Below are positions 1 to 64,000 of a stretch of 64,000 nt of DNA, in pieces. A program made the translations under genes and the position numbers. The stretch is taken from assembly GCA_050015455.1 (NCBI GenBank), contig JBEKBJ010000007.1, positions 11,876 through 75,875 of the forward strand, in the 5' to 3' direction. Below the pieces are notes generated by a model that saw only the letters and a list, made by a program, of their open reading frames with translations, had not been told where the DNA came from and did no database searches. The first letter of the stretch is position 1; each line of letters opens with the position of its first letter. The DNA comes from Candidatus Binatia bacterium (GTDB lineage Bacteria; Desulfobacterota; Binatia; HRBIN30).

Positions 1-1
1 C

Positions 2-487
2 GAGGCGGTTGTGCTCGGCATCGATGTCGAGAACGAGCGCATCGCCTTGGGGGTCAAGCAGCTGAACGAGGATCCGTGGGCCGTCATTGCTCACCGCTGC
101 CCGGTCGGCAGCCGCGCCAAAGGCAAGGTGACCACGGTCACCGACTTCGGCATCTTCGTCGAGATCGAGGAAGGCATCGAAGGGTTGATCCATGTGTCGC
201 AGCTCAGCAGCGAGCGGGTAGACAAGCCGCAGGCGCTCTTCCAGCCTGGACAAGAGGTCGAAGCCGAAGTCACCCATGTCGACCCGAAAGAACGGCGGAT
301 CGGATTGAGCATCAAAGCGTTGCGGCGCACAGAAGAGCGGGAGGAGATGGAATCTTATCTGCAGCGCGAGCGCGAGGGGGCGCGCTTCTCGTTCGAGGAC
401 ATTCTCAACGAAGAGCTGCGATTGGATCGTGAGGACAACGAAGCGAGCGGGGCAAAACAGGGAGCATCAAAGATCAAGGGGGGCTAA
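2..487 (+). CDS. rpsA: 30S ribosomal protein S1, C-terminal part (5' end outside window)
   Basis: S1 repeats (KGKVTTVTDFGIFVEIEEGIEGLIHVSQLS; RIGLSIK); followed by ihfB. Confidence 0.95.
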   Translation, partial: EAVVLGIDVENERIALGVKQLNEDPWAVIAHRCPVGSRAKGKVTTVTDFGIFVEIEEGIEGLIHVSQLSSERVDKPQALFQPGQEVEAEVTHVDPKERRIGLSIKALRRTEEREEMESYLQREREGARFSFEDILNEELRLDREDNEASGAKQGASKIKGG

Positions 488-496
488 AGCGCGCTC

Positions 497-808
497 ATGA
501 CCAAACGCGACCTGATCGAGGAACTCGTTCGGCGGTATCCACGGTACTCCCGTCGTGATAGCGAGGTTATCGTGAACTCCGTGTTCGACAGCATGGCTAG
601 CACCTTGCGAAGCGGTGGCCGCGTCGAGATTCGAGGGTTTGGTAGCTTCATCGTCAAGCAACGGCAGGGCCGCGAGGGCCGCAACCCGCGCACCGGCCGC
701 CTTGTCACCGTGCCGCCCAAGCGGCTCCCCTTCTTCAAAGTCGGCAAAGAACTCCGGCTGCGGGTCGACGGCAAGTTGGCCGCAGACTCGACAGCCGCTG
801 CCAGCTAG
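497..808 (+). CDS. ihfB: Integration host factor beta subunit
   Basis: MTKRDLIE...RVEIRGFGSF...GRNPRTG...PFFKVGKELRLRVD; downstream of rpsA. Confidence 0.93.
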   Translation: MTKRDLIEELVRRYPRYSRRDSEVIVNSVFDSMASTLRSGGRVEIRGFGSFIVKQRQGREGRNPRTGRLVTVPPKRLPFFKVGKELRLRVDGKLAADSTAAAS

Positions 809-868
809 CGCGGCAGAGCCTCGGCCCTCGTTTCACGGCGTAGTGGCGCACCGGAACAGCGGGTTCGT

Positions 869-1357
869 ATGCAGGTGCTGTGGGCGCCTTGGCGCATGGC
901 CTACATTACCGGGCCGAAGGACTCGGGGTGCATCTTCTGCGCCGCGGTCCAAGCCGGAGATCTTCGCGGGCAGCTGGTGCTGGCGCAGCAACCCGCCGTA
1001 GTGATGCTGAACAAATTCCCGTACTCCAACGGCCATCTGCTGGTGGCGCCGCGGCGCCACGTGGCGCACCTGAATGAGCTGTCACGTGGCGAGTTTCAGG
1101 TGCTCATGGAGATGCTGCAACGCGCCACCGGCGTGCTCGCCGACGCTTTCCGGCCGGAGGGGATGAACGTCGGCATGAACATCGGTGCCGCCGCCGGTGC
1201 CGGCGTTGCCGACCATGCGCACTGGCACATCGTGCCGCGCTGGGTCGGTGACACCAGTTTCATGCCCGTGTTTGCCGAGGTGCGCGTGATCCCGGAACAT
1301 CTCGAGGCCACGTACGACCGCCTCAAGCCCGTCTTCGATGCCGCCGGTGGCGATTGA
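869..1357 (+). CDS. HIT-family nucleotide hydrolase
   Basis: LWAPWRMAYI, CIFC, LNKFPYSNGH, HAHWHIVPRW histidine triad. Confidence 0.92.
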   Translation: MQVLWAPWRMAYITGPKDSGCIFCAAVQAGDLRGQLVLAQQPAVVMLNKFPYSNGHLLVAPRRHVAHLNELSRGEFQVLMEMLQRATGVLADAFRPEGMNVGMNIGAAAGAGVADHAHWHIVPRWVGDTSFMPVFAEVRVIPEHLEATYDRLKPVFDAAGGD

Positions 1358-1378
1358 GAGCCGGCGTTGGGATTGCGG

Positions 1379-1407
1379 TTGCCCCACTGACCGCGTGTCC
1401 ATATAAT
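1379..1407 (+). promoter_or_regulatory. Putative sigma70 promoter for the AAA/VWA pair
   Basis: TTGCCC-17 nt-TATAAT in the intergenic gap. Confidence 0.55.
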
Positions 1408-1445
1408 CGAGTCGACACGCATCACTGGTGCGAGGGACAAAAAGA

Positions 1446-2843
1446 ATGCAGCGGGCAGGCACGCTCGGCGATCTGAAACGCGACGGATACCGCGTCCTGC
1501 CGGTGCGCGAAGAGATGCGCCGCAACTTGCTCGCCAAGCTGGAAAGGCGCGAGCGCATCCTCACCGGGATCATCGGTTTCGACGGCACCGTTCTGCCGCA
1601 AATCGAAAACGCGGTGCTGGCTGGGCACCACATGGTGTTCCTGGGTGAACGTGGACAAGCAAAATCCCGCATCATCCGCGGATTGACCTCCCTGCTTGAT
1701 CCTCGAACCCCGATCGTGCGCGGCTGCCCGATCAATGACAACCCGCTGCAGCCGATCTGCAAAGAGTGCCGTCGCCGTCTCGCCGAACTGGGTGATGAGT
1801 TGCCGATCAGCTGGATCACGCCCGAGGTACGTTACGGCGAGAAACTGGCGACGCCGGACGTTTCCATCGCCGACCTGATCGGCGAGATCGATCCGATCAA
1901 AGTCGCCGAAGGCCGCTACCTTGCTGACGAGGAGACGATCCACTACGGCATCATCCCACGCACCAACCGCGGCATCTTCGCCATCAACGAGTTGCCCGAC
2001 CTGACCGAGAAGGTACAGGTCGGGCTCTTCAACTTGATGGAGGAGAAGGATGTCCAGATCAAGGGCTACAAGATTCGGTTGCCCTTGGATCTCGTCATCG
2101 TGGCGAGCGCCAACCCTGAAGACTACACCAGCCGCGGCCGCATCATCACGCCCTTGAAGGACCGCTTCGACGCGCAGATCCGCACACATTATCCGCGCAC
2201 GCTCCAGGACGAGATCGCCATCATGGAGCAGGAGCTGCCGGCGCTGGACCGTTTCGAGCGTGTGATCGGGATGCCGGACTTCATGAAAGAGATCGTCGCG
2301 CAGTTCACCTTCGAAGCGCGGGCCTGCCCAGAGATCAATCAGACCTCGGGGGTGAGCGTCCGCGTGACCATCAACAACTACGAAAGCCTGCTCAGCAACG
2401 CCGAGAAGCGCGCCGTGCGCCTGGGCGAGCGCGAGATCGTGCCGCGCATCAGCGACCTGCACGCGGTGGTGGCGTCCACTGCGGGGAAGATCGAACTGGA
2501 GTATGCCGGTGAGGAGAAGAAGAGCGACGAGCTGATCGAGCGCCTGCTCAATCGCGCCGTGCTGAAAGTCTTCGACCGGCTGCTCAAGGTCGAGGATCTC
2601 AAGGAGGTCGTCGAGTATTTCGAGAAGGGATGGGGCGTCGAAGTCTCGGACACCATGCGGGCGGAGGAATACCTCGAAGGCGTCCGTGCCATCGGTGGCC
2701 TGCACGCCGGCATTCGGGTGCTCGGCGAGATCGAGAGCCCGGGCTTCATCGCCGCCGCCACCGAGTTCATCCTTGAAGGGTTGCATTTACACCAGAAGCT
2801 GAACAAAGACTGCGAGGGCGGCCAGTATACGTATCGAGAGTGA
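1446..2843 (+). CDS. AAA+ ATPase, Mg-chelatase/MoxR-related
   Basis: Walker A variant GERGQAKS, FAINELPDL, SANPEDYTSRGRIITPLKDRF; paired with a VWA gene. Confidence 0.85.
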   Translation: MQRAGTLGDLKRDGYRVLPVREEMRRNLLAKLERRERILTGIIGFDGTVLPQIENAVLAGHHMVFLGERGQAKSRIIRGLTSLLDPRTPIVRGCPINDNPLQPICKECRRRLAELGDELPISWITPEVRYGEKLATPDVSIADLIGEIDPIKVAEGRYLADEETIHYGIIPRTNRGIFAINELPDLTEKVQVGLFNLMEEKDVQIKGYKIRLPLDLVIVASANPEDYTSRGRIITPLKDRFDAQIRTHYPRTLQDEIAIMEQELPALDRFERVIGMPDFMKEIVAQFTFEARACPEINQTSGVSVRVTINNYESLLSNAEKRAVRLGEREIVPRISDLHAVVASTAGKIELEYAGEEKKSDELIERLLNRAVLKVFDRLLKVEDLKEVVEYFEKGWGVEVSDTMRAEEYLEGVRAIGGLHAGIRVLGEIESPGFIAAATEFILEGLHLHQKLNKDCEGGQYTYRE

Positions 2844-2933
2844 AACGAGACGCGTCTGGCGTATACTTGCAACACGTCAATCGAGCTCTTGTCAACTATG
2901 GTGCGATAGGCCGTAAGCCAAGAGCCAGACGCC

Positions 2934-4526
2934 ATGATCCGCATCCGCTACACTCAGTGGGATGGCAGCCAGCGCGTGCGGCTGAGCGCCGACCAGGTGT
3001 TTGACAAGCTTTCCGAGTACCTCTCGTTCACCGACGACGTGCAGGAGGCCCTCGCGTGGCTCATGCGGCAGGGGGCGGAGTGGGAAGGCATGCGGGTCAT
3101 GGGCCTCGACGACTTCCTCGAAGAAGTCCGCGAGGAGCTGCGCCGGCGCTATCGTGAGTTCAATCTCAACAACTCCCTTGACGAAATCGGGCGACGGCTC
3201 GAGGAACTGCTCGATCTTGAGCGCGACACGCTCGAGGAGCGACGCGTCACGCGGCCAGCACTGAGGGAGAAGCTCGAATTCCTCGACCGACTGCCGTCAC
3301 GCCTCTCCGCAGCCATCGAGCGGCTGCAGCAGTACGAGTTCGAAGATGAGCAGGCGCGCCAGGAGTTCGAGAATCTGCTCGACGAAATGCAGAATCTGAA
3401 GGATCTGGAAGATTTCCGGCGCCGCTACGGCGATCTCTTCCACGGACCCAAGTCGGCGAGCTACGAGGAAGCCTTGAACCTGATGCACGAAGTCGAGCGA
3501 CTGAAGAGGCTGGAGGAGCAACTGTTGACCGGCGACTGCGAGCGGATCAACGCCGACGAGCTGCGCGCGCTGCTCGGCCACCAAGCGTTACAGGACTTTC
3601 GTAATCTGCAGCAAATGATGTTGCTGCTCGTGGAGGCGGGCTACCTGACCCCAAAAGAAGGTCGCGTGCACCTGTCGCCGAAGGGCGTGCGCAAGATTGG
3701 GCAATTGGCGTTGCGTGACATCTACCAAGGCTTGTGGCGCGACCGGACCGGCAGCCATCAGTCGGACCATCGCGGCATTCACGAGGTGCGGCCCGATGTC
3801 ACGAAAGCGTACCGTTATGGCGACCCGTTGAATCTCGATCTGGTCGGCACGCTGAAGAAAACGCTGGCGCGCCGCGCCGGCGCGCCGCTGGACTTGCACC
3901 CCGAAGATTTCGAGATCTTCGGCGCCGACTACGCCACCAGCACCTCAACGGTGCTGCTGCTCGACATGAGCTGGTCGATGAGTTGGGAGGGGCGCTTCGC
4001 CGCGGCGAAGAAGGTAGCCATGGCGATGGAGAGTTTGATCCGGGCGCGCTTCCCGCGCGACTACTTCTCCATCGTCGGCTTCTTCACTCGCGCCGTCGAG
4101 CTGAAGCTGAGGGATCTGCCCGAGGCGACCTGGAACATGGGCGATCCCTTCACCAACTTGCAGGACGGGCTGCGTCTGGCGTCGGATCTCCTCGGCCGCC
4201 ACCCCAGCAACAATCAGCACATCATCGTCATCACCGACGGGCAACCGACAGCGTACTTCTCGCGCGGCCGGCTCTACTGCGAGTGGCCGCTGTCGTTCGG
4301 CGGCGTCAGCATGCGCGCGGCGCAGGAGACCCTGAAAGAGGTTGAGCGCGTGACGCGCAAAGGGATAACCATCAACACCTTTATGCTCGACGACAGCGGC
4401 AGCCTGCGCGCATTCGTCGAACGCATGACCCGTATCAACAAGGGCCGCGCGCTGTACACCCGCCCGGATCATCTCGGCGAGTACCTGCTCGTCGACTACA
4501 TCAGCAAGAAACGCAAGAAGGTGTGA
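2934..4526 (+). CDS. VWA-domain protein, partner of the AAA+ ATPase
   Basis: MIDAS motif LLDMSWSM, TNLQDGL, IIVITDGQPT. Confidence 0.85.
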   Translation: MIRIRYTQWDGSQRVRLSADQVFDKLSEYLSFTDDVQEALAWLMRQGAEWEGMRVMGLDDFLEEVREELRRRYREFNLNNSLDEIGRRLEELLDLERDTLEERRVTRPALREKLEFLDRLPSRLSAAIERLQQYEFEDEQARQEFENLLDEMQNLKDLEDFRRRYGDLFHGPKSASYEEALNLMHEVERLKRLEEQLLTGDCERINADELRALLGHQALQDFRNLQQMMLLLVEAGYLTPKEGRVHLSPKGVRKIGQLALRDIYQGLWRDRTGSHQSDHRGIHEVRPDVTKAYRYGDPLNLDLVGTLKKTLARRAGAPLDLHPEDFEIFGADYATSTSTVLLLDMSWSMSWEGRFAAAKKVAMAMESLIRARFPRDYFSIVGFFTRAVELKLRDLPEATWNMGDPFTNLQDGLRLASDLLGRHPSNNQHIIVITDGQPTAYFSRGRLYCEWPLSFGGVSMRAAQETLKEVERVTRKGITINTFMLDDSGSLRAFVERMTRINKGRALYTRPDHLGEYLLVDYISKKRKKV

Positions 4527-4535
4527 GCCGGTCAG

Positions 4536-5774
4536 TCAGTAAATGACCTGTTCTTCTTGCAGCTTGCGGATCTCCTCGTGCGACATGGCGAGCAGCTCTG
4601 CAAACACCGCCTGACTGTGCTCGCCAAGCAGCGGCGAGCGGGAGTGAATGTCGGCCGGGGTCTCGGACAGCCGCCAAGGCGGCGCGATCACCCAGTCCTT
4701 TCCCAACACGGGGTGGCTAACCTGCACGAAGACCTTTCGTTCCTTCAGGTGTGGGTCCTCAAACAGCGCCTTGTTGCTCAGTGACGGAGTCGCCGCAATC
4801 CCGGCCTCCTGCAGCCGGTGCATGGCTTCGTAGTCGCCCTGGTCTTTGGTCCACTCGCCAACGAGCTGATCCAGCTCCTCCTGGTTTTTCCAGCGAGCCG
4901 CCGCACTGGAAAACCGTTCATCCTGCGCCAGCTCCGGCTTTCCCATGACGCCGCAGAGCGCGCGCCATTCTTGATCGTTGGCCACTGCGATGCTGATCCA
5001 GTTGTCCTCGCCACGGCAAGGGTAGCAATTGTGCGGCGCCATCGTGTCGTGCCGGTTCCCCACTCGCGTTCGTACCCTCCGGTTCATCAGGAAGTCAATC
5101 AGCGCGTCAGCGTTGAGTACGGCAACGGCTTCCTGCGATGAGAGGTCGATGTATTGACCCTCCCCGGTCCTTTGCCGGTAGAGGAGAGCCGCCAAGATCG
5201 CGAAGGCAGCGGTGGTCGCGCTGCGCAGATCGATGGACCCCGCCAAGACACTCGGCGGCCAGTCGGGATAGCCGGTAATGTACGACAGGCCCGCGGCGCC
5301 CGCGAAATTCGGGGCGTACCCCACGTTCTCTCGGTCGGCACCCGTCTGACCACAGGCTGATGACGAGAGATAAATGATGTCAGGCTTCACTTCACTCAAG
5401 GCCACGTAATCGAGACCCAGCCTCGCGATGACGCCGGGCCGCATGTTCTCGACCACGACGTCGCTCGTGGCGACCAGGCGCTTGGCGATCTCGACCGCCT
5501 TGGGTTGACTCAGGTTGAGACAAACGCTGAGCTTGTTCAAGTTCAGATTGTTGAAGACCGGGGACTCGTCTGGCCCCGAGAAGGTTCTCGCCGTAGTGAA
5601 CGAAGTGAAGCGGGAATGGTCAAGCCGCTTTCGGCTCTCCACCTTGATGATCTCGGCGCCCAAAAAGCCCAGAAGACACGTCGCGTACGGGCCTGCCCAC
5701 GCCGAAGTGAATTCCGTGACTCTGATGCCACCTAGTGGCCCGTTGTTCATCGCAAAACTTCTCCCAGAGGGCAT
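4536..5774 (-). CDS. Family III (CaiB/BaiF) CoA-transferase
   Basis: PLGGIRV...WAGP...LGAEIIKVES, DVVVENMRPG, APHNCYPC, SPLLGEHS; SD GAGGAG. Confidence 0.92.
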   Translation of the reverse strand: MPSGRSFAMNNGPLGGIRVTEFTSAWAGPYATCLLGFLGAEIIKVESRKRLDHSRFTSFTTARTFSGPDESPVFNNLNLNKLSVCLNLSQPKAVEIAKRLVATSDVVVENMRPGVIARLGLDYVALSEVKPDIIYLSSSACGQTGADRENVGYAPNFAGAAGLSYITGYPDWPPSVLAGSIDLRSATTAAFAILAALLYRQRTGEGQYIDLSSQEAVAVLNADALIDFLMNRRVRTRVGNRHDTMAPHNCYPCRGEDNWISIAVANDQEWRALCGVMGKPELAQDERFSSAAARWKNQEELDQLVGEWTKDQGDYEAMHRLQEAGIAATPSLSNKALFEDPHLKERKVFVQVSHPVLGKDWVIAPPWRLSETPADIHSRSPLLGEHSQAVFAELLAMSHEEIRKLQEEQVIY

Positions 5775-5875
5775 CGTCGTCTCCTCAAGAATGGCCCTTC
5801 AGGTTTTCGTTCAGGCTGCGGAGGCTGTCTCCTCGGGGGCTGTCTCGGAGCCTTGCTTCGAACTCATCGACACTG

Positions 5876-7084
5876 TCAGATCACGCCGGCCTCTTGCAGC
5901 GCTCGCAACTCTTGCCTGCCATACCCGAGCCGCTGCCGGTAGATGATCTCGTTGTGCTCCCCGAGAAGCGGGGCGGCGCGTTCCAACGCGAACGGGGTCT
6001 TGGAGAAGTGGCAAGGGCGGGCTGGAAGTTTCAGCTTGCCTGCCACCGGGTGCTCTACTTCGGCGAAGAACCCCCTGTTATTCAGCTGTTCCGATGTCGC
6101 CACGTCTTCGGACGAACTCACGGGTGAGATCGGAACACTGAGGGACTGTCCCTTCGTGCAGACCTCCCTTACCGTGTGCTGCCTCATCCAGAGGTCGAGT
6201 CTCTGGCGCAGCGCCTCGAAGCCCCCCGTGCCCTTTGTGTCTTCGCCGGATGGTGGCGCTGCGCCGACCCCCTCGGGCAGCTTCGCCAAGCCTTCCTTCT
6301 GATGGTCGAGGGGGGTCACAGATACAACGTAGCCGTCCTTGCACTGAAACATCTGGGTGACAATGCGCTCCCCCTCGGGCCCTTTCCTGGTCAGGATCTC
6401 TCCACTGTCTGCGAACACCACGTTTTCGATTCGCTGCAACGACAGAACCGCTTCCTGTTGCGACACCTCGATGAACCGTCCCTTGCCCGTGATGCGTTTT
6501 GCGTACAGCGCAGCCAGGATAGCCACCGCCGTTGTCTGGCCGGAATCGTAATCGGTGCAGTTGCCGCCGATCCTGACCGGGGGGCGCTCGAGGTGCGGAG
6601 AAAGGAGCGGGAGCATGTAGCCTTGGCCCGAGGCGTGGGAGATGTTGAGGCCGTGGGCCTTGTAGCCCTTGTACGGTCCACTGCGCCCGAAAGGGGTGAT
6701 CGAAGCCATGACGAGCCCGGGGTTGAGTCGTCGCAAATCCTCGTACCCGAGCCCCATCGTTTCCATGTGGCCCGCAGCCCAATCCTCTACCAGCACGTCC
6801 GCCACACTCACCAGCCGCCGGAAGATCTCCTTGCCCGCAGGCAGTCGGGGATCGAGAGTGATGCCGAGCTTGTTGGTGTTGAGGAACAGAAACAGACCGC
6901 TCTTCTCCTCATTGGGGACATCGCCGGGAAACGGCGGAAGCCTCCTAGTGTCGTCCCCTCTCCCTGGAAACTCGAGGTGAATGACCTCTGCTCCCAGATC
7001 GGCCATGAGTTTGGTGCAGAATGGTCCGCTGATTCCCTGGCAGTACTCCAGCACCCTCACGCCTTCCAAAGCTTTGAAACCCAC
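5876..7084 (-). CDS. Family III (CaiB/BaiF) CoA-transferase, second subunit/paralog
   Basis: ALEGVRVLE...GPFCTKLMADLGAEVI, LNTNKLGITLD, APLLGEHN; GTG start at 7084 preceded by AGGAG. Confidence 0.9.
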   Translation of the reverse strand: MGFKALEGVRVLEYCQGISGPFCTKLMADLGAEVIHLEFPGRGDDTRRLPPFPGDVPNEEKSGLFLFLNTNKLGITLDPRLPAGKEIFRRLVSVADVLVEDWAAGHMETMGLGYEDLRRLNPGLVMASITPFGRSGPYKGYKAHGLNISHASGQGYMLPLLSPHLERPPVRIGGNCTDYDSGQTTAVAILAALYAKRITGKGRFIEVSQQEAVLSLQRIENVVFADSGEILTRKGPEGERIVTQMFQCKDGYVVSVTPLDHQKEGLAKLPEGVGAAPPSGEDTKGTGGFEALRQRLDLWMRQHTVREVCTKGQSLSVPISPVSSSEDVATSEQLNNRGFFAEVEHPVAGKLKLPARPCHFSKTPFALERAAPLLGEHNEIIYRQRLGYGRQELRALQEAGVI

Positions 7085-7140
7085 GTGTGAACTCCTACTG
7101 CTTGGCCTTCGAGATTGTAGCGCCCCCACCGAGCGTTGCG

Positions 7141-7216
7141 CGTCACAACCGCGGCGTCCTCCGGCGGCCCCCCTTCGTGGAGGAAGTGCCGGAGTTGAGC
7201 CGCGGTTTCGTGGACG
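7141..7216. repeat. Long imperfect intergenic hairpin
   Basis: AACCGCGGC(7147-55)/GCCGCGGTT(7199-7207) with inner CTCCGGC/GCCGGAG stem. Confidence 0.5.
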
Positions 7217-7244
7217 GTCTAGCGCTGCGGCGACCTGTGTCGCC

Positions 7245-8858
7245 TCACGTCAACTGTGCGAAGAAGTCGTTGCCTTTGTCATCAACCAGGATGAACGCGG
7301 CGAAGTCCTCGACCTCGATCTTGTAGATCGCCTCCATCCCCAACTCGGGATACTCCACCAGCTCCACCTTTTTGATGTTGTCTTGAGCGAGTATGGCAGC
7401 CGCGCCGCCGATGGAGCCGAGATAAAAGCCACCGTGCTTCTTGCAAGCCTCGGTGACTTGGAGGCTGCGGTTCCCCTTGGCGATCATGATGAGGGAACCG
7501 CCCTTTGATTGGAACAGGTCGACGTAGGAATCCATCCTCCCGGCAGTGGTCGGGCCGAACGAGCCCGCGGGCATACCTTTCGGCGTCTTGGCCGGTCCCG
7601 CGTAATAGACCGGGTGGTCCTTGAAGTACTGCGGCAGATCCTCGCCGCGATCGAGCCGTTCTTTGAGCTTCGCATGGGCGATGTCACGGGCGACGATGAT
7701 GGTGCCCGTAAGTGAAAGCTGCGTCTTGATGGGATACTTTGTGAGTTCGGCGCGGATCTCCGACATCGGCCGGTTGAGATTGATCTTCACGACGCCGTGC
7801 TCATGCTTGCCGCGGTACTTGGTAGGGATGAACCGTCCTGGATTTTGCTCCAACTCCTCGAGCCAGATTCCGTCGCGGTTGATCTTCGCCTTCACGTTGC
7901 GGTGTGCTGAGCACGACACGCCCATCCCGATCGGGCAAGACGCTCCGTGCCGTGGCAGGCGAATGACCCGCGCATCGAGGGCGAAATACTTGCCGCCAAA
8001 CTGGGCGCCGATTCCGCTCTTTCGAGCCCCCTCGTAGAGCCGCGCCTCCAGCTCGAGGTCCCGAAAAGCCTGGCCGTTGTCACTGCCTTGCGTGGGCAGA
8101 TCGTCGAGGTATCCGGTGCTGGCCAACTTCACCGTCTTGAGACACATCTCGGCGGACGTGCCACCGATGACGAAAGCCATGTGGTATGGCGGGCACGCCG
8201 CGGTGCCCAGGGTTTTCATCTTCGCCACGAGGAAGCTCTCGAGACCACCCGGCGTCAGCAGGGCTTTGGTCTCCTGGAATAGGTATGTCTTGTTTGCCGA
8301 TCCGCCGCCCTTGGCGACGAAGAGAAACGAATACTCCATTCCGTCGGTGGCGTAGATGTCGATCTGCGCCGGCAGGTTGTTGCCGGAGTTTTTCTCGTCG
8401 TACATGTTGAGCGCGAGCGTCTGGGAATAGCGCAGGTTCTCTTTCAGGTAGGTGTCGCGGATGCCGCGCGTCAGAAACTCCTCGTCCTGCACGCCGGTCC
8501 ACACCCGACCGCCTTTCTTGGCGACCACAGTTGCCGTGCCGGTGTCCTGGCACATCGGCAACACCCCTTGGGCGGCCACCTCGGCGTTCTTCAGCAGCGC
8601 CAGCACCACGCCACGGTCGTTGCCACTGGCCTCCGGATCGTCGAGAATGGCCGCGAGCTGCTGCAGGTGCTCGGTGCGCAAGAGGAACTCCACGTCCCGC
8701 ATGGCCTCGCGGGCGAGAACGGTGAGCCCTTCGGGATCGAGCTTGAGCACCTCCTCACCATCGAACCGCGCCGTGGATACGTACGCGTTGGTCAGCAGCC
8801 GATAGCGAGTATCATCCTTCGTATGGGGGAACATCTCATGGTAGGCTAACTCTGTCAT
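7245..8858 (-). CDS. fumA: Class I (Fe-S) fumarate hydratase
   Basis: [43 protein letters not shown]; single-chain 537 aa. Confidence 0.93.
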
Positions 8859-9029
8859 TCTTCACTCCTCCAGTTATGCTCTCGCGCTGACGTACCGGCC
8901 ACCGCAACGCGGGCGTCGGCACGCGAAGCGCTCGGTGTAGATTCGCACATCGGCGAGGCAGAATCCATAAACGCGGCGTCGCTCGGTGCGCGTCGCGGCG
9001 CCCGCACACTCAGGAGCTGTTCTCCTGGG

Positions 9030-9557
9030 CTAGGATTCGCGCACCTGTATCAGGTACCTGCTACGGACCGCGTTGAAGAAGGCGACGGCGTCCGCCGCAG
9101 CGTAGTCGCGGTAGGAGTACGGATGCGGCTGGAATGAGCGGTGGCTAAAGTGCAGAGTCGCTTCGGCGTAGATGCCATCTCCCAGATAAACGCGGTGTGT
9201 CGCCTCTTTAGTGGAGGCCAATACCAACTTCGCAGCGGCGATGTATCCGGGATCGATGTTCACACGACGCCCCGACCCCGTGCGCCACGCGTTCTCCATC
9301 TCATTGGTGAGGTGCTTCACCCCGGCCAGCTGTCCTGGAGCGATCAGCTCTTCAAAGCTGATGAACTGCCGGCGGATGAGGTCGCCCATCTCGCTGCGGT
9401 AGTAATTGCTGAAGCCCCACGTCGATGGGATCGAGCACGCGTCCACGGGCCCGAAGCGCTGGCCGAGCGCTTCGCGCGCCTCTCCGAGCAACTCGTCCGA
9501 GGAGGCGAGCAGCCCGGCAATGAGCTTGACGGGCGCAGGTGTGGTGGGCGTTCCCAT
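9030..9557 (-). CDS. DUF4416-like protein
   Basis: YYRSEMG, RRVNIDPGY, LVLASTK, HRVYLGDGIYAE. Confidence 0.8.
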   Translation of the reverse strand: MGTPTTPAPVKLIAGLLASSDELLGEAREALGQRFGPVDACSIPSTWGFSNYYRSEMGDLIRRQFISFEELIAPGQLAGVKHLTNEMENAWRTGSGRRVNIDPGYIAAAKLVLASTKEATHRVYLGDGIYAEATLHFSHRSFQPHPYSYRDYAAADAVAFFNAVRSRYLIQVRES

Positions 9558-9620
9558 CGCTGTGAGGAGAAATCTAGTCGCTCAGCACTCAGGGCCGAGG
9601 AGGCGCAGCATGCTCTGCGG

Positions 9621-10883
9621 CTACGCCGTCGAAGACGGCGCCGCCCGGTCAGACTTTGTCGGAGGTGTGCTGCCGGCTGCGTGCTGCCGCTTGTATGCCA
9701 GCACCCGGTCGAGGATGCGGTCGGCCACCGCGTCCTTACTCATCAGCGGCACCGTTTCGCGGTGGCCGGAGCGGTCGATGATGGTGACAGCGTTGGTGTC
9801 GACCGCGAAGCCGGTCTTCGCGCCGGCCACGTCGTTCGCGACGATCAGGTCGAGATCTTTTTCCGCCAGTTTGCGTTCGGCATTGGCGACGAGCTGCTCG
9901 GTCTCGGCGGCAAAGCCCACCACGATGCGCGACCCCTTGCGCGGCGCCAGATCCGCGAGGATGTCGGTGGTGCGTTCCAGCTCGAGCACCATGGGGCTGC
10001 TGCCCTTCTTCAGCTTCACGCTGGCGACCCGGGCCGGCCGGTAATCGGCCACGGCCGCGGCCATCAGGATGATGGTTGCGGATTCGTACTCGGCACCGAC
10101 GGTTCGGTGCATTTCCTCCGCTGTCACGACGTCGCGGCGTTGCACGCCGTGCGGGGTCGGCAGCGCGCACGAGCCAGCAATCAGGCTCACTTGGGCGCCG
10201 CGGCGCCACGCCGCAGCCGCCAAGGCGAAGCCCATCTTGCCGGTAGAGCGATTGGAGATGAACCGGACTGGGTCCAGCGGCTCGCGATTGGGACCGGCGG
10301 TAACCAGAATCCGTTCGCCTCGCAGATCCTGCGGGCTGAGAGCGCGCTCGACTTCAGCTTGCAGAACCTCGGTGTCAGGGAGGCGGCCCTTACCCTCGTA
10401 GCCGCACGCCAAGAACCCCTCGCTCGGCTCGACGATCCGAAACCCATACGCCCGCAGGCGCGCCAGATTCGCCTGCACGATGGGGTTCTCGTACATGTGC
10501 ACGTTCATGGCGGGCGCCACCACGATCGGAGCGCGTGTGGCGAGCACGACGGTGGTGATCAAATCATCGGCGATACCGGCAGCAAGCTTTCCTATGATGT
10601 TGGCTGTCGCCGGAGCAACCACCAGGACGTCAGCGGAATCCGCCAGCCGGATGTGGCCGATCTCGGATTCCTGGGTCAGATCGAAGGTATTGGTGGCCAC
10701 TGAATGGCCTGAAAGGGTTTGCAGGGTGAGCGGCGTGATGAACTGCTGCGCGTTCGCGCTCATCATCACCCGGACCTTCGCGCCGTCACGCGTGAGCGCG
10801 CGCACCAACTCGGCGACCTTGTAGCAGGCGATGCCGCCGGTCAGGCTTAAAACAACCGTCTTGCCTTCAGACCGCTGTCCCAT
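9621..10883 (-). CDS. coaBC: Phosphopantothenoylcysteine decarboxylase/synthase
   Basis: GGIACYK, APAMNVHM, LACGYEGKGR, TAGPNREPLDPVRFISNRSTGKMG, GFAAET. Confidence 0.96.
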   Translation of the reverse strand: MGQRSEGKTVVLSLTGGIACYKVAELVRALTRDGAKVRVMMSANAQQFITPLTLQTLSGHSVATNTFDLTQESEIGHIRLADSADVLVVAPATANIIGKLAAGIADDLITTVVLATRAPIVVAPAMNVHMYENPIVQANLARLRAYGFRIVEPSEGFLACGYEGKGRLPDTEVLQAEVERALSPQDLRGERILVTAGPNREPLDPVRFISNRSTGKMGFALAAAAWRRGAQVSLIAGSCALPTPHGVQRRDVVTAEEMHRTVGAEYESATIILMAAAVADYRPARVASVKLKKGSSPMVLELERTTDILADLAPRKGSRIVVGFAAETEQLVANAERKLAEKDLDLIVANDVAGAKTGFAVDTNAVTIIDRSGHRETVPLMSKDAVADRILDRVLAYKRQHAAGSTPPTKSDRAAPSSTA

Positions 10884-11904
10884 TGGCTTCCGACACCGCT
10901 TCGAGCTGTCGCATGGTCATGCCTTCTCGCGCCAGGGAGTATAGCCCAGCAGCGACGACAGCGGCAAACTGCGTGAGGTGTGACACGATGGAGTAGGCGA
11001 TGGCATGGCTCTGCGACACGTTGAAGATGGCCAGCGAGAGCGTGCAGCCGAGCTGAAACGAGCCGATGTAGCCTGGCGCCTGAGGCACCGACACCGCGAT
11101 GGCAACGATGGCGCTGACCGTGATCGACGCGACCAGCAGCTCAGCGATGGCGCTGACGGTGATCGACCCGACCAGCAGCGGTGCGGGGATATCGAACGCC
11201 AGAATGCCGAGCAGGTAAATGGCGGCAATAACCAGCCACAGGTATAATGACCAGCCGAGCAACTGTACGAAGGTCAACGGACTCTGCAGCGTCTCCAACG
11301 CCTGAACGAAGCCACGGAAGAAGTTATCGACCGGGGCAGCGATCGCCGCCGGCAGCGGCCGCAGCGCCAGCTGCAGCATGCGCAAGGCGAGCGCTTCTTG
11401 CCAGCGCACGATGATGACCGCGGCGGCCACGGCTGCCGCTAGCCCGGACAAGTAGTAGCCCCATTGTCGCACCTGATCGGAAACTGCCACAAGCGACGCC
11501 GCTACGCCGAAGAGAAACAGGATGGTGAACATGTCGAAGATACGTTCGAGCACCACGGTGGCGAGAATCCCGCTCAAGGGCTCGTTTTCCTTGCGGCTCA
11601 CCAGCACCGGCCGGATGACCTCGCCCACACGTAGCGGCAAGACCATGTTCGCCATGAAGCCGATGTTAGTTGCCGACACCAACGTACGCATCGCCGGGGT
11701 GCCGACAGGACGGAGGAGGATCCGCCAGCGCTGCGCGCGGATGTAGAGGGTCCAGATCGTGACGCCGAACATCGGTAAGACGTACACGTAATGCGCCGCT
11801 GCCAGGGCTGCCGCAGCCTCGCCCCAGTCTACCTTGCGGATGGCGAAGCCGAGAAACACCGCCGAGATGGTGACGCTCAGCACGATCCGCAACGTCCGGT
11901 TCAC
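10867..11904 (-). CDS. Lysylphosphatidylglycerol-synthase TM (flippase-like) membrane protein
   Basis: RAQRW, GFMANMVLPLRVGEVIR, VVLERIFD, PQAPGYIG; multiple TM helices. Confidence 0.85.
   Translation of the reverse strand: MNRTLRIVLSVTISAVFLGFAIRKVDWGEAAAALAAAHYVYVLPMFGVTIWTLYIRAQRWRILLRPVGTPAMRTLVSATNIGFMANMVLPLRVGEVIRPVLVSRKENEPLSGILATVVLERIFDMFTILFLFGVAASLVAVSDQVRQWGYYLSGLAAAVAAAVIIVRWQEALALRMLQLALRPLPAAIAAPVDNFFRGFVQALETLQSPLTFVQLLGWSLYLWLVIAAIYLLGILAFDIPAPLLVGSITVSAIAELLVASITVSAIVAIAVSVPQAPGYIGSFQLGCTLSLAIFNVSQSHAIAYSIVSHLTQFAAVVAAGLYSLAREGMTMRQLEAVSEANGTAV
11106..11179 (-). repeat. In-frame 39-bp tandem duplication inside the flippase-like gene
   Basis: CGATGGCGCTGAC(C/G)GTGATCGAC(G/C)CGACCAGCAGC at 11106 and 11145; protein LLVGSITVSAIAE-LLVASITVSAIVA. 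Confidence 0.9.
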
Positions 11905-12155
11905 AAGTCGCTTTCCGTTGGCCTGGTTGCCGCCGCGGTGGCGTGGTTCTCAGGCTCAGGCCGCGTTACGGTGTCGCGCGCCCAGGCTTCGGCAATTCCC
12001 CACACAAACACGATCATCCCGATCAACATGAACACCGTTCCGGCCCACGCCGCCCAGCTGTCCAACACGACGCCGGCACCGACCATCAGGACGAAGGTGC
12101 CCACGACGCGCTTGGCCTTGCCGGCGAGATCAACGCTGTGCTCGGCCTCAGGCAT
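11901..12155 (-). CDS. Small two-TM hypothetical membrane protein
   Basis: Two hydrophobic segments; overlaps both neighbours, consistent with an operon. Confidence 0.6.
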   Translation of the reverse strand: MPEAEHSVDLAGKAKRVVGTFVLMVGAGVVLDSWAAWAGTVFMLIGMIVFVWGIAEAWARDTVTRPEPENHATAAATRPTESDL

Positions 12156-12915
12156 GCGACGATTTTCCCAGTGCTTGCCAGACATGCAGCACCCGTTGGA
12201 GCACGGTCAGACTGCTGAGCACGGCCAGAACCAAAATCGTCACGGTCACCAACCAGTAACGCGGCGCCGGCAGCCACGTGCCGCCGATATGTTCGAAGAG
12301 TGAGCCGAAAATGGTGCCGAATCCCAGGATCACGTAGCGCTCCGGACGCTGCAACAGGCCGACCTTGCACGACGCTCCCAAGCCCTCGGCACGAGCCCGT
12401 ACATAGCTCACCATCAGGGCGCCAAGCCACGCGAACAGTACGACGCACAATACCCAGGAGTTGCGGTAAAAGATCACTAGCCCAAAGTAGGCCATCGAGT
12501 CCGCAAAGCGGTCCACGATGGAATCCAGAAAGGCCCCGCGCAGGCTGCCGCTGTTGGTCCGGCGTGCGACCCGGCCGTCGATGATGTCGAGCGTCCCCGT
12601 GCCCAGTAGCAGCCAGCCGGCAGTGAAGAGCAAGCCCCCGGCGTAGCAGGCTGCCACCAGCACGCTGCCGATGAGTTGCGCGCACGAGACGTATGCCGGG
12701 CGTATTCCCCAGCGCACGCACAGCTGCTCGATCTGTTGCAGATTCTCGAAGTACCAGCCCCGGATGCCGGGGCGCAACACCGGAGAGCCGCCCACCGAGC
12801 TCAGGTCATGCGGGCGGCGCAGATAGCCGCCGATGCTGACGACAGCCGTCGCAATGATATAACCCAGCAGGGTCAGGGCGAATGCCTGGTTGAATGTAGA
12901 CGTGTGGTAGTCCAC
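12148..12915 (-). CDS. CDP-alcohol phosphatidyltransferase
   Basis: DIIDGRVARRTNSGSLRGAFLDSIVDRFAD signature; MVSYVRARAEGLG. Confidence 0.92.
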   Translation of the reverse strand: MDYHTSTFNQAFALTLLGYIIATAVVSIGGYLRRPHDLSSVGGSPVLRPGIRGWYFENLQQIEQLCVRWGIRPAYVSCAQLIGSVLVAACYAGGLLFTAGWLLLGTGTLDIIDGRVARRTNSGSLRGAFLDSIVDRFADSMAYFGLVIFYRNSWVLCVVLFAWLGALMVSYVRARAEGLGASCKVGLLQRPERYVILGFGTIFGSLFEHIGGTWLPAPRYWLVTVTILVLAVLSSLTVLQRVLHVWQALGKSSHA

Positions 12916-13000
12916 CGGGCACGCGAGAGGCGGCGCCAGTTATACCCAACGCTTGCCAGCGCCGCAATCTGGCCCTGCTGGGTAGGTGCGGAGTGCCCGC

Positions 13001-13333
13001 CTATTTGCGGAATCGCGATGGATAATCGGTGCCGTACTCCTTGTCTGGATGGAGTTTTTTGGCTCGTTCGATCAGTACTGCGTCGGTTTCGGGATTCTTC
13101 GGATCCGGAATGCAGCAATCAACCGGACAGACGGTCTTGCACTGCTCCTCATCAGCGAAGCCGACGCACTCGGTGCACTTCTGGGGTGCGATATAATAGA
13201 GGGCGTCCGACAACGCCGGGTGGGTCTCCCCATCAAGTTCCCAACTCGCTCCGCCTTCGTAAATGGCCGTATTCGGGCATTCCGGCTCACAAGCGCCGCA
13301 GTTGATGCATTCTTCAGTGATCACGGTTGACAT
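13001..13333 (-). CDS. YfhL-type 2[4Fe-4S] ferredoxin
   Basis: [12 protein letters not shown] and CTECVG...QC...CPVDCC. Confidence 0.93.
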
Positions 13334-13469
13334 GAACTCATAGCCTCCTCAAAAAGAACTCCTTCTTCGCTAGCACACGGCGAAACGAAAGTCGAAGTGG
13401 TTCGCGCATTAAAAAACCTTTCCTTGGTAAGGAGAGAAAGTGTCGCCGTGAGGTTCCCCTCCCAGGAGC

Positions 13470-14573
13470 TTAGTCGTCGAGGATCGTCGGCGGCGCGGTT
13501 GCCACGCGCTCCGCCTCGACCGCCTCCAGCACCTTGCCGGCGATGTGCAGGAACAACTGACTCACCGGATGCTCCGGTCGCTCCGCCACGATCGGCTTGC
13601 CCGCGTCACCCCCCGCTCGCAGCTCGGCGATGAGCGGGATGCGGCCGAGCAAGGGAACGCCGAACTGGGCGGCGATCTGTGCGCCACCACCGCTGCCGAA
13701 CAGCTCTTCACGTTTCCCGCACTTCGGGCACTCGTAGTAGCTCATGTTCTCGATGATCCCGAGCACGGTGGTATTGACCTGTTGAAACATAGCAATCCCG
13801 CGCTCCACGTCCAGCCTCGCCACCTCTTGAGGGGTGGTGATCACGACACCGCCGGCCACCGGCACCTGCTGCACCAAAGTCAGTTGGGCGTCGCCGTTTC
13901 CGGGGGGAAGGTCGACCACCAGGACCTCCAGCTCCCCCCAGTTCACGGCTCTCAAGAATTGGCGAACCAGCCCCGCGACCAACGGGCCGCGCCAGATCAC
14001 GGGAGAGTTGTCATCGAGGAAGAAGCCCAGGGACATCACCTGAAGACCGTATTTATCTAGCGGGTAGATGCGCTTGTTCTTGGAAACCCGCGGCCGGCCA
14101 GAGATCCCGAGCAGCGTCGGAAGACTCGGCCCGTAGACATCGGCGTCCAATAAGCCGACCCGCTGGTTGAGCCGCTGCATCGCCAACGCGAGGTTGACCG
14201 CCACTGTCGACTTGCCGACGCCGCCTTTTGTACTGGCCACTGCCACGATGCTGCGTACACCTTCAAGCGGCTCAAACTCGCTCGCCGGAGCTTGCGTGCC
14301 GGACTGCGACGCATGGCCTGTGCTAGCGTGGGCGGGCGACAGGATACGGACGTCAACCTGCTTGACGCCTTCCATCGCACCCACCGCGCGCTCGATCTCC
14401 GTCACCGTGGCGCCTAGACTGTGAGGCGGCATCGGCGGCGCTTGCAGAAAGATCGTCACAGTGCCGTTTTCGTTCTCGATGTCGCGTACCATCCCGGCCG
14501 CGATCACGTCGCGCGAGAACCCCGGTGGACGCACCTCCGTCAGGCGCTCACGGATGTCATCGATTGTCGTCAT
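13470..14573 (-). CDS. Mrp/ApbC/NBP35 Fe-S carrier ATPase with N-terminal DUF59-like domain
   Basis: STKGGVGKST, DADVYGPS, WRGP, DLPPG, ENMSYYECPKC; ATGA overlap with upstream gene. Confidence 0.92.
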   Translation of the reverse strand: MTTIDDIRERLTEVRPPGFSRDVIAAGMVRDIENENGTVTIFLQAPPMPPHSLGATVTEIERAVGAMEGVKQVDVRILSPAHASTGHASQSGTQAPASEFEPLEGVRSIVAVASTKGGVGKSTVAVNLALAMQRLNQRVGLLDADVYGPSLPTLLGISGRPRVSKNKRIYPLDKYGLQVMSLGFFLDDNSPVIWRGPLVAGLVRQFLRAVNWGELEVLVVDLPPGNGDAQLTLVQQVPVAGGVVITTPQEVARLDVERGIAMFQQVNTTVLGIIENMSYYECPKCGKREELFGSGGGAQIAAQFGVPLLGRIPLIAELRAGGDAGKPIVAERPEHPVSQLFLHIAGKVLEAVEAERVATAPPTILDD

Positions 14574-14896
14574 GCGCTGGTCACGTTGTCGACGCCGCTT
14601 TGACAAGATTCGCATGGACATAACCGCCGCAAGGTTGTGTAACTGAAGATGCCGGTGTCGTGCCGGTCAGTCCACCGGATGCTGATGGCGTAGCGGCCGA
14701 CCACGCCGATCTGCACGGGGTACAGCTCGCCGCTGCCGAGAACCGGCAGCGCATGCGCCGCGCGCTCGCGACAGGTTGCACAGGGACAATAGTCGCGCAA
14801 ATACCGGTTTGGGTACACGCTCTTGTGGCCGTCGTTCCAGACAATCTCGATGCTCTCTTTTCCGAGCCGTCTTATGGTGGAAGGTGAAAACCGCAT
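14570..14896 (-). CDS. DUF971/GBBH-N-like small Cys protein
   Basis: WNDGH, LRDYCPCATC, VGRYA..I.W.D.H.TGIFSY..LR. Confidence 0.85.
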   Translation of the reverse strand: MRFSPSTIRRLGKESIEIVWNDGHKSVYPNRYLRDYCPCATCRERAAHALPVLGSGELYPVQIGVVGRYAISIRWTDRHDTGIFSYTTLRRLCPCESCQSGVDNVTSA

Positions 14897-15018
14897 CTGC
14901 TCCGAAAATAAGACCTAACGGCTCGGCGGCGAAAAAGCAACGTGCCCAGGCTGGCGCTCCGCTACCTTGACTCGACGGGGGTTTTGACATTATCTGACCG
15001 CGCGATTCAGGAACACGT

Positions 15019-16002
15019 GTGATCACCAGAGCACAGATGCGCCCGCGCTCCCATGCTCACCCACCGACGCTCAGTGCGGCTTTGGAAATGGTCGAGTCGC
15101 GTCTGGCGGCTCAGCTCAAATCGCGTGAGAATCTCCTGTCGGACATCTCCAATTACCTGATCGGCTCCGGGGGGAAGCGCGTACGCCCCACGGTGACGTT
15201 GCTGGTGTTTCTAGCCTGCGGGGGCCGCGAGTTGCGCGACATCGTGGATGCGGCCGCGGCGCTCGAATTGATTCACTCTGCCAGCTTGCTCCATGACGAC
15301 ATCATCGATGGCAGCGATGTCCGACGCAGCAAGGACTCGGCGTATCGCAAGTACGGCCTCGCCAACGCGTTGGTGACCGGCGATTTCATTTTCAGCCGCG
15401 CCTTTCAGCTGTGCGCCCGCTTTGAGGAGAAGCTGATCAATTGGGCGGCCGAAGCCTGCATCAGTCTGACCGAAGGTGAGGCCATGCAGAGCCGCTTCCG
15501 TCACAACCCCCGGGTCACCTTCCAGGACTACATCGAGATCATCAGCCGCAAGACCGCCAGCATCTTTCAACAGGGAGGGCGCACCGCAGCCTATCTGGCG
15601 GAGGCGGCAGAGCCGGTCGTCGAGGCCATGGCTGCATGCGGCTTCAACGTGGGCATGACGTTCCAGATCGTCGACGATTTGCTGGATGTCGAGGGCACTG
15701 AGAAACGCCTCGGCAAGCCGGTCGGCATCGATCTGCGTGACGGCAACCCCTCACTGCCGATCGTCCTGGCGATACGCCGCGATGCGGAGGTGGCGCGCGC
15801 GTTTGAGAGTCATCAACTCAGCGAGGGCGACATCCAACACGTCCTTGCCCGCATCCGTGCCAGCGGTGTGCTCACCGAAGCCCACGCCCTGGCCGCGCAA
15901 TACGGAGAGCGAGCGCGCCGCGCACTCGCCATCCTGCCTGCGTCGCCGGAGAAGGACGAAGTCGCCGCCGTCATCGATCAGCTCCTGCATCGAACAGAGT
16001 AA
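15019..16002 (+). CDS. Polyprenyl diphosphate synthase
   Basis: GGKRVRP, LHDDIID, FQIVDDLLD, GKPVGIDL. Confidence 0.93.
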   Translation: MITRAQMRPRSHAHPPTLSAALEMVESRLAAQLKSRENLLSDISNYLIGSGGKRVRPTVTLLVFLACGGRELRDIVDAAAALELIHSASLLHDDIIDGSDVRRSKDSAYRKYGLANALVTGDFIFSRAFQLCARFEEKLINWAAEACISLTEGEAMQSRFRHNPRVTFQDYIEIISRKTASIFQQGGRTAAYLAEAAEPVVEAMAACGFNVGMTFQIVDDLLDVEGTEKRLGKPVGIDLRDGNPSLPIVLAIRRDAEVARAFESHQLSEGDIQHVLARIRASGVLTEAHALAAQYGERARRALAILPASPEKDEVAAVIDQLLHRTE

Positions 16003-16083
16003 AGGCCTGCCGACCGTCGCGCGTCGCATACCGGCAGGACAGCTTGCGGCCGATAAGCGATCAGTCATAGGCGATACGCATTC

Positions 16084-17340
16084 TCACAGCGATGCTGGAT
16101 ACCGGTCGCGCTCCTCGCGCACCGGAGGGTAGGCGACGACAGCCGGTTCGGTCGAGGCGGCGGGTGCGACAAGGACTATATGGCCGTTTTTCAGGACGCG
16201 AAACTCGTTGCCGCTCCAGCGCACCCTGTCGCCCAGGAAGCACCGTCCCCACACGGCGGAGACGAACAGATCTTTCAGAGGAAGCAGCAACGCCGCGGCG
16301 CGAGTTATCGGCGCCTCAAGATAGCGGTTACAGATCGCCCTTGCGGTGCCGGCGCGCACCGCATAGACGAGCGCGGCGAGCAGACAGGCGATGGGGCTGA
16401 AATGGTTGTACAGCAGGTTCAGCAACGCCCAGAGCGTGCCGTGAGTCATGATACTTGCGAAATATCCTGCCGGGCGGCAGTTGCGGTTCGTACGGGCCCA
16501 ACGCAGTTGGTGATCGAGCAGGCGTCGCCAGCTGCCGGTGGCCAGCACGGTCTCCACCACCACGTCGGAGAGTACCAGCCGGAAGCCTCGCTCCACGACA
16601 CGGTGCCCGAGGTGGTAATCGTCCGCCAAGTAGTTCGCCAGCGGCAGGAATCCGCCGATCGCGTCGAGCGTCGAACGCCGCAGCGCCATCGTCGCTCCGA
16701 AGGCGTAACTGGGCTTCTCGACCACTCGCGCCACCATCACCATCGGCACGAAATCCGTGTTGATGAGCAGCGTTTCAACCAAGGTGGGCAATCCGCCGGT
16801 GTTGACCGCCCGATACAGGCAGGTCACCAGGCCAACTCCGGGGTCCTGCAGCTCGGCAGCAAGGCGACGCAAGTAGTCGCGGCCGACGCGGATGTCACTG
16901 TCGGCGATCACGATCAGGTCGTGCTTCGCGTCGCGATACATGTTGTGAAGGTTGCTCACTTTAGAGTTGGTCCCGTAGACGCGGCGATCAATCACCAGGC
17001 CGATGTCGAGGCCGGGATAGGCTACTTGGAGTTGCCGCACGACCCGCACCGCGGGATCACCAGCATCCGCGACACCGAAGAGGATCTGGAAAACGGGGTA
17101 GTCCTGCTCGCAAAACGTCGACAGGTTGCAGTACAGATCGACGTCCAGCCCCTTCAAGGGCTTCAGCACCGTCATCCCGGACAGCTGCCTTTCGCGGCCA
17201 TCGCCCCTGCGTGACCCACGCCGGCGGCGAAAGAAGCGCCGCGCCTCGGCGTAGCTGGCCAGGTAGAAGAGCAGGGAAAACAGGATGCCGATAGTCAGCA
17301 GCGACTGGAGCGCGAGAGCAATTCCGAAATGTGCGTGCAT
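16084..17340 (-). CDS. hpnI: GT21 glycosyltransferase, hopanoid-associated HpnI-like
   Basis: VLKPLKG, QDYP, NSKVSNL, IADSDIRV, FGATMALR, LADDY, HQLRWART. Confidence 0.82.
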   Translation of the reverse strand: MHAHFGIALALQSLLTIGILFSLLFYLASYAEARRFFRRRRGSRRGDGRERQLSGMTVLKPLKGLDVDLYCNLSTFCEQDYPVFQILFGVADAGDPAVRVVRQLQVAYPGLDIGLVIDRRVYGTNSKVSNLHNMYRDAKHDLIVIADSDIRVGRDYLRRLAAELQDPGVGLVTCLYRAVNTGGLPTLVETLLINTDFVPMVMVARVVEKPSYAFGATMALRRSTLDAIGGFLPLANYLADDYHLGHRVVERGFRLVLSDVVVETVLATGSWRRLLDHQLRWARTNRNCRPAGYFASIMTHGTLWALLNLLYNHFSPIACLLAALVYAVRAGTARAICNRYLEAPITRAAALLLPLKDLFVSAVWGRCFLGDRVRWSGNEFRVLKNGHIVLVAPAASTEPAVVAYPPVREERDRYPASL

Positions 17341-17372
17341 CGCCTCTTAACCGCCTGGTCAGCGCCGCGGGC

Positions 17373-17397
17373 AAAAAAAGCCCGCTGGCCCGCGGGC
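17373..17397 (-). terminator. Intrinsic terminator between ybeY and hpnI
   Basis: Minus strand GCCCGC-GGGCCA-GCGGGC followed by T7. Confidence 0.75.
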
Positions 17398-17493
17398 AGT
17401 CCGATTCATCACGGTTACGTTTATCTCACCCAACCACGCGAGTCAACGTGAGCTGCGTCCAAAGGGCAAAACGGCTCGATGCACCGCCCTAAA

Positions 17494-17934
17494 TCACTTG
17501 TTGAGCAAGACCGAGCGCAGCCGCCGCTCCATGGCTTTCATCCTTCGCGCCGCGGCCGGCGAGCGTTCGTGATCATAGCCAAGCAGATGGAGGACGCCGT
17601 GGATCAGCAGCGTGCGCACCTCGTCCGCCACGGAAAGGCCATGTCGCCGGGCCTGACAGGCGGCGCTGTCGAGAGAGATCACCACGTCGCCCAGCACCGC
17701 TTCGTCGCCGGCCACGCGCACCCCTTCACGCATAGCGAAAGCGAGTACATCGGTGGGCCGGTCTTTCCCGCGGTAGTCGCGGTTCAGGCGGCGCATCTCA
17801 GCATTGTCGACCAAACTGATGGTGAGCTCAGATTCGGTCTCATCGAGCGCGCTGAGTAGACGCCGCGCCGCGGCGACGACGCGCGCCGCGCTCACGCCGG
17901 GCCGGTGGCAGCGACGGATGACGCTAACGGACAT
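17494..17934 (-). CDS. ybeY: rRNA maturation endoribonuclease YbeY
   Basis: LNRDYRGKDRPTDVLAF, LGDVVIS, HGVLHLLGYDH. Confidence 0.95.
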   Translation of the reverse strand: MSVSVIRRCHRPGVSAARVVAAARRLLSALDETESELTISLVDNAEMRRLNRDYRGKDRPTDVLAFAMREGVRVAGDEAVLGDVVISLDSAACQARRHGLSVADEVRTLLIHGVLHLLGYDHERSPAAARRMKAMERRLRSVLLNK

Positions 17935-17967
17935 CGTGAGTCGTGCAGCGCAGTTGGCGCAAGGGAG

Positions 17968-18002
17968 CCCTCACCCCGCCCCTCGCCCAGAGGGAGACGG
18001 AG
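17968..18002. repeat. Degenerate CCCTCACCCC...GGGAGAGGG-type palindromic (REP-like) element overlapping the phoH stop
   Basis: CCCTCACCCCGCCCCTCGCCCAGAGGGAGACGGAG; encodes the [10 protein letters not shown] tail of PhoH. Confidence 0.55.
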
Positions 18003-19044
18003 AAGAAACGCTGGAGGGCGAGGGAGGAAGAGCGCCGGAGAGAGAGGAGTCACGCCGGGCTTCGAAGCGGTCGTAGGCCGTGATGATGTCCTGCACCAGA
18101 CGATGGCGGACGACATCACGCTCGGTGAAGTAGCAGAAGCGGATGCCATCGATGGCCGATAGGATCACCTGCGCCTCTTTCAAACCGGAGGCGCGCCCGG
18201 CGGGGAGGTCGATCTGCGTCACATCACCGGTGATCACCGCTTTCGAGCCGTAGCCCAGGCGCGTCAGGAACATCTTCATCTGCTCGCCGGTGGTGTTCTG
18301 CGCTTCGTCCAGGATGACGAACGAATCGTTGAGCGTGCGGCCGCGCATGAACGCCAACGGCGCCACTTCGATGTTGCCACGCTCCAGCATTTTCTGTGCG
18401 CGCTCGAAGTCGACCATGTCGTGCAAGGCGTCATAGAGCGGCCGCAGGTACGGGTTCACCTTCTCGGCGAGATCGCCCGGCAGGAATCCCAGCTTCTCGC
18501 CGGCCTCGACCGCCGGCCGCGTGAGGATCATGCGGGCGAAGTTGTTCTTCATCAGCTCGGCCACGGCCATCGCCATCGCCAGATACGTCTTACCGGTGCC
18601 CGCAGGGCCGATACCGAACACGATGTCGTAGTTGCGGATGGCTTCGATGTATTCCTTCTGCGCGATGCTCTTGGGGGTGATGATGCGCTTGTGCGCCGAG
18701 ATGTAGATGGTGTCGAGGAAGATCTCGCGTAGGTTGGCGTTGCGGTCGCCGCTCAGAATCCGAATGGCGTAGTCGACGTCGCTGATGTAGACGGGGTAGC
18801 CCTTCTCCACAACGGCGTAGAGCTGGGTCAGGACGCGTCCGGCCAACTCGCGCTCGACCGGATCTCCGCTGATCAGCAGCGTCGTGCCGTTGACCCCGAC
18901 CTGTACGCTGAGCGCTCGTTCAATCGCCCGCAGGTGCTCGTCCTGGTGGCCGAGCAGATTCTCGAAGAGCCTGGGATTCTCGAAGGAGAGTTCGAGGCCC
19001 TGCTCGTCCGCCGTGTTGAGGGTCGGCTGTTGCTCAGGACACAA
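17971..19044 (-). CDS. phoH: PhoH-family ATPase (YbeZ-like)
   Basis: [46 protein letters not shown]; the most plausible start is TTG at 19044, overlapping the alaS stop. Confidence 0.9.
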
Positions 19045-21676
19045 TTTGGTAGACGGCCTCCAGGGCTTCGCGCAGTTTGGCTGGATCTTTCCCGCCTGCC
19101 TGCGCCAGGTCAGGCTTGCCCCCACCGCCACCGCCGACCAAGGGGGCGATGCGCTTGATGATCTCACCGGCGTGGTAACGCTTCGTGAGGTCGCGGGTGA
19201 CGGCAGCCAGCAACAATGCCCGCTCGCCGCGGGTCGTCCCGAGCACGATCACGCCGGAGCCGATCTGCTCGCGCAAGCGGTCGGCGAGGTCGCGCAAGCC
19301 GCGATCGTCGGCGCCCTCGACCTCTGCGGCGAGCACGGTCACGCCATCAACTTGCCGCGCCTGACGCAATAGGTCATCGCTCTGCGAGCCCGCGAGCTTG
19401 CTTTGCAGCTGTTTCAACTGCCTCTCCAGCTCGCGCTGCTGTGCCACCAAGCGACCGACGCGCACCGCCACATCCTCCTCCGAGCCATGCAGCAGCTCGC
19501 CGATCGCGCGCAACTGCTGCTCGCGCCCGCGCAACCATCGCAGCGCGCCTTCGCCGCTCAGCGCTTCGACCCGGCGCACGCCGGCGGCCACACCGGTCTC
19601 GGCGCGCAGCTTGAACACTCCGATGTCGCCGGTGCGTTCCGCGTGCGTACCGCCGCAGAGCTCGATTGAATACTCCCCGGTGCGCACCACCCGAACGCGG
19701 TCGCCGTACTTGTCGCCGAAGAACGCCAGCGCGCCCATCTTGATGGCGTCCGGGTATGCCATCTCCTCGGTGCGCACGAGCGCATTCTCGCGGATGCGGG
19801 CGTTCACGTCTTCCTCGATGTCTCGCAGCTCCGGCTCCGCCACCGGGCCGTGGTAGTTAAAATCGAACCGTAGGCGGTCGGGTGCGACGAGCGAGCCGGC
19901 CTGGTGCACCTGCGTTCCCAAATGCTCGCGCAGAACGGCATGCAGGATGTGCGTGGCAGAGTGATTCAGCCGCGCTGCATCGCGCCGCGTGCGATCAATA
20001 CGCAGGCGCACGCGGTCGCCGGTGTGCAGCGCACCACGCACCACGGTGCCGATATGCACGGTGAGATCGGCGCGCGGCTTCTGCGCGTCGACCACCTCGA
20101 TCAGGTCCCCGGCTTCGCTCTCGATCACGCCGCGGTCTCCGACCTGGCCACCCGACTCCCCGTAGAAAGGGGTCTCCGGGACGATCACCTGCACCTGGTC
20201 GCCGGCACGGGCCTCGTCGCGTTCGGTGCCGTCGACGATGAGCGCCGCCACGCGCGTCTCGGACTCGTAGATGCGGTCGCCTACGAAGCGCGACGTGTAC
20301 GCACCGCCCCCAATCATGAGATCGACTCCCGTTTTGCGCGCTTCTCGCCCGCGTTGGCGCTGCTCCTCCATGCAGGCCTCGAAGCCGGCGATGTCGACAG
20401 TCATGCCCTTATCGCGAAGGATATCCTGGGTCATGTCGAGCGGGAAGCCGTAGGTATCGTAAAGCTTGAAGGCCGCCGCGCCGGGCAGCACCGCCCCTGG
20501 AATCGCTCGGTGCATAAAGCCTTCGAGAAACCGCTCTCCCGTCACCAGCGTCGCCTCGAATTTCAACATCTCGTCCCAGATGACCTGAGTGATCGTTTCT
20601 TTCTCGCGAATGAGTTCCTGGTAAGTGGCTCTCATTACTTGAACGACGCCCTCGCACGCCGTTACGAGCAAGTAGTCGATCATTCCTACACCGAGCCGTC
20701 GCGCATGGCGGGCTGCTCGGCGGATGAGCCGTCGCAAGACGTATTCTCGATCGGCGTTTCCGGGACGTAACCCCTCCGCGATCAGGAAGCTAATTGCTCT
20801 GGCGTGGTCGGCAATAGCACGATACGAAACGTCGCTGTCTGTTGACTCCCCGTAACGCTTTCGGTTGCCCACGCTAGTGACGATGCCTTCGATCCGCTCG
20901 ATGATCGTCTGAAACAGATCGGTGTCGTAGTTCGACTTCACACCCTGCAGGACGGCCGCCAGCCGCTCCAGACCGGCGCCCGTATCGACATGGCGCTCGG
21001 CGAGCGGCTCCAGGGTGCCGTCAGGCGTGCGGTTGTATTGGATGAAGACCAGGTTCCACAGCTCGATGAAGCGCGCGCAGCCGGCGTTGACAGCACAGAC
21101 ATGCCCCGGCACCTGGCGCATGTCGCAGGCCTCTGACCCGCGGTCGATGTGGATTTCGGAGCAAGGCCCGCACGGACCAACCTCGCCCATCTCCCAGAAA
21201 TTGTCCTTCTCACCAAAGCGCAAGATGTGCTTGGGGGCGATGTCGGTCTCTGAGCGCCAGCATTCCTCGGCCTCGTCGTCGGTTTCAAACACAGTGGCGT
21301 ACAGCTTGTCCTTTGGCAGCTTCCATTCCTTGGTGAACAGCTCCCAGGCCCACGCGATCGCCTCGCGCTTGTAGTAGTCGCCGAAAGACCAATTGCCGAG
21401 CATCTCGAAGAACGTGTGGTGGTAGGTGTCTCTGCCGACCTCCTCGAGATCGTTGTGCTTGCCGCTCAGGCGCAGGCACTTCTGCGAGTTCACGGCGCGG
21501 CGGCTGGCGCGCTTTTCGGTGCCGAGAAAGACGTTCTTGAACTGCACCATCCCAGCGTTGGTGAAGAGCAAGGTGGGATCTTTATCCGGCACCAAAGAGG
21601 CGCTCGGCACCACCTCGTGACCGCGGCGGCGGAAGAACTCGACAAAAGCAAAACGGATTTCCGCACCGGTCATCAT
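19034..21676 (-). CDS. alaS: Alanine--tRNA ligase
   Basis: LLFTNAGMVQFK, HHTFFEMLGNWSFGDY, NHSATH, ELCGGTH, GGGGGKPDLAQAGG. Confidence 0.98.
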   Translation of the reverse strand: MMTGAEIRFAFVEFFRRRGHEVVPSASLVPDKDPTLLFTNAGMVQFKNVFLGTEKRASRRAVNSQKCLRLSGKHNDLEEVGRDTYHHTFFEMLGNWSFGDYYKREAIAWAWELFTKEWKLPKDKLYATVFETDDEAEECWRSETDIAPKHILRFGEKDNFWEMGEVGPCGPCSEIHIDRGSEACDMRQVPGHVCAVNAGCARFIELWNLVFIQYNRTPDGTLEPLAERHVDTGAGLERLAAVLQGVKSNYDTDLFQTIIERIEGIVTSVGNRKRYGESTDSDVSYRAIADHARAISFLIAEGLRPGNADREYVLRRLIRRAARHARRLGVGMIDYLLVTACEGVVQVMRATYQELIREKETITQVIWDEMLKFEATLVTGERFLEGFMHRAIPGAVLPGAAAFKLYDTYGFPLDMTQDILRDKGMTVDIAGFEACMEEQRQRGREARKTGVDLMIGGGAYTSRFVGDRIYESETRVAALIVDGTERDEARAGDQVQVIVPETPFYGESGGQVGDRGVIESEAGDLIEVVDAQKPRADLTVHIGTVVRGALHTGDRVRLRIDRTRRDAARLNHSATHILHAVLREHLGTQVHQAGSLVAPDRLRFDFNYHGPVAEPELRDIEEDVNARIRENALVRTEEMAYPDAIKMGALAFFGDKYGDRVRVVRTGEYSIELCGGTHAERTGDIGVFKLRAETGVAAGVRRVEALSGEGALRWLRGREQQLRAIGELLHGSEEDVAVRVGRLVAQQRELERQLKQLQSKLAGSQSDDLLRQARQVDGVTVLAAEVEGADDRGLRDLADRLREQIGSGVIVLGTTRGERALLLAAVTRDLTKRYHAGEIIKRIAPLVGGGGGGKPDLAQAGGKDPAKLREALEAVYQIVS

Positions 21677-21686
21677 GCTCAGATCC

Positions 21687-22175
21687 TTAGCAGGCCTCGT
21701 CCAGAATGGCGAACACGACGGCCTCGGGAAAACCCCGGCGCAGCAGGAAGCGCGCGGCTTTGGCGCGTTCCGCCGGCTGTCGCGGCTGCTCCGGAAACTG
21801 TCGCGTCAGCGCTCGCCTGGCCAACTCAGCCTCGTCCTCAAAGCTAGCATGGAGAGCCTGCTCGATCACGTGCTCGGCAACCGCTTTGTGTTCCAATTGC
21901 GCCCGCACGTACTCGCTGCCGTAGCCGCGGCGCATCGCCTGCTCGGCCACGCCCAGCGCGAAGCGACGGTCGTCGAGATAGCGGAAGTGGCGCAAACGGC
22001 GCACGGCGACCGCGATGGTCGTGGCCGACTCCCCGCTGGCGGCGAGCCGGCTGCGGATCTCCTGCTCGCTGCGGTCGTGCACGGCCAGGAGACGGATGGC
22101 GCGGTCCCAGGCGCGGCCGGACGCCTCAGAAGCGGTCGATCTCGATCTTGGCTTTCGAGTCTCCAACCGAGTCAC
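21687..22175 (-). CDS. recX: Recombination regulator RecX
   Basis: AIRLLAVHDRSEQEIR, YLDDRRFA, RFLLRRGF; lies between recA/pilT and alaS; start uncertain. Confidence 0.88.
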   Translation of the reverse strand: MTRLETRKPRSRSTASEASGRAWDRAIRLLAVHDRSEQEIRSRLAASGESATTIAVAVRRLRHFRYLDDRRFALGVAEQAMRRGYGSEYVRAQLEHKAVAEHVIEQALHASFEDEAELARRALTRQFPEQPRQPAERAKAARFLLRRGFPEAVVFAILDEAC

Positions 22176-23280
22176 GGCGGTCGAAATCGTCCCAGCGGCT
22201 GTCGCTGGTGGAGGCGATGCCCCGCAACTTCAACTCGAAATCGGCGGGGTTGCTGGCGTTTGCCAGCGCCTCGGCGCGCGTGATCAAGCCACCTTTGAGC
22301 AGGCCCATGAGGGACTGATCGAACGTCTGCATACCGTAAGTCATGTGCCCTTGGGCAATCACCTCGCGCAGGTCGCGCAGCTTCTCCTTGTCGGCGATGT
22401 ACTCGCGCACCCGAGCCGTCGAGGCCAGCACCTCGACGGCGGGGACCATGCCGTCGCCGCTGGCCTGCGGGATGAGGCGCTGGCTGATCACGCCACGTAC
22501 CACGCTGGCGAGAATGAGGCGGGCTTGGTCACGCTGATGTTCCGGGAACGCACTGATGGCCCGGGTGATGGTTTCTGGTGCGTCAAGGGTGTGCAACGTG
22601 CTCATCACCAGATGCCCGGTCTCGGCCGCCATGATGGCCGTCTCGATGGTCTCGATATCGCGCATCTCACCGACCAGGATCACGTCCGGGTTCTGGCGCA
22701 AGGCCGCCTTGAGCGCGCCCGCAAAACTCACCGCGTCGAAGCCGACCTCGCGCTGGTTCACGAAGCTGAGGCGATCGGTGTGCACGTACTCGATCGGATC
22801 TTCGATCGTGATGATATGACAGCGGCGGGTCTGGTTGATGTGATCGATCATGGCCGCCAGAGTGGTGCTCTTCCCACTGCCTGTGGTGCCGGTGACCAGG
22901 ACGAGACCACGACGGTCGTTGGCGATCTGTTCCACCACCGGCGGCAGGTTGAGCTCGCTCACCGAGCGGATGTAGGAAGGGATGACGCGGATGACGGCGC
23001 TCAGCTCTCCACGTTGCCGAAAGACGTTGACGCGAAACCGCCCGAGATCCGCCGTGTCGTAGGCGAGGTCGGCTTGCAGCTCGATGGCGAGCCGTTTGCG
23101 ATGGAAGTCGTCGAGCAGTTCGTCGACCGCACGCTCCAGGCAGTCATGGTTCATTGGAGCAGCGCCGGGCAACGGCACGAGGTCACCGTGTATCCGCACC
23201 GCTGGGGGCGCGGCGATCTTGAGCAAAACGTCTGAAGCACCTATGCGAACGGCCGTGCGCAGAATGTCTTGAAGGTCCAT
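22126..23280 (-). CDS. Type IV pilus retraction ATPase, PilT/PilU family
   Basis: TGTTGSGKSTT, TIEDPIE, ALRQNPDVILVGEMRD, STLHT, GMQTFDQSL; lacks canonical AIRNLIRE. Confidence 0.92.
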   Translation of the reverse strand: MDLQDILRTAVRIGASDVLLKIAAPPAVRIHGDLVPLPGAAPMNHDCLERAVDELLDDFHRKRLAIELQADLAYDTADLGRFRVNVFRQRGELSAVIRVIPSYIRSVSELNLPPVVEQIANDRRGLVLVTGTTGSGKSTTLAAMIDHINQTRRCHIITIEDPIEYVHTDRLSFVNQREVGFDAVSFAGALKAALRQNPDVILVGEMRDIETIETAIMAAETGHLVMSTLHTLDAPETITRAISAFPEHQRDQARLILASVVRGVISQRLIPQASGDGMVPAVEVLASTARVREYIADKEKLRDLREVIAQGHMTYGMQTFDQSLMGLLKGGLITRAEALANASNPADFELKLRGIASTSDSRWDDFDRRDSVGDSKAKIEIDRF

Positions 23281-23475
23281 CCTCAAGTTACCGCCTCACC
23301 ACCGCTCAGCGTGATTCGTGCCAGCGCTCGCTCGCTGAATCGGCGAAGGACATTGCGGGGAATCAGCCCCCGTTCTGAATCGGGCGACTTACTTTTTTGT
23401 CGAGAGCGCTCTTCACGCCACGCCTTCAGGAGGCCGCAGGAGTGCGGCTTCGGTGTGAACGCCGGGGCGCAACCC

Positions 23476-24576
23476 TCACGTCGCTCTGGGCCCCTTCCTT
23501 GCGTCGGACTTGGGCGATTCGGGGCGGGCCGTTTGCGCTTCAGGTGTGGGCTTGCTGTCTTCGGTTCCACCGTTGCGGGCGATGCCGAAGTGGGTGCGGA
23601 TCTTGCGTTCGATCGCCTGCGCGATTTCGGCGTGCTCTCGCAAGAAGTCCTTGGTGTTTTCGCGGCCCTGGCCGATGCGGTCGTTCTCGAAGGCGTACCA
23701 AGCACCGCTCTTTTCGAGGATGCCGCACTCGGCACCCAGGTCGACTAGCTCCCCCTCATGTGAGATGCCCGAGCCGTAGAGGAGATCGAACTCGGTGTCT
23801 TTGAACGGTGGCGCGACCTTGTTTTTCACCACCCGGACCCTGGTGCGGCTGCCGATGACATTATCGCCCTGTTTGATGGCGCCGACGCGACGGATGTCGA
23901 GGCGGACAGACGAGTAGAACTTCAGCGCGTTGCCGCCCGTCGTGGTCTCAGGGTTGCCGAACATGACGCCGATCTTCATCCGGATCTGGTTGATGAAGAT
24001 GAGGATAGTGTGCGAGCGCGAGATGGTGGCCGTAAGCTTGCGTAGCGCTTGCGACATCAGGCGTGCTTGTAATCCCATCTGCGGCTCGCCCATCTCGCCT
24101 TCGAGTTCCGCTCGGGGCACCAGGGCCGCGACGGAATCGATCACCAGAGTATCAACGGCGCCGCTGCGCACCAAAGTCTCAGCGATTTCCAGGGCTTGCT
24201 CGCCATTGTCCGGCTGCGAGATGAGCAGCTCTTCGGTTTTGACGCCGAGGCGGCGGGCGTAGCTGACATCGAGGGCGTGCTCGGCATCGATGAAGGCGCC
24301 GATGCCGCCGGCTTTCTGCGCCTGCGCGACCACCTGCAAAGCCAGCGTCGTCTTGCCCGAGGCCTCGGGACCGTAGATCTCGACCACGCGGCCGCGCGGG
24401 AGCCCGCCCACGCCCAAAGCCAGGTCGAGTCCAAGTGATCCGGTGGAGATCACGGCGATGTCGCGCATGTGCGCCTGCTCGCCGAGCTTCATGATGGCAC
24501 CCTTGCCGAACTGCTTCTCGATCTGGCTGACGGCCAGATCAAGCGCCCGCACGCGGTTGGGATCCATTGTCGTCAT
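23476..24576 (-). CDS. recA: Recombinase A
   Basis: [46 protein letters not shown]. Confidence 0.99.
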
Positions 24577-25168
24577 CGCGTCCCCCTTTATTCCGGCTGA
24601 GCGGAATTGTCCACAGCGGCGTGTACACTGCGCCCTCAGGTCGCAGCGTGCTGCGGTAAATTGTCACTGCATCGACGATACATTCTCCGAAGTCATCCGA
24701 CAGATGAGTCTTGAACAATCCCTCCACGCCTGACCACCCGCGCATGCCGTTCACACGGCCCAGGGTCGCGTGGGGAGTGAAGGCGCGCTTCTCCGGCTCG
24801 AATCCCACATGGTTCACCGCCTCCTCGACATGCGCTGCCAACTCCGCAAGTCCCTCGCTCTCGAGGCCGACCCACAGCACACGCGGCCGACGCAGGCTGG
24901 GGAAGGCGCCCAGACCGTGTACCCGCATGGGCAATGCCGGCTGATTGTCGACGGCGGCAGCAAGCGCAGTATGAACCCGCTCCAAGCGCGCCGGATCGAC
25001 CCAACCCAGGAACTTGAGAGTCACGTGCATGCCTTCCGCTCGCACCCACCGGACATCGCATTTCAGCCGCCGGAACTGTTCCAACAAGCGGCCCAGTGCG
25101 GCACGCACCGGTGGGCTGAGATCGACGGCGATGAAGCTGCGGACCTTTCCTTCTTCGGCTGCAGGCAT
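24539..25168 (-). CDS. thpR: RNA 2',3'-cyclic phosphodiesterase
   Basis: RSFIAV, two HxT motifs ([15 protein letters not shown]); upstream of recA. Confidence 0.9.
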
Positions 25169-25268
25169 ATACGTGGTCGGTAACGTAGTACACAGCGCCC
25201 TAGGAATCCACCGGCCGCGGCACTTCCTCTTCTCCTCTACCCCCCGGAGATCTTCTCCAGAGGCCGCC

Positions 25269-25387
25269 CTTCGAGACGCCGCCAGAAGAAGGCGGCTCCT
25301 CAGGGCGAGCGGAAGATTGTCCTTCTGATGCAATGACAACACCGCTCGGGCTGAGGAGGTCCCGTCTTTCCGGGGGCCGTCTCGAAG
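25269..25387. repeat. Inverted pair of REP-like palindromic units
   Basis: CTTCGAGACG..CTCCTCAG..CGAGCGG (25269-25312) mirrored by CCGCTCG..CTGAGGAG..CGTCTCGAAG (25342-25387); each arm has its own small hairpin. Confidence 0.75.
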
Positions 25388-25433
25388 CCCGCCCGCTTAG
25401 CTCATCAGCACTCTGTCTCGGAGAGCGCCACGG

Positions 25434-26717
25434 CTACCGCTTCGAGATGCCCGACTCGCTTGGGTCCAGGCCCAGCAAGTGGCGCCGCACCCAATCGAGC
25501 GCGATCTGGGACGAAAGTAGCTTCACCCAATCGCGCGTGCCCCACAGTTGATAGCGGCGGCGATATACTGTCGTCGCCATCGCCAGGGCGAAGCACACCG
25601 TCCCGACGGGCTTGTCGGGCGTGCCGCCCTCGGGGCCGGCGATGCCGGTGATGGCGAGGCCGAGGTCGGCACCAAGGACGCGGCGCACACCCGCGGCCAT
25701 CTCCATCGCTGTCTCTTCGCTCACCGCTCCGTGCTGCGCGAGGGTCTCAGCGCGCACGCCAAGGCTCTGCTGTTTTACCTCGTTCGAGTAGGCGACGATG
25801 CCGCCTTTGAAGTAGTTCGAGCTGCCCGGAACGTTGGTCATGCGGTGGCCGACGAGCCCGCCGGTGCACGACTCGGCCAACGCGATCGTCATCTGGCGAT
25901 CCGTCAGCATGCTGCCCACCACCGCCTCCATGGTCGTATCGCCCTCGCCATAGGCACAGCCACCGATGCGCTGGCGCAGTCGCGCGCTCAGCTCTTCGAG
26001 ACGCTGCGGCACCAGCGCCGGTGGGCCATGCACCGTCAGCCGAACGGAGATCTGTGGAAAGGCGGCTCGGAAAGCGATGCGGCCCTCCTGCGGCGCAACG
26101 CAGCCGGCGACCAGCTCGTCCAGCGCCGACTCGCTAAGACCGAAGGTTTGGAACACTTGGCTGAGGTAGATCTCGTTACCCCCACGTGCCTCTTGTAGCC
26201 AGGGGAGCACCTGCTCCTCGATCATTGGCTTCATTTCCCGCGGCACACCCGGCAGCACGATCAGATGGCGCGGCCCGTACTCGCTGGCCAGATCGAGACG
26301 AAATCCGGGCGCCGTGCCGAGCGCGTTCGGGATGATCACCGCTCCCTCGGGGAACTGTGCCTGCTTGAGGTTGTTCTCCGGCATCACGCGGCCCATGGCC
26401 TCGAACATGCGTCGGATGCGGTCGGCCACTTCTTGGTCGACCAAGAGCTGCCGCCCGGTCACCTGCGCCACGGTCTCGGTGGTCAGGTCGTCCGCCGTCG
26501 GCCCGAGACCGCCGGTGGAGATGACGACATCAGCCAGCCGGATGGCCTCTCGCCAGGCCCAGGCGAGGCGCTCGGCGTAGTCGCCAACGACAACGATGGC
26601 GACCACGTCGAGCCCCGCGGCGACCAGCTTGTCGGCGATGAAGTTGGCGTTGGTGTCGAGTGTCCGCCCGGTGGTGATCTCGTCACCGGTGCTGAGAATG
26701 GCGGCTTTCTCGATCAT
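25434..26717 (-). CDS. cinA: Competence/damage-inducible protein CinA (MocF-like + PncC domains)
   Basis: TGDEITTGRTLDTN, TGGLGPTADDLT, LPGVPREM, AESCTGG, ITGIAGPEGG. Confidence 0.95.
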   Translation of the reverse strand: MIEKAAILSTGDEITTGRTLDTNANFIADKLVAAGLDVVAIVVVGDYAERLAWAWREAIRLADVVISTGGLGPTADDLTTETVAQVTGRQLLVDQEVADRIRRMFEAMGRVMPENNLKQAQFPEGAVIIPNALGTAPGFRLDLASEYGPRHLIVLPGVPREMKPMIEEQVLPWLQEARGGNEIYLSQVFQTFGLSESALDELVAGCVAPQEGRIAFRAAFPQISVRLTVHGPPALVPQRLEELSARLRQRIGGCAYGEGDTTMEAVVGSMLTDRQMTIALAESCTGGLVGHRMTNVPGSSNYFKGGIVAYSNEVKQQSLGVRAETLAQHGAVSEETAMEMAAGVRRVLGADLGLAITGIAGPEGGTPDKPVGTVCFALAMATTVYRRRYQLWGTRDWVKLLSSQIALDWVRRHLLGLDPSESGISKR

Positions 26718-27181
26718 AGCGGCAAGCCTACCGCGAGGAGCACGCGTAACGCCAGATTGCTGTAGATGCCGGAGACCACGTCGTCCAGCACGACCCCGGC
26801 GCCGCCTGGTGCGTGCTTGTCGATGTACCCTGCCGGATACGGTTTGATCACATCGAGCGCGCGAAAGATCACGAACGCCGCCAGCGCATGCCGCCAGGTC
26901 GGCGTGAAGAACAGCGTCGCCGCGAGGTAGCCGACAACCTCGTCAATCACGATTTTGTGGCTGTCGTGCTCCTGCAAATAGATCTCGGCCAGCCCCGCAA
27001 TCCAGCAGGCCGCGGCAACCGACCCCAGGTAGGTGAGCACGTATAGCGGCACCGACGTCGCCCGCAGGGCGTCGAACCCCCAAAACATCGGGATGGCAAC
27101 CAGCGAGCCGAACGTACCGGATGCGACCGGGATGTAGCCGACGTAACCGGCGGAGGCGAGGAAGAGGATGAGAGCGCGCAT
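26714..27181 (-). CDS. pgpA: Phosphatidylglycerophosphatase A
   Basis: PVASGTFGSL, HDSHKIVIDEVVG, FRALDVIKP, GVVLDDVVSG. Confidence 0.93.
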   Translation of the reverse strand: MRALILFLASAGYVGYIPVASGTFGSLVAIPMFWGFDALRATSVPLYVLTYLGSVAAACWIAGLAEIYLQEHDSHKIVIDEVVGYLAATLFFTPTWRHALAAFVIFRALDVIKPYPAGYIDKHAPGGAGVVLDDVVSGIYSNLALRVLLAVGLPL

Positions 27182-27197
27182 GGAGGTGCGTACGGCC

Positions 27198-27389
27198 TCA
27201 GACTCGGAACCTGAACGGGTAACCGTACCAATCCAGCAGCGGCGGCGCGAGGGCCTGCATGGCGGCGATGAGTCGCACCCCTCCAGGTACGTACACGCGT
27301 CGCCGATGCCAAATGACGGCTGCCAGGGTTTTGCGTACGACGACCGCCGGCTGGATCGGGCACCCTTGCTTCAAAGTCGCATTCGCCAT
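27198..27389 (-). pseudogene. Possible C-terminal remnant of an SDR-like oxidoreductase
   Basis: PAVVVRKTLAAVIWHRRRVYVPGGVRLIAAMQALAPPLLDWY resembles SDR C-termini; no N-terminal Rossmann part. Confidence 0.35.
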
Positions 27390-27516
27390 GCGCGAGACAT
27401 ACCACAATCCACAATGACTGTCCGGCCTACAGGTTATTTCATCGCCGCCGCAAGCCCTGGCCAGTTGCCGGTCCTTTTCCGCTGCTCTCATCGTGTGTAG
27501 TGTACGGTGTGCGGCC

Positions 27517-28599
27517 ATGAGAGACGTTCTTCCGGAGCTGGACCGCTGGGCAGCGGACCGCGAAGAGATGGCGCTCGCAACCCTCGTGCGCGTACGCGGG
27601 TCCGCGCCGCGGCTGCCCGGCGCTCGCTTGTGGGTGACGCGCAGCGGGCGCATGGTGGGCTCGGTCAGCGGCGGCTGCGTTGAGAGCGACGTGTTCGAGC
27701 GCGCCATGCAGGTGCTGGACAGCGGCCAGCCCATGGTGGCGAGCTACGGCATCGCAGACGAGGTGGCTTTCGAAGTCGGCCTGAGCTGCGGCGGTACGAT
27801 CGATGTGCTGATCGAGCCGTTTGTTGCCAATGAGACCTGGCTGGCGCTGAGGCAAGCCGTGGAGCGCCAATGCCCCGCGGTGTTGGCGATCGGCCTGAGC
27901 CCGCCCGCCTTCCTGGGCCGCAAGTTGGTGTTGTGGGACGACGACACGGCGGTGGGCTCGATCGATGCGAAACTCGATGCTCCACTAATGATCGAAGCGC
28001 GGTGTGCGCTGCGGGAAGTCTGGACGCGGATCGTGACCTTCCCGTGGCAAGGCGAAGAGGCCAGCATCTTTCTTGAAGCGTTCACACCACAGCCCCGGCT
28101 GTTCATTGTCGGCGCGACACACATCGCCATGGTGTTGTGCCGCATGGCGAAGGAGTTGGGCTTTCGCAGCACCATCATCGATGCCCGCGGTCTGTTCGCC
28201 ACCCGCGAGCGCTTCCTCGACGCCGACGAGATATTCCCGGCCGGTCCCGCAGAGGTACTGGACCGCGTCCGTCTCGACGCGTACTCGTACGTGGTCATTC
28301 TCACGCATGATCCCAAGTTCGACATCCCGGCGTTGGCGCGGGCGTTGCGTTCCGAGGCGCGCTACATCGGCGTAATGGGCAATCGCACTACGCACGGGCG
28401 GCGGAAGGTGGTGCTGCAAGAGGAGGGCTTCACTGCGGGTGATCTCGACCGCATTCGCGCGCCGATCGGGCTGGATCTTGGCGCCCGCACCCCCGAGGAG
28501 ATCGCCCTTGCCATCCTCGCCGAAATGGTCGCGGTTCGAAACGGGACGGACGGCAGGCCACTGTGCGAGAGAAGGGGCACCATCCATGGGAGCGATTGA
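27517..28599 (+). CDS. XdhC/CoxI molybdoenzyme maturation factor
   Basis: GSAPRLPGA, GSVSGGCVE, GLSCGGTID, LTHDPKFD, APIGLDLGARTPEEIALAI. Confidence 0.93.
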   Translation: MRDVLPELDRWAADREEMALATLVRVRGSAPRLPGARLWVTRSGRMVGSVSGGCVESDVFERAMQVLDSGQPMVASYGIADEVAFEVGLSCGGTIDVLIEPFVANETWLALRQAVERQCPAVLAIGLSPPAFLGRKLVLWDDDTAVGSIDAKLDAPLMIEARCALREVWTRIVTFPWQGEEASIFLEAFTPQPRLFIVGATHIAMVLCRMAKELGFRSTIIDARGLFATRERFLDADEIFPAGPAEVLDRVRLDAYSYVVILTHDPKFDIPALARALRSEARYIGVMGNRTTHGRRKVVLQEEGFTAGDLDRIRAPIGLDLGARTPEEIALAILAEMVAVRNGTDGRPLCERRGTIHGSD

Positions 28600-29221
28600 G
28601 GCCCGCCCGTTTCTCTCCGGCATCATCCTGGCCGCCGGAGCATCCACACGCATGGGCCGCCCGAAGCAGTTGTTGCCGCTCGGCGGTCGGTGCTTGCTCC
28701 AACGCGTGATCGATGCGGCAGTGGATTCCTGCCTCGATGAGATCGTCGTTGTCCTCGGGCACCACGCCGAGGAAATCCGAGAGGCGCTTCAGCTTCCGGC
28801 GGGGCGCGCGGTCCGCATCGTTGTGGCCCCCGACTGCGCGCTCGGGCAGAGTGAATCCCTGCGCGCGGGGTTGCGTGCGGCCAACTCCCAAGCGAGTGCG
28901 GCAGCGATCCTCCTCGGTGATCAGCCAGGGATCACAGGTGAGCTCATCGACCGACTGGCGACCGACTGCTCGGCAGGCAGCGCCCCCATAGTCCGGCCGG
29001 TGTACGACAGCGGTGGAGCCCACGTGCCCGGTCACCCGGTCTTCCTCGCCCGCCGGATCTGGCCTGCGGTGGAGAAATTGCAAGGCGATCAGGGCGCGCG
29101 CGTCTTGATCCGCGCACACCCTGAGTGGGTGACAGAGATTCCGATCGCCGGTGAACCGCCGCACGACATCAACACCGACGAGGACTACCGGCACGCATTC
29201 GCGATCCGATTTGCGCCATGA
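28586..29221 (+). CDS. mocA: Molybdenum cofactor cytidylyltransferase-like NTP transferase
   Basis: ILAAGASTRMGRPKQLL, LGDQP, GHPV, GDQGAR, DINT; coupled to xdhC. Confidence 0.8.
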   Translation: MGAIEARPFLSGIILAAGASTRMGRPKQLLPLGGRCLLQRVIDAAVDSCLDEIVVVLGHHAEEIREALQLPAGRAVRIVVAPDCALGQSESLRAGLRAANSQASAAAILLGDQPGITGELIDRLATDCSAGSAPIVRPVYDSGGAHVPGHPVFLARRIWPAVEKLQGDQGARVLIRAHPEWVTEIPIAGEPPHDINTDEDYRHAFAIRFAP

Positions 29222-29943
29222 CAGCCGACGAGAAACTGAAGGAGTACCGCAAGAAGCGGCGCTTCTCGGTCACCCCCGAGCCCGGTGGTGAACGGCCGCC
29301 ACGCGGGCGACCGGCCAAACGCCTGTCGTTCGTGGTTCACAAGCACCGCGCCTCACATCTGCACTATGATCTGCGCTTGGAGTGGAACGGCGTCCTGCTC
29401 TCCTGGGCGGTACCGAAAGGCCCATCGCTGGATCCGTCGGTCAAGCGCCTGGCGATGGCGGTAGAGGACCACCCGATCGATTACGCTCGTTTCGAGGGCG
29501 TCATCCCCGAGGGCGAGTACGGCGGCGGTACGGTCATGATCTGGGACAAAGGTACCTATGTCCCCGAAGAGCCGGACGTTGGCAAGAGCGTCGAAAGAGG
29601 ACAGCTGAAGTTCACGTTCTACGGCAAGAAGCTGAAGGGCAGCTGGGTCCTGGTGCGCACCGGCAGCCGGTACGCCGCGGATCGCGGCAACCGTAGCTGG
29701 CTGCTGATCAAGCATCGCGACGCCTTCGCCTCGACGCGCGACGTCACCGCAGAGGAACCGCGTTCAGTGAAGTCGCACCGCTTGCTCGCCGAGATCGCGC
29801 TCGACGAAGGCGGTGACGTCATCAAGGCCGCCGAAGGGGATCCGCCTGAAGCGCCGCGCGTCCTACTCGACAAGAACCCGAAGCTGGTATCCTGCCGCCG
29901 TGGCCGCAAGGCAGCGCTGTGGTCGTCGAAGGGAGGATCGTAG
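29218..29943 (+). CDS. Stand-alone LigD 3'-phosphoesterase (PE) domain protein
   Basis: YRKKRRFSVTPEP, HRASHLHYDLRLE, SWAVPKGPSLDP, VEDHP, YGGGTVMIWD. Confidence 0.9.
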   Translation: MTADEKLKEYRKKRRFSVTPEPGGERPPRGRPAKRLSFVVHKHRASHLHYDLRLEWNGVLLSWAVPKGPSLDPSVKRLAMAVEDHPIDYARFEGVIPEGEYGGGTVMIWDKGTYVPEEPDVGKSVERGQLKFTFYGKKLKGSWVLVRTGSRYAADRGNRSWLLIKHRDAFASTRDVTAEEPRSVKSHRLLAEIALDEGGDVIKAAEGDPPEAPRVLLDKNPKLVSCRRGRKAALWSSKGGS

Positions 29944-30013
29944 GCCCCTCCATGCGGACTGGGGTCGAGGAGTTGACCGTCCACGGGTAGTTTCCTTGCG
30001 CTGGCGGGTCACG

Positions 30014-30043
30014 TTGACTCGTGAGAGCTGTGCCAGGTATGAT
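30014..30043 (+). promoter_or_regulatory. Putative sigma70 promoter of rnj-ftsK-lolA-yajQ
   Basis: TTGACT-18 nt-TATGAT. Confidence 0.55.
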
Positions 30044-30139
30044 CAAGGCTGTGGGCGCGGTTTGGGAGGTTGAGGTGGGTGCATGTCTGATCGCGATAGC
30101 CTTCCCACCAACGGTCGCATCGCGAGCTAGAGCATTGTC

Positions 30140-31813
30140 ATGTCCGTAACGAACGGCAGCGGCCTGCTCCGCGTGATCCCATTGGGCGGGGCGGGCGAGA
30201 TCGGCCTGAACTGCCTGCTGCTCGAGTACGGGGACGCGGCCATCGCGATCGACTGCGGCCTGATGTTTCCCGAGCTGCACATGCTCGGCATCGATCTGGT
30301 GATTCCCGACTTGGGCTACCTGCAACGCCTGGGCGACCGCTTTCTCGGGTTCGTCATCACCCACGGCCACGAAGACCACATCGGCGCGTTGCCCTACGTG
30401 CTGCGCGATCTGCGCGCGCCGGTGTACGCCCCGCCGATGGCCGCCGGCCTGATCGCGGAAAAGCTGCGTGAACACAACCTGACCGACGCGGTTCAGCTCG
30501 AGACCTTTCAGCCACGCCGGGCGTGGTCCATGGGACCGTTTGCGATCGAGCCCATCCATATGACGCACTCGATCGTGGACGCGGTCGCCCTGGCCATCAC
30601 CTCACCACTTGGGACCATCATTCACAGCGGCGATTTCAAGCTCGATCAGACGCCGATCGACGGCACGCCGTCCGACCTGCAATGCCTGGCCGAGTACGCG
30701 GCGCGTGGGGTGCTGCTGCTACTCTCGGACTCGACCAACGCCGAACGTGAGGGCTTCACCCCCTCCGAGCGATCGGTGTACAGGGATCTCGATCGGATCT
30801 TCAGTAGCAGCCCGGGCAAGATATTCTTTTCGACCTTCTCGTCGCACGTGCACCGCTTGGCGCAGGTGTTCGAGCTGTCGCAGCACCATGGCCGCCGCGT
30901 GGCGATCGTTGGTCGGAGCCTGAACACCAGCATCAAGATCGCCTCTCAGCTCGGCTATCTGCGCTTCCCCCTTTCGTTGTTCGCCAACCCCGATGAGGTG
31001 GATCGACTGCAGCCGCACCAAGTCACGCTGCTGACCGCCGGCAGCCAAGGTGAGCCGCTTTCCGCGCTGATCCGCATCGCTGTTGGCGACCACTCGCAGG
31101 TGCACATGAATCCGGACGATGTGGTGATCCTCTCGTCTCGCATCATCCCAGGCAACGAACGATCCATCAGCAGCATGATCAACCACATGTACCGGCGCGG
31201 CGCCAACGTGTTTCACGCCGGGAGCGATGCGGTGCACGTCTCCGGCCACGCCAGCCAAGAGGAACTCAAGCTGCTGTTGCGCCTGGTGCGGCCGCGGTAC
31301 TTCGTGCCGCTACACGGCGAGTACCGCCATCTCGTCCGGCATCGCGCTTTGGCGCACTCCGTTGGCATGACAGCAGAGAACACATTTCTGTTGGAAGACG
31401 GCCAGGTGCTCGATATCGACCCGAGCGGCGCGCGTCGGAGCGCACCCATCCAGGCCGGGCGCGTGTTCGTCGACGGCAAGAGCATCGGCGATGTGGAGGA
31501 CGTCGTCCTGCGCGATCGGCGCCACCTCTCTGCCGATGGTCTGGTCGTGGCTATTCTCGGCATTGACCAGCAAGACGGGCACGTCATCGCCGGGCCTGAC
31601 CTGGTGTCGCGCGGTTTCATGCTCGAACAGCAAGGGCAGGCGTATCTGGAGCAGGCCAAGGGCGTGGTCATGGAAACGCTCGAGCAGATCACGGCGGAGT
31701 CACGGACCGATTCACTGGAAGTGAAGGAAGAGGTGCGGAAGGCGCTCAAGCGGTTTTTCGCGCGGACGTTGGAGCGCCGCCCGGTCATTGTGCCTTTTGT
31801 GATGGAGATGTGA
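30140..31813 (+). CDS. rnj: Ribonuclease J
   Basis: PLGGAGEIG, THGHEDHIG, SDSTNAE, GSQGEP, HVSGHAS, PLHGEYRH. Confidence 0.96.
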   Translation: MSVTNGSGLLRVIPLGGAGEIGLNCLLLEYGDAAIAIDCGLMFPELHMLGIDLVIPDLGYLQRLGDRFLGFVITHGHEDHIGALPYVLRDLRAPVYAPPMAAGLIAEKLREHNLTDAVQLETFQPRRAWSMGPFAIEPIHMTHSIVDAVALAITSPLGTIIHSGDFKLDQTPIDGTPSDLQCLAEYAARGVLLLLSDSTNAEREGFTPSERSVYRDLDRIFSSSPGKIFFSTFSSHVHRLAQVFELSQHHGRRVAIVGRSLNTSIKIASQLGYLRFPLSLFANPDEVDRLQPHQVTLLTAGSQGEPLSALIRIAVGDHSQVHMNPDDVVILSSRIIPGNERSISSMINHMYRRGANVFHAGSDAVHVSGHASQEELKLLLRLVRPRYFVPLHGEYRHLVRHRALAHSVGMTAENTFLLEDGQVLDIDPSGARRSAPIQAGRVFVDGKSIGDVEDVVLRDRRHLSADGLVVAILGIDQQDGHVIAGPDLVSRGFMLEQQGQAYLEQAKGVVMETLEQITAESRTDSLEVKEEVRKALKRFFARTLERRPVIVPFVMEM

Positions 31814-31832
31814 GGAGGAGCGTAGTCGAGCG

Positions 31833-34019
31833 GTGGCCAAAGCAACGGACGAGCAGGAGACCAGCCAAATCCTGAACGAAGTCGCGGGCGTGCTGACGCT
31901 GGCCACGGCGTTGTTCGCCCTGGTCAGCTTCATGTCGTTTCAGCATGGGGAGCCGAAGGTGGACCTCGGCGGCCCGGTAGGATACGGCCTGTCCAGCGTT
32001 CTCATGCAGGCATTGGGCTTGGCGGCCTACCTGCTGCCTCTGTTGCTCGGCATCGCCGGCGTTCGCTTGCTGCGCTCGCGATTAGCTGAGCTTTCAGGGG
32101 CGCGCGCCGGCGCCGCTCTGAGCTTGCTGCTCAGCGTGGCGGTGATGCTCGCCCTGTGCTTGCGCGAGCGCGCCGTGGTCCACGCCGGCGGGTGGTGTGG
32201 CGGCTTTCTCGCCAGCCTGCTGCGCGAAGCGTGCGGCACGCTGGGCGCGTACGTCGTCACCACCGTGGCGCTGTTACTCTCTGTCATGTTCACCACCCGT
32301 TCATCGCTGCGCGGCGGCACCAACGCCGTCGCGACCGGCGCCCGTGCGCGCTGGAGCCGCTGGCGAGCACGCCGCCGGCAGAGCGCTGCGGCACAGCAGC
32401 CCGTGAACCGCAAACGCCCGCCGGCAGCGGCGCAGGACGGGCCGGTGATCGTGTTGGGTGAAGAGGTGGCGCTGGCGGTAGACAAGCCGGCGGCGCTCCG
32501 CGCAACCCAGCAACTGCTCCCATTTGCCGATGCCGGGTATCAGACCCCGTCGCTGAGTCTCTTGGATACGCCGCGCCATCATGTCGTGCGCGTCGACGAA
32601 GACAGTTTGCGCAAGAGCTCGGAGATCTTGGAAGCCAAACTGGCCAACTTCGACATTGAAGGCAAGGTGGTGGCGGTGCGGCCGGGGCCGGTGATAACCA
32701 CGTTCGAAATCGAGCCCGCCCCCGGCGTGAAGGTCAACCGGATCGTCACCTTGCAGGACGACCTGGCCATGGCGTTGCGCGCCGTGGGCGTCCGCATCCT
32801 TGCCCCGGTCCCGGGCAAAGCGGTGGTCGGGATCGAGGTGGCCAATGCCAAGCGCGAGAGTGTCTACCTCAGGGAAATTCTCGAAAGCGAGCCGTTTCTG
32901 CAGGCGCAGTCGACGCTGACGCTGGCGCTCGGCAAGGACAGCGTCGGCAATCCGGTGGTCGCGGATCTGGCGCGCATGCCCCATTTGTTGCTGGCTGGGG
33001 CCACCGGCACCGGCAAGTCGGTTTCCATCAACGCCATGATCATGAGCATTCTCTTCAAATCGTCCCCGCGCGACGTACGCTTCGTCATGATCGATCTGAA
33101 AATGCTCGAATTGTCACTATATGAGGATCTTCCTCACCTTTTAGTTCCGGTCGTCACTGACGCAAAGAAAACCGTCCTCGTCCTCAAGCACCTGGTGAAT
33201 GAGATGGACGAACGCTACCAGCTGCTCAAGGACATGGGCGTGCGCCACATCGACGGCTACAACCGATTGGTGGAGCGCGACGAAGACGACCGTCAGGCCG
33301 GTGTCATCGAGCTCACGGACCCCGTTGGCGAGGCGGCGCCGTTCGAGCCGCTGCGGCGGGCGCATGCGCGTTTGCCGAAGATCATCATCATCATCGACGA
33401 GCTGGCGGACCTGATGATGACGTTGGGCCGCGACGTGGAGGAATCCATCACGCGCCTGGCACAGAAGGCCCGCGCCGCCGGCATTCACCTCATCCTCGCC
33501 ACCCAACGACCGTCGGTGGACGTGGTGACCGGTCTCATCAAGGCTAATTTCCCGGCCCGCATCTCTTTCCAGATGACGGCGCGGGTGGACTCGCGCACCA
33601 TCCTTGACTGCATCGGCGCCGAGCGCTTGCTGGGCGGCGGCGACATGCTGTTCCTGCCGCCGGGCACGGCGCGGGTGCAGCGGCTGCACGGCGCCTTCGT
33701 TTCCGAAGCCGAGATCCGCCGCGTCTGCGAGTTCGCCAAGCAGCAGGCGCAGCCGCAGTACGCGCTCGATCTGCTCGAAGAGGATGAGGAGGATGAGGCC
33801 GCAGCCGAGGATGACGGCTATGAGGATGTGATGTACGATCAAGCCGTGCGCCTAGTGACCGAAACTCGTCAAGCATCGATCTCGTGGGTGCAGCGGCGCT
33901 TGCGCGTCGGGTATAACCGCGCCGCCAGGATGATCGAGCGCATGGAACGCGAAGGCGTCGTGAGCACCAGTGAAAACGGACGCCCACGAGAGGTTCTGGC
34001 GCAACGAATCGAGGAGTGA
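31833..34019 (+). CDS. ftsK: DNA translocase FtsK
   Basis: N-terminal TMs, MPHLLLAGATGTGKS, IDELADLM, ATQRPSVDV, gamma domain QRRLRVGYNRAAR. Confidence 0.96.
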   Translation: MAKATDEQETSQILNEVAGVLTLATALFALVSFMSFQHGEPKVDLGGPVGYGLSSVLMQALGLAAYLLPLLLGIAGVRLLRSRLAELSGARAGAALSLLLSVAVMLALCLRERAVVHAGGWCGGFLASLLREACGTLGAYVVTTVALLLSVMFTTRSSLRGGTNAVATGARARWSRWRARRRQSAAAQQPVNRKRPPAAAQDGPVIVLGEEVALAVDKPAALRATQQLLPFADAGYQTPSLSLLDTPRHHVVRVDEDSLRKSSEILEAKLANFDIEGKVVAVRPGPVITTFEIEPAPGVKVNRIVTLQDDLAMALRAVGVRILAPVPGKAVVGIEVANAKRESVYLREILESEPFLQAQSTLTLALGKDSVGNPVVADLARMPHLLLAGATGTGKSVSINAMIMSILFKSSPRDVRFVMIDLKMLELSLYEDLPHLLVPVVTDAKKTVLVLKHLVNEMDERYQLLKDMGVRHIDGYNRLVERDEDDRQAGVIELTDPVGEAAPFEPLRRAHARLPKIIIIIDELADLMMTLGRDVEESITRLAQKARAAGIHLILATQRPSVDVVTGLIKANFPARISFQMTARVDSRTILDCIGAERLLGGGDMLFLPPGTARVQRLHGAFVSEAEIRRVCEFAKQQAQPQYALDLLEEDEEDEAAAEDDGYEDVMYDQAVRLVTETRQASISWVQRRLRVGYNRAARMIERMEREGVVSTSENGRPREVLAQRIEE

Positions 34020-34678
34020 TGACAGCACGAGCTCTCCGGGTTTGCCTCCTTGCCGGCATGCTCGTCGCGGCTGAGCGCCGTGGCGTGGAGGTTCAGAAGA
34101 TCGTTCAAAAAGTGCAGGAGCGCTACGACAGCACGCGCGACTTTACCGCCCAGGTGACGCAGGAAATGACGATCGCCAGCCTCGGCAAGACGACCGCAGC
34201 GCAAGGGACGGTCGCCTTCAAGAAGCCCGGCAAGATGCGCTGGGAACTGGATCACGACACGCCCCAGGTGATCGTCGCCGACGGCAGTACCCTCTGGCTC
34301 TATCAGCCCAAGGAACACCAGGTGATCAAAGCGCCGTTCGACGACGCCTTTCGGTCCACCACCCCGATCTCGTTCCTCACCGGTGTCGGCAACATCGCCC
34401 AGGATTTTAACGTGAGTCTAGAGGGCGCCAGCGCCGATGGCGGGCTGGTCTACCTGATGCTGGTGCCGCGCCGCGACAGTGCTACCCTCGGCAAGCTCCG
34501 CCTGACGGTAGCAAGCGACAGCGGTGAAATCCGTGGCGCGGAGATTTTCGATCCGCTCGGCAACGTCAGCCGGCTGCGGTTCTCGGACATCCGGCGCAAT
34601 CAGAACCTGCCGGACAAAGATTTCGTCTTCGAGGTGCCGCCGGGCGTCGATGTGATCACTCCACCCATCGCCCGGTGA
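34016..34678 (+). CDS. lolA: Outer-membrane lipoprotein carrier LolA
   Basis: [32 protein letters not shown]; follows ftsK. Confidence 0.88.
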
Positions 34679-34688
34679 GAGCGCATCC

Positions 34689-35174
34689 ATGCCGTCATTC
34701 GACGTCGTCTCGCAGGTGGACCGCCAGGAGGTCGACAACGCCGTCAATCAGACGCGCAAAGAGATCGGCCAGCGCTATGACTTCAAAGGCACCAAGACGG
34801 AGATTGCCTTGGAGGATGACAGCATCCAGATCGTCTCGGATGACGATTTCAAAGTGAAAGCTACAGTTGACATCCTGCAATCAAAGCTCGTACGCCGCGG
34901 CATCTCCTTGAAGGCGCTGGTGTACGGCAAGATCGAGCCGGCGGCGGGCGGCCGGGCGAAACAGACGATCACCGTGCAACAAGGTATCGCCATCGAGAAA
35001 GCGCGGCAGATCGTAAAGCTCGTCAAGGACAAGAAACTGAAAGTGCAGAGCCAGATCCAGGGCGACCAGGTGCGTGTGAGCGGCAAGAAACGCGACGATT
35101 TGCAGGCGGCGATTCAACTGCTCAAGGCGCAGGACCTCGACCTGCCATTGCAGTTCATCAACTATCGCGAATGA
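34689..35174 (+). CDS. yajQ: YajQ nucleotide/c-di-GMP-binding protein
   Basis: [39 protein letters not shown]. Confidence 0.96.
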
Positions 35175-35214
35175 GCGCGCTGCGCCTACCGCGTCGGCAG
35201 CGGCGCTGGGGAGC

Positions 35215-35673
35215 TCAGGCGACCTCGGCTTCCTGAGGGCGGCCAGGCTGCGCGGAGAAGACGCTCCATCGGTTGCGGTACACCGCGTAGCGCCCGCGGT
35301 ACGGTTTGCCGGCGCCGTGTAAGCTGAAGGTCGGCCCGCTGACGGCGGATGCCGGAATGACGAAGATCTCATCGGCGGCGCGCCGGTTCTTGGCGATGCA
35401 GACGAAGACGTCGCAGTAACGGCGTTCCCACCGGCCGTGACGATGGAAGTTGAAGTTCCAGCTGCTGTAGTCGTAGGCGTAGCGTCTCCCGTTGACCGTC
35501 ACGGTGTGGGCATAGCGCCCCGGAAACGCCACGCGCAACGCGACGCGCTGGTGGCCGTTGACGAGCAGGTCGTATTTCCCATCACGAGCGGGCTCGCGCA
35601 CGTGGAAGCCCATCCGGCGCAGACGGCCGGCGATGGCGGCTCTAGCCGTTTGATGTTTATGGTGACGATTCAT
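35215..35673 (-). CDS. Hypothetical protein with PD-(D/E)xK-like fold
   Basis: Helix-LRRMGFHV-YDLLV-RVALRVA...CDVFVCI...IFVIP pattern; catalytic residues look degenerate. Confidence 0.5.
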   Translation of the reverse strand: MNRHHKHQTARAAIAGRLRRMGFHVREPARDGKYDLLVNGHQRVALRVAFPGRYAHTVTVNGRRYAYDYSSWNFNFHRHGRWERRYCDVFVCIAKNRRAADEIFVIPASAVSGPTFSLHGAGKPYRGRYAVYRNRWSVFSAQPGRPQEAEVA

Positions 35674-35831
35674 GTAAAGCAATGCCCTGAACAGATGCGA
35701 CGGCGGCCGGCAGCCTTCCCTTCACATCGTTCCCCAAGATTTCTTGCAACCTCACAACCGGGATCAGGAGCTAGAAGCACGATAGCTTCGGCCCCGTGGT
35801 ATCGCAAGAAAAAATTGGGCCGCGCCCAGCC

Positions 35832-36632
35832 TCACTCCGGCGGGCTGCTTCCGTTGGTCGGCAGTTCGGTTTCCGGCAAGCGGGCAGCGACGAATATCGT
35901 CCCATTGCTGTCGTAGGGACCTTGCCAGCCGCTGCGGTGACAGGGCGGGATCGGTTCGTCCACAAAGAATTCGTGCTCGGCCGCCGTGAGGGCGCGGTAG
36001 CGGGGCTGCCACGGTCCGTCCACGGCCTCGACCTCCGTGCCGACGTCGGTGATCCACGGACCTTCGACTTGCCATTGGCGCGAATGCGCATGAAAGGCCC
36101 ACGGCCGCGCATCATACGTCGCTTGTCGCTGCAGCCCGTCGGCAGTCCGCACCGTACGTTTATGCCGGAGCCTGACTTCACGGACGCGGTAAGACCAACA
36201 ATATGTGCTACTGTAGTCACCGTGAGGCTCGTTCTCCGGAGCCAAGGCGGCGCTATTCCAAGCAAATTCCTGCTTCCTGAGCTCCAATTCGGCTGGTGGC
36301 AAGGGCAGCTGCTCCAGTTCCGTTCGCACCGCCTCGGCCTGGTGTGGGTCGGTGGTCAGGGCCCGCCGCAGCTCCGTGACCGCAAGGTTCAGGCGTCCGG
36401 CCTTGGCCGCGAGCTGGGCGAGGTGGAGGTGGCGCTCGGCTTCAGCGGCCGAAGAGCGTGCGCCTTCGGGCGCTTCCTCGGACGCATGGTCGATCAGCCA
36501 ACGCTCCTCCGCGATTGCCAGAGAATAGTGCGCCTCGGCCTCATCTTTGGCGAGGCTGGACTCATGGCGCTCCCAGGCCGACGGTGCACAGGCAGCCGCC
36601 GCGAGCAAGGGTAACAACCACCACCGACGCAT
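35832..36632 (-). CDS. Putative lipoprotein with TPR-like helices
   Basis: MRRWWLLPLLAAAAC lipobox-like signal; AVTELRRALTTDP TPR-like segment. Confidence 0.6.
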   Translation of the reverse strand: MRRWWLLPLLAAAACAPSAWERHESSLAKDEAEAHYSLAIAEERWLIDHASEEAPEGARSSAAEAERHLHLAQLAAKAGRLNLAVTELRRALTTDPHQAEAVRTELEQLPLPPAELELRKQEFAWNSAALAPENEPHGDYSSTYCWSYRVREVRLRHKRTVRTADGLQRQATYDARPWAFHAHSRQWQVEGPWITDVGTEVEAVDGPWQPRYRALTAAEHEFFVDEPIPPCHRSGWQGPYDSNGTIFVAARLPETELPTNGSSPPE

Positions 36633-37001
36633 CGCTCGCCGCAGTATGCAGCATTGGGCGCGCAGTCGGCAAGTCATCGATATCTGCCTAGCCACGTCTC
36701 CTCCCATGTTCGCTTGATCTGCGGCAGGCTCACGCCGAAATGGATTGCCATTGATCTGACTTCCGTCTGAATTTCTGCCGGCGCCTGAGTATGAGTGGGA
36801 GCCGGCGATAGTCAAGGCGCGCAGTCATCGCCGGCGCATCCTCGCAAAGCGCCGGCCGGAACGCTGGTTGAAGACTGCGCTTTCAGCTGGTGCGCGCTGA
36901 GTGAGATCGCCCGCCTCGGAGCCGAAGGTGTCCGCCATGCTATCCAACGGCACGTTGCATTGGACGTTGCCTTAAGGGATACCTTAGCATAGCATTTAGT
37001 C

Positions 37002-37667
37002 ATGAAAGCTATAGGGGCCATTGTCGTCAGCGTGACCGTCTCCACATTGGTTGCCACGGCTGCCCGTGCTGACATTCTCGAATGGCAGGATGCGGAAGGT
37101 GTCCTGCACTACACGAATCTGAAGGACGAGGTGCCGCCGGAGCAGCAGTCACGGGTCGTCGTTGACGAGCGCGCAAGGCAGCCGCAGGCCCCAGCTGCGG
37201 AAGAGAAGCCGCAGGCGTCAGCTGGAGAGCAAGCCGAGTCACGCCGCGACACGGCGGAGGCAGACGACCGTGCACAGGCGGCGCACGCATATATCGAGGG
37301 TTTGGAAAACGGGCTGGAACTGGCGCGCAGCGTCAACACCGGCGGCAGCGCATACGTCAGCGGGCCGTTGGTGGTTACGATCTCCGGTTCGACGCCCTCC
37401 GAGGTGTATTCGCCGCCATGGTATTCGGGGTATTACCCGTTCCTCCCCGGGTACTACTCCTCATTGTGGGGATACTCCCCGTTCGTATCGGGATATTATC
37501 CATTGGTAACGACGGCCGTCGGACGGCACCGATTCCATCGACACGACAAGGAGATCGCGCAGGTGGAGCGGCCAGTATTTCCGTTTACTCCTCCAGCAGG
37601 CCCCCCGCCGTTGGGGCTACCCGTGGGACCGGTTCTGCGTGGGGTTTCAGGAGGCACGTGGCGGTGA
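37002..37667 (+). CDS. Secreted DUF4124-domain protein with GYYP-type repeats
   Basis: Signal peptide then ADILEWQDAEGVLHYTN; TTGCCT-17-TAGCAT upstream (36967-36995). Confidence 0.75.
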   Translation: MKAIGAIVVSVTVSTLVATAARADILEWQDAEGVLHYTNLKDEVPPEQQSRVVVDERARQPQAPAAEEKPQASAGEQAESRRDTAEADDRAQAAHAYIEGLENGLELARSVNTGGSAYVSGPLVVTISGSTPSEVYSPPWYSGYYPFLPGYYSSLWGYSPFVSGYYPLVTTAVGRHRFHRHDKEIAQVERPVFPFTPPAGPPPLGLPVGPVLRGVSGGTWR

Positions 37668-37764
37668 AGCGCGCCGCCAAAGCCGGCCGGACGTGCCGCG
37701 CAGCAGTTATGTGAGATTCACCTGCTGTGATTTGTGAGTGGCCGCGCCCGCGGGACCGTAACGA

Positions 37765-38863
37765 TCACGCCGCCTGTGCTTGCAGGTAAGCTTCGATGAA
37801 GCGGTCGATGTCGCCGTCGAGCACCGCGTCGGCGTTGCCGATCTCGACCCCGGTGCGATGGTCTTTGACCATGCGGTAGGGGTGCAGGACGTACGAGCGG
37901 ATCTGGCTCCCCCACGCGATGTCCTTCTTGGTCTTGTTCAGCTCCGCCATCTTCTCGCGCTGTTTCTCTTTCTCCAGCTCGTAGACGCGAGCGCGCAAGA
38001 TCTTCATTGCCATCGACTTGTTCTTGTGCTGCGAGCGTTCGTTCTGGCAGGCGACGACGATGCCGGTGGGGAGGTGCGTCAGGCGGACCGCCGAATCCGT
38101 CTTGTTCACGTGCTGGCCGCCCGCGCCGCTCGACCGATAGGTGTCGACGCGCAAATCAGCCTCATTGATCTCCACCTCCACATCTTCCTCGATCTCGGGA
38201 TAGACGAACGCCGAGGCGAATGAGGTGTGGCGGCGGGCGTTGGCGTCGAACGGCGAGATGCGCACCAAACGATGGATCCCGGCTTCAGCGTGGAGATAGC
38301 CGTAGGCGTAAGGTCCCTCCACCGTGATGGTGGCGCTTTTGATGCCGGCGCCCTCACCGGGCTGGACATCGATCAGGGCGGTCTTGAAGCCGTGGCGCTC
38401 GGCCCAGCGCAGGTACATGCGCAGCAGCATTTCGGCCCAATCCTGTGCCTCGGTGCCGCCGGCGCCGGGGTGCAGGGTCACGATCGCGTTGCCGGCGTCG
38501 TGCTCGCCGCCGAGCTTGCGATGCAGCTCTAGCCGATCGAGTGCTTCCTCCACCTCGTTCAGCTTGGCCCGGGCCTCCGCTTCTGCGTCGGGGTCGCCCT
38601 CGGCCGCCAGCTCGGCGAATACCTTGATGTCTTCGAGGCCTTCGAGCTGCTTGCGCCACGCCGCAACGGGCTCCGAGAGCCCTGAGCGCTGCTTCAGAAT
38701 GCTTTGGGCTTTCTCGGCGTCGTTCCAGAAGTCCGGGGCGGCGGCGCGCTCGTCGAGATCGGCTATGCGGGCTTCGCGCTCGGCAACGTCAAAGATGCCT
38801 CCCGAAACGGTCGAGGCGTTCCTCAAGGGAGGCGATGCGGTCTTTCAAAAGGAGGTCTTCCAT
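37765..38863 (-). CDS. prfB: Peptide chain release factor 2, translated via programmed +1 frameshift
   Basis: ATG at 38863 gives 24 codons (MEDLLLKD...FGRHL) ending GGGAGG-CAT-CTT-TGA-C; the +1 frame continues to SPF and GGQ motifs. Confidence 0.97.
38788..38803 (-). promoter_or_regulatory. RF2 autoregulatory frameshift site
   Basis: Internal SD GGGAGG, 3 nt, then CTTTGAC. Confidence 0.95.
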
Positions 38864-39007
38864 GTGGTCTCCCACTTAAACTTAACGGCGCCCGCAAGAA
38901 ACGCAAGCTACGGAAGGGTACGCTCGCTCCCGTGGAATCTCACAGTGCTGACACTGGCGGGATTGATTCCCGGTGGTGGCGCCGGTATCAAGAAGTTCTT
39001 GGGTATC

Positions 39008-41287
39008 ATGGCACAAGGGTTGAGTTCGCCTCGTGTCGCTTGCCTCGTAAATCGGGTCGGCGCCGTTCTTTTGGTCACGGCCTTGTTGTTCCTTGATTGC
39101 GTGGTTACGAGCGGCTGCAGTTGGGCCCGCGTGAGGGCCGAGACGGGGGCGGGGCAGACCGCCACCACACAACCATCACAGCTCACGCTCGATGTCCAAG
39201 AGTCGCTGGGGCTGGCGCGGAGTCAATGGCCGATCACGGCGGGCGTGCCGTTCCCACAGGGGCTGGTGACGGACCCAGCGCGCCTCGTCGTTACGGACGA
39301 CAGCGGCCGCGCCACGCCGGTGCAAGCGCGCGTACTCAGCCGCTGGCAGGATGGCAGCGTACGCTGGGCGCTACTGGACTGGCAGACGGACCTGGAAGCG
39401 CGGCAGACACGGCGCTTTCGCGTTGCGCCGGGAGCGCCGGTCGCGACGACTCGCACCGTGAAGGTGCGCGAGCGCGACGACCGTATCGACGTGGACACCG
39501 GGCCACTGCAGTTCAGCGTGCCCAAGAACCGTTTTGCCTGGCTGCAGCAGGCGCGTTTGAACGGCGTCGATATGCTCAGTGGCCCCGTGGTGTCGTTCTT
39601 CAACAACATCGACGGAGGGCGGGTCGACGGGCAGATCCCGAGCGCCGTGACCGTCACGGAGGCGGGCCCCCTCCGCGTGCGCTTGGAGATCCACGGCCAC
39701 TACGGCGCGCGCTTTGATTACGTCATCCGCATAGATGCGTTCGCGAACCAACCGTTTCTGCGGGTGCTCCACAGTTTTGAGCAGCACAGCCCCGAAGCGT
39801 ACACCATGGTCCGCCAGATTGGCGTAACGGTGCCGCTCACCCTGCGCAACTTGCCATGGTACCGCGCCGGCCAGGAGGACGCACCGCAACTCTCTGGAAA
39901 GCTGGCGGCGGGAGGGTTCAGCCTGCTCCAGGAAGACAATGACCGTCTCGTGGTCGCTGGGGCGCGCCGCGCGGGCCATGCGGCCGGCTGGATTGATGCC
40001 GGCGACGAGAAGCACGGCGTCGCGATCGCAGCGCGGTCTTTCTGGCAGCAGTATCCGCAAAGCTTCCAGGCGCAAACGAGCGGCATCACGTACAATCTTT
40101 GGGCCCCGGAGGCACCGCCCGCGAAGGTCGGCATGGGCGTGGCCAAGACGCATGAGGTGCTGCTCTACTTCCACGACAGCAAGCCCCCGCCGCAGGTGAC
40201 GCTCACGGCACTCGTCGAACCGGTGCTGGCGTGGGTCGATCCGAACTGGACCGTCGCGAGCGGTGCGTTGCGTAACAGCATCGCGCCTTCGCCAACCACC
40301 AAAGGCTTTCTGCAGGATATCGACGCAGCCTACCGTCGCTACCTGAATCGCGCCGATAAGGAGCTGTGGGACGACAGCGGCGAGGTGCGCTGCCCCGATC
40401 CGATGCACGAGCGCCCGCGCCACGGCTTCTATGGCATGCTCAACTGGGGCGACTGGAACTATCCCGGTTACCACGACACCACGAAAGGTTGCGATGCTTG
40501 GGGCAATCTCGAGTACGACATGACCCAGGTCCTCGCTTTGGCATACGCCGCGACCGGTACGCGCGCGTATTACGAGGGTATGGTCGCCGCGGCGCGCCAT
40601 TTCATGGATGTGGATCGCATTCACTACCAGCACGAGCACCCGAACTGGATCGGCATGAATCACCCGAAGGCCCCTCTGCACTTCGCCTTCGAGCTGGGTG
40701 GAGTCGATCTGGGGCACACGTGGGTCGAGGGCCTGTTGTCTTACTACTACTTGACCGGCGACGAGCGCGCTCTGGAGGCGGCGCGCGGCATCGCCGATTA
40801 CCTGGTCAACCGGCTCCACGCCGGCATCGGCCGGGGTAACCCGCGACAATGGGGCTGGCCGCAAATCGCGTTGGTGGCCGCGTTTGAGGCAACGGGTGAC
40901 GTCAAGTACAGAAGCGGAGCGCAGGACTACGCGCGCAAAGGTATGGCGGCCCACGCTTCCGGCAAGACCAAAGATTGGAAGTTGGGGATTCTCGCAGAGG
41001 GCTTAGCGTACACCCACTCACTCACTCACGATGGCGCCATTCGGGATTGGTTGTCGCGCTACGCGGCGGCGAACTCGCGCCGCACGGCGATTGATCCCCG
41101 TTTCCTGCCGGCGGTGGCGTACGTCGCCCGCATCCAGAACCGCTCGGAATACGCACGCAGCGCGAGCGCTGGCCTGGCCGGCCTGAAGTTCGGCAACTGG
41201 GGCAAACCGTTCACCATCGCGGGCCGTATCGGGTTCAGCTTGCTGTCGCTGGCGCCGCAGGCGGCTGCAGCGCCAGCAGCTCCGTAA
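39008..41287 (+). CDS. Large secreted protein, YetA/exo-rhamnogalacturonan-lyase-like
   Basis: Signal/lipobox-like N-terminus; WPITAGVPFPQG, PVQARVLSRWQDGSVRWALLD, GMLNWGDW, WGNLEYD, ARHFMDVD. Confidence 0.65.
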   Translation: MAQGLSSPRVACLVNRVGAVLLVTALLFLDCVVTSGCSWARVRAETGAGQTATTQPSQLTLDVQESLGLARSQWPITAGVPFPQGLVTDPARLVVTDDSGRATPVQARVLSRWQDGSVRWALLDWQTDLEARQTRRFRVAPGAPVATTRTVKVRERDDRIDVDTGPLQFSVPKNRFAWLQQARLNGVDMLSGPVVSFFNNIDGGRVDGQIPSAVTVTEAGPLRVRLEIHGHYGARFDYVIRIDAFANQPFLRVLHSFEQHSPEAYTMVRQIGVTVPLTLRNLPWYRAGQEDAPQLSGKLAAGGFSLLQEDNDRLVVAGARRAGHAAGWIDAGDEKHGVAIAARSFWQQYPQSFQAQTSGITYNLWAPEAPPAKVGMGVAKTHEVLLYFHDSKPPPQVTLTALVEPVLAWVDPNWTVASGALRNSIAPSPTTKGFLQDIDAAYRRYLNRADKELWDDSGEVRCPDPMHERPRHGFYGMLNWGDWNYPGYHDTTKGCDAWGNLEYDMTQVLALAYAATGTRAYYEGMVAAARHFMDVDRIHYQHEHPNWIGMNHPKAPLHFAFELGGVDLGHTWVEGLLSYYYLTGDERALEAARGIADYLVNRLHAGIGRGNPRQWGWPQIALVAAFEATGDVKYRSGAQDYARKGMAAHASGKTKDWKLGILAEGLAYTHSLTHDGAIRDWLSRYAAANSRRTAIDPRFLPAVAYVARIQNRSEYARSASAGLAGLKFGNWGKPFTIAGRIGFSLLSLAPQAAAAPAAP

Positions 41288-41344
41288 CATTGGTCGAGGC
41301 CTTACTAGCGCTGCGGCGCGTGCGCATGTACATGGGAAGCTGTA

Positions 41345-42067
41345 ATGAAGACGGAAGCTCTCTGCGGCTGGCTTCTAACAATCGCTGCCGCCACTGTGTT
41401 GCTGGGTCATGTGTCCGCTGCACCGGCGCGGGTTACTCCAGCTGATCAAGCACCGCCATCATCCCACAGCACGCACGATGCCACTACTCATCATTCTTTC
41501 GAAGACGTCGAGCACTGGGTGTCCCTCTTCGACGACCCGGCACGCGATGCGTGGCAGAAGCCGGCGAACGTGGTGGAAGCGTTGCAGCTTCGTGCCGGCA
41601 TGTGCGTGGCTGATCTCGGTGCTGGCACCGGCTACTTCAGCCGTTACCTGGCGGCTGCCGTTGGCGAGGCCGGTACCGTGTTCGCAGTCGACACCGAGCC
41701 GGGCCTGGTCACGCACCTACGCGAGCGTGCCGAGCACGAGCACACGCCGAACGTCATCCCCATCCTGGCTTCGGCCGACAACCCACGCCTGCCGGTTGGC
41801 GCCGTCGATGTCGTGCTGATCGTCGACACCGTTCATCACATCGACGACCGCATCAACTACCTACGACGGCTGCGCCATGTTCTGAAGCCCGGCGGCCGGG
41901 TCGTGGTCATCGATTTCAAGAAGCAGGATATCCCGGTCGGTCCGCCGCCTGAGCACAAGCTGGCACGCGAGCAGATCGTCGACGAGCTCAGCGCCGCCGG
42001 TTATCAGCTGGTCAGTGAGCCTGGCATTCTGCCGTATCAGTACTTCCTGATCTTTCAGCCGTCGTGA
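41345..42067 (+). CDS. Class I SAM-dependent methyltransferase with predicted signal peptide
   Basis: RDAWQKP, VADLGAGTGYF, LKPGGRVVVIDF; hydrophobic N-terminus ending VSA-AP. Confidence 0.85.
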   Translation: MKTEALCGWLLTIAAATVLLGHVSAAPARVTPADQAPPSSHSTHDATTHHSFEDVEHWVSLFDDPARDAWQKPANVVEALQLRAGMCVADLGAGTGYFSRYLAAAVGEAGTVFAVDTEPGLVTHLRERAEHEHTPNVIPILASADNPRLPVGAVDVVLIVDTVHHIDDRINYLRRLRHVLKPGGRVVVIDFKKQDIPVGPPPEHKLAREQIVDELSAAGYQLVSEPGILPYQYFLIFQPS

Positions 42068-42425
42068 GCCGTGTCTTGACCAGGGCGGCGCCCCGATGCG
42101 GAGCGCGGCCCTGGCACCGACCAAGCATCCGTCAGAAAGTCACGGGTAAGGTGTGGATCGCGTGCAGCCCAGAACCTTCTTTCCATTCTTGCTTAGGCTC
42201 AAAAGTACACGTTCCACGACACCCCGGTTTCTATCCAGCTGTGATTGAAGTCGCGTAGGCCGGTAATGCCAGCTCTGATCGCCTGCTGCGGCGTGAGGGT
42301 GAGGCGGCCTTCGAGGCCGATGCGCGTTTCGGTGCTGACGTCGCCGAGGGAGAAGCGCGTGATGGCGGCGAAGACGTGCGTCTGGCGCGGCGCATCGCTA
42401 AGGCATGCGGTCTTGCACTATTAGG

Positions 42426-42562
42426 GTGTATCGTCCCGATCCGAACTTGTGGCAAGATTACCGCATCCGGAGGCAGAGGAAATGAAGACGTGCTACTTCT
42501 GCAAGGGCCGGCTTCCGCAGGTGCTGCATTTGCAGTGCTCACGTAGAGCATCAGCGTGGTGA
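42426..42562 (+). pseudogene. Remnant of a DUF4258-YgiT(MqsA)-type toxin/antitoxin pair
   Basis: VYRPDPNLWQDYRIRRQRK* (DUF4258-like C-terminus) ATGA-coupled to MKTCYFCKG, which is truncated after 26 aa. Confidence 0.55.
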
Positions 42563-42817
42563 ACTCCAACCAGTTCAGTACCGGCCGCTCCAACCTGATA
42601 TCCGACTAAAGTGATCAAGATAGCATCAAGCCCGAGCCGCATTCCCTACGGCACTCTTCTCAGCCGCCAGGATGACGATCCCGGCAACCATGACCACACC
42701 GCCGGTCCGGAAGCGTCGTGGCCTTCTGAGGTCCGTTGGTGCCATTTGCCAGCTCAATGGCTGATCACCACCATTGACACCGTCGGGCCTGGGGCGTAGC
42801 GGGAGAGTTACGATTCT

Positions 42818-45800
42818 ATGGACTCGACCGCGCTCGCAACGAGACGCGCGGTGTTGCTAGGCGTCGCCTGCCTGGGTGTATCCGCGTTTGTCACACAGAT
42901 GGTGACGGTACGCGAGTTCCTGAGCCTGTTCTCCGGGAACGAGCTGATGCTCGGCCTTACGCTCGGCAACTGGTTATTGCTGACCGGTCTTGGCGGCGTG
43001 CTCGGCCGCTCCGCCGGCCGCATTCGCGACCCGATCCGCGCCCTGCTCCTCGCGCAGGTCGGTATCGCGCTACTGCCGGCGGCCCAGATCGCCGGGATCA
43101 GGATGACGAAACAGCTGCTTCCCGTGGGTCTGATGGTCGGGATCGGCGAGGCCTTCTGCGCCTCATTCGTCGTGCTGGTACCGTACTGCCTGCTCTCCGG
43201 ATTCCTGCTGGCCGTGTTCTCCGGCCTGGCATCGGCGCGCCGTGACTGGCGGCAGATCGGCGACGTCTACGCGCTCGACGCACTCGGCGGGATCGTCGGC
43301 GGCCTCCTGTTTTCGCTGTGTCTCGTCCGTTTCTTCGCGCCGTTTGAGATCGCAACGTTTCTCCTGGCTCTGAACCTGCTCGCGGCGGCCTGGCTGGCTC
43401 ACGCCACGGGCCGCCGGGTGATGCGCGCATCGGTCGTCGCCGTACTGTTGATCACGCTCGTGTTTCTCGGGCGCACCGACCTCGAACGCCGAACCGGCCA
43501 GGCCATGTTCCCGGGCCTGGACGTCGTACACGAGGAGTCGACACCGTATGGAAACGTTGCGGTCACACGTCAGGGCACACAATTCACCGTCTATGAGAAC
43601 GGCATCCCGGTCGGTGCGACGGAAGATGCCGCGGCTGCCGAGGAGGTCGTTCACTACGCATTAGTCCAGCATCCGGAGCCGCGAGAAGTTCTGCTCGTTG
43701 GCGGCGGTCTGGTCGGCGCCGAGCACGAGGTGGAGAAGTATCCAGTCGTGCGCATCGACTACGTTGAATTGGACCCGGCCGTCTTGCGCATCGCAGAGGC
43801 GCTCGCCGGAATGGGGAGCGATTCGCGCGTGCACGCGATCGCCGCCGATGCGCGCCGCTACGTGCAGACCATGCACGGCGCGTACGACGCGATCCTCATG
43901 GCTGTGCCGGATCCCTCGTCGGCGCAGCTCAACCGCTTTTACACCGTCGAGTTCTTCGCTGCGGTGCGCCGCGCGTTGCGTGCGGGCGGCGTGTTCAGCC
44001 TCGGCCTGAGCGGCGCCGAGAACTATGCCAACCCGGAGATCCGGCTCCTGGCCGCCGCGGTGTATCGCTCGCTGGTCTCGGTGTTTCCCAACGTGCTCGT
44101 CATCCCGGGCGCCCGGCAGTACTTCGTCGCCTCCGAGCGACCCCTCGGGTACGACATCGCCGCACGGCTGGAGGCAAGACATATCGCGACACGATATGTA
44201 CGCCGCGAATACCTGACCGCGAAGCTGACCGCGGACCGTCTGGCCGCGGCGCGCACGATGGTGACGTATCGCACGGAGGAGAATCATGACTTCCGTCCGC
44301 TCAGCTACTACGTCTACCTGCGGTATTGGCTGAGCCAGTTCGGCGGCGGGCTGCTGCTGCCGATATGCCTGGTTGCGGCGTTGCTGGCGCTCATCGGCGG
44401 CCTGCTCGTTGGCTCGGTCACGCGCGCGGCGCCGGCGGCTATTTGCGCCAGCGGCTTTGCCGGCATGGGGCTAGAAATCGTTCTGCTCATCGCCTTTCAG
44501 GCCATCTACGGCTACGTCTACCAGCAGATCGGCCTCATCGTCACGGGCTTTATGGCTGGTGCGGCTGCGGGCGCGGCGTGGTCCGGCCGGAGGCGTATAG
44601 GTGCTGCATCACTGCTGTTCCGTTTAGACGCGCTGTTGAGCACGGCCGGGTTCCTGTTGATACCGCTGCTGCGGTCATTGGGTGCGACGGACAACGCCAT
44701 CGTGCAAGCGGTGGCCCCACCGGTGATCTTCCCGCTGCTCAACGGCGTGATTGGGTTTCTGGTCGGCGCGCAGTTCCCTCCGGCGGCGCGTGTCATGTTC
44801 CGTACGGTCGAGGAGACCGCCGGCAACCTGTACGCGTTTGACCTGCTCGGTGCATGCCTTGGGGCGCTCATCGTCAGCACGTTTTGCGTCCCACTGATGG
44901 GAATCAGCGCGACATGCGCGCTGCTCGGCGGTGTAAAGCTCCTCAGTGCCGCGATGTTACGCCGGAGCACTGTGGCGATCGACGTTCCGTTTCCTCGGCC
45001 CCTTCCCGCCCGCGGCGCGGCGTTCGCCTTCGCCTTTCCTCTGCTCATTCTCGCCGGCATCGGCACGGTGATTGTCGCTGAGGAAACCAGCGGCGGAGTG
45101 TACGCCGTGTCGTTCGCACCGGCTTACTACTGGGCGCTGGTGGCCCTGCTCGCGCTGGGCATCGTCCGCGCCGTTGGGCTGCAGGGCGAGCCCTTGGGCG
45201 GGCTCCGCGGGTGGCCCTCGACGCTGGGCAGAATCCGCTCGGCGGTCCAGCGCTTCGGCCGGACCATCTATGAATCCACCAAGGTCAGCGTCTTGCGGTG
45301 GGTGTACTTCCTGAGCTTCTCCCTCGCCGTCAGCTACCCGGTCTTCCGCTGCTACTTCAGCGTGCCGTATCTCTTCTGCCATGTCTGCCCGCGCAAGTGC
45401 ATCTTCGGTTTTCTGCGGCCGTACCTAGTGCCGGCGGTCTTGATCATGAACCTCAAGAGGCGATTCTGGTGCTACCAGGCCTGTCCGATCGGCACTCTCA
45501 GTGACTGTCAGGCGCGCGTGTGTAAGGCCTCGCGGCGCGTGCCGGCGCGCTTGCGGGCCGTGTCTTTCGCCGTGCTGGGTTTCACGGCGGTTGCCTACTT
45601 CAAGATCATGTGGGATCTCGATCACCAACCGGCCGTCGCGCTCGACTGGTACACGTTCTTCTACAACAACCTGTTTGCGGTGAGCGCCGGAGTCATCGGC
45701 GTCGCGGTCGCACTGATCATGCTCGGCTACCGCCTGCGCCGCAGCTTCTGCGAGATTCTGTGCCCAGTGGGGGCCTTTTCCGATCTGCTGCTGCGAGGCG

Positions 45801-45862
45801 AACGCGCCTTACCAGGTACGGCTGCACCGGCCCCTGCCGAGGCGGCGGAGCGAGGCCGATGA
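42818..45862 (+). CDS. Polytopic membrane protein: spermidine-synthase-like SAM domain fused to a C-terminal NapH/MauN-like (Fer4_5) Cys-motif domain
   Basis: REFLSLFSGNEL, STPYGNV, VLLVGGG, VELDP, DARRYV, PDP..NRFYTVEFF; C-terminal CHVCPRKC, WCYQACPIG, FCEILCPVG. Confidence 0.8.
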   Translation: MDSTALATRRAVLLGVACLGVSAFVTQMVTVREFLSLFSGNELMLGLTLGNWLLLTGLGGVLGRSAGRIRDPIRALLLAQVGIALLPAAQIAGIRMTKQLLPVGLMVGIGEAFCASFVVLVPYCLLSGFLLAVFSGLASARRDWRQIGDVYALDALGGIVGGLLFSLCLVRFFAPFEIATFLLALNLLAAAWLAHATGRRVMRASVVAVLLITLVFLGRTDLERRTGQAMFPGLDVVHEESTPYGNVAVTRQGTQFTVYENGIPVGATEDAAAAEEVVHYALVQHPEPREVLLVGGGLVGAEHEVEKYPVVRIDYVELDPAVLRIAEALAGMGSDSRVHAIAADARRYVQTMHGAYDAILMAVPDPSSAQLNRFYTVEFFAAVRRALRAGGVFSLGLSGAENYANPEIRLLAAAVYRSLVSVFPNVLVIPGARQYFVASERPLGYDIAARLEARHIATRYVRREYLTAKLTADRLAAARTMVTYRTEENHDFRPLSYYVYLRYWLSQFGGGLLLPICLVAALLALIGGLLVGSVTRAAPAAICASGFAGMGLEIVLLIAFQAIYGYVYQQIGLIVTGFMAGAAAGAAWSGRRRIGAASLLFRLDALLSTAGFLLIPLLRSLGATDNAIVQAVAPPVIFPLLNGVIGFLVGAQFPPAARVMFRTVEETAGNLYAFDLLGACLGALIVSTFCVPLMGISATCALLGGVKLLSAAMLRRSTVAIDVPFPRPLPARGAAFAFAFPLLILAGIGTVIVAEETSGGVYAVSFAPAYYWALVALLALGIVRAVGLQGEPLGGLRGWPSTLGRIRSAVQRFGRTIYESTKVSVLRWVYFLSFSLAVSYPVFRCYFSVPYLFCHVCPRKCIFGFLRPYLVPAVLIMNLKRRFWCYQACPIGTLSDCQARVCKASRRVPARLRAVSFAVLGFTAVAYFKIMWDLDHQPAVALDWYTFFYNNLFAVSAGVIGVAVALIMLGYRLRRSFCEILCPVGAFSDLLLRGERALPGTAAPAPAEAAERGR

Positions 45863-47028
45863 GCGAGCCACAGCTCGACCGGCGGTTGTTCCTCAAGCGA
45901 GCCATCATGGCGGGGGCCGGACTGGCTTGGGGTGCCTACACCGTTCCCAGTTTGCTGCGCCAGAGCCCGAGCGCGGGGTTGCGCGTGGGATTCCCGAACG
46001 ACGCGCCGGCGAAACTCTGGCGGTGGTCGCGCGAGGCGGAGTGGTACGAAGCCCAGCGCGGGTTGGTGAGATGCGTGCTCTGCCCGCACGAGTGCATCCT
46101 GGGCGAGAACGACCGTGGGTTCTGCCGCACGCGCGTCGTTAAGAACGGCACGCTTTATACCGTCGCCTACGGCAACCCATGCACCCTCCACATCGATCCG
46201 GTGGAGAAGAAGCCCCTGTATCATTTCCTGCCCGGGACGCCGATTTTTTCGGTCGCCACTGCGGGCTGCAACCTGCGCTGCCTCAACTGCCAGAACTGGG
46301 AGATCTCACAGGTTAAGCCGGAGAAGACGGACAACGCTGATCTGTTGCCGGAACGCCTGGTGCAGGCCGTCGCCCAGCGGAACCTCCACCTGATCGCCTA
46401 CACGTACTCCGAGCCGATCGTTTTCTACGAATATGTCCGTGACACCGCGGCGCTGGCGCGTGCGCGCGGCATCCGCAACGTCCTCGTCACCGCCGGTTAT
46501 ATTTCAGAAAAGCCGTTGCGCGAGCTGTGCCGGGTCATCGACGCCGCCACGCTCGATGTGAAGGGGTTTGACGACGGTTTGTACAAGAAAGTCACTGGAG
46601 CGAAGCGCGACCCCATCCTGCGGGGGCTCGAGGTGATGCGTGAGGAAGGTCTGTGGCTCGAGGTCAGTCGGCTCGTTGTGCCGACGTATTCAGATGATCG
46701 GGACGATATCCGCGACCTCTGCCGCTGGGTGGTGCGCGCGCTCGGTCCTGGAACCCCGCTGCACTTCTTGCGGTTCCAACCCGCCTACCGGCTGAACGGG
46801 CTGCCGCCGACCCCCGTGCAGGTACTGGACGATGCGCGCCAGATCGCTCTGGACGCCGGTCTGCAGTTTGTCTTCGTCGGCAACGTTCCCGGGCATGCTG
46901 GCGAGAATACCGTCTGTCCGCGTTGCGGGCGCACGGTCATCGAGCGCCGCGGGTTCAGCGTTACGATCAACCAGCTCGACAACGGCTGCTGTCCGTGCGG
47001 CGAAAGGATTCCTGGAGTGTGGGCATGA
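45859..47028 (+). CDS. amrS: AmmeMemoRadiSam system radical SAM enzyme with twin-arginine signal
   Basis: DRRLFLK Tat motif; CVLCPHEC, DPVEKKPLYHFLPG, GCNLRCLNCQN, AYTYSEP, PLHFLRF; ATGA overlap. Confidence 0.9.
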   Translation: MSEPQLDRRLFLKRAIMAGAGLAWGAYTVPSLLRQSPSAGLRVGFPNDAPAKLWRWSREAEWYEAQRGLVRCVLCPHECILGENDRGFCRTRVVKNGTLYTVAYGNPCTLHIDPVEKKPLYHFLPGTPIFSVATAGCNLRCLNCQNWEISQVKPEKTDNADLLPERLVQAVAQRNLHLIAYTYSEPIVFYEYVRDTAALARARGIRNVLVTAGYISEKPLRELCRVIDAATLDVKGFDDGLYKKVTGAKRDPILRGLEVMREEGLWLEVSRLVVPTYSDDRDDIRDLCRWVVRALGPGTPLHFLRFQPAYRLNGLPPTPVQVLDDARQIALDAGLQFVFVGNVPGHAGENTVCPRCGRTVIERRGFSVTINQLDNGCCPCGERIPGVWA

Positions 47029-48623
47029 GTGAACATCGCAGCGGCACGAGTGAGGGGGCGCGTCGGCGACTCTCTCGCCTCCTCATCGAATTGGCGGTAA
47101 TGATTGTTCTCTGCGCCTCGGTGGCCCTTCTGATCTGGCGCGGCAAAGGAGGTGACGCGGCGCTCGTCGGGAAACCTGCCGCGCCGCTGGAGGTGCTCGC
47201 CGGCCCGCCGCGGGTGCGCACGCCGGCGGTCGCGGGGCAGTTCTATCCGTCCGATCCGGGAGAGCTGTTCAATGAGGTGACGCGCCTTCTCGCGTCGTCG
47301 CCGGCAATCGGCCTCGGGAGAGTGCACGCTATCCTCGTTCCGCACGCCGGCTATGCCTTCAGCGCGACGGTTGCCGCGGCGTCCTTCCGCGAGCTGGATC
47401 GGAACTTCCGGCGTGTCTTTATTCTGGCGTCCAACCACAATGGCGCCGTGAACTTCGCGGGGGTCTCGCTTCCCGATGAGACGCGCTACGCCATTCCGGG
47501 CGCCGAGATCCCGCTCTCTGCAGTGCTCAACGATCTGCGTGACCCGACGCTCTTCGTTCACGAGCCCCTGGCGCACGTGATGCACATGGTCGAGGTGGAG
47601 CTGCCGTTTCTGCACCAATTGCGCGGGCGGCCGAAAGCGGCGGATTACGCGATCGTGCCGATGATTCTCGGCCGCATGGACACCAACGCAATAGACCGCC
47701 TGGCCGCCATCCTTGACGGCTACGCCGACCCCACCACGGTCTTCGTCTTCAGTGTCGACCTGTCCCATTACTATCCTGACCAGACGGCGCGCCAACTGGA
47801 CCAGTACACCGTCGATGCCCTGATGGCCCGTGATCGCTCGGCGATCAGAAGGGCCATTACCGACGGCGACCAAGTTCTCGACACGATGCTGGCCCTGGTC
47901 CAGCGGCGGGGGTGGCAGCCGACATTTTTGATGGCGCGCAACTCGGGGGACGCCACCGGTGAAAAAGACCACGTCGTCGGCTACGCTGCCATCGCCTTCC
48001 ACGAACCGTTTTCCCTGAGCGAGGCGGAGAAGCGCGATTTGCTGGCCTTCGCGCGCACGCGAGTGGAGGAGCAGGTACGGCACGGACGCGTGCCGGAGCC
48101 GGACGGCGCGTGGCTCGATCAGCATCCGATCTTTCGCATTCCCCGCGGCGTCTTCGTTACGCTCGAGAAGAAAGGGCATCTCCGTGGGTGTGTCGGAGAC
48201 CTTATGCCCTCCAAACCCCTGTACCTCGGCGTCCAGGAGTCAGCGGTCAACGCTGCGGTGAATGACCATCGGTTCCAGCCGGTGACCGAAGATGAGCTGC
48301 GCGACCTTTCCATCTCGCTCTCTGTCTTGGATTATCCCGCGCGCGTGTATGTGAGCCGGCCGGAGGAATACCTAGAAGTCCTCAAGCCGGGGAAAGACGG
48401 CGTGATCCTCGACTACAACGGCAGGCGATCGACGTTTCTGCCGCAGGTCTGGCGCGACCTACCCAAGCCGGAGGATTTCCTGTCGAGCCTTGCCCTCAAG
48501 CAGGGTTCGCCCGCCGACGCCTGGCGGTCTCCGTCCGCCATCCTTTACAGGTACGAGGCCTACGCCTTCGGGGAGGACTCGATCGTGCATGCGACGGGGC
48601 AGCCGAACTCAGCCTTGAAGTGA
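47025..48623 (+). CDS. Membrane-anchored MEMO1 (AmrB)-AMMECR1 (AmrA) fusion
   Basis: N-terminal TM; RTPAVAGQFYP, PHAGY, DLSHY, VVGY (MEMO); GVFVTL, LRGCVG, TFLPQV (AMMECR1); ATGA overlap. Confidence 0.9.
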   Translation: MSEHRSGTSEGARRRLSRLLIELAVMIVLCASVALLIWRGKGGDAALVGKPAAPLEVLAGPPRVRTPAVAGQFYPSDPGELFNEVTRLLASSPAIGLGRVHAILVPHAGYAFSATVAAASFRELDRNFRRVFILASNHNGAVNFAGVSLPDETRYAIPGAEIPLSAVLNDLRDPTLFVHEPLAHVMHMVEVELPFLHQLRGRPKAADYAIVPMILGRMDTNAIDRLAAILDGYADPTTVFVFSVDLSHYYPDQTARQLDQYTVDALMARDRSAIRRAITDGDQVLDTMLALVQRRGWQPTFLMARNSGDATGEKDHVVGYAAIAFHEPFSLSEAEKRDLLAFARTRVEEQVRHGRVPEPDGAWLDQHPIFRIPRGVFVTLEKKGHLRGCVGDLMPSKPLYLGVQESAVNAAVNDHRFQPVTEDELRDLSISLSVLDYPARVYVSRPEEYLEVLKPGKDGVILDYNGRRSTFLPQVWRDLPKPEDFLSSLALKQGSPADAWRSPSAILYRYEAYAFGEDSIVHATGQPNSALK

Positions 48624-48792
48624 CAAAAACTACGCCGCGTTCAGCCGCGTTCAGTAGCCGATCGAGACGGTTGGCCGCATAGCGCATCGTCGGCACGCTG
48701 GCCAACCGCAGTCGAACACGAAACGACCATCCCTCCGGCGCGCGCCGGCACCGCACGTAGATCGGCAGGACGGTTGGGTGTAAGCTGACAAG

Positions 48793-51700
48793 ATGTTTTG
48801 CCCGAAGTGCGGCGCAAGAGGTAGCGACGAGGTTCTCTCCTGTGCCGAGTGCGGAGCTGCGCTCGGTCCGGCGTGCCTCGCCTGCGCCGCTCAGAACCTG
48901 CCGGGGTCGCGGTTCTGTCGGATGTGTGGACGGCCGCTGAGCGAGCCGTCGCCCGATCGGCCGAGCCGCTCTCCCGCTTCGTACACTCCACGCCATCTCA
49001 CAGAGAAGATCCTCACCTCCCGAGCCGCGCTCGAAGGGGAGCGAAAGCAAGTGACGGTCCTCTTCGCCGACGTGAAGGGGTCGCAGGAGATCGCGCAGCG
49101 CGTCGGCCCTGAGGCCTGGCACGGGATTCTCGATCGTTTCTTCGAGATCCTGTCCGCCGGAGTGCATCGGTTCGAAGGGGCCATCAACCAGTACACCGGC
49201 GACGGGATCATGGCGCTCTTCGGTGCGCCGATCGCCCACGAGGATCACGCGCAGCGGGCCTGCTTCGCAGCACTGCACCTGAAGGAGGAGCTGGCCTCAT
49301 TCAGCGCCGAGCTGCGCCGCACGCGAAGCCTCGACTTCTCGGTCCGCATGGGCCTCAACTCCGGCGAGGTCGTCGTGGGTCGCATTGGGGACGATCTACG
49401 GATGGACTATACGGCCCAAGGACACACCGTCGGCCTCGCCAGCCGCATGGAGTCGCTCGCCGAGCCGGGCACGATATACCTCACTCGGGTGACGGCAGCG
49501 CTGGTGTCGGGATTCTTCCGGCTGAAGGACCTCGGGAAGTTCTCCGTCAAGGGCGAGCGACGGAGCCTTCGAGTCTACGAGCTTGAGGGAGTTGGCTCGG
49601 TGCGGACGCGCTTCGACCAATCGGCCTCTCGGGGCCTGTCGCCGTTCGTCGGGCGAGAGGCTGAGATGGCGCGGCTCGAAAAGAGCCTTGAGGCCGCCGT
49701 CTCCGGAAGCGGCCATGCGGTTGGGGTGGTCTCGGAGGCCGGCTTTGGAAAGAGCCGACTCTTCTGGGAGTTCGCCGCGCAGTGTCGCTCTCGGGGAATC
49801 CTCGTCCTTCAGGCTCGCGGAGTACTTCACGGGCGGGCGATTCCGCTCTTGCCGGTCGTCGAACTGCTACGCGCGTACTTCGACGTTGGAGAAAACGACG
49901 CCGCCGCCTCGGTGCGCGAGAAGGTCGCCGGCCGGCTTGCCCTCCTCGGGGAGCCGTTCCGCGAAGCGCTGCCGTTCGTCTTCGATCTCCTACGGGTGCC
50001 CGAGACCGACCATCCCGCGCCGCGGATCGATCCGGAGGCTCGGCGCCGCCAGGTCCTCCGCCTGCTAAGGGATCTCTTGCGAGCCCGCAGCGATCAAGAA
50101 CCGATCGTCATCGTCGGCGAGAATCTTCAATGGTTCGACCGGGGAAGCGAGGCGGTTCTGGATCAACTCATCTCGGCACTTGCCGGAACCCGAACTCTCG
50201 TCGTCGTGAGCTACCGTCCCGATTACAAGCCCCCCTGGCGCGAACGCACAGGATTTCAAGAAATGTCCCTCGATCCGCTCGCGGCGGAGGCGACCTTGAG
50301 GCTGGCGGGCGAGCTCCTTGGCGACCATCGCTCGGTCCGCAGCCTCACCCTGCGCATGGCCGAGCGGAGTGGCGGCAATCCGTTCTTCGTCGAGGAAGCG
50401 ATCCGTTCGCTCAGGGCCAGTCACGAGATCACTGGGCGCACGGGGCGCTATCGAGCCGTGCGACGCGTCGAGGAGATCGAGATCCCGGCAACAGTCCAGG
50501 CGGTTCTCGACGCGCGGATCGACGCCCTCAAGGAGCGGGAGAAGGTCGTGCTCCAGACGGCGGCGGTCATCGGAAGGGAGTTCCCGTTGGCGGTGCTCCA
50601 GAGGATGGTCCCCTATTCGAAAGCGGAGCTGCGCGCCGCCCTCAAGGTACTCAGCGACACGCAGCTGCTGTCGCCGCCGCGATACGGTGGCGAGCCGCTG
50701 TACGCCTTTCGCCACTCCCCGACGCAGGAGGCGGCCTATCGATCTCAGCTCGTGCCACGCCGCCAGCAGCTCCACGCTGAGGTCGCCCGCATCATCGAAG
50801 AGCTTCATCCGGGAGCCGACGAGCACGCGGCGCTGATCGCGCACCACCGCGAGAGCGCCGGCGACGAGCGCGCGGCGGCGGACTGGTACACCCGCGCCGC
50901 GCGCTGGGTGGGATCCGATGACCCTGCCGAAGCATACCGCCACTGGCAGAAGGTACGCGCGCTCCTCGCCCGCGACGACGGCGCTGCCGACGCGCTTCCG
51001 TTGCGCGTGTTGGCGCTGATTCAGATGCTGAACCTGAGCTGGCGTCTCGGCGTCGCCGAAGAAGAGGTGCGAGCGCTCTTCGAGGAAGTCCGGGATCTCG
51101 CCAAGCGGAGCGAGAGCAAGGACGCCCTGGCCAGAGCGTACTTAGCCTACGCCGTCGTTCGCGGAATGGCCGGTCACCTCGAGGAGTCGTTGAAGAACGT
51201 CCGCGAGGCGACGCAGCTCGCGGAGGACTCGGAGAACGCGGATCTCAATCTCGGTCTGAAGATGGCCTTCGCCTACTTCGGGGCGGCAGCCGGGCGGTTG
51301 CGGGAATCCTTGGCGACCACGGAGGCCGCGCTCTCCGGGAATGGCAGATATCCGACTCGGAGCGCCGAGCTGGCAGGGATCGACCCGGCCGTCTTCTTGA
51401 CCGCATTTCGCGGCCACTTGCTCGGCCAGTTGGGGAAGCTCACCGAAGCTCGGGAGGCACTCGACGCCGCGCTGGAACTCGCGGCCGAGCACGTCGATTC
51501 GGAGGTTCGCGGATGGATCCACGGGTGGATCGTCGTGCTCGCCCGCGCCACCGGCGAGACGGCGGACGTGCTCGAACATGCCAACCGCGGACTCGAGATC
51601 GCAGAAAGGACAGGGAGTTTCTTCTCGCAGGTCGTCGCGTTTGCGCATCTTGGACGCGCCCTCGCCCTCCGCGGGGAGTGGCAAGAGGCGATCGGCGCCT

Positions 51701-52155
51701 TCGAGAAATCGCTTGAGATTGCCCGCGCGAAGAGGATTGGATGCGAGATCGAAGCGGGAATTGTGGCCGATCTCGCCGAAGTCAACTCCTCGATCGGCAA
51801 TCACCAGGCGGCGCTGGCGCTCGCCTGGGAAGCGATCGAAATGGCGCACCGGCGCGGTGTGAAGGTAGAGGAATGCCGAGCGCACCTCGTCAACGCGCGC
51901 GTGCTCCTCCGGGCCGAGGGCGCGCCCAAGCAACGCGCCGTCCGCAAGGCGCTGGAAACGGCGGCGGAGCTCGCGCGCGCGACCGAGGCGCGCGTCTACG
52001 AGCCCTTCATCCACCTCGAACTCGCGGAGGTGGCGAGGCTGGCAGGAGACGAGGCGGCTCGCGCCAGCGCGCTGCGAACCAGCTCGGAGCTGTTCGCGGA
52101 GATGGGCGCCACCGGCCATCAGGCGACGGCTGCCGGCGACTCGGATCTCGGATAG
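48793..52155 (+). CDS. Zn-ribbon + class III adenylate/guanylate cyclase + STAND-type ATPase + TPR protein
   Basis: CPKC..CAEC..CLAC..CRMC; ERKQVTVLFAD, YTGDGIMALFG; FVGREAE, EAGFGKSRL, SGGNPFFVEE; helical C-terminus. Confidence 0.9.
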   Translation: MFCPKCGARGSDEVLSCAECGAALGPACLACAAQNLPGSRFCRMCGRPLSEPSPDRPSRSPASYTPRHLTEKILTSRAALEGERKQVTVLFADVKGSQEIAQRVGPEAWHGILDRFFEILSAGVHRFEGAINQYTGDGIMALFGAPIAHEDHAQRACFAALHLKEELASFSAELRRTRSLDFSVRMGLNSGEVVVGRIGDDLRMDYTAQGHTVGLASRMESLAEPGTIYLTRVTAALVSGFFRLKDLGKFSVKGERRSLRVYELEGVGSVRTRFDQSASRGLSPFVGREAEMARLEKSLEAAVSGSGHAVGVVSEAGFGKSRLFWEFAAQCRSRGILVLQARGVLHGRAIPLLPVVELLRAYFDVGENDAAASVREKVAGRLALLGEPFREALPFVFDLLRVPETDHPAPRIDPEARRRQVLRLLRDLLRARSDQEPIVIVGENLQWFDRGSEAVLDQLISALAGTRTLVVVSYRPDYKPPWRERTGFQEMSLDPLAAEATLRLAGELLGDHRSVRSLTLRMAERSGGNPFFVEEAIRSLRASHEITGRTGRYRAVRRVEEIEIPATVQAVLDARIDALKEREKVVLQTAAVIGREFPLAVLQRMVPYSKAELRAALKVLSDTQLLSPPRYGGEPLYAFRHSPTQEAAYRSQLVPRRQQLHAEVARIIEELHPGADEHAALIAHHRESAGDERAAADWYTRAARWVGSDDPAEAYRHWQKVRALLARDDGAADALPLRVLALIQMLNLSWRLGVAEEEVRALFEEVRDLAKRSESKDALARAYLAYAVVRGMAGHLEESLKNVREATQLAEDSENADLNLGLKMAFAYFGAAAGRLRESLATTEAALSGNGRYPTRSAELAGIDPAVFLTAFRGHLLGQLGKLTEAREALDAALELAAEHVDSEVRGWIHGWIVVLARATGETADVLEHANRGLEIAERTGSFFSQVVAFAHLGRALALRGEWQEAIGAFEKSLEIARAKRIGCEIEAGIVADLAEVNSSIGNHQAALALAWEAIEMAHRRGVKVEECRAHLVNARVLLRAEGAPKQRAVRKALETAAELARATEARVYEPFIHLELAEVARLAGDEAARASALRTSSELFAEMGATGHQATAAGDSDLG

Positions 52156-52260
52156 ATGAAGAGTGGAGCCGGCGACCGGCTGCGACTCCACCCAGATGCG
52201 GTCGCCGTGGAACTCGACCATCTTCCTGCAGATGGCCAACCCGATCCGGGAGCCGGGACA
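52156..52260 (-). pseudogene. C-terminal remnant of a sensor histidine kinase (HATPase_c)
   Basis: PGSRIGLAICRKMVEFHGDRIWVESQPVAGST (degenerate G2 box and tail). Confidence 0.7.
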
Positions 52261-52354
52261 GTCGGCGGAGCGCCGCCCTCCACACGGCGGAGCATTTTCT
52301 GGGCAGTCTCCACCTGAAGAGGCTCGCGGTGAGGCTGGCCCGCAGGCGTGCCGG

Positions 52355-52609
52355 TCAGGCAGCCTTGCGAGACTTCGGACGCGACGGGGCGGCGAAACGG
52401 CCGCGCCAGGTTGCCTGCCACTGGCGACCTGGTCCTCCCGGCACTTCTACTTCTTCGGGGTGTTCGAACTGATAGATTCGCTTCAACAGGGCTTTTGGAT
52501 CCGTCCACCGGCCGAGCGCCCGCAGAGGCCGGTCCTTTGCTTCCCAAGCCACTACGAGCTTCCCACCAATCTCAATCTGGACTCGCCGGAGGGCATCAAT
52601 CTTCTTCAT
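52355..52609 (-). CDS. Small hypothetical protein
   Basis: 84-aa ORF with TTGAAT-17-CATAAT (52647-52619) just upstream. Confidence 0.4.
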   Translation of the reverse strand: MKKIDALRRVQIEIGGKLVVAWEAKDRPLRALGRWTDPKALLKRIYQFEHPEEVEVPGGPGRQWQATWRGRFAAPSRPKSRKAA

Positions 52610-52754
52610 ACCGCCTACATTATGGACATTCTGAGTCCGTTATTCAACCCCGCCCGAGCCCACGCTTGTCTAGTCCCGCACTTCGCTCCCGACTTGTGGG
52701 AAACGCTTGCAGCCGTTTTCGGCCAAGAACCCGCCCCGTTAGAAATCTGACACC

Positions 52755-53405
52755 GCTCTGCGGGCCCATCCGTAACCATGAGCCCGACCGGAAGCGGCCC
52801 GGGTTTGTCCACTTCAGGCCGGAAGCGCACGGTGCCTTCCGGCACGGTGCCGCGTCGACCCGCGCCCAGCTGTCCGAGCTGGTGAGCGCGGTCAGCAGCA
52901 CCTTGATGCGTTTGTTGCCCTCGTCCGGGATGGGCGTGACGGTGCGTGCCAGCGCAAACACGGCGGCGATGTCGAGGCTCTTGCGGAACGTGCCTTCGTC
53001 GAAGACCGGCGCGCGCGGCATGAAACTATCCGCGCCGTAGAAGCGATTGCGCTCATCGGCTATCAGATCGTTGCCGGCACGCACGTCATGGTGCGCCAAG
53101 AACTGGACCACGGATTCCGGGGCGTCGGGATCGATCATCAAGAGCACCCGGCCGCCGCTGTCGAGATAGCGAGAGAGCAGGTCGGCTTCGCCGGGCAGGA
53201 AGTTGCGCGTCGGTCCCGGCAGGATGACCACCGTGCATTCGGCGGGGACTCCGTCAGCGGGGAGCGTCGACAGGGTGGGGATCTCGAAGTTCTCCTTCTC
53301 CAGCGCCTTGGCGACCTCGCTGTAACCGGTGCGTTCGCCGGAGTCCTGCGGGCTGTGCTCGCCGTGGCCGGCCACGAAGCACAGCGTGCGGTGCTGCTGG
53401 CGCAT
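52755..53405 (-). pseudogene. Internal fragment of GldG-like ABC-transporter auxiliary protein
   Basis: TLCFVAGHGE, GYSEVAKALEKENF, VVILPGP, YLDSGGRVLLMIDP; frameshift near 52850 to DKPGPLPVG; no N- or C-terminus. Confidence 0.75.
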
Positions 53406-53607
53406 CGGCGATCACGTCGTAGCCAGCGACGATGGCCTGCCCGCTGGTCAGCGGAAAGACGCCGCCGAGAATGCTCATCGTGGTAGTCTTGCCCGCGCCG
53501 TTGGGCCCGAGAAAGCCGACGATCTCGCCGCGCTCGACCTCGAATGAGACGTCGGAGATAGCGGTCAGCGACCCAAAACACTTGGTCAAACGTTGCGCGC
53601 GGATCAT
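53400..53607 (-). pseudogene. N-terminal fragment of GldA-like ABC ATP-binding protein
   Basis: AISDVSFEVERGEIVGFLGPNGAGKTTTM, cut after about 68 aa (no signature or Walker B) and joined to the GldG fragment. Confidence 0.8.
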
Positions 53608-53740
53608 GAAATCGTAGCCTTCCTATAGTCGACCGTGGCCGCGGGGCTCAATGCTGGCGGCTGGCCACGTTTATGCTCGATCGACGAGGCGCGAAGTATA
53701 GGGTTCGGGGCCGACTCTACCGAAGCAGGTGAGGGAGAGT

Positions 53741-53828
53741 ATGCCAGGACGAATGGAGGCTGAGGTCGCCGTTATCACCGGCGGTGCCAACGGGATCGGC
53801 CGCGCCACCGTGCTGCGATTCCTTCGCT
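53741..53828 (+). pseudogene. N-terminal remnant of a short-chain dehydrogenase
   Basis: SD GAGGGAG + MPGRMEAEVAVITGGANGIGRATVLRFL (TGxxxGIG), then runs into the convergent gene. Confidence 0.65.
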
Positions 53829-55337
53829 TCAGCCTCCGCCCAGTGAGCGGATATCCGGCTCGCGGACGTATACCTGTATGTTGCGCGAGCCCCACAAGAC
53901 GTGCCTTCCGCTGCGTGCCGAGTCCGCCTCGCTCAACACCGGATAGTTCCTTAGTAGCGCATAGCCGCCGAGCGTCCCGGCTGCCAACTCACGCCGGAAC
54001 GCTTCGCTGAATACCTCCATCGAGACCACAAGCTGCGGAGACAAGTCCCGCACGGCTTGCGGCGGAATTGCGCCGATGCTGCCGCTGGACCGCTCCTCCG
54101 GCACTTTCATGGGATGATACTTAAGGCACTCTGGCGAAATCAGACCGGCGGCGTCGATGACGCGCCCACGGAAGGTCCAGCCCAATGCGCCGACCTCTGG
54201 CGTCATCAGCACCGCATCGGGGAACAAGGCGGAGAGATCGGTCCCGATATGCAGATACTGCCGTGTCCTTGCCCCTTCCGCGTAACTAGGATGCTGCGAG
54301 GGGTCGCGCACCAGCAGCCCGTACGCTTCCCTCATGGCCGACGCAGGAAAACGGTGAATGGCCGCGAGGAGCAGCAGGATCGCATACGTCTTCTTGTCTC
54401 GAAGGAGGGCACACATGGCCACAGCCAGCGGCAAGAGGATCAACGGGACATACCACTGGAACAGGAACGTGCGGGTTACAGCATAGAGGCCAAGCAGCAA
54501 GAGAGGGAAAAACGCCGCGCCCTTCGCCCATGCTGGTGTGTCGGGCCTCGTCGCTTCGTAAAGCAAGACCGCGCTCGCCACGGCGAATGGAACCACCGCC
54601 CAGGGCTCCATCTCGGCTAGGCTCAAGAACTCCTTGAAATTGAGCTGGTACAACTTGGCCTTGGCGAAGACGGTGTTCGGGATGACGGTGCTGAAGAAAT
54701 AGTAATCCGACACCAGCAAGAATAGCAGTGGAAACGCGCCGCCGATCACATACCGCCTTCGCGAGGCCGCACCAGGCGCCAGTAGGAACCCGATCAGCAA
54801 CCAGGCTGCGAACTCGTACCGCACGAGCAGGGCCAACGCCGAAAACAGCCCAAAGGCCACAAATCGGTTCCGCTGGAGGCATAGCAGCGACGCGAGGAAG
54901 AACGACAACGCCGCAGGCGTTTCCATCAGCTGAGCAGCAACGCCCAGCAGGAAGACGGTCACAATCACGAACGCCAGGGCAGCTGAGGCAAGCATCGAAA
55001 ACCGGCGGGAGAAGAGGACTGCGCACAGGGCGAATGCCACCAGGGTGAAGGCCAGGTCTGCATAGGGCACGTTCTCCGGGTGCACTCCCGCCACAGCAAA
55101 CATCGCGCTGATCAACAGCGTCCACAGAAACGAACTGCTGCCCGACACCGGTTGACCAATGTTGTAATACGGCTGTCCGTGCTCCACGAAATTTCGCGCA
55201 ATGCGGAAATGAATGTAAGCGTCGTCCGAAGGGTACTGCGAATAGAGCGCGATGTATGAATGGAAGTACACAGCGGTGGCGAGCACAAAGACGGCGGCAA
55301 GCACATATTGCCGCGTCTTGAGACTGGAGCGCCACAT
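53829..55337 (-). CDS. GT-C-fold-like polytopic membrane glycosyltransferase
   Basis: DDAYIHFRIARN, GSSSFLWTLL, METP, LVRYE, PNTVFAK, EVGALG..IDAAGL. Confidence 0.7.
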   Translation of the reverse strand: MWRSSLKTRQYVLAAVFVLATAVYFHSYIALYSQYPSDDAYIHFRIARNFVEHGQPYYNIGQPVSGSSSFLWTLLISAMFAVAGVHPENVPYADLAFTLVAFALCAVLFSRRFSMLASAALAFVIVTVFLLGVAAQLMETPAALSFFLASLLCLQRNRFVAFGLFSALALLVRYEFAAWLLIGFLLAPGAASRRRYVIGGAFPLLFLLVSDYYFFSTVIPNTVFAKAKLYQLNFKEFLSLAEMEPWAVVPFAVASAVLLYEATRPDTPAWAKGAAFFPLLLLGLYAVTRTFLFQWYVPLILLPLAVAMCALLRDKKTYAILLLLAAIHRFPASAMREAYGLLVRDPSQHPSYAEGARTRQYLHIGTDLSALFPDAVLMTPEVGALGWTFRGRVIDAAGLISPECLKYHPMKVPEERSSGSIGAIPPQAVRDLSPQLVVSMEVFSEAFRRELAAGTLGGYALLRNYPVLSEADSARSGRHVLWGSRNIQVYVREPDIRSLGGG

Positions 55338-55506
55338 GCCGGGGCCAGCAAGGGAAGGAGAGCGCTGGGGTGAGGTGATGAGATATTCGGCGAACATCTG
55401 AGACAGGACAGTAGGTACTCTTTGAGGATGGCGAACTGATTTACCGAAAGTCTCTGAGCCGGACGAGTCCCCCACTCCTCGTGCTGGGGCCGCCGCCACG
55501 TGGCGG

Positions 55507-55869
55507 CTATGGCGCTGCCTGCGAGGAGGCGTCGGCTGCGGACGCTTCCGCGGGGTCAGCCTGCGAGGCGGTGGCGCGCTCGAGGAGGCGCCGTGCCGCC
55601 GGTGAGAGGTAGACGTCTTCGAGTGGGCGGCCGGCCAGCTCATCCACCAGGATGTCGATCTGGGCGCTGGGGGACAGGCCGCGGTCGAGCAAAATGACAT
55701 GCTTCTCCCGCACCCGACAGCTGCCGCTGCGGACGCGGTAGCCCACCTCGCGCAGCAGCTTCTCCTCGCGCACCTCGAAGCCGAGGCGGGTTGCAGCCCC
55801 CTTCAGTTCTTCCAACAAGGCCAGCAGTTCACTGGCGCTGCGCGCTTGCTTCTCCGTCGGCCGTGCCAC
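55507..55869 (-). CDS. Conserved hypothetical protein
   Basis: GTG start after GAGGAG; LEELKGAATRLGFEVREEKL..SGSCRVR..YLSPAARRLLE. Confidence 0.65.
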   Translation of the reverse strand: MARPTEKQARSASELLALLEELKGAATRLGFEVREEKLLREVGYRVRSGSCRVREKHVILLDRGLSPSAQIDILVDELAGRPLEDVYLSPAARRLLERATASQADPAEASAADASSQAAP

Positions 55870-56052
55870 CGGGCTCTCCTCACGCAGCAAGTTTGTACTG
55901 GAGCACAGCGGCGTTGTAAACCCCGCACGGGTGGGCGCACCTTCCGGGTATTCCCGCTTGCGAACGCGCCAACCACGGAACGCTGCCGGGCGGCGGTATT
56001 TTTCGGACCACCCGTTGTGCTAAAGGGCCAATAGATTCGGTAAGGTTGGGCG

Positions 56053-56477
56053 GTGTTAGACGTCCAAATTCGGCGGGATGACGTTCAGGAATTGAGCAAC
56101 CGCGATCAGGTCGCTGCGCTCTTTGCGGCGCTCGGCTATCAGATCGACTCGCGCCTTACCCATTCGTCGGCCAATCTCGGAATCACGAGCGAGCCCCTGG
56201 TTCGCCAGGTCACACACCTGGAGCGGCTGGCCGATCAGGAAGGGCTGCGATCGACGCGGTGTTGTTCCGTTGTTACGGCTTGTTCGACGATGGTGCTCGG
56301 TGCGTCCGCAGAAGGCTGGAAGACGTGCTATGAACGGAACCCGGCAGTTGGAAATTGATCTGCAACACCTCGTCTTCGACCTCTACGGCTTGACACCCGA
56401 GGAAGTGCAGCTCCTTCCGCACCACCGCCCCGCCGCGCGACCCGCTGGCGTTGGTGGAGGCGCAGACATTGCCGTGA
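56053..56477 (+). pseudogene. Collapsed type IIG/Eco57I-like restriction-modification locus
   Basis: N-terminal VQELSNRDQVAALFAALGY..ERLADQEGL joined to a C-terminal IDAVLFRCYGL..RLEDVL* (stop 56333), then ATGA-coupled LVFDLYGLTPEEVQLL(fs)RTTAPPRDP. Confidence 0.55.
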
Positions 56478-56709
56478 GTTGAAGCGTCAAGGGAGCCAGG
56501 CCATACTGAACAAAATGAATCCGCGCGCCTTCTCGCCGAGGCCCGGGACCTAGCGAGGTCGTGCGTGGAGTTGATTGGCCTCGGCTCAATACCGGTGACG
56601 TTGCTGGCGAGCTTGACGACAGCGACAGTCTCCCCATCGCAATGCCAACACCTCCCCGCAGCGACAGCCCGTGAGAGCCAGCAGCTTGATTCGGGGCCCG
56701 TCTCTCGAA

Positions 56710-56845
56710 CTACGGCAGCCCGGCGGTTCTCCGAAGCACGTCAATATCGAAAGTGCCGATCGGGACTTTCTCAGCTCGGTAGGACCAGTTTCCCGGGCTC
56801 ATGAATACCATGTCTAGCAGGTCGTGACCAGCAGCGTCGACCTCG
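56710..56845 (-). pseudogene. 3' end of the arylsulfotransferase-like gene, displaced by the transposon
   Basis: EVDAAGHDLLDMVFMSPGNWSYRAEKVPIGTFDIDVLRRTAGLP*, in frame with ...NLVFTEV at 62208 once the element and one TSD are removed. Confidence 0.88.
56838..56845 (+). repeat. Target-site duplication, left copy (CGACCTCG)
   Basis: Identical 8-mer at 62208-62215. Confidence 0.93.
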
Positions 56846-56966
56846 GGTACCGGGTGAATTCACCCAGTCGGGCCGCTGGGTGATTTTGGCTCCGGCGTAG
56901 GCAACAGCTCGCGCTCACTGTACTATCCGAAGACGGACAACCACCGACCCAAACCCGGACAATGGC

Positions 56967-58103
56967 CTATCGAGTCTTTGGGGCGAACTCTATGATCTGA
57001 GCTGAGGGTTGGATTTGAGGGGTTACGGGGGAAGGGATCGGCACAGCAGCAATTTCTTGAAGCGTTCGAGGATACCAGTGCAACGCGTGCGCGAGGTCGG
57101 CCGGCAGCATATTGTAATCCTTACGGACCTGTTCAAAAGCCAGCGAGATTAGTTCTGGATTTTGGGCATCAAACTCACCAAGCTCGTGTTTTCTGCCCCA
57201 ACGCGCGCTGATGTACTTGAACGCCCTTTGATACTGGAGCGAGTCTATGAGCCGTAGCTCGTGAGCGCGGAATACCATCGCTTGCACGCTTGTCCGCCAG
57301 CGTTGCTTCAGCCTCAGCAGTACGTCCCATCTTAGCCAGCCACGGGAATCGCAGGCGCCGCTTGCCCGAAACTCCCGTGCGAAGCCGGTTCGGGGAAGCA
57401 AAAACGCGCCGCCAAAATGATCCGCTTCACGTTCCGTCTCGGGCGTACCAGTCGGTTTTCCCTTGTGCAAGACAAGGTGCCCGCATTCGTGCGCGAGATC
57501 CATTTCGGATCTCGAAACAGATTTCTCGTTCAGAATCACCGCGCTCCGAGTTCCGGGCCTGGAGAACGCATCTAGGTTTTGGGGAAGATCTCGGAATTTA
57601 GCAACGACCACACCGGCCAATTCCAAGACCCTGGTCATGCCAGCAATAGGAACGTCCAATCCCAAGCCCCACTGCATACGACAGTGCTCCGCCGCTCGTT
57701 CGATATCTTCGGCGTTCTCGGCGCGAATGATTGGCAGGTTGGTTTCCGGAAGAGATACTGCCGAATCTAGGTATGAGATGAGCATGCCCAAGAGCGTGCC
57801 GTGAGCCAACGCTCGTTGGCGAATCCAGAGCGGCGTGGACGCGCGCTTTCGAAACGCGCACTCCTCGTCCTGAAACGCCTCGGTAAGTGGTTCCTGGAAG
57901 AACTGGACTTCGAATCCAAGCAACTCGCCCAGCGCAGCGAGGAGCAGGCCACTAGGTTTCTTACGCCCGCTTTCCAAGAATGCAATGAACTGCGGGTAGA
58001 TGTCGTTGAGTTCCTTGCCAACCTGAGAGAGAGTCAGGCCCCGAAATGTGCGTGCGAGCCTAAGTTTTTCGCCGAAGAATATCTGACTATTCTTTGCTCT
58101 CAT
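56967..58103 (-). CDS. XRE-HTH + ImmA/IrrE Zn-metallopeptidase (RmrA-like antitoxin)
   Basis: GEKLRLARTFRGLT..LESGRKKP HTH; AHECGHLVLH (HExxH), EREADHFGGAFLLP. Confidence 0.88.
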   Translation of the reverse strand: MRAKNSQIFFGEKLRLARTFRGLTLSQVGKELNDIYPQFIAFLESGRKKPSGLLLAALGELLGFEVQFFQEPLTEAFQDEECAFRKRASTPLWIRQRALAHGTLLGMLISYLDSAVSLPETNLPIIRAENAEDIERAAEHCRMQWGLGLDVPIAGMTRVLELAGVVVAKFRDLPQNLDAFSRPGTRSAVILNEKSVSRSEMDLAHECGHLVLHKGKPTGTPETEREADHFGGAFLLPRTGFAREFRASGACDSRGWLRWDVLLRLKQRWRTSVQAMVFRAHELRLIDSLQYQRAFKYISARWGRKHELGEFDAQNPELISLAFEQVRKDYNMLPADLAHALHWYPRTLQEIAAVPIPSPVTPQIQPSAQIIEFAPKTR

Positions 58104-58728
58104 CGCCACTTCGTTTTTTGGTTTGTTTGGAACCAACATGTGGCCGGGGAAGCTTGCGGGCTGGCTTGTTGATAGGGGTGACCGGGGCGGGAGGCTCCTC
58201 AGCGGCGTCGTCGATGACCCACTCGTTGAAGATTTCGCCCTTGAGATTGGCCTGTTCGATCACAACGCGAATGCCGCGATGATCATCATCCGTTTCAACA
58301 GCCATGAGCCAGAAACGTTTTTCCTCGTCGGGAAGCTCTGCTGGCAGAAAACTGTTTTCCAGCTCCGCAAAGTCACGTTGGTGTTTCTTCAGTTCACGGA
58401 GACCGGACCTAAGGTACCGTCCCCTTGGCCTGAGATGATCGCCGCGGAAGATTCTAAGCGGCGTGCCTTCAATGAGCAGTACGTAATAGAGGGGATTCTC
58501 ACGCTGCACGGTTAGCCAGGGAATTTCGCCTTTGCGACATTTCTCCCAGAGTTGGTTGCCCGTTCGTTCATAGACACGAGACCCGAGACCAAATGGCCCG
58601 TCACCTTTTTGCGGCTGCTGCTCATCGACAGCATCGCTTCTAATTTCGAGCACGAGTTTCTTAAGAAATAACAGGCGTTCTTTCGTAAGATGGGGATCAA
58701 TTCCCCAAGGCTTGGCCATTCGCAGCAA
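58087..58728 (-). CDS. Hypothetical protein upstream of HTH-ImmA gene; putative toxin (RmrT-like position)
   Basis: 213 aa, strong SD GAGGAGG, overlaps the downstream peptidase gene by 17 bp; no recognisable catalytic motif. Confidence 0.65.
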   Translation of the reverse strand: MLRMAKPWGIDPHLTKERLLFLKKLVLEIRSDAVDEQQPQKGDGPFGLGSRVYERTGNQLWEKCRKGEIPWLTVQRENPLYYVLLIEGTPLRIFRGDHLRPRGRYLRSGLRELKKHQRDFAELENSFLPAELPDEEKRFWLMAVETDDDHRGIRVVIEQANLKGEIFNEWVIDDAAEEPPAPVTPINKPARKLPRPHVGSKQTKKRSGDESKE

Positions 58729-58788
58729 ACCTCCTCCTCAGTTCTTCCGTGATCCTAATGCCTGAGGTGGGCGGAAAAGTCAAGCCCT

Positions 58789-58883
58789 TTTTCTACCAAT
58801 TGGCCAGTTCTCTACCAATTGCGGGCTCTTCTATCGGCCGACGGATTTTCTACTCACGATCGACTTTTCTACCAAATGGCGCT
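58789..58883. repeat. Five-unit array with exact 19-bp period (core TTTTCTAC)
   Basis: CTA(C/T) cores at 58793, 58812, 58831, 58850, 58869; degenerate sixth unit near 58887. Confidence 0.8.
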
Positions 58884-58905
58884 TTCCTAACCCGTACTCT
58901 ACCAC

Positions 58906-59874
58906 CTAGTGGCGTGGCGGCGAAATCTTTCCACCCCGGATCACCCGCAGCTTGAACGGTCGTCGTCCCGCGAGCAAGCCCGTATGCGGATCACGCGGAA
59001 GCGTCGGTGGTGTTGCCGGTGCCATCGGTCCCGGGGGTTGAGCAGGCGCATCAATCGCCTTCTGAATCAGCTCACCGATGGTCCAGATATGCTTTGTGAC
59101 GCCGATCGCCATTGCCGGCGTCATCCGTAGCGTCTCATGAACGCGGCAGAAATTGTAGAAGCCAACGTGCAAGCTCATCGCCGCAGCGTGGTTCCGAAAC
59201 TTCTTGCTGTAGGCGTTGGTCAGCCGCGTCATGCGGCGGATACCCATTCTCAGGGTGAGATTCTGTCTCTCGACGTAAGACGTGGAAATCTTCTCTTCGT
59301 CCGGGTTTCCCATGACGACTCGCTTCTCAACGCCGATGATTGCTCCCGGTGAATACCGGTGTGCGGCGTCATTTCCAGGGACGGAAGCATACTCTTTTTG
59401 AAGCATGGCGTAGTCGCAATCCGCACCGAACGCCTCTTCAATGGCGTTGATGTAGGCGACTAGGCCATCCGAGGTTATCTGTGGTCGGTTGAGAATGCGG
59501 GTGCGAAGATCGGCAGCCAGGGCGTTGGCGTTTTCGCTGTCGCGCTTGCCCACGCGGTACGAGATGACCGCTTTGTTGATGGCGTCGAGCGCAATCCAGA
59601 TGTAGCAATCGCCCCAAGTATCCGGGTCAGTGACCTGCACAAACCGCTGATGCTTGGCGATGTAAGCCCACGCCTCATCAAGCTCCAAAAGGCTGACGTT
59701 GAGGTTCCGCATGCGTGCGTCGTGTAAACGCGCGCACCCTTCGCCAACGCGCACCTGGAGGGACATGACGGTATGCTTGTCCACGTCCACCATACGAGCG
59801 GTGGCGTTGATGCCACAGCCTTCGCTCAGGGCGGCGACGATCCGGACCTGCTTCTCAAAGGGCAGTACGTTCAT
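58906..59874 (-). CDS. IS1-family DDE transposase (single ORF)
   Basis: N-terminal HTH (EGCGINATARMVDVDKHTV); LDEAW, ITSDG, STSYVERQN DDE; RLTNAYSKK, YNFCRVH, TPAMA. Confidence 0.9.
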   Translation of the reverse strand: MNVLPFEKQVRIVAALSEGCGINATARMVDVDKHTVMSLQVRVGEGCARLHDARMRNLNVSLLELDEAWAYIAKHQRFVQVTDPDTWGDCYIWIALDAINKAVISYRVGKRDSENANALAADLRTRILNRPQITSDGLVAYINAIEEAFGADCDYAMLQKEYASVPGNDAAHRYSPGAIIGVEKRVVMGNPDEEKISTSYVERQNLTLRMGIRRMTRLTNAYSKKFRNHAAAMSLHVGFYNFCRVHETLRMTPAMAIGVTKHIWTIGELIQKAIDAPAQPPGPMAPATPPTLPRDPHTGLLAGRRPFKLRVIRGGKISPPRH

Positions 59875-59956
59875 GGGGTTCTCCCTCTTCGCCCACGAAC
59901 GTGCTACGGTTGAGCCGCCCGACGGCCTTGCGCGATGTACGTCGCGTGGGGTTCGC

Positions 59957-59997
59957 GCCCTGCCCGGTGTTAGCGCACCGGGTGGGGCGGGGTTTTT
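59957..59997. other. Stem-loop in the transposase leader (terminator-like on + strand)
   Basis: GCCC-TG-CCCGGTG-TTAGCG-CACCGGG-TG-GGGC followed by GGGGTTTTT. Confidence 0.6.
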
Positions 59998-60007
59998 CGG
60001 TTCCTTC

Positions 60008-60099
60008 CATGCTGCAATTGTAATGACAGTTGCAGCACAAGTCAAGAGCGAAAATGAAGATTGACTTGTCCGGCGTTCGTCATTACAATGGCAGGCATG
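60008..60099. promoter_or_regulatory. Back-to-back mirror-image sigma70 promoters with a shared operator-like motif
   Basis: Minus: TTGACT(60045-40)-17-TACAAT(60022-17)-6 nt-ATG; plus: TTGACT(60061-66)-17-TACAAT(60084-89)-7 nt-ATG; both contain GTCATTACAAT. Confidence 0.8.
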
Positions 60100-60276
60100 A
60101 AGCACAAGAAGCCCAAAGCGGAAAGAAAGGCGGACGTGATCCAACTTCGGGTCACGAGCCAACAAAAGCAAGCGCTATCCGAAAAGGCAAAGCGCCGCGG
60201 ACTCAGCCTCTCATCCTGGTTGCTGACCCTGGGGATGACCGCGTCAGAACAACCGACCTTCCAAGAGGCGCATTAG
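60097..60276 (+). CDS. Small ribbon-helix-helix DNA-binding protein
   Basis: KADVIQLRVTSQQKQALSEKAKRRGLSLSSWL: strand-helix-G-helix RHH pattern. Confidence 0.75.
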   Translation: MKHKKPKAERKADVIQLRVTSQQKQALSEKAKRRGLSLSSWLLTLGMTASEQPTFQEAH

Positions 60277-60300
60277 ATCCGCCGCGCCGCGGTCGAGCGT

Positions 60301-60330
60301 TTGCCTCACGCTGGATCGGCATGGTAGACT
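60301..60330 (+). promoter_or_regulatory. Putative promoter of the ImmA-PIN operon
   Basis: TTGCCT-18-TAGACT with TG extension. Confidence 0.45.
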
Positions 60331-60529
60331 TAGATCAGTTTGGGGAATGGGCATCCCGTGATTCTCCTCGCTGGCACGAAGAGAATCGCTGCCCGATGAC
60401 CGTCATGACTTCAATATCGCAAGTGATGCACTTGCGCAAGGGAGGAGTGTGGTCCCGATGGTCGATACCCCCTCAAATCCCAATTTATTGCGCGGTCCCG
60501 CGCCGAAGACACGCCACGGATTGACGGAG

Positions 60530-61678
60530 ATGCCTCCCGGCACACCCGTTCTCTTTGTTAAACCGGAGCTAATGCGCTGGGCGCGTGCAACCGCTGGCAT
60601 CACGCGCGATGAAGTCATTGCGGCGTTTGACATCACGGATGCCGAGCTTTCGGAGTGGGAATCCCAGGGTGCGCGTATCAACGCCCGAAACTTGGAACGG
60701 CTAGCGAGTTTTTACAAACGGTCGACAGCCGTGTTTTTCATGCCTAGCGCACCGGAAGAGCCTCCAGCACTTGCTGATTTTCGCTTGGTTCCGAGCGGTG
60801 CAACATTTTCCACGAAGCTACTACTTAGCCTGCGCAGGGCGCGACGTGCGCAGCGTATTTACACCGATCTGATGGCGGATGTGGACGGCGCGATAGAGGT
60901 CACCGTTCCGCCAATGACGTTGGGTGACGATATTGAAACTGCGGCGGCAAGATTACGCGGCGCCTTAGACGTACCCTTTGAAACACAGACGCAGTCTGCC
61001 ACACCCGGAAAAGCATTGATGATCTGGCGTCGGGCCGTGGAGCGCCTCGGGGTGTTGGTGTTCCAGTTTCCGATGGCCTTCAGCCACGCATCTGGATTTT
61101 CGTTGCCGGGCGCAGCGGCGCCGACGATTGTCTTGAACGGAGCGGATGCGCCGAGCCGTCGTCAGTTTACTCTGTTTCACGAACTTGCTCACCTATCGCT
61201 TAACGCACCTGGTATCTGTGATGTGCACGCCGCATCGCCCATCCTTCAGAAAGCGCGAGTAGAAGCCTTCTGTAATAACTTTGCGGGCTCCCTGCTGGTT
61301 CCCAAGCCAGACTTGCGGACACAGCCAGCTACCGTCGCTTACCGTCGCCGAGAAATACCACTTATGACGGCTCTCAATAGATTGCAGAAGGTTTTCTTTG
61401 TCAGCCGTGACGTAATCCTTCGATGTCTCAACACGCTGGGGTTCGTTCCTGCATCGGAATATACGGAAGTTGCGTCCTTGCTCGCTAGATTGCACCCGAC
61501 CGGTGGCGGCAAGTCAGAACCGGCCATGCGTCCGATCAATCAGTTAGGTGGAACATTCGTTCGCTCAGTCGTAGCTGCTCACAAACGCGGACTTATCACC
61601 GCAAATGAAGTGTGCGATTATCTCTCGACAAGATGGAAGTACATTGAGAAGGTAGACCTACTTGCTCCCGCAGCCTAA
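60530..61678 (+). CDS. XRE-HTH + ImmA/IrrE Zn-metallopeptidase
   Basis: PELMRWARATAG..SEWESQG HTH; RRQFTLFHELAHL (HExxH), EAFCNNFAGSLLVP; start could be 60449-60530. Confidence 0.88.
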   Translation: MPPGTPVLFVKPELMRWARATAGITRDEVIAAFDITDAELSEWESQGARINARNLERLASFYKRSTAVFFMPSAPEEPPALADFRLVPSGATFSTKLLLSLRRARRAQRIYTDLMADVDGAIEVTVPPMTLGDDIETAAARLRGALDVPFETQTQSATPGKALMIWRRAVERLGVLVFQFPMAFSHASGFSLPGAAAPTIVLNGADAPSRRQFTLFHELAHLSLNAPGICDVHAASPILQKARVEAFCNNFAGSLLVPKPDLRTQPATVAYRRREIPLMTALNRLQKVFFVSRDVILRCLNTLGFVPASEYTEVASLLARLHPTGGGKSEPAMRPINQLGGTFVRSVVAAHKRGLITANEVCDYLSTRWKYIEKVDLLAPAA

Positions 61679-62162
61679 CCCGCCAACCCACCGGGTAATC
61701 TACGTCCTGGACAGTAGCGTTCTAATCGATATCAAGAATGGCTACCCGATCAACAATCCTCTCTTTTCAGGGATCTGGCAAAGCATGGCCGAGATGGCTA
61801 CCGATGGGCGTCTGATCTCGCCACACGAGGCGTTCCGCGAACTTCGAAAAGGCATGGATGAGGCTGCGGAGTGGGCTGCCGTACACAAGCATATGTTCGT
61901 GGAAATGGATCAGGAGCAAGCTAGCATCGTGACGGAGATTTGGACAAAGTGCCCTGAAATCGACAAAGATATTGCACGTCCACATGCCGATCCCTGGTGC
62001 GTTGCCTTAGCCATCCGACACCAGAGGAGTACCGGGTCCGCCGCTTATGTGGTGAGCAACGAAAACAAGAAGAGCCCCCGCAAGATCCCCGTCATTTGCG
62101 ACAAATTCGCCGTTCAATGTATCAAGATGCTTGAGTTTTTCATGCACCTGAGCCGGCATTGA
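61662..62162 (+). CDS. DUF4411-type PIN-domain protein (putative RNase toxin)
   Basis: YVLDSSVLID, EAFREL, ADPWCVALA, VVSNE, KIPVIC; overlaps the upstream peptidase stop. Confidence 0.82.
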   Translation: MLPQPNPPTHRVIYVLDSSVLIDIKNGYPINNPLFSGIWQSMAEMATDGRLISPHEAFRELRKGMDEAAEWAAVHKHMFVEMDQEQASIVTEIWTKCPEIDKDIARPHADPWCVALAIRHQRSTGSAAYVVSNENKKSPRKIPVICDKFAVQCIKMLEFFMHLSRH

Positions 62163-62207
62163 AACGAGACCAAATTCACCCACCGCCGCCCAAAGTCACC
62201 CGGTACC

Positions 62208-62215
62208 CGACCTCG
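62208..62215 (+). repeat. Target-site duplication, right copy (CGACCTCG)
   Basis: Identical 8-mer at 56838-56845. Confidence 0.93.
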
Positions 62216-64000
62216 GTGAACACAAGGTTGGCGGGACCGGTGTACCAGCCCCAGCCGATCAGGTTGGTACCGTCCGCGTAGCGGCGGAAGCTGCCCAGGA
62301 GGGCGCTGCTGGCGGCGCCCTGATACTGCCACACGACAGAGGCGCTGCCGGCGCCGAGGTCGAGCGCGTACTCGACGCCCCGGGCCGCTCCAGTACCACC
62401 GGCCGCTGCCGAGTGGTCATCGAAGAGCGAGATGTCCCCGTTTGGCTGAAAGCGCGCGTCGTGCTGCAGGTAGAACGCCACTTCTGGATCGCCTTGGATC
62501 GTGAGAATCTGCGCGCCATCCTTGTTGTACGCCGTCCCGCCCAACTTCCACACGACATTCCCGGTAGTCTTCGAGACGAGGAGCACTGCATTCATGTACG
62601 CGGAGGAGATGAGCACGTCGCCGTTGGCGTTCACATCGATCGAGTTGCAGTGGTACACATCGGCCGGGCTCGCGTCGGTGCCCGCGCCTGCCTGTACGAC
62701 AGACTCCTTGGCCGGATCGGTGTGATTGCTGGCCCGCCAGTCCCATACGAGGTTGCCCTGAGGATCAACCTCCTGCACGGCGCAATCGAGGATCGTGGAG
62801 TTGGCACCGTAGCCATTCAGACCGGTGAGATCCACCCCCGTAAGGTTCGGGTACGATATGAGCATGAAGTCGCCGTTAGGCAGCAAAAGTAACTCGTGGT
62901 TGTTCAAGGGGATGCCGACGGTGCTGATGGCCTGGGTCGTCCATGTGTTGAGAAAGTAGAGCGTGCCGATGGAAGGGACGGACGTGGTCGTTATCCCCAC
63001 CGTCGAGTCAGGAAGCGGCGTGACGACGGTGGGATTCGCCTCACCCGACGGAATACGGTGATACCAGATGGGAGTTCCGTTCGCGTCGACGATCATGGCA
63101 TAGGGTCCAGATCCCGCGGCGACGAAAAGGTTGCCGATCAGATACCAGCCAGGAGTTGGGCTGCCGACTGCGGGGTACGTGCTCGGGACCACGAGCGGAA
63201 AGTCGGGGGGGGGAGGCAGCGGATCCAGTACTGCTGAGTGAAGCCGGTGGCGTCTTGGGCCAGCACCACAGCAGCCTGGTTCTGGATGAGCGACACGGGT
63301 ACCGAGGCGGATGATACCCATGCGGTGGTGACCGGGGCGCTCAGCGAGACGCCTCCCCCGGGAGTCGCGGTCATGCCGAGCGTTAGGGTGTTCGTCCCGC
63401 TGCTGCAGACGACCGCGTAGTCGTAGATCGACGGCGAGAACGCCGGGCGCAACATCAGCGGGGACACGGTCAGCGAGGCCAGCGGCGGCTGCGTACAATT
63501 CCCTCCTACACAGATGGTCCCCCCGTTGGTGCACGCAGTACCGTCGGGGACGGGCAGGTAGGAACAGGTGCCGTCACCGTTGCACGTGCCAGCCTGCTGG
63601 CACTGAGCCGGCGGGGTGCAGCTGCAAGGCGTTGCTGTCGCAAGACTCGTCGGCGTATCGGTTGGTGTGGCTGTCGCCGTGCCCGCTGGAGGAATCGTTG
63701 GCGAGATCATCGCTGTCGCCACCACCGTGACGGTGGGTGGCGACGTCGGCCCGGGCGTTGTTCGGTGCACTCCGCAGCCATCCAAGGCGTTGTTCACCGC
63801 TGTCAGAATCTCATCCACGGTGACCTGGCCGTCGCCGTTCACGTCGCCCGCGAGGCACGTCGATACGTCCGCGTTCCCGAGGGCGATGTTCACCATCGTG
63901 AGGATCTCATCGACGGTCACGGTGCCGTCGTCGTTGCAGTCGCCGGCACACGGCTTCGGGGTGATGGTGGCAGCAGGCGCCACGGTGGGTGTGTTGGTCG
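62208..64000 (-). pseudogene. Secreted arylsulfotransferase(ASST)-like protein with dockerin-like repeat; frameshifted and IS-interrupted; 5' end outside window
   Basis: CAGDCNDDGTVTVDEIL duplicated EF/dockerin-like motif, Thr/Pro linker, NNHEL, DVYHCNSID, QHDARF, LFDDH, GSFRR; frameshift at G9 (63205-63213). Confidence 0.85.

Follow-up and report, generated by a model that had tools for sequence, protein, structure and literature searches.

Introduction

The closest described relative of the operon reported here is the canonical AmmeMemoRadiSam system, defined by three protein families, namely TIGR04337 for the radical SAM enzyme AmrS, TIGR04336 for the Memo-like protein and TIGR04335 for the AMMECR1-like protein. 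The nearest characterised radical SAM enzymes, i.e., the glycyl-radical-enzyme activases such as PflA, are cytoplasmic and devoid of leaders. We know of no demonstration of oxygen-sensitive, SAM-dependent radical chemistry outside the cytoplasm and neither SAM nor a low-potential reductant is, to our knowledge, known to occur in the periplasm, which counts against any outward-facing model.

Proteins exported by Tat carry a leader of consensus S/T-R-R-x-F-L-K (PMC7317946; PMC3383694), in which even a change as conservative as Arg to Lys is badly tolerated, and they are moved folded and cofactor-loaded (PMC7317946). An exported Fe-S protein can retain its uncleaved leader as an anchor, as for the Rieske protein (PMC7317946). 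In the searchable literature, no description of a SAM-cleaving radical enzyme as Tat passenger was found, nor any paper describing an outward-facing AmmeMemoRadiSam operon. With respect to electron supply, PF12801 proteins are proposed transmembrane electron carriers, those of the NapH-like type being proposed to take electrons from quinols and pass them across the membrane to extracytosolic enzymes; a radical SAM client has 0 occurrences in the main text of this source (PMC8238504).

Results

Operon Layout and Family Assignment

The window, i.e., the whole stretch of 64,000 nucleotides analysed, holds a membrane partner gene, amrS and an amrB-amrA fusion, which constitute one conserved unit (Table 1). 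All three lie on the + strand and are coupled by two ATGA overlaps, exactly where the original prediction had placed them. The family identities proposed at the same time were borne out, since all three models are matched above their cut-offs, namely TIGR04337 by AmrS (344 bits, cut-off 220, residues 62-388) and TIGR04336 (171.3 bits, cut-off 26) and TIGR04335 (173.5 bits, cut-off 99) by the fusion. On AmrS, the CX3CX2C motif (C137, C141, C144) is invariant across 52 sequences and, with two further four-Cys groups in the same set (C72/75/79/89 and C353/356/378/380), suggests up to three Cys-ligated metal sites. PflA-family models align with residues ~130-290 of AmrS but stay far below their cut-offs (65.4 bits for TIGR02493, cut-off 231.75), and no glycyl radical enzyme is encoded near the operon. 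Signal-less AmmeMemoRadiSam paralogues are also present in the same genome.

Table 1. Features of the operon, with positions in the window
Feature	Position	Strand	Basis
Membrane partner gene (P0001)	42818..45862	+	1014 aa; ORF and translation
Predicted MFS N-domain, TM1-6, residues 1-196	42818..43405	+	AF2 helices, hhalign, VIA-align
SpeE-fold domain, residues 221-511, between extra helices TM7/TM8, predicted periplasmic	43478..44350	+	Foldseek, phmmer, positive-inside counts
Predicted MFS C-domain, TM9-14, residues 534-721	44417..44980	+	AF2 helices, hhalign, VIA-align
NapH-like module, residues 722-1014, about six helices	44981..45859	+	Pfam PF12801, invariant Cys
ATGA start/stop overlap, membrane gene/amrS	45859..45862	+	Read in sequence
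amrS (P0002)	45859..47028	+	389 aa from ATG at 45859
Twin-arginine-type AmrS leader, residues 1-30	45859..45948	+	Sequence, conservation
ATGA start/stop overlap, amrS/amrB-amrA	47025..47028	+	Read in sequence
amrB-amrA fusion (P0003)	47025..48623	+	532 aa from ATG at 47025
N-terminal hydrophobic anchor of AmrB-AmrA, residues 19-38	47079..47138	+	Sequence, conservation
Memo-like domain, residues 65-325	47217-47999	+	TIGR04336
AMMECR1-like domain, residues 339-515	48039-48569	+	TIGR04335

It could be argued that the features described below are artefacts, i.e., that starts were mis-called, that the operon is decaying or that ordinary cytoplasmic proteins carry the motifs by chance, the more so as high-GC DNA offers many alternative starts and the ORFs reach upstream of both ATGs. 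Both starts, however, are fixed by the ATGA overlaps, each of the three proteins exceeds its curated cut-offs and the catalytic Cys are intact, the N-terminal features recur in different phyla and in archaea, and another genus has the operon at 87-88% identity; such an artefact is thus very improbable.

Conservation and Co-occurrence

Over 121 related loci, the leader-bearing AmrS, a signal-bearing AmrB-AmrA and the membrane gene occur as a set. Of 41 genome loci for which the membrane protein served as seed, 34 hold AmrS and 37 AmrB-AmrA (tblastn, E <= 1e-5), and the membrane gene is present in 54 of 80 metagenome loci seeded with AmrS. It is missing upstream of AmrS in 8 metagenome loci where at least 3 kb of this flank is available, and it is also missing from 2 loci in which both flanks exceed 3 kb. 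Comparison across genomes, the check suggested along with the original prediction, revealed strong co-occurrence and was thus passed. Among 41 relatives' genomes, G000 and G017 alone carry a full-length ortholog of the membrane gene, at 88% identity, and they alone have an AmrS matching from residue 1. Among 151 Acidobacteriota genomes, with the cut for the AmrS type (E <= 1e-105) picked after the distribution was seen, both genes occur in 44, the AmrS type only in 9, the membrane gene only in 4 and neither in 94; the two are at most 12 kb apart in 20 genomes, and in the 9 genomes with the AmrS type only, the membrane gene was not found at E <= 1e-40. Operon-bearing DNA was recovered from wetland, peat and sediment metagenomes, and because these are anoxic settings an exposed radical SAM cluster could survive there.

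Export Signals

AmrS starts with M-S-E-P-Q-L-D-R-R-L-F-L-K-R followed by the weakly hydrophobic AIMAGAGLAWGAYTV, its first residues being MSEPQLDRRLFLKR. The claimed twin-arginine signal, i.e., DRRLFLK plus a hydrophobic stretch, is thus read directly in the sequence, with D7-R8-R9-L-F-L-K13 at 45877-45897, and it is conserved in homologues; since RR and hydrophobic residues occur within the first 45 residues of 109 of the 120 best homologues, the leader is not a chance feature. In the related loci, a twin-basic motif is present in 97 of 107 evaluable AmrS N-termini by pattern and in 106 after reading the 10 misses. RR itself accounts for 44 of the 107 by pattern and 52 once the misses were read by eye, KR for 30-31 and RK for 23. 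Because KR or RK replaces RR in about half of the distant relatives, the Tat reading is weakened for them, and their leader could be interpreted as a weak Tat signal, as a Sec signal or in some other way. Leader-bearing AmrS cluster together in a quick tree of 38 rows and may have a single origin.

The N-terminal transmembrane segment preceded by RRR, as announced for the Memo-AMMECR1 fusion, was likewise recovered, AmrB-AmrA reading ...GARRRLSR (R13-R14-R15 and R18) and then LLIELAVMIVLCASVALLIW; a hydrophobic N-terminal 13-mer (mean KD at least 2.0) is found in 48 of 50 evaluable homologues. Among neighbouring proteins, those of the DUF362 family start with NRR(D/E)FLK and an NrfC-like ferredoxin with NRRQILL. 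TatC is encoded in the carrier genome G000 (254 bits, contig C13) and in four of five other carrier genomes; it was not found in the carrier genome G043, whose completeness is unknown. In two archaeal loci (L098 and L011), TatC directly adjoins the membrane gene.

Alternatively, the leader might dock or tether AmrS at the cytoplasmic face, e.g., to the partner's cytoplasmic loops and inner four-Cys site (see below), with the chemistry remaining cytoplasmic and the product leaving via the MFS part to AmrB-AmrA. The twin-arginine motif of the full S/T-R-R-x-F-L-K type and the mildly hydrophobic stretch, shared by AmrS of the window and 109 of its 120 nearest homologues, speak against such a role, as does TatC next to the membrane gene, whereas the KR and RK pairs, poorly tolerated by Tat, would suit it. 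The AmrS leader of the window shows no clear signal-peptidase site, and no Tat-signal family (PF10518/TIGR01409) was listed at E <= 1 for the first 50 residues or at E <= 0.01 for the whole protein, such short models being often lost to HMMER filters. Docking would also place AmrS where SAM and reductant are already on offer and near a four-Cys site predicted to face the cytoplasm, but it would leave the outer four-Cys site without a client if nothing redox-active lay outside, and the partner proteins bear export signals of their own. Docking appears improbable. As for the periplasm-facing variant originally predicted, the export signals on separate proteins, the SpeE-like domain predicted to be periplasmic, the genomic TatC and its position beside the membrane gene lend it support, and that the operon proteins work outside the cytoplasm is, in our view, fairly probable.

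MFS Part and Topology of the Membrane Partner

P0001 scores 56.3 bits against the NCBIfam model NF037959 'fused MFS/spermidine synthase', the cut-off being 40; on modelling, it goes beyond a spermidine-synthase look-alike and combines an MFS fold, a SpeE-fold domain and a NapH-like module. The AF2 models, one with mean pLDDT 88.7 and pTM 0.85, contain 7+7 helices, and an internal 6+6 repeat relates residues 8-200 to 534-721 (hhalign, probability 98.65%, E 4.5e-16, 187 columns). By VIA-align, the best structural match is VMAT2 (9kqa; Z 28.6, rmsd 3.8, 347 aligned), with further matches to VAChT (Z 28.1), SotB (Z 26.6) and NorA (Z 26.0) and dozens of MFS chains at Z > 20. The membrane part is as such modelled as an MFS transporter fold of 6+6 helices; the Pfam search reported no MFS family for P0001. 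Acidic residues are conserved inside the helices (E33, E42, D154, E553 and D675). The matches span lipid and amine exporters (SPNS2, Z 24.5; Spns1, Z 23.2; FLVCR2, Z 25.0) as well as drug antiporters, and therefore the cargo is not named by the fold.

The topology is based on hydropathy, charge counts and fold homology. K+R-rich loops (1.69, 3.31, 1.69, 2.17, then 1.22, 3.42, 2.12, 1.90) alternate along P0001 with loops of the opposite side (1.03, 1.18, 0.13, then 0.01, 0.76, 0.0), for which reason the SpeE-fold domain is predicted to lie outside, i.e., on the side opposite the N-terminus.

SpeE-fold Domain

Pfam PF01564 (Spermine_synth) matches residues 274-395 at 67 bits, and the domain aligns with 1uir both by Foldseek (E 1.5e-10, TMt 0.70) and by phmmer (5e-16). 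In this alignment, E317, D344 and D365 are kept, the first two being the ribose- and adenine-contacting acids of SpeE, and the domain is predicted to be of the adenosyl-binding type. The dcSAM-binding acid of GGG(D/E) is replaced by Leu298, the catalytic Asp, namely the first of D-x-x-D-P, by Ala362 (Asn in the family consensus), and the YHE motif by AAE. None of the SpeE equivalog cut-offs was reached (best 161.1 bits against 472). With A362 and L298 in place of needed acids and a score below these cut-offs, P0001 is unlikely to be a working aminopropyltransferase.

NapH-like Module

PF12801 (Fer4_5) is matched by P0001 in two stretches (34.5 bits, cut-off 22) and by the module itself at 39.8 bits, while Pfam gave no further Fer4 family and no FMN-binding one; pLDDT is mostly 79-94 in the second AF2 model. 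The fused homologues share eight Cys without exception (50 of 50), and these are predicted at opposite faces, i.e., Cys845/854/857/861 at the outer and Cys885/889/978/982 at the inner one, and the CX3CP-type motifs adjoining transmembrane helices (C885-C889-P and C978-C982-P) are equally invariant. We infer that these Cys would bind Fe-S clusters and carry electrons across the membrane. By established redox values, however, quinols have too positive a potential for the reduction of a radical SAM cluster, which speaks against them as donors here. The fusion, a trait of this lineage, is present in 51 of 119 homologues among the matches listed; by motif scan, an Fe-S gene occurs in only 13 of the 121 related loci, which weakens the case for such an electron route in most relatives.

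The original prediction, partly supported as a whole, had the membrane protein provide a SAM-dependent step and/or electrons. The second half gains from the fused NapH-like module and its two invariant four-Cys sites at predicted opposite faces. The first is unsupported as worded, since the loss of the catalytic Asp and of the dcSAM-binding acid, together with the MFS fold, makes supply or transport likelier than catalysis.

Discussion

We lean towards an envelope-facing, self-contained version of AmmeMemoRadiSam, the partner of which would supply a small molecule and electrons. AmrS would acquire its Fe-S clusters in the cytoplasm and be exported folded by Tat, perhaps remaining tethered by its uncleaved leader as Rieske proteins do, AmrB-AmrA would be inserted N-in/C-out, and the catalytic domains would gather beside the SpeE-fold domain at the outer face of the cytoplasmic membrane. 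The MFS part would carry outward a small, probably cationic molecule, i.e., SAM or the substrate or product of the pathway; SAM is favoured because both outward partners are adenosyl-compound binders, albeit as a tentative choice. The two Cys sites would bind Fe-S clusters, through which electrons would pass to the far side and there reduce the radical SAM cluster. Candidates for the modified substrate are envelope lipids, isoprenoids and other constituents of the envelope.

In the same compartment, the partner could also play another role. AmrS would then leave the cytoplasm carrying its SAM, which would serve either as a true cofactor or in a single turnover; the MFS part would move the substrate or product of the pathway, such as a lipid, an isoprenoid or a cationic metabolite, and that substrate would be modified or held by the SpeE-fold domain, which would have no part in SAM supply. 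The passage of folded, cofactor-loaded proteins through Tat and the lipid and amine exporters among the MFS matches agree with it, and the lack of a nearby Fe-S conduit in most relatives would fit a low continuous need for reductant, although the fused Fe-S wire suggests repeated reduction, at least in this clade. Work by Burroughs and colleagues in 2019 reportedly linked Memo contexts to isoprenoid modification, but no lipid or isoprenoid genes were seen in the conserved neighbourhood of the operon, and the missing catalytic Asp and GGG(D/E) acid make transferase activity of the SpeE-fold domain doubtful. Overall, this scheme is rather unlikely.

Returning to supply by the partner, the full model combines Tat-exported AmrS, SAM export by the MFS part to the adenosyl-binding domain, which would pass it on, a two-cluster NapH-like wire bringing electrons from the cytoplasm and Memo/AMMECR1 finishing on an envelope substrate; in its entirety, it is possible yet doubtful. 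If true, it would be the first case of radical SAM chemistry beyond the cytoplasm and, among prokaryotes, the first exporter dedicated to SAM.

Comparison with Known Systems

As in canonical AmmeMemoRadiSam, all three families are matched and encoded together here; the differences lie in the AmrS leader, the anchored AmrB-AmrA and the dedicated MFS/SpeE-fold/NapH-like membrane protein, and the leader-bearing AmrS forms a tree cluster of its own. With the glycyl-radical-enzyme activases, AmrS has the radical SAM core in common. From SpeE (Thermus thermophilus 1UIR, Thermotoga maritima 1JQ3), with which it shares the two-part fold, the P0001 domain differs in its position between transmembrane helices and in its predicted outward orientation. 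Similarly, the 12-helix 6+6 fold is common with DHA1/VMAT-type MFS antiporters and exporters (Z 26-28.6), but the central loop of P0001 is enlarged by a pair of extra helices and an outward domain of 290 residues.

The PF12801 match and the CX3CP motifs after transmembrane helices are shared with NapH/NosR/PceC-type proteins. Compared with NapH, the module of P0001 is minimal (~290 residues) and lacks the C-terminal di-cluster (2x[4Fe-4S]) ferredoxin domain, and compared with the NosR/PceC type it lacks the FMN-binding domain; unlike NapH-like proteins, it is fused to an MFS/SpeE-fold protein, with a radical SAM enzyme as proposed client. Finally, Tat-exported Fe-S proteins, i.e., Rieske and NrfC/HybA-type ferredoxins, bear a twin-arginine leader as AmrS does and likewise need their Fe-S clusters before export, but whereas these are electron carriers, AmrS is a SAM-cleaving radical enzyme.

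Operon organisation and genomic context

The operon comprises three genes, namely those of a membrane protein (P0001), of the radical SAM enzyme AmrS (P0002) and of a fusion of the Memo-like AmrB with the AMMECR1-like AmrA (P0003). Their coupling by ATGA overlaps, as put forward in the original prediction, is borne out by the sequence, ATGA being found at 45859-45862 and at 47025-47028, so that each downstream ATG overlaps the TGA of the preceding gene. The operon is a member of the AmmeMemoRadiSam system by all three family tests, i.e., P0002 against TIGR04337 (AmmeMemoRadiSam radical SAM enzyme; 344 bits for a cut-off of 220), residues 65-325 of P0003 against TIGR04336 (Memo-like protein B; 171.3 bits) and residues 339-515 of P0003 against TIGR04335 (AMMECR1-like protein A; 173.5 bits). 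AmrS further exhibits three groups of invariant cysteines (C72/75/79/89, C137/141/144 and C353/356/378/380). Both N-termini read as originally described, that of AmrS opening with the twin-arginine-type leader MSEPQLDRRLFLKR, then AIMAGAGLAWGAYTV, and that of the AmrB-AmrA fusion with basic residues (RRR..R) ahead of the hydrophobic segment LLIELAVMIVLCASVALLIW. A scan of positions 42000-49000 was uninformative, as it returned no promoter-like site and only 3 terminator-like sites where 5.0 were expected. No RNA data set was listed as carrying the operon.

Genes of the operon and their location in the window
Feature	Position	Strand	Basis
Membrane partner gene (P0001), 1014 aa	42818-45862	+	ORF and translation
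amrS (P0002), 389 aa	45859-47028	+	ORF and translation
amrB-amrA fusion (P0003), 532 aa	47025-48623	+	ORF and translation

Flanking the operon is the gene of a class I SAM-dependent methyltransferase (41345-42067, + strand; Methyltransf_25/11, E 4e-17), the N-terminus of which resembles a cleavable signal peptide (MKTEALCGWLLTIAAATVLLGHVSAAP...), so that a further SAM-type enzyme seems destined for the outside. Directly 3' of the operon (48793-52155, + strand) is encoded a 1120-aa protein combining zinc ribbons and TPR repeats with adenylate/guanylate cyclase and AAA_16 ATPase domains. Neither this cyclase, nor the methyltransferase, nor a PcRGLX-like protein also encoded in the flanks recurs in any of the 121 related loci, and all three were rejected as parts of the system; as such, the unit consists of the three operon genes. 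Farther away, some 25 kb upstream, a membrane-lipid gene cluster (10870-17340; LPG_synthase_TM, CDP-alcohol phosphatidyltransferase, polyprenyl synthetase and family-21 glycosyltransferase) has no shown link to the operon, and the region 56000-62200, of low GC content (0.55-0.59 versus about 0.64 elsewhere) and bearing two Peptidase_M78 (IrrE-like) genes and a DUF4411 gene, resembles an inserted island.

Conservation and distribution of the unit

The three genes form a conserved unit rather than a local accident. Searching one-genome-per-species contigs with P0001 as a seed gave 41 loci, where tblastn (E <= 1e-5) recovered AmrS in 34 (missed in L011, L017, L025, L032, L033, L042 and L049) and AmrB-AmrA in 37 (missed in L011, L025, L033 and L049), several of the contigs with misses stopping near the membrane gene. 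These loci belong mostly to Acidobacteriota, and also to Eremiobacteraceae, Limnocylindrales, Chlamydiota and one Aenigmatarchaeota MAG; the whole operon is moreover present in one 'delta proteobacterium' MAG at 85-87% identity. Respective to metagenomes, 80 loci were kept using AmrS as a seed and the membrane gene was present in 54, usually immediately upstream of amrS. Among the 26 lacking it, L111 and L129 alone are flanked by more than 3 kb in both directions, the flank of the others being short in at least one, and 8 metagenome loci have at least 3 kb 5' of amrS with no membrane gene in that stretch. Altogether, members of this clade were seen in DPANN archaea (0.7-Mb genomes) and, among bacteria, in Acidobacteriota, Planctomycetota, Chlamydiota, Chloroflexota, Eremiobacterota, Desulfobulbales and the 'delta proteobacterium' MAG.

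A strong co-occurrence of leader-bearing AmrS with the membrane gene across genomes, on which the original prediction depended, was found. In the 41 genomes of the window's order, a full-length P0001 orthologue (88%) occurs only in the window's own genome (G000) and in G017, and only these two have an AmrS matching from residue 1, the remaining AmrS matches starting at query residue 53 or beyond with at most 45% identity. In 151 Acidobacteriota genomes, the membrane gene (E <= 1e-40) occurs in 48 and this type of AmrS in 53 (best match at E <= 1e-105, a cut set after the distribution had been seen): both are present in 44 genomes and absent from 94, with 9 genomes having the AmrS type alone and 4 the membrane gene alone, and the two genes lie no more than 12 kb apart in 20 genomes. 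The 107 genomes with any AmrS include G069, flagged unpublished, which was placed among those with neither. Since relatives are not independent, these counts are reported without a statistical test.

In a quick maximum-likelihood tree, 38 leader-bearing AmrS sequences, which may share a single origin, form a cluster separate from that of 28 signal-less paralogues found in relatives. Elsewhere, G000 encodes two signal-less AmrS (contigs C49 and C18), two more AmrB (C176 and C3) and one AmrA (C44); with these paralogues retained, the exported set would be an addition and not a replacement. One of these AmrB/Memo paralogues (C176:4519-5559, - strand, locus L005; TIGR04336, 230.6 bits) stands alone, far from any AmrS, and its N-terminus is signal-peptide or lipoprotein-like (MTIMRPHGTQWLLVLAAVVSLGC...).

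Putative export signals and Tat machinery

The leader is conserved among homologues of this AmrS, with RR and hydrophobic residues present within the first 45 residues in 109 of the best 120 homologues, the 11 exceptions being mostly truncated gene calls beginning inside the hydrophobic stretch. In the fetched loci, a twin-basic pattern was recognised in 97 of 107 evaluable N-termini, namely (i) RR in 44, (ii) KR in 30, and (iii) RK in 23; visual inspection of the 10 non-matching N-termini added 8 RR and 1 KR, leaving only L099 without a motif. The motif takes the form S/T-K-R-x-F-L-K or T-R-K-E-F-L-K in 53-54 of the 107 relatives (metagenome loci, L101-L171). None of the explanations considered accounts for so systematic a deviation from RR; a Tat targeting review describes even the conservative Lys substitution as badly tolerated (PMC7317946). 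The leader may work differently in KR/RK lineages, i.e., in about half of the more distant relatives; the window's own clade has RR. Tat-signal family profiles reported no match to the AmrS leader, and a genome-wide scan of G000 for RR-x-F gave 4 matches with a pattern so strict that AmrS itself fell out. Reading the leader cysteine of some relatives as a lipobox was rejected, this residue lying only about 10 residues past RR in the near clade and being absent in the window.

As for AmrB-AmrA, a hydrophobic N-terminal 13-mer is present in 48 of 50 evaluable homologues, and those of Acidobacteria resemble ordinary cleavable signal peptides. Extracellular Fe-S proteins are described, in the same review, as acquiring their clusters in the cytoplasm prior to Tat export (PMC7317946). 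A division of labour where the Cys-rich AmrS carries a Tat-type signal and the cofactor-poor AmrB-AmrA a Sec-type signal, as their N-termini suggest, would fit these known export rules. TatC itself is present in G000 and in 4 of 5 other carrier genomes, and was not found in G043, a possibly incomplete genome. In two archaeal loci, tatC directly adjoins the membrane gene in divergent orientation (L098:12794-13495 and L011:7052-7885). In L011, which comes from an Aenigmatarchaeota genome of 0.7 Mb, the membrane gene is bordered on its other side by an ftsY-like gene, and this archaeon has a leader-bearing AmrS (TRREFIKK) together with an anchored AmrB-AmrA on a separate contig (L176).

Other proteins with similar leaders are encoded nearby in some lineages. 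Upstream of and beside amrS, a DUF362 (PF04015) protein beginning with NRR(D/E)FLK is encoded in six annotated Acidobacteria-type loci (L013, L015, L016, L018, L022 and L038), L022 additionally encoding a DUF6599 protein and a 548-aa PF12801 polyferredoxin. DUF362 was rejected as a core part, being absent from the operon of the window and encoded by six genes elsewhere in G000. Just upstream of the membrane gene, five of these six Acidobacteria-type lineages encode an NrfD-like membrane protein and an NrfC-like ferredoxin, the latter likewise bearing an RR leader.

The membrane partner

Homologues of P0001 appear in databases under the names 'spermidine synthase', '4Fe-4S binding protein' or 'fused MFS/spermidine synthase'. 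P0001 itself matches Pfam Spermine_synth (residues 274-395) and Fer4_5 as well as the NCBIfam 'fused MFS/spermidine synthase' (56.3 bits, cut-off 40), and scores far under every spermidine-synthase equivalog cut-off. Two AlphaFold2 models, the first with a pLDDT of 76.6 and confident over residues 1-720, the second, from 80 sequences, with a pLDDT of 88.7 and a pTM of 0.85, both exhibit 7 helices, a mixed alpha/beta domain (about 221-511), 7 further helices and a helical membrane module. Residues 8-200 align with 534-721 (hhalign probability 98.65%, E 4.5e-16, 187 columns), and the helical core superposes on VMAT2 (Z 28.6, rmsd 3.8, 347 aligned), VAChT (28.1), SotB (26.6), NorA (26.0) and dozens more with Z > 20, the stated noise for helical bundles being Z of about 13-14. 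From these homologous halves and superpositions, P0001 has a 6+6 MFS fold, where the extra helices TM7 and TM8 would, according to the models, take the inserted domain to the opposite side of the membrane. The termini of MFS proteins are cytoplasmic. Over 78 aligned homologues, K+R counts are 1.69, 3.31, 1.69, 2.17, 1.22, 3.42, 2.12 and 1.90 for the 'inside' loops and 1.03, 1.18, 0.13, 0.01, 0.76 and 0.0 for the 'outside' ones, an alternation as expected for N-in and thus for the predicted outside position of the inserted domain. Conserved acidic residues are present inside the helices (E33, E42, D154, E553 and D675).

A SpeE fold is seen in the inserted domain, which Foldseek matches to 1uir (E 1.5e-10, TMt 0.70). 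Aligned to 1UIR, the ribose/adenine-contacting acids E317 and D344 are kept, as is D365, whereas (i) the acid of GGG(D/E) is replaced by L298, (ii) the first Asp of D-x-x-D-P by A362 (Asn in the family consensus), and (iii) YHE by AAE; we take the replaced residues to be the catalytic and dcSAM-specific ones of SpeE structures. Judging from this alignment, the domain probably still binds an adenosyl compound and is unlikely to act as an aminopropyltransferase.

The C-terminal module (residues 722-1014) matches PF12801, and in the ESM Atlas residues 716-1014 score at best 0.82 to PF12801 clusters, a value below 0.9 and thus a lead only. Among 119 listed homologues of P0001 (1-720), 51 are fused to such a module, 67 are short (up to 830 aa) and 1 is neither; eight cysteines are invariant in 50 of 50 fused homologues. 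K+R counts alternate strongly around its six predicted helices (3.26, 0.06, 5.64, 1.34, 6.66, 0.64 and 6.46), so that C845/854/857/861 would lie on the outer side and C885/889/978/982 on the inner one, which suggests two [4Fe-4S] clusters that would make up a short wire through the membrane. For 'NapH-like' PF12801 proteins, a role in transmembrane electron transfer to enzymes outside the cytosol has been proposed, in an article whose main text carries no mention of radical SAM, Memo or spermidine (PMC8238504). The module is encoded by a separate adjacent gene in L100 and L131, and larger PF12801 polyferredoxins are encoded in L016, L022 and L047.

Proposed working

Gene linkage, leader conservation, domain folds, invariant cysteines and a charge-based topology are what is shown; from them, an outward-facing system can be proposed where AmrS would be exported folded via Tat and may stay tethered by an uncleaved leader, in parallel with Rieske proteins, for which such tethering is reported in the Tat review (PMC7317946). 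AmrB-AmrA would be anchored N-in/C-out, so that all catalytic domains would gather on the outer face beside the SpeE-fold domain, with electrons supplied by the Fe-S module and a small molecule by the MFS part. SAM is favoured for the latter because both outward partners are built as adenosyl-binders, the nearest MFS structures are organic-cation exporters or antiporters and the in-helix acids are conserved; as an MFS fold does not name its cargo, this assignment is nonetheless doubtful. Against the model stand the KR or RK leaders of about half of the more distant relatives, the lack of a Tat-signal family match and the electron supply. On established redox values, quinol, put forward as the donor to NapH-like proteins, has too positive a potential to serve a radical SAM cluster, and most relatives have no electron conduit nearby, a motif scan of the fetched flanks finding such an Fe-S gene in only 13 of 121 loci.

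Significance and comparison with known systems

To our knowledge, radical SAM enzymes are regarded as strictly cytoplasmic owing to their need for SAM, for a low-potential reductant and for protection from oxygen, an assumption that would fall if a widespread clade were indeed built for export. Both the Memo and AMMECR1 partners have human disease-linked relatives. In the literature, no account of an exported radical SAM enzyme was found, a text linking radical SAM and Tat signals concerning an rSAM-matured effector and not an exported enzyme; Burroughs et al. (2019) may already cover membrane-linked Memo contexts. At the level of titles, no publication naming AmmeMemoRadiSam was found on its function. 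With a predicted compartment and a membrane partner, the search for the substrate of this system, so far without an assigned function, becomes narrower, and the compact three-gene operon, which could be expressed anaerobically, opens Tat dependence, the transport of SAM and electron transfer across the membrane to direct testing. Compared with canonical AmmeMemoRadiSam, the system of the window differs in its predicted compartment and in its dedicated membrane partner.
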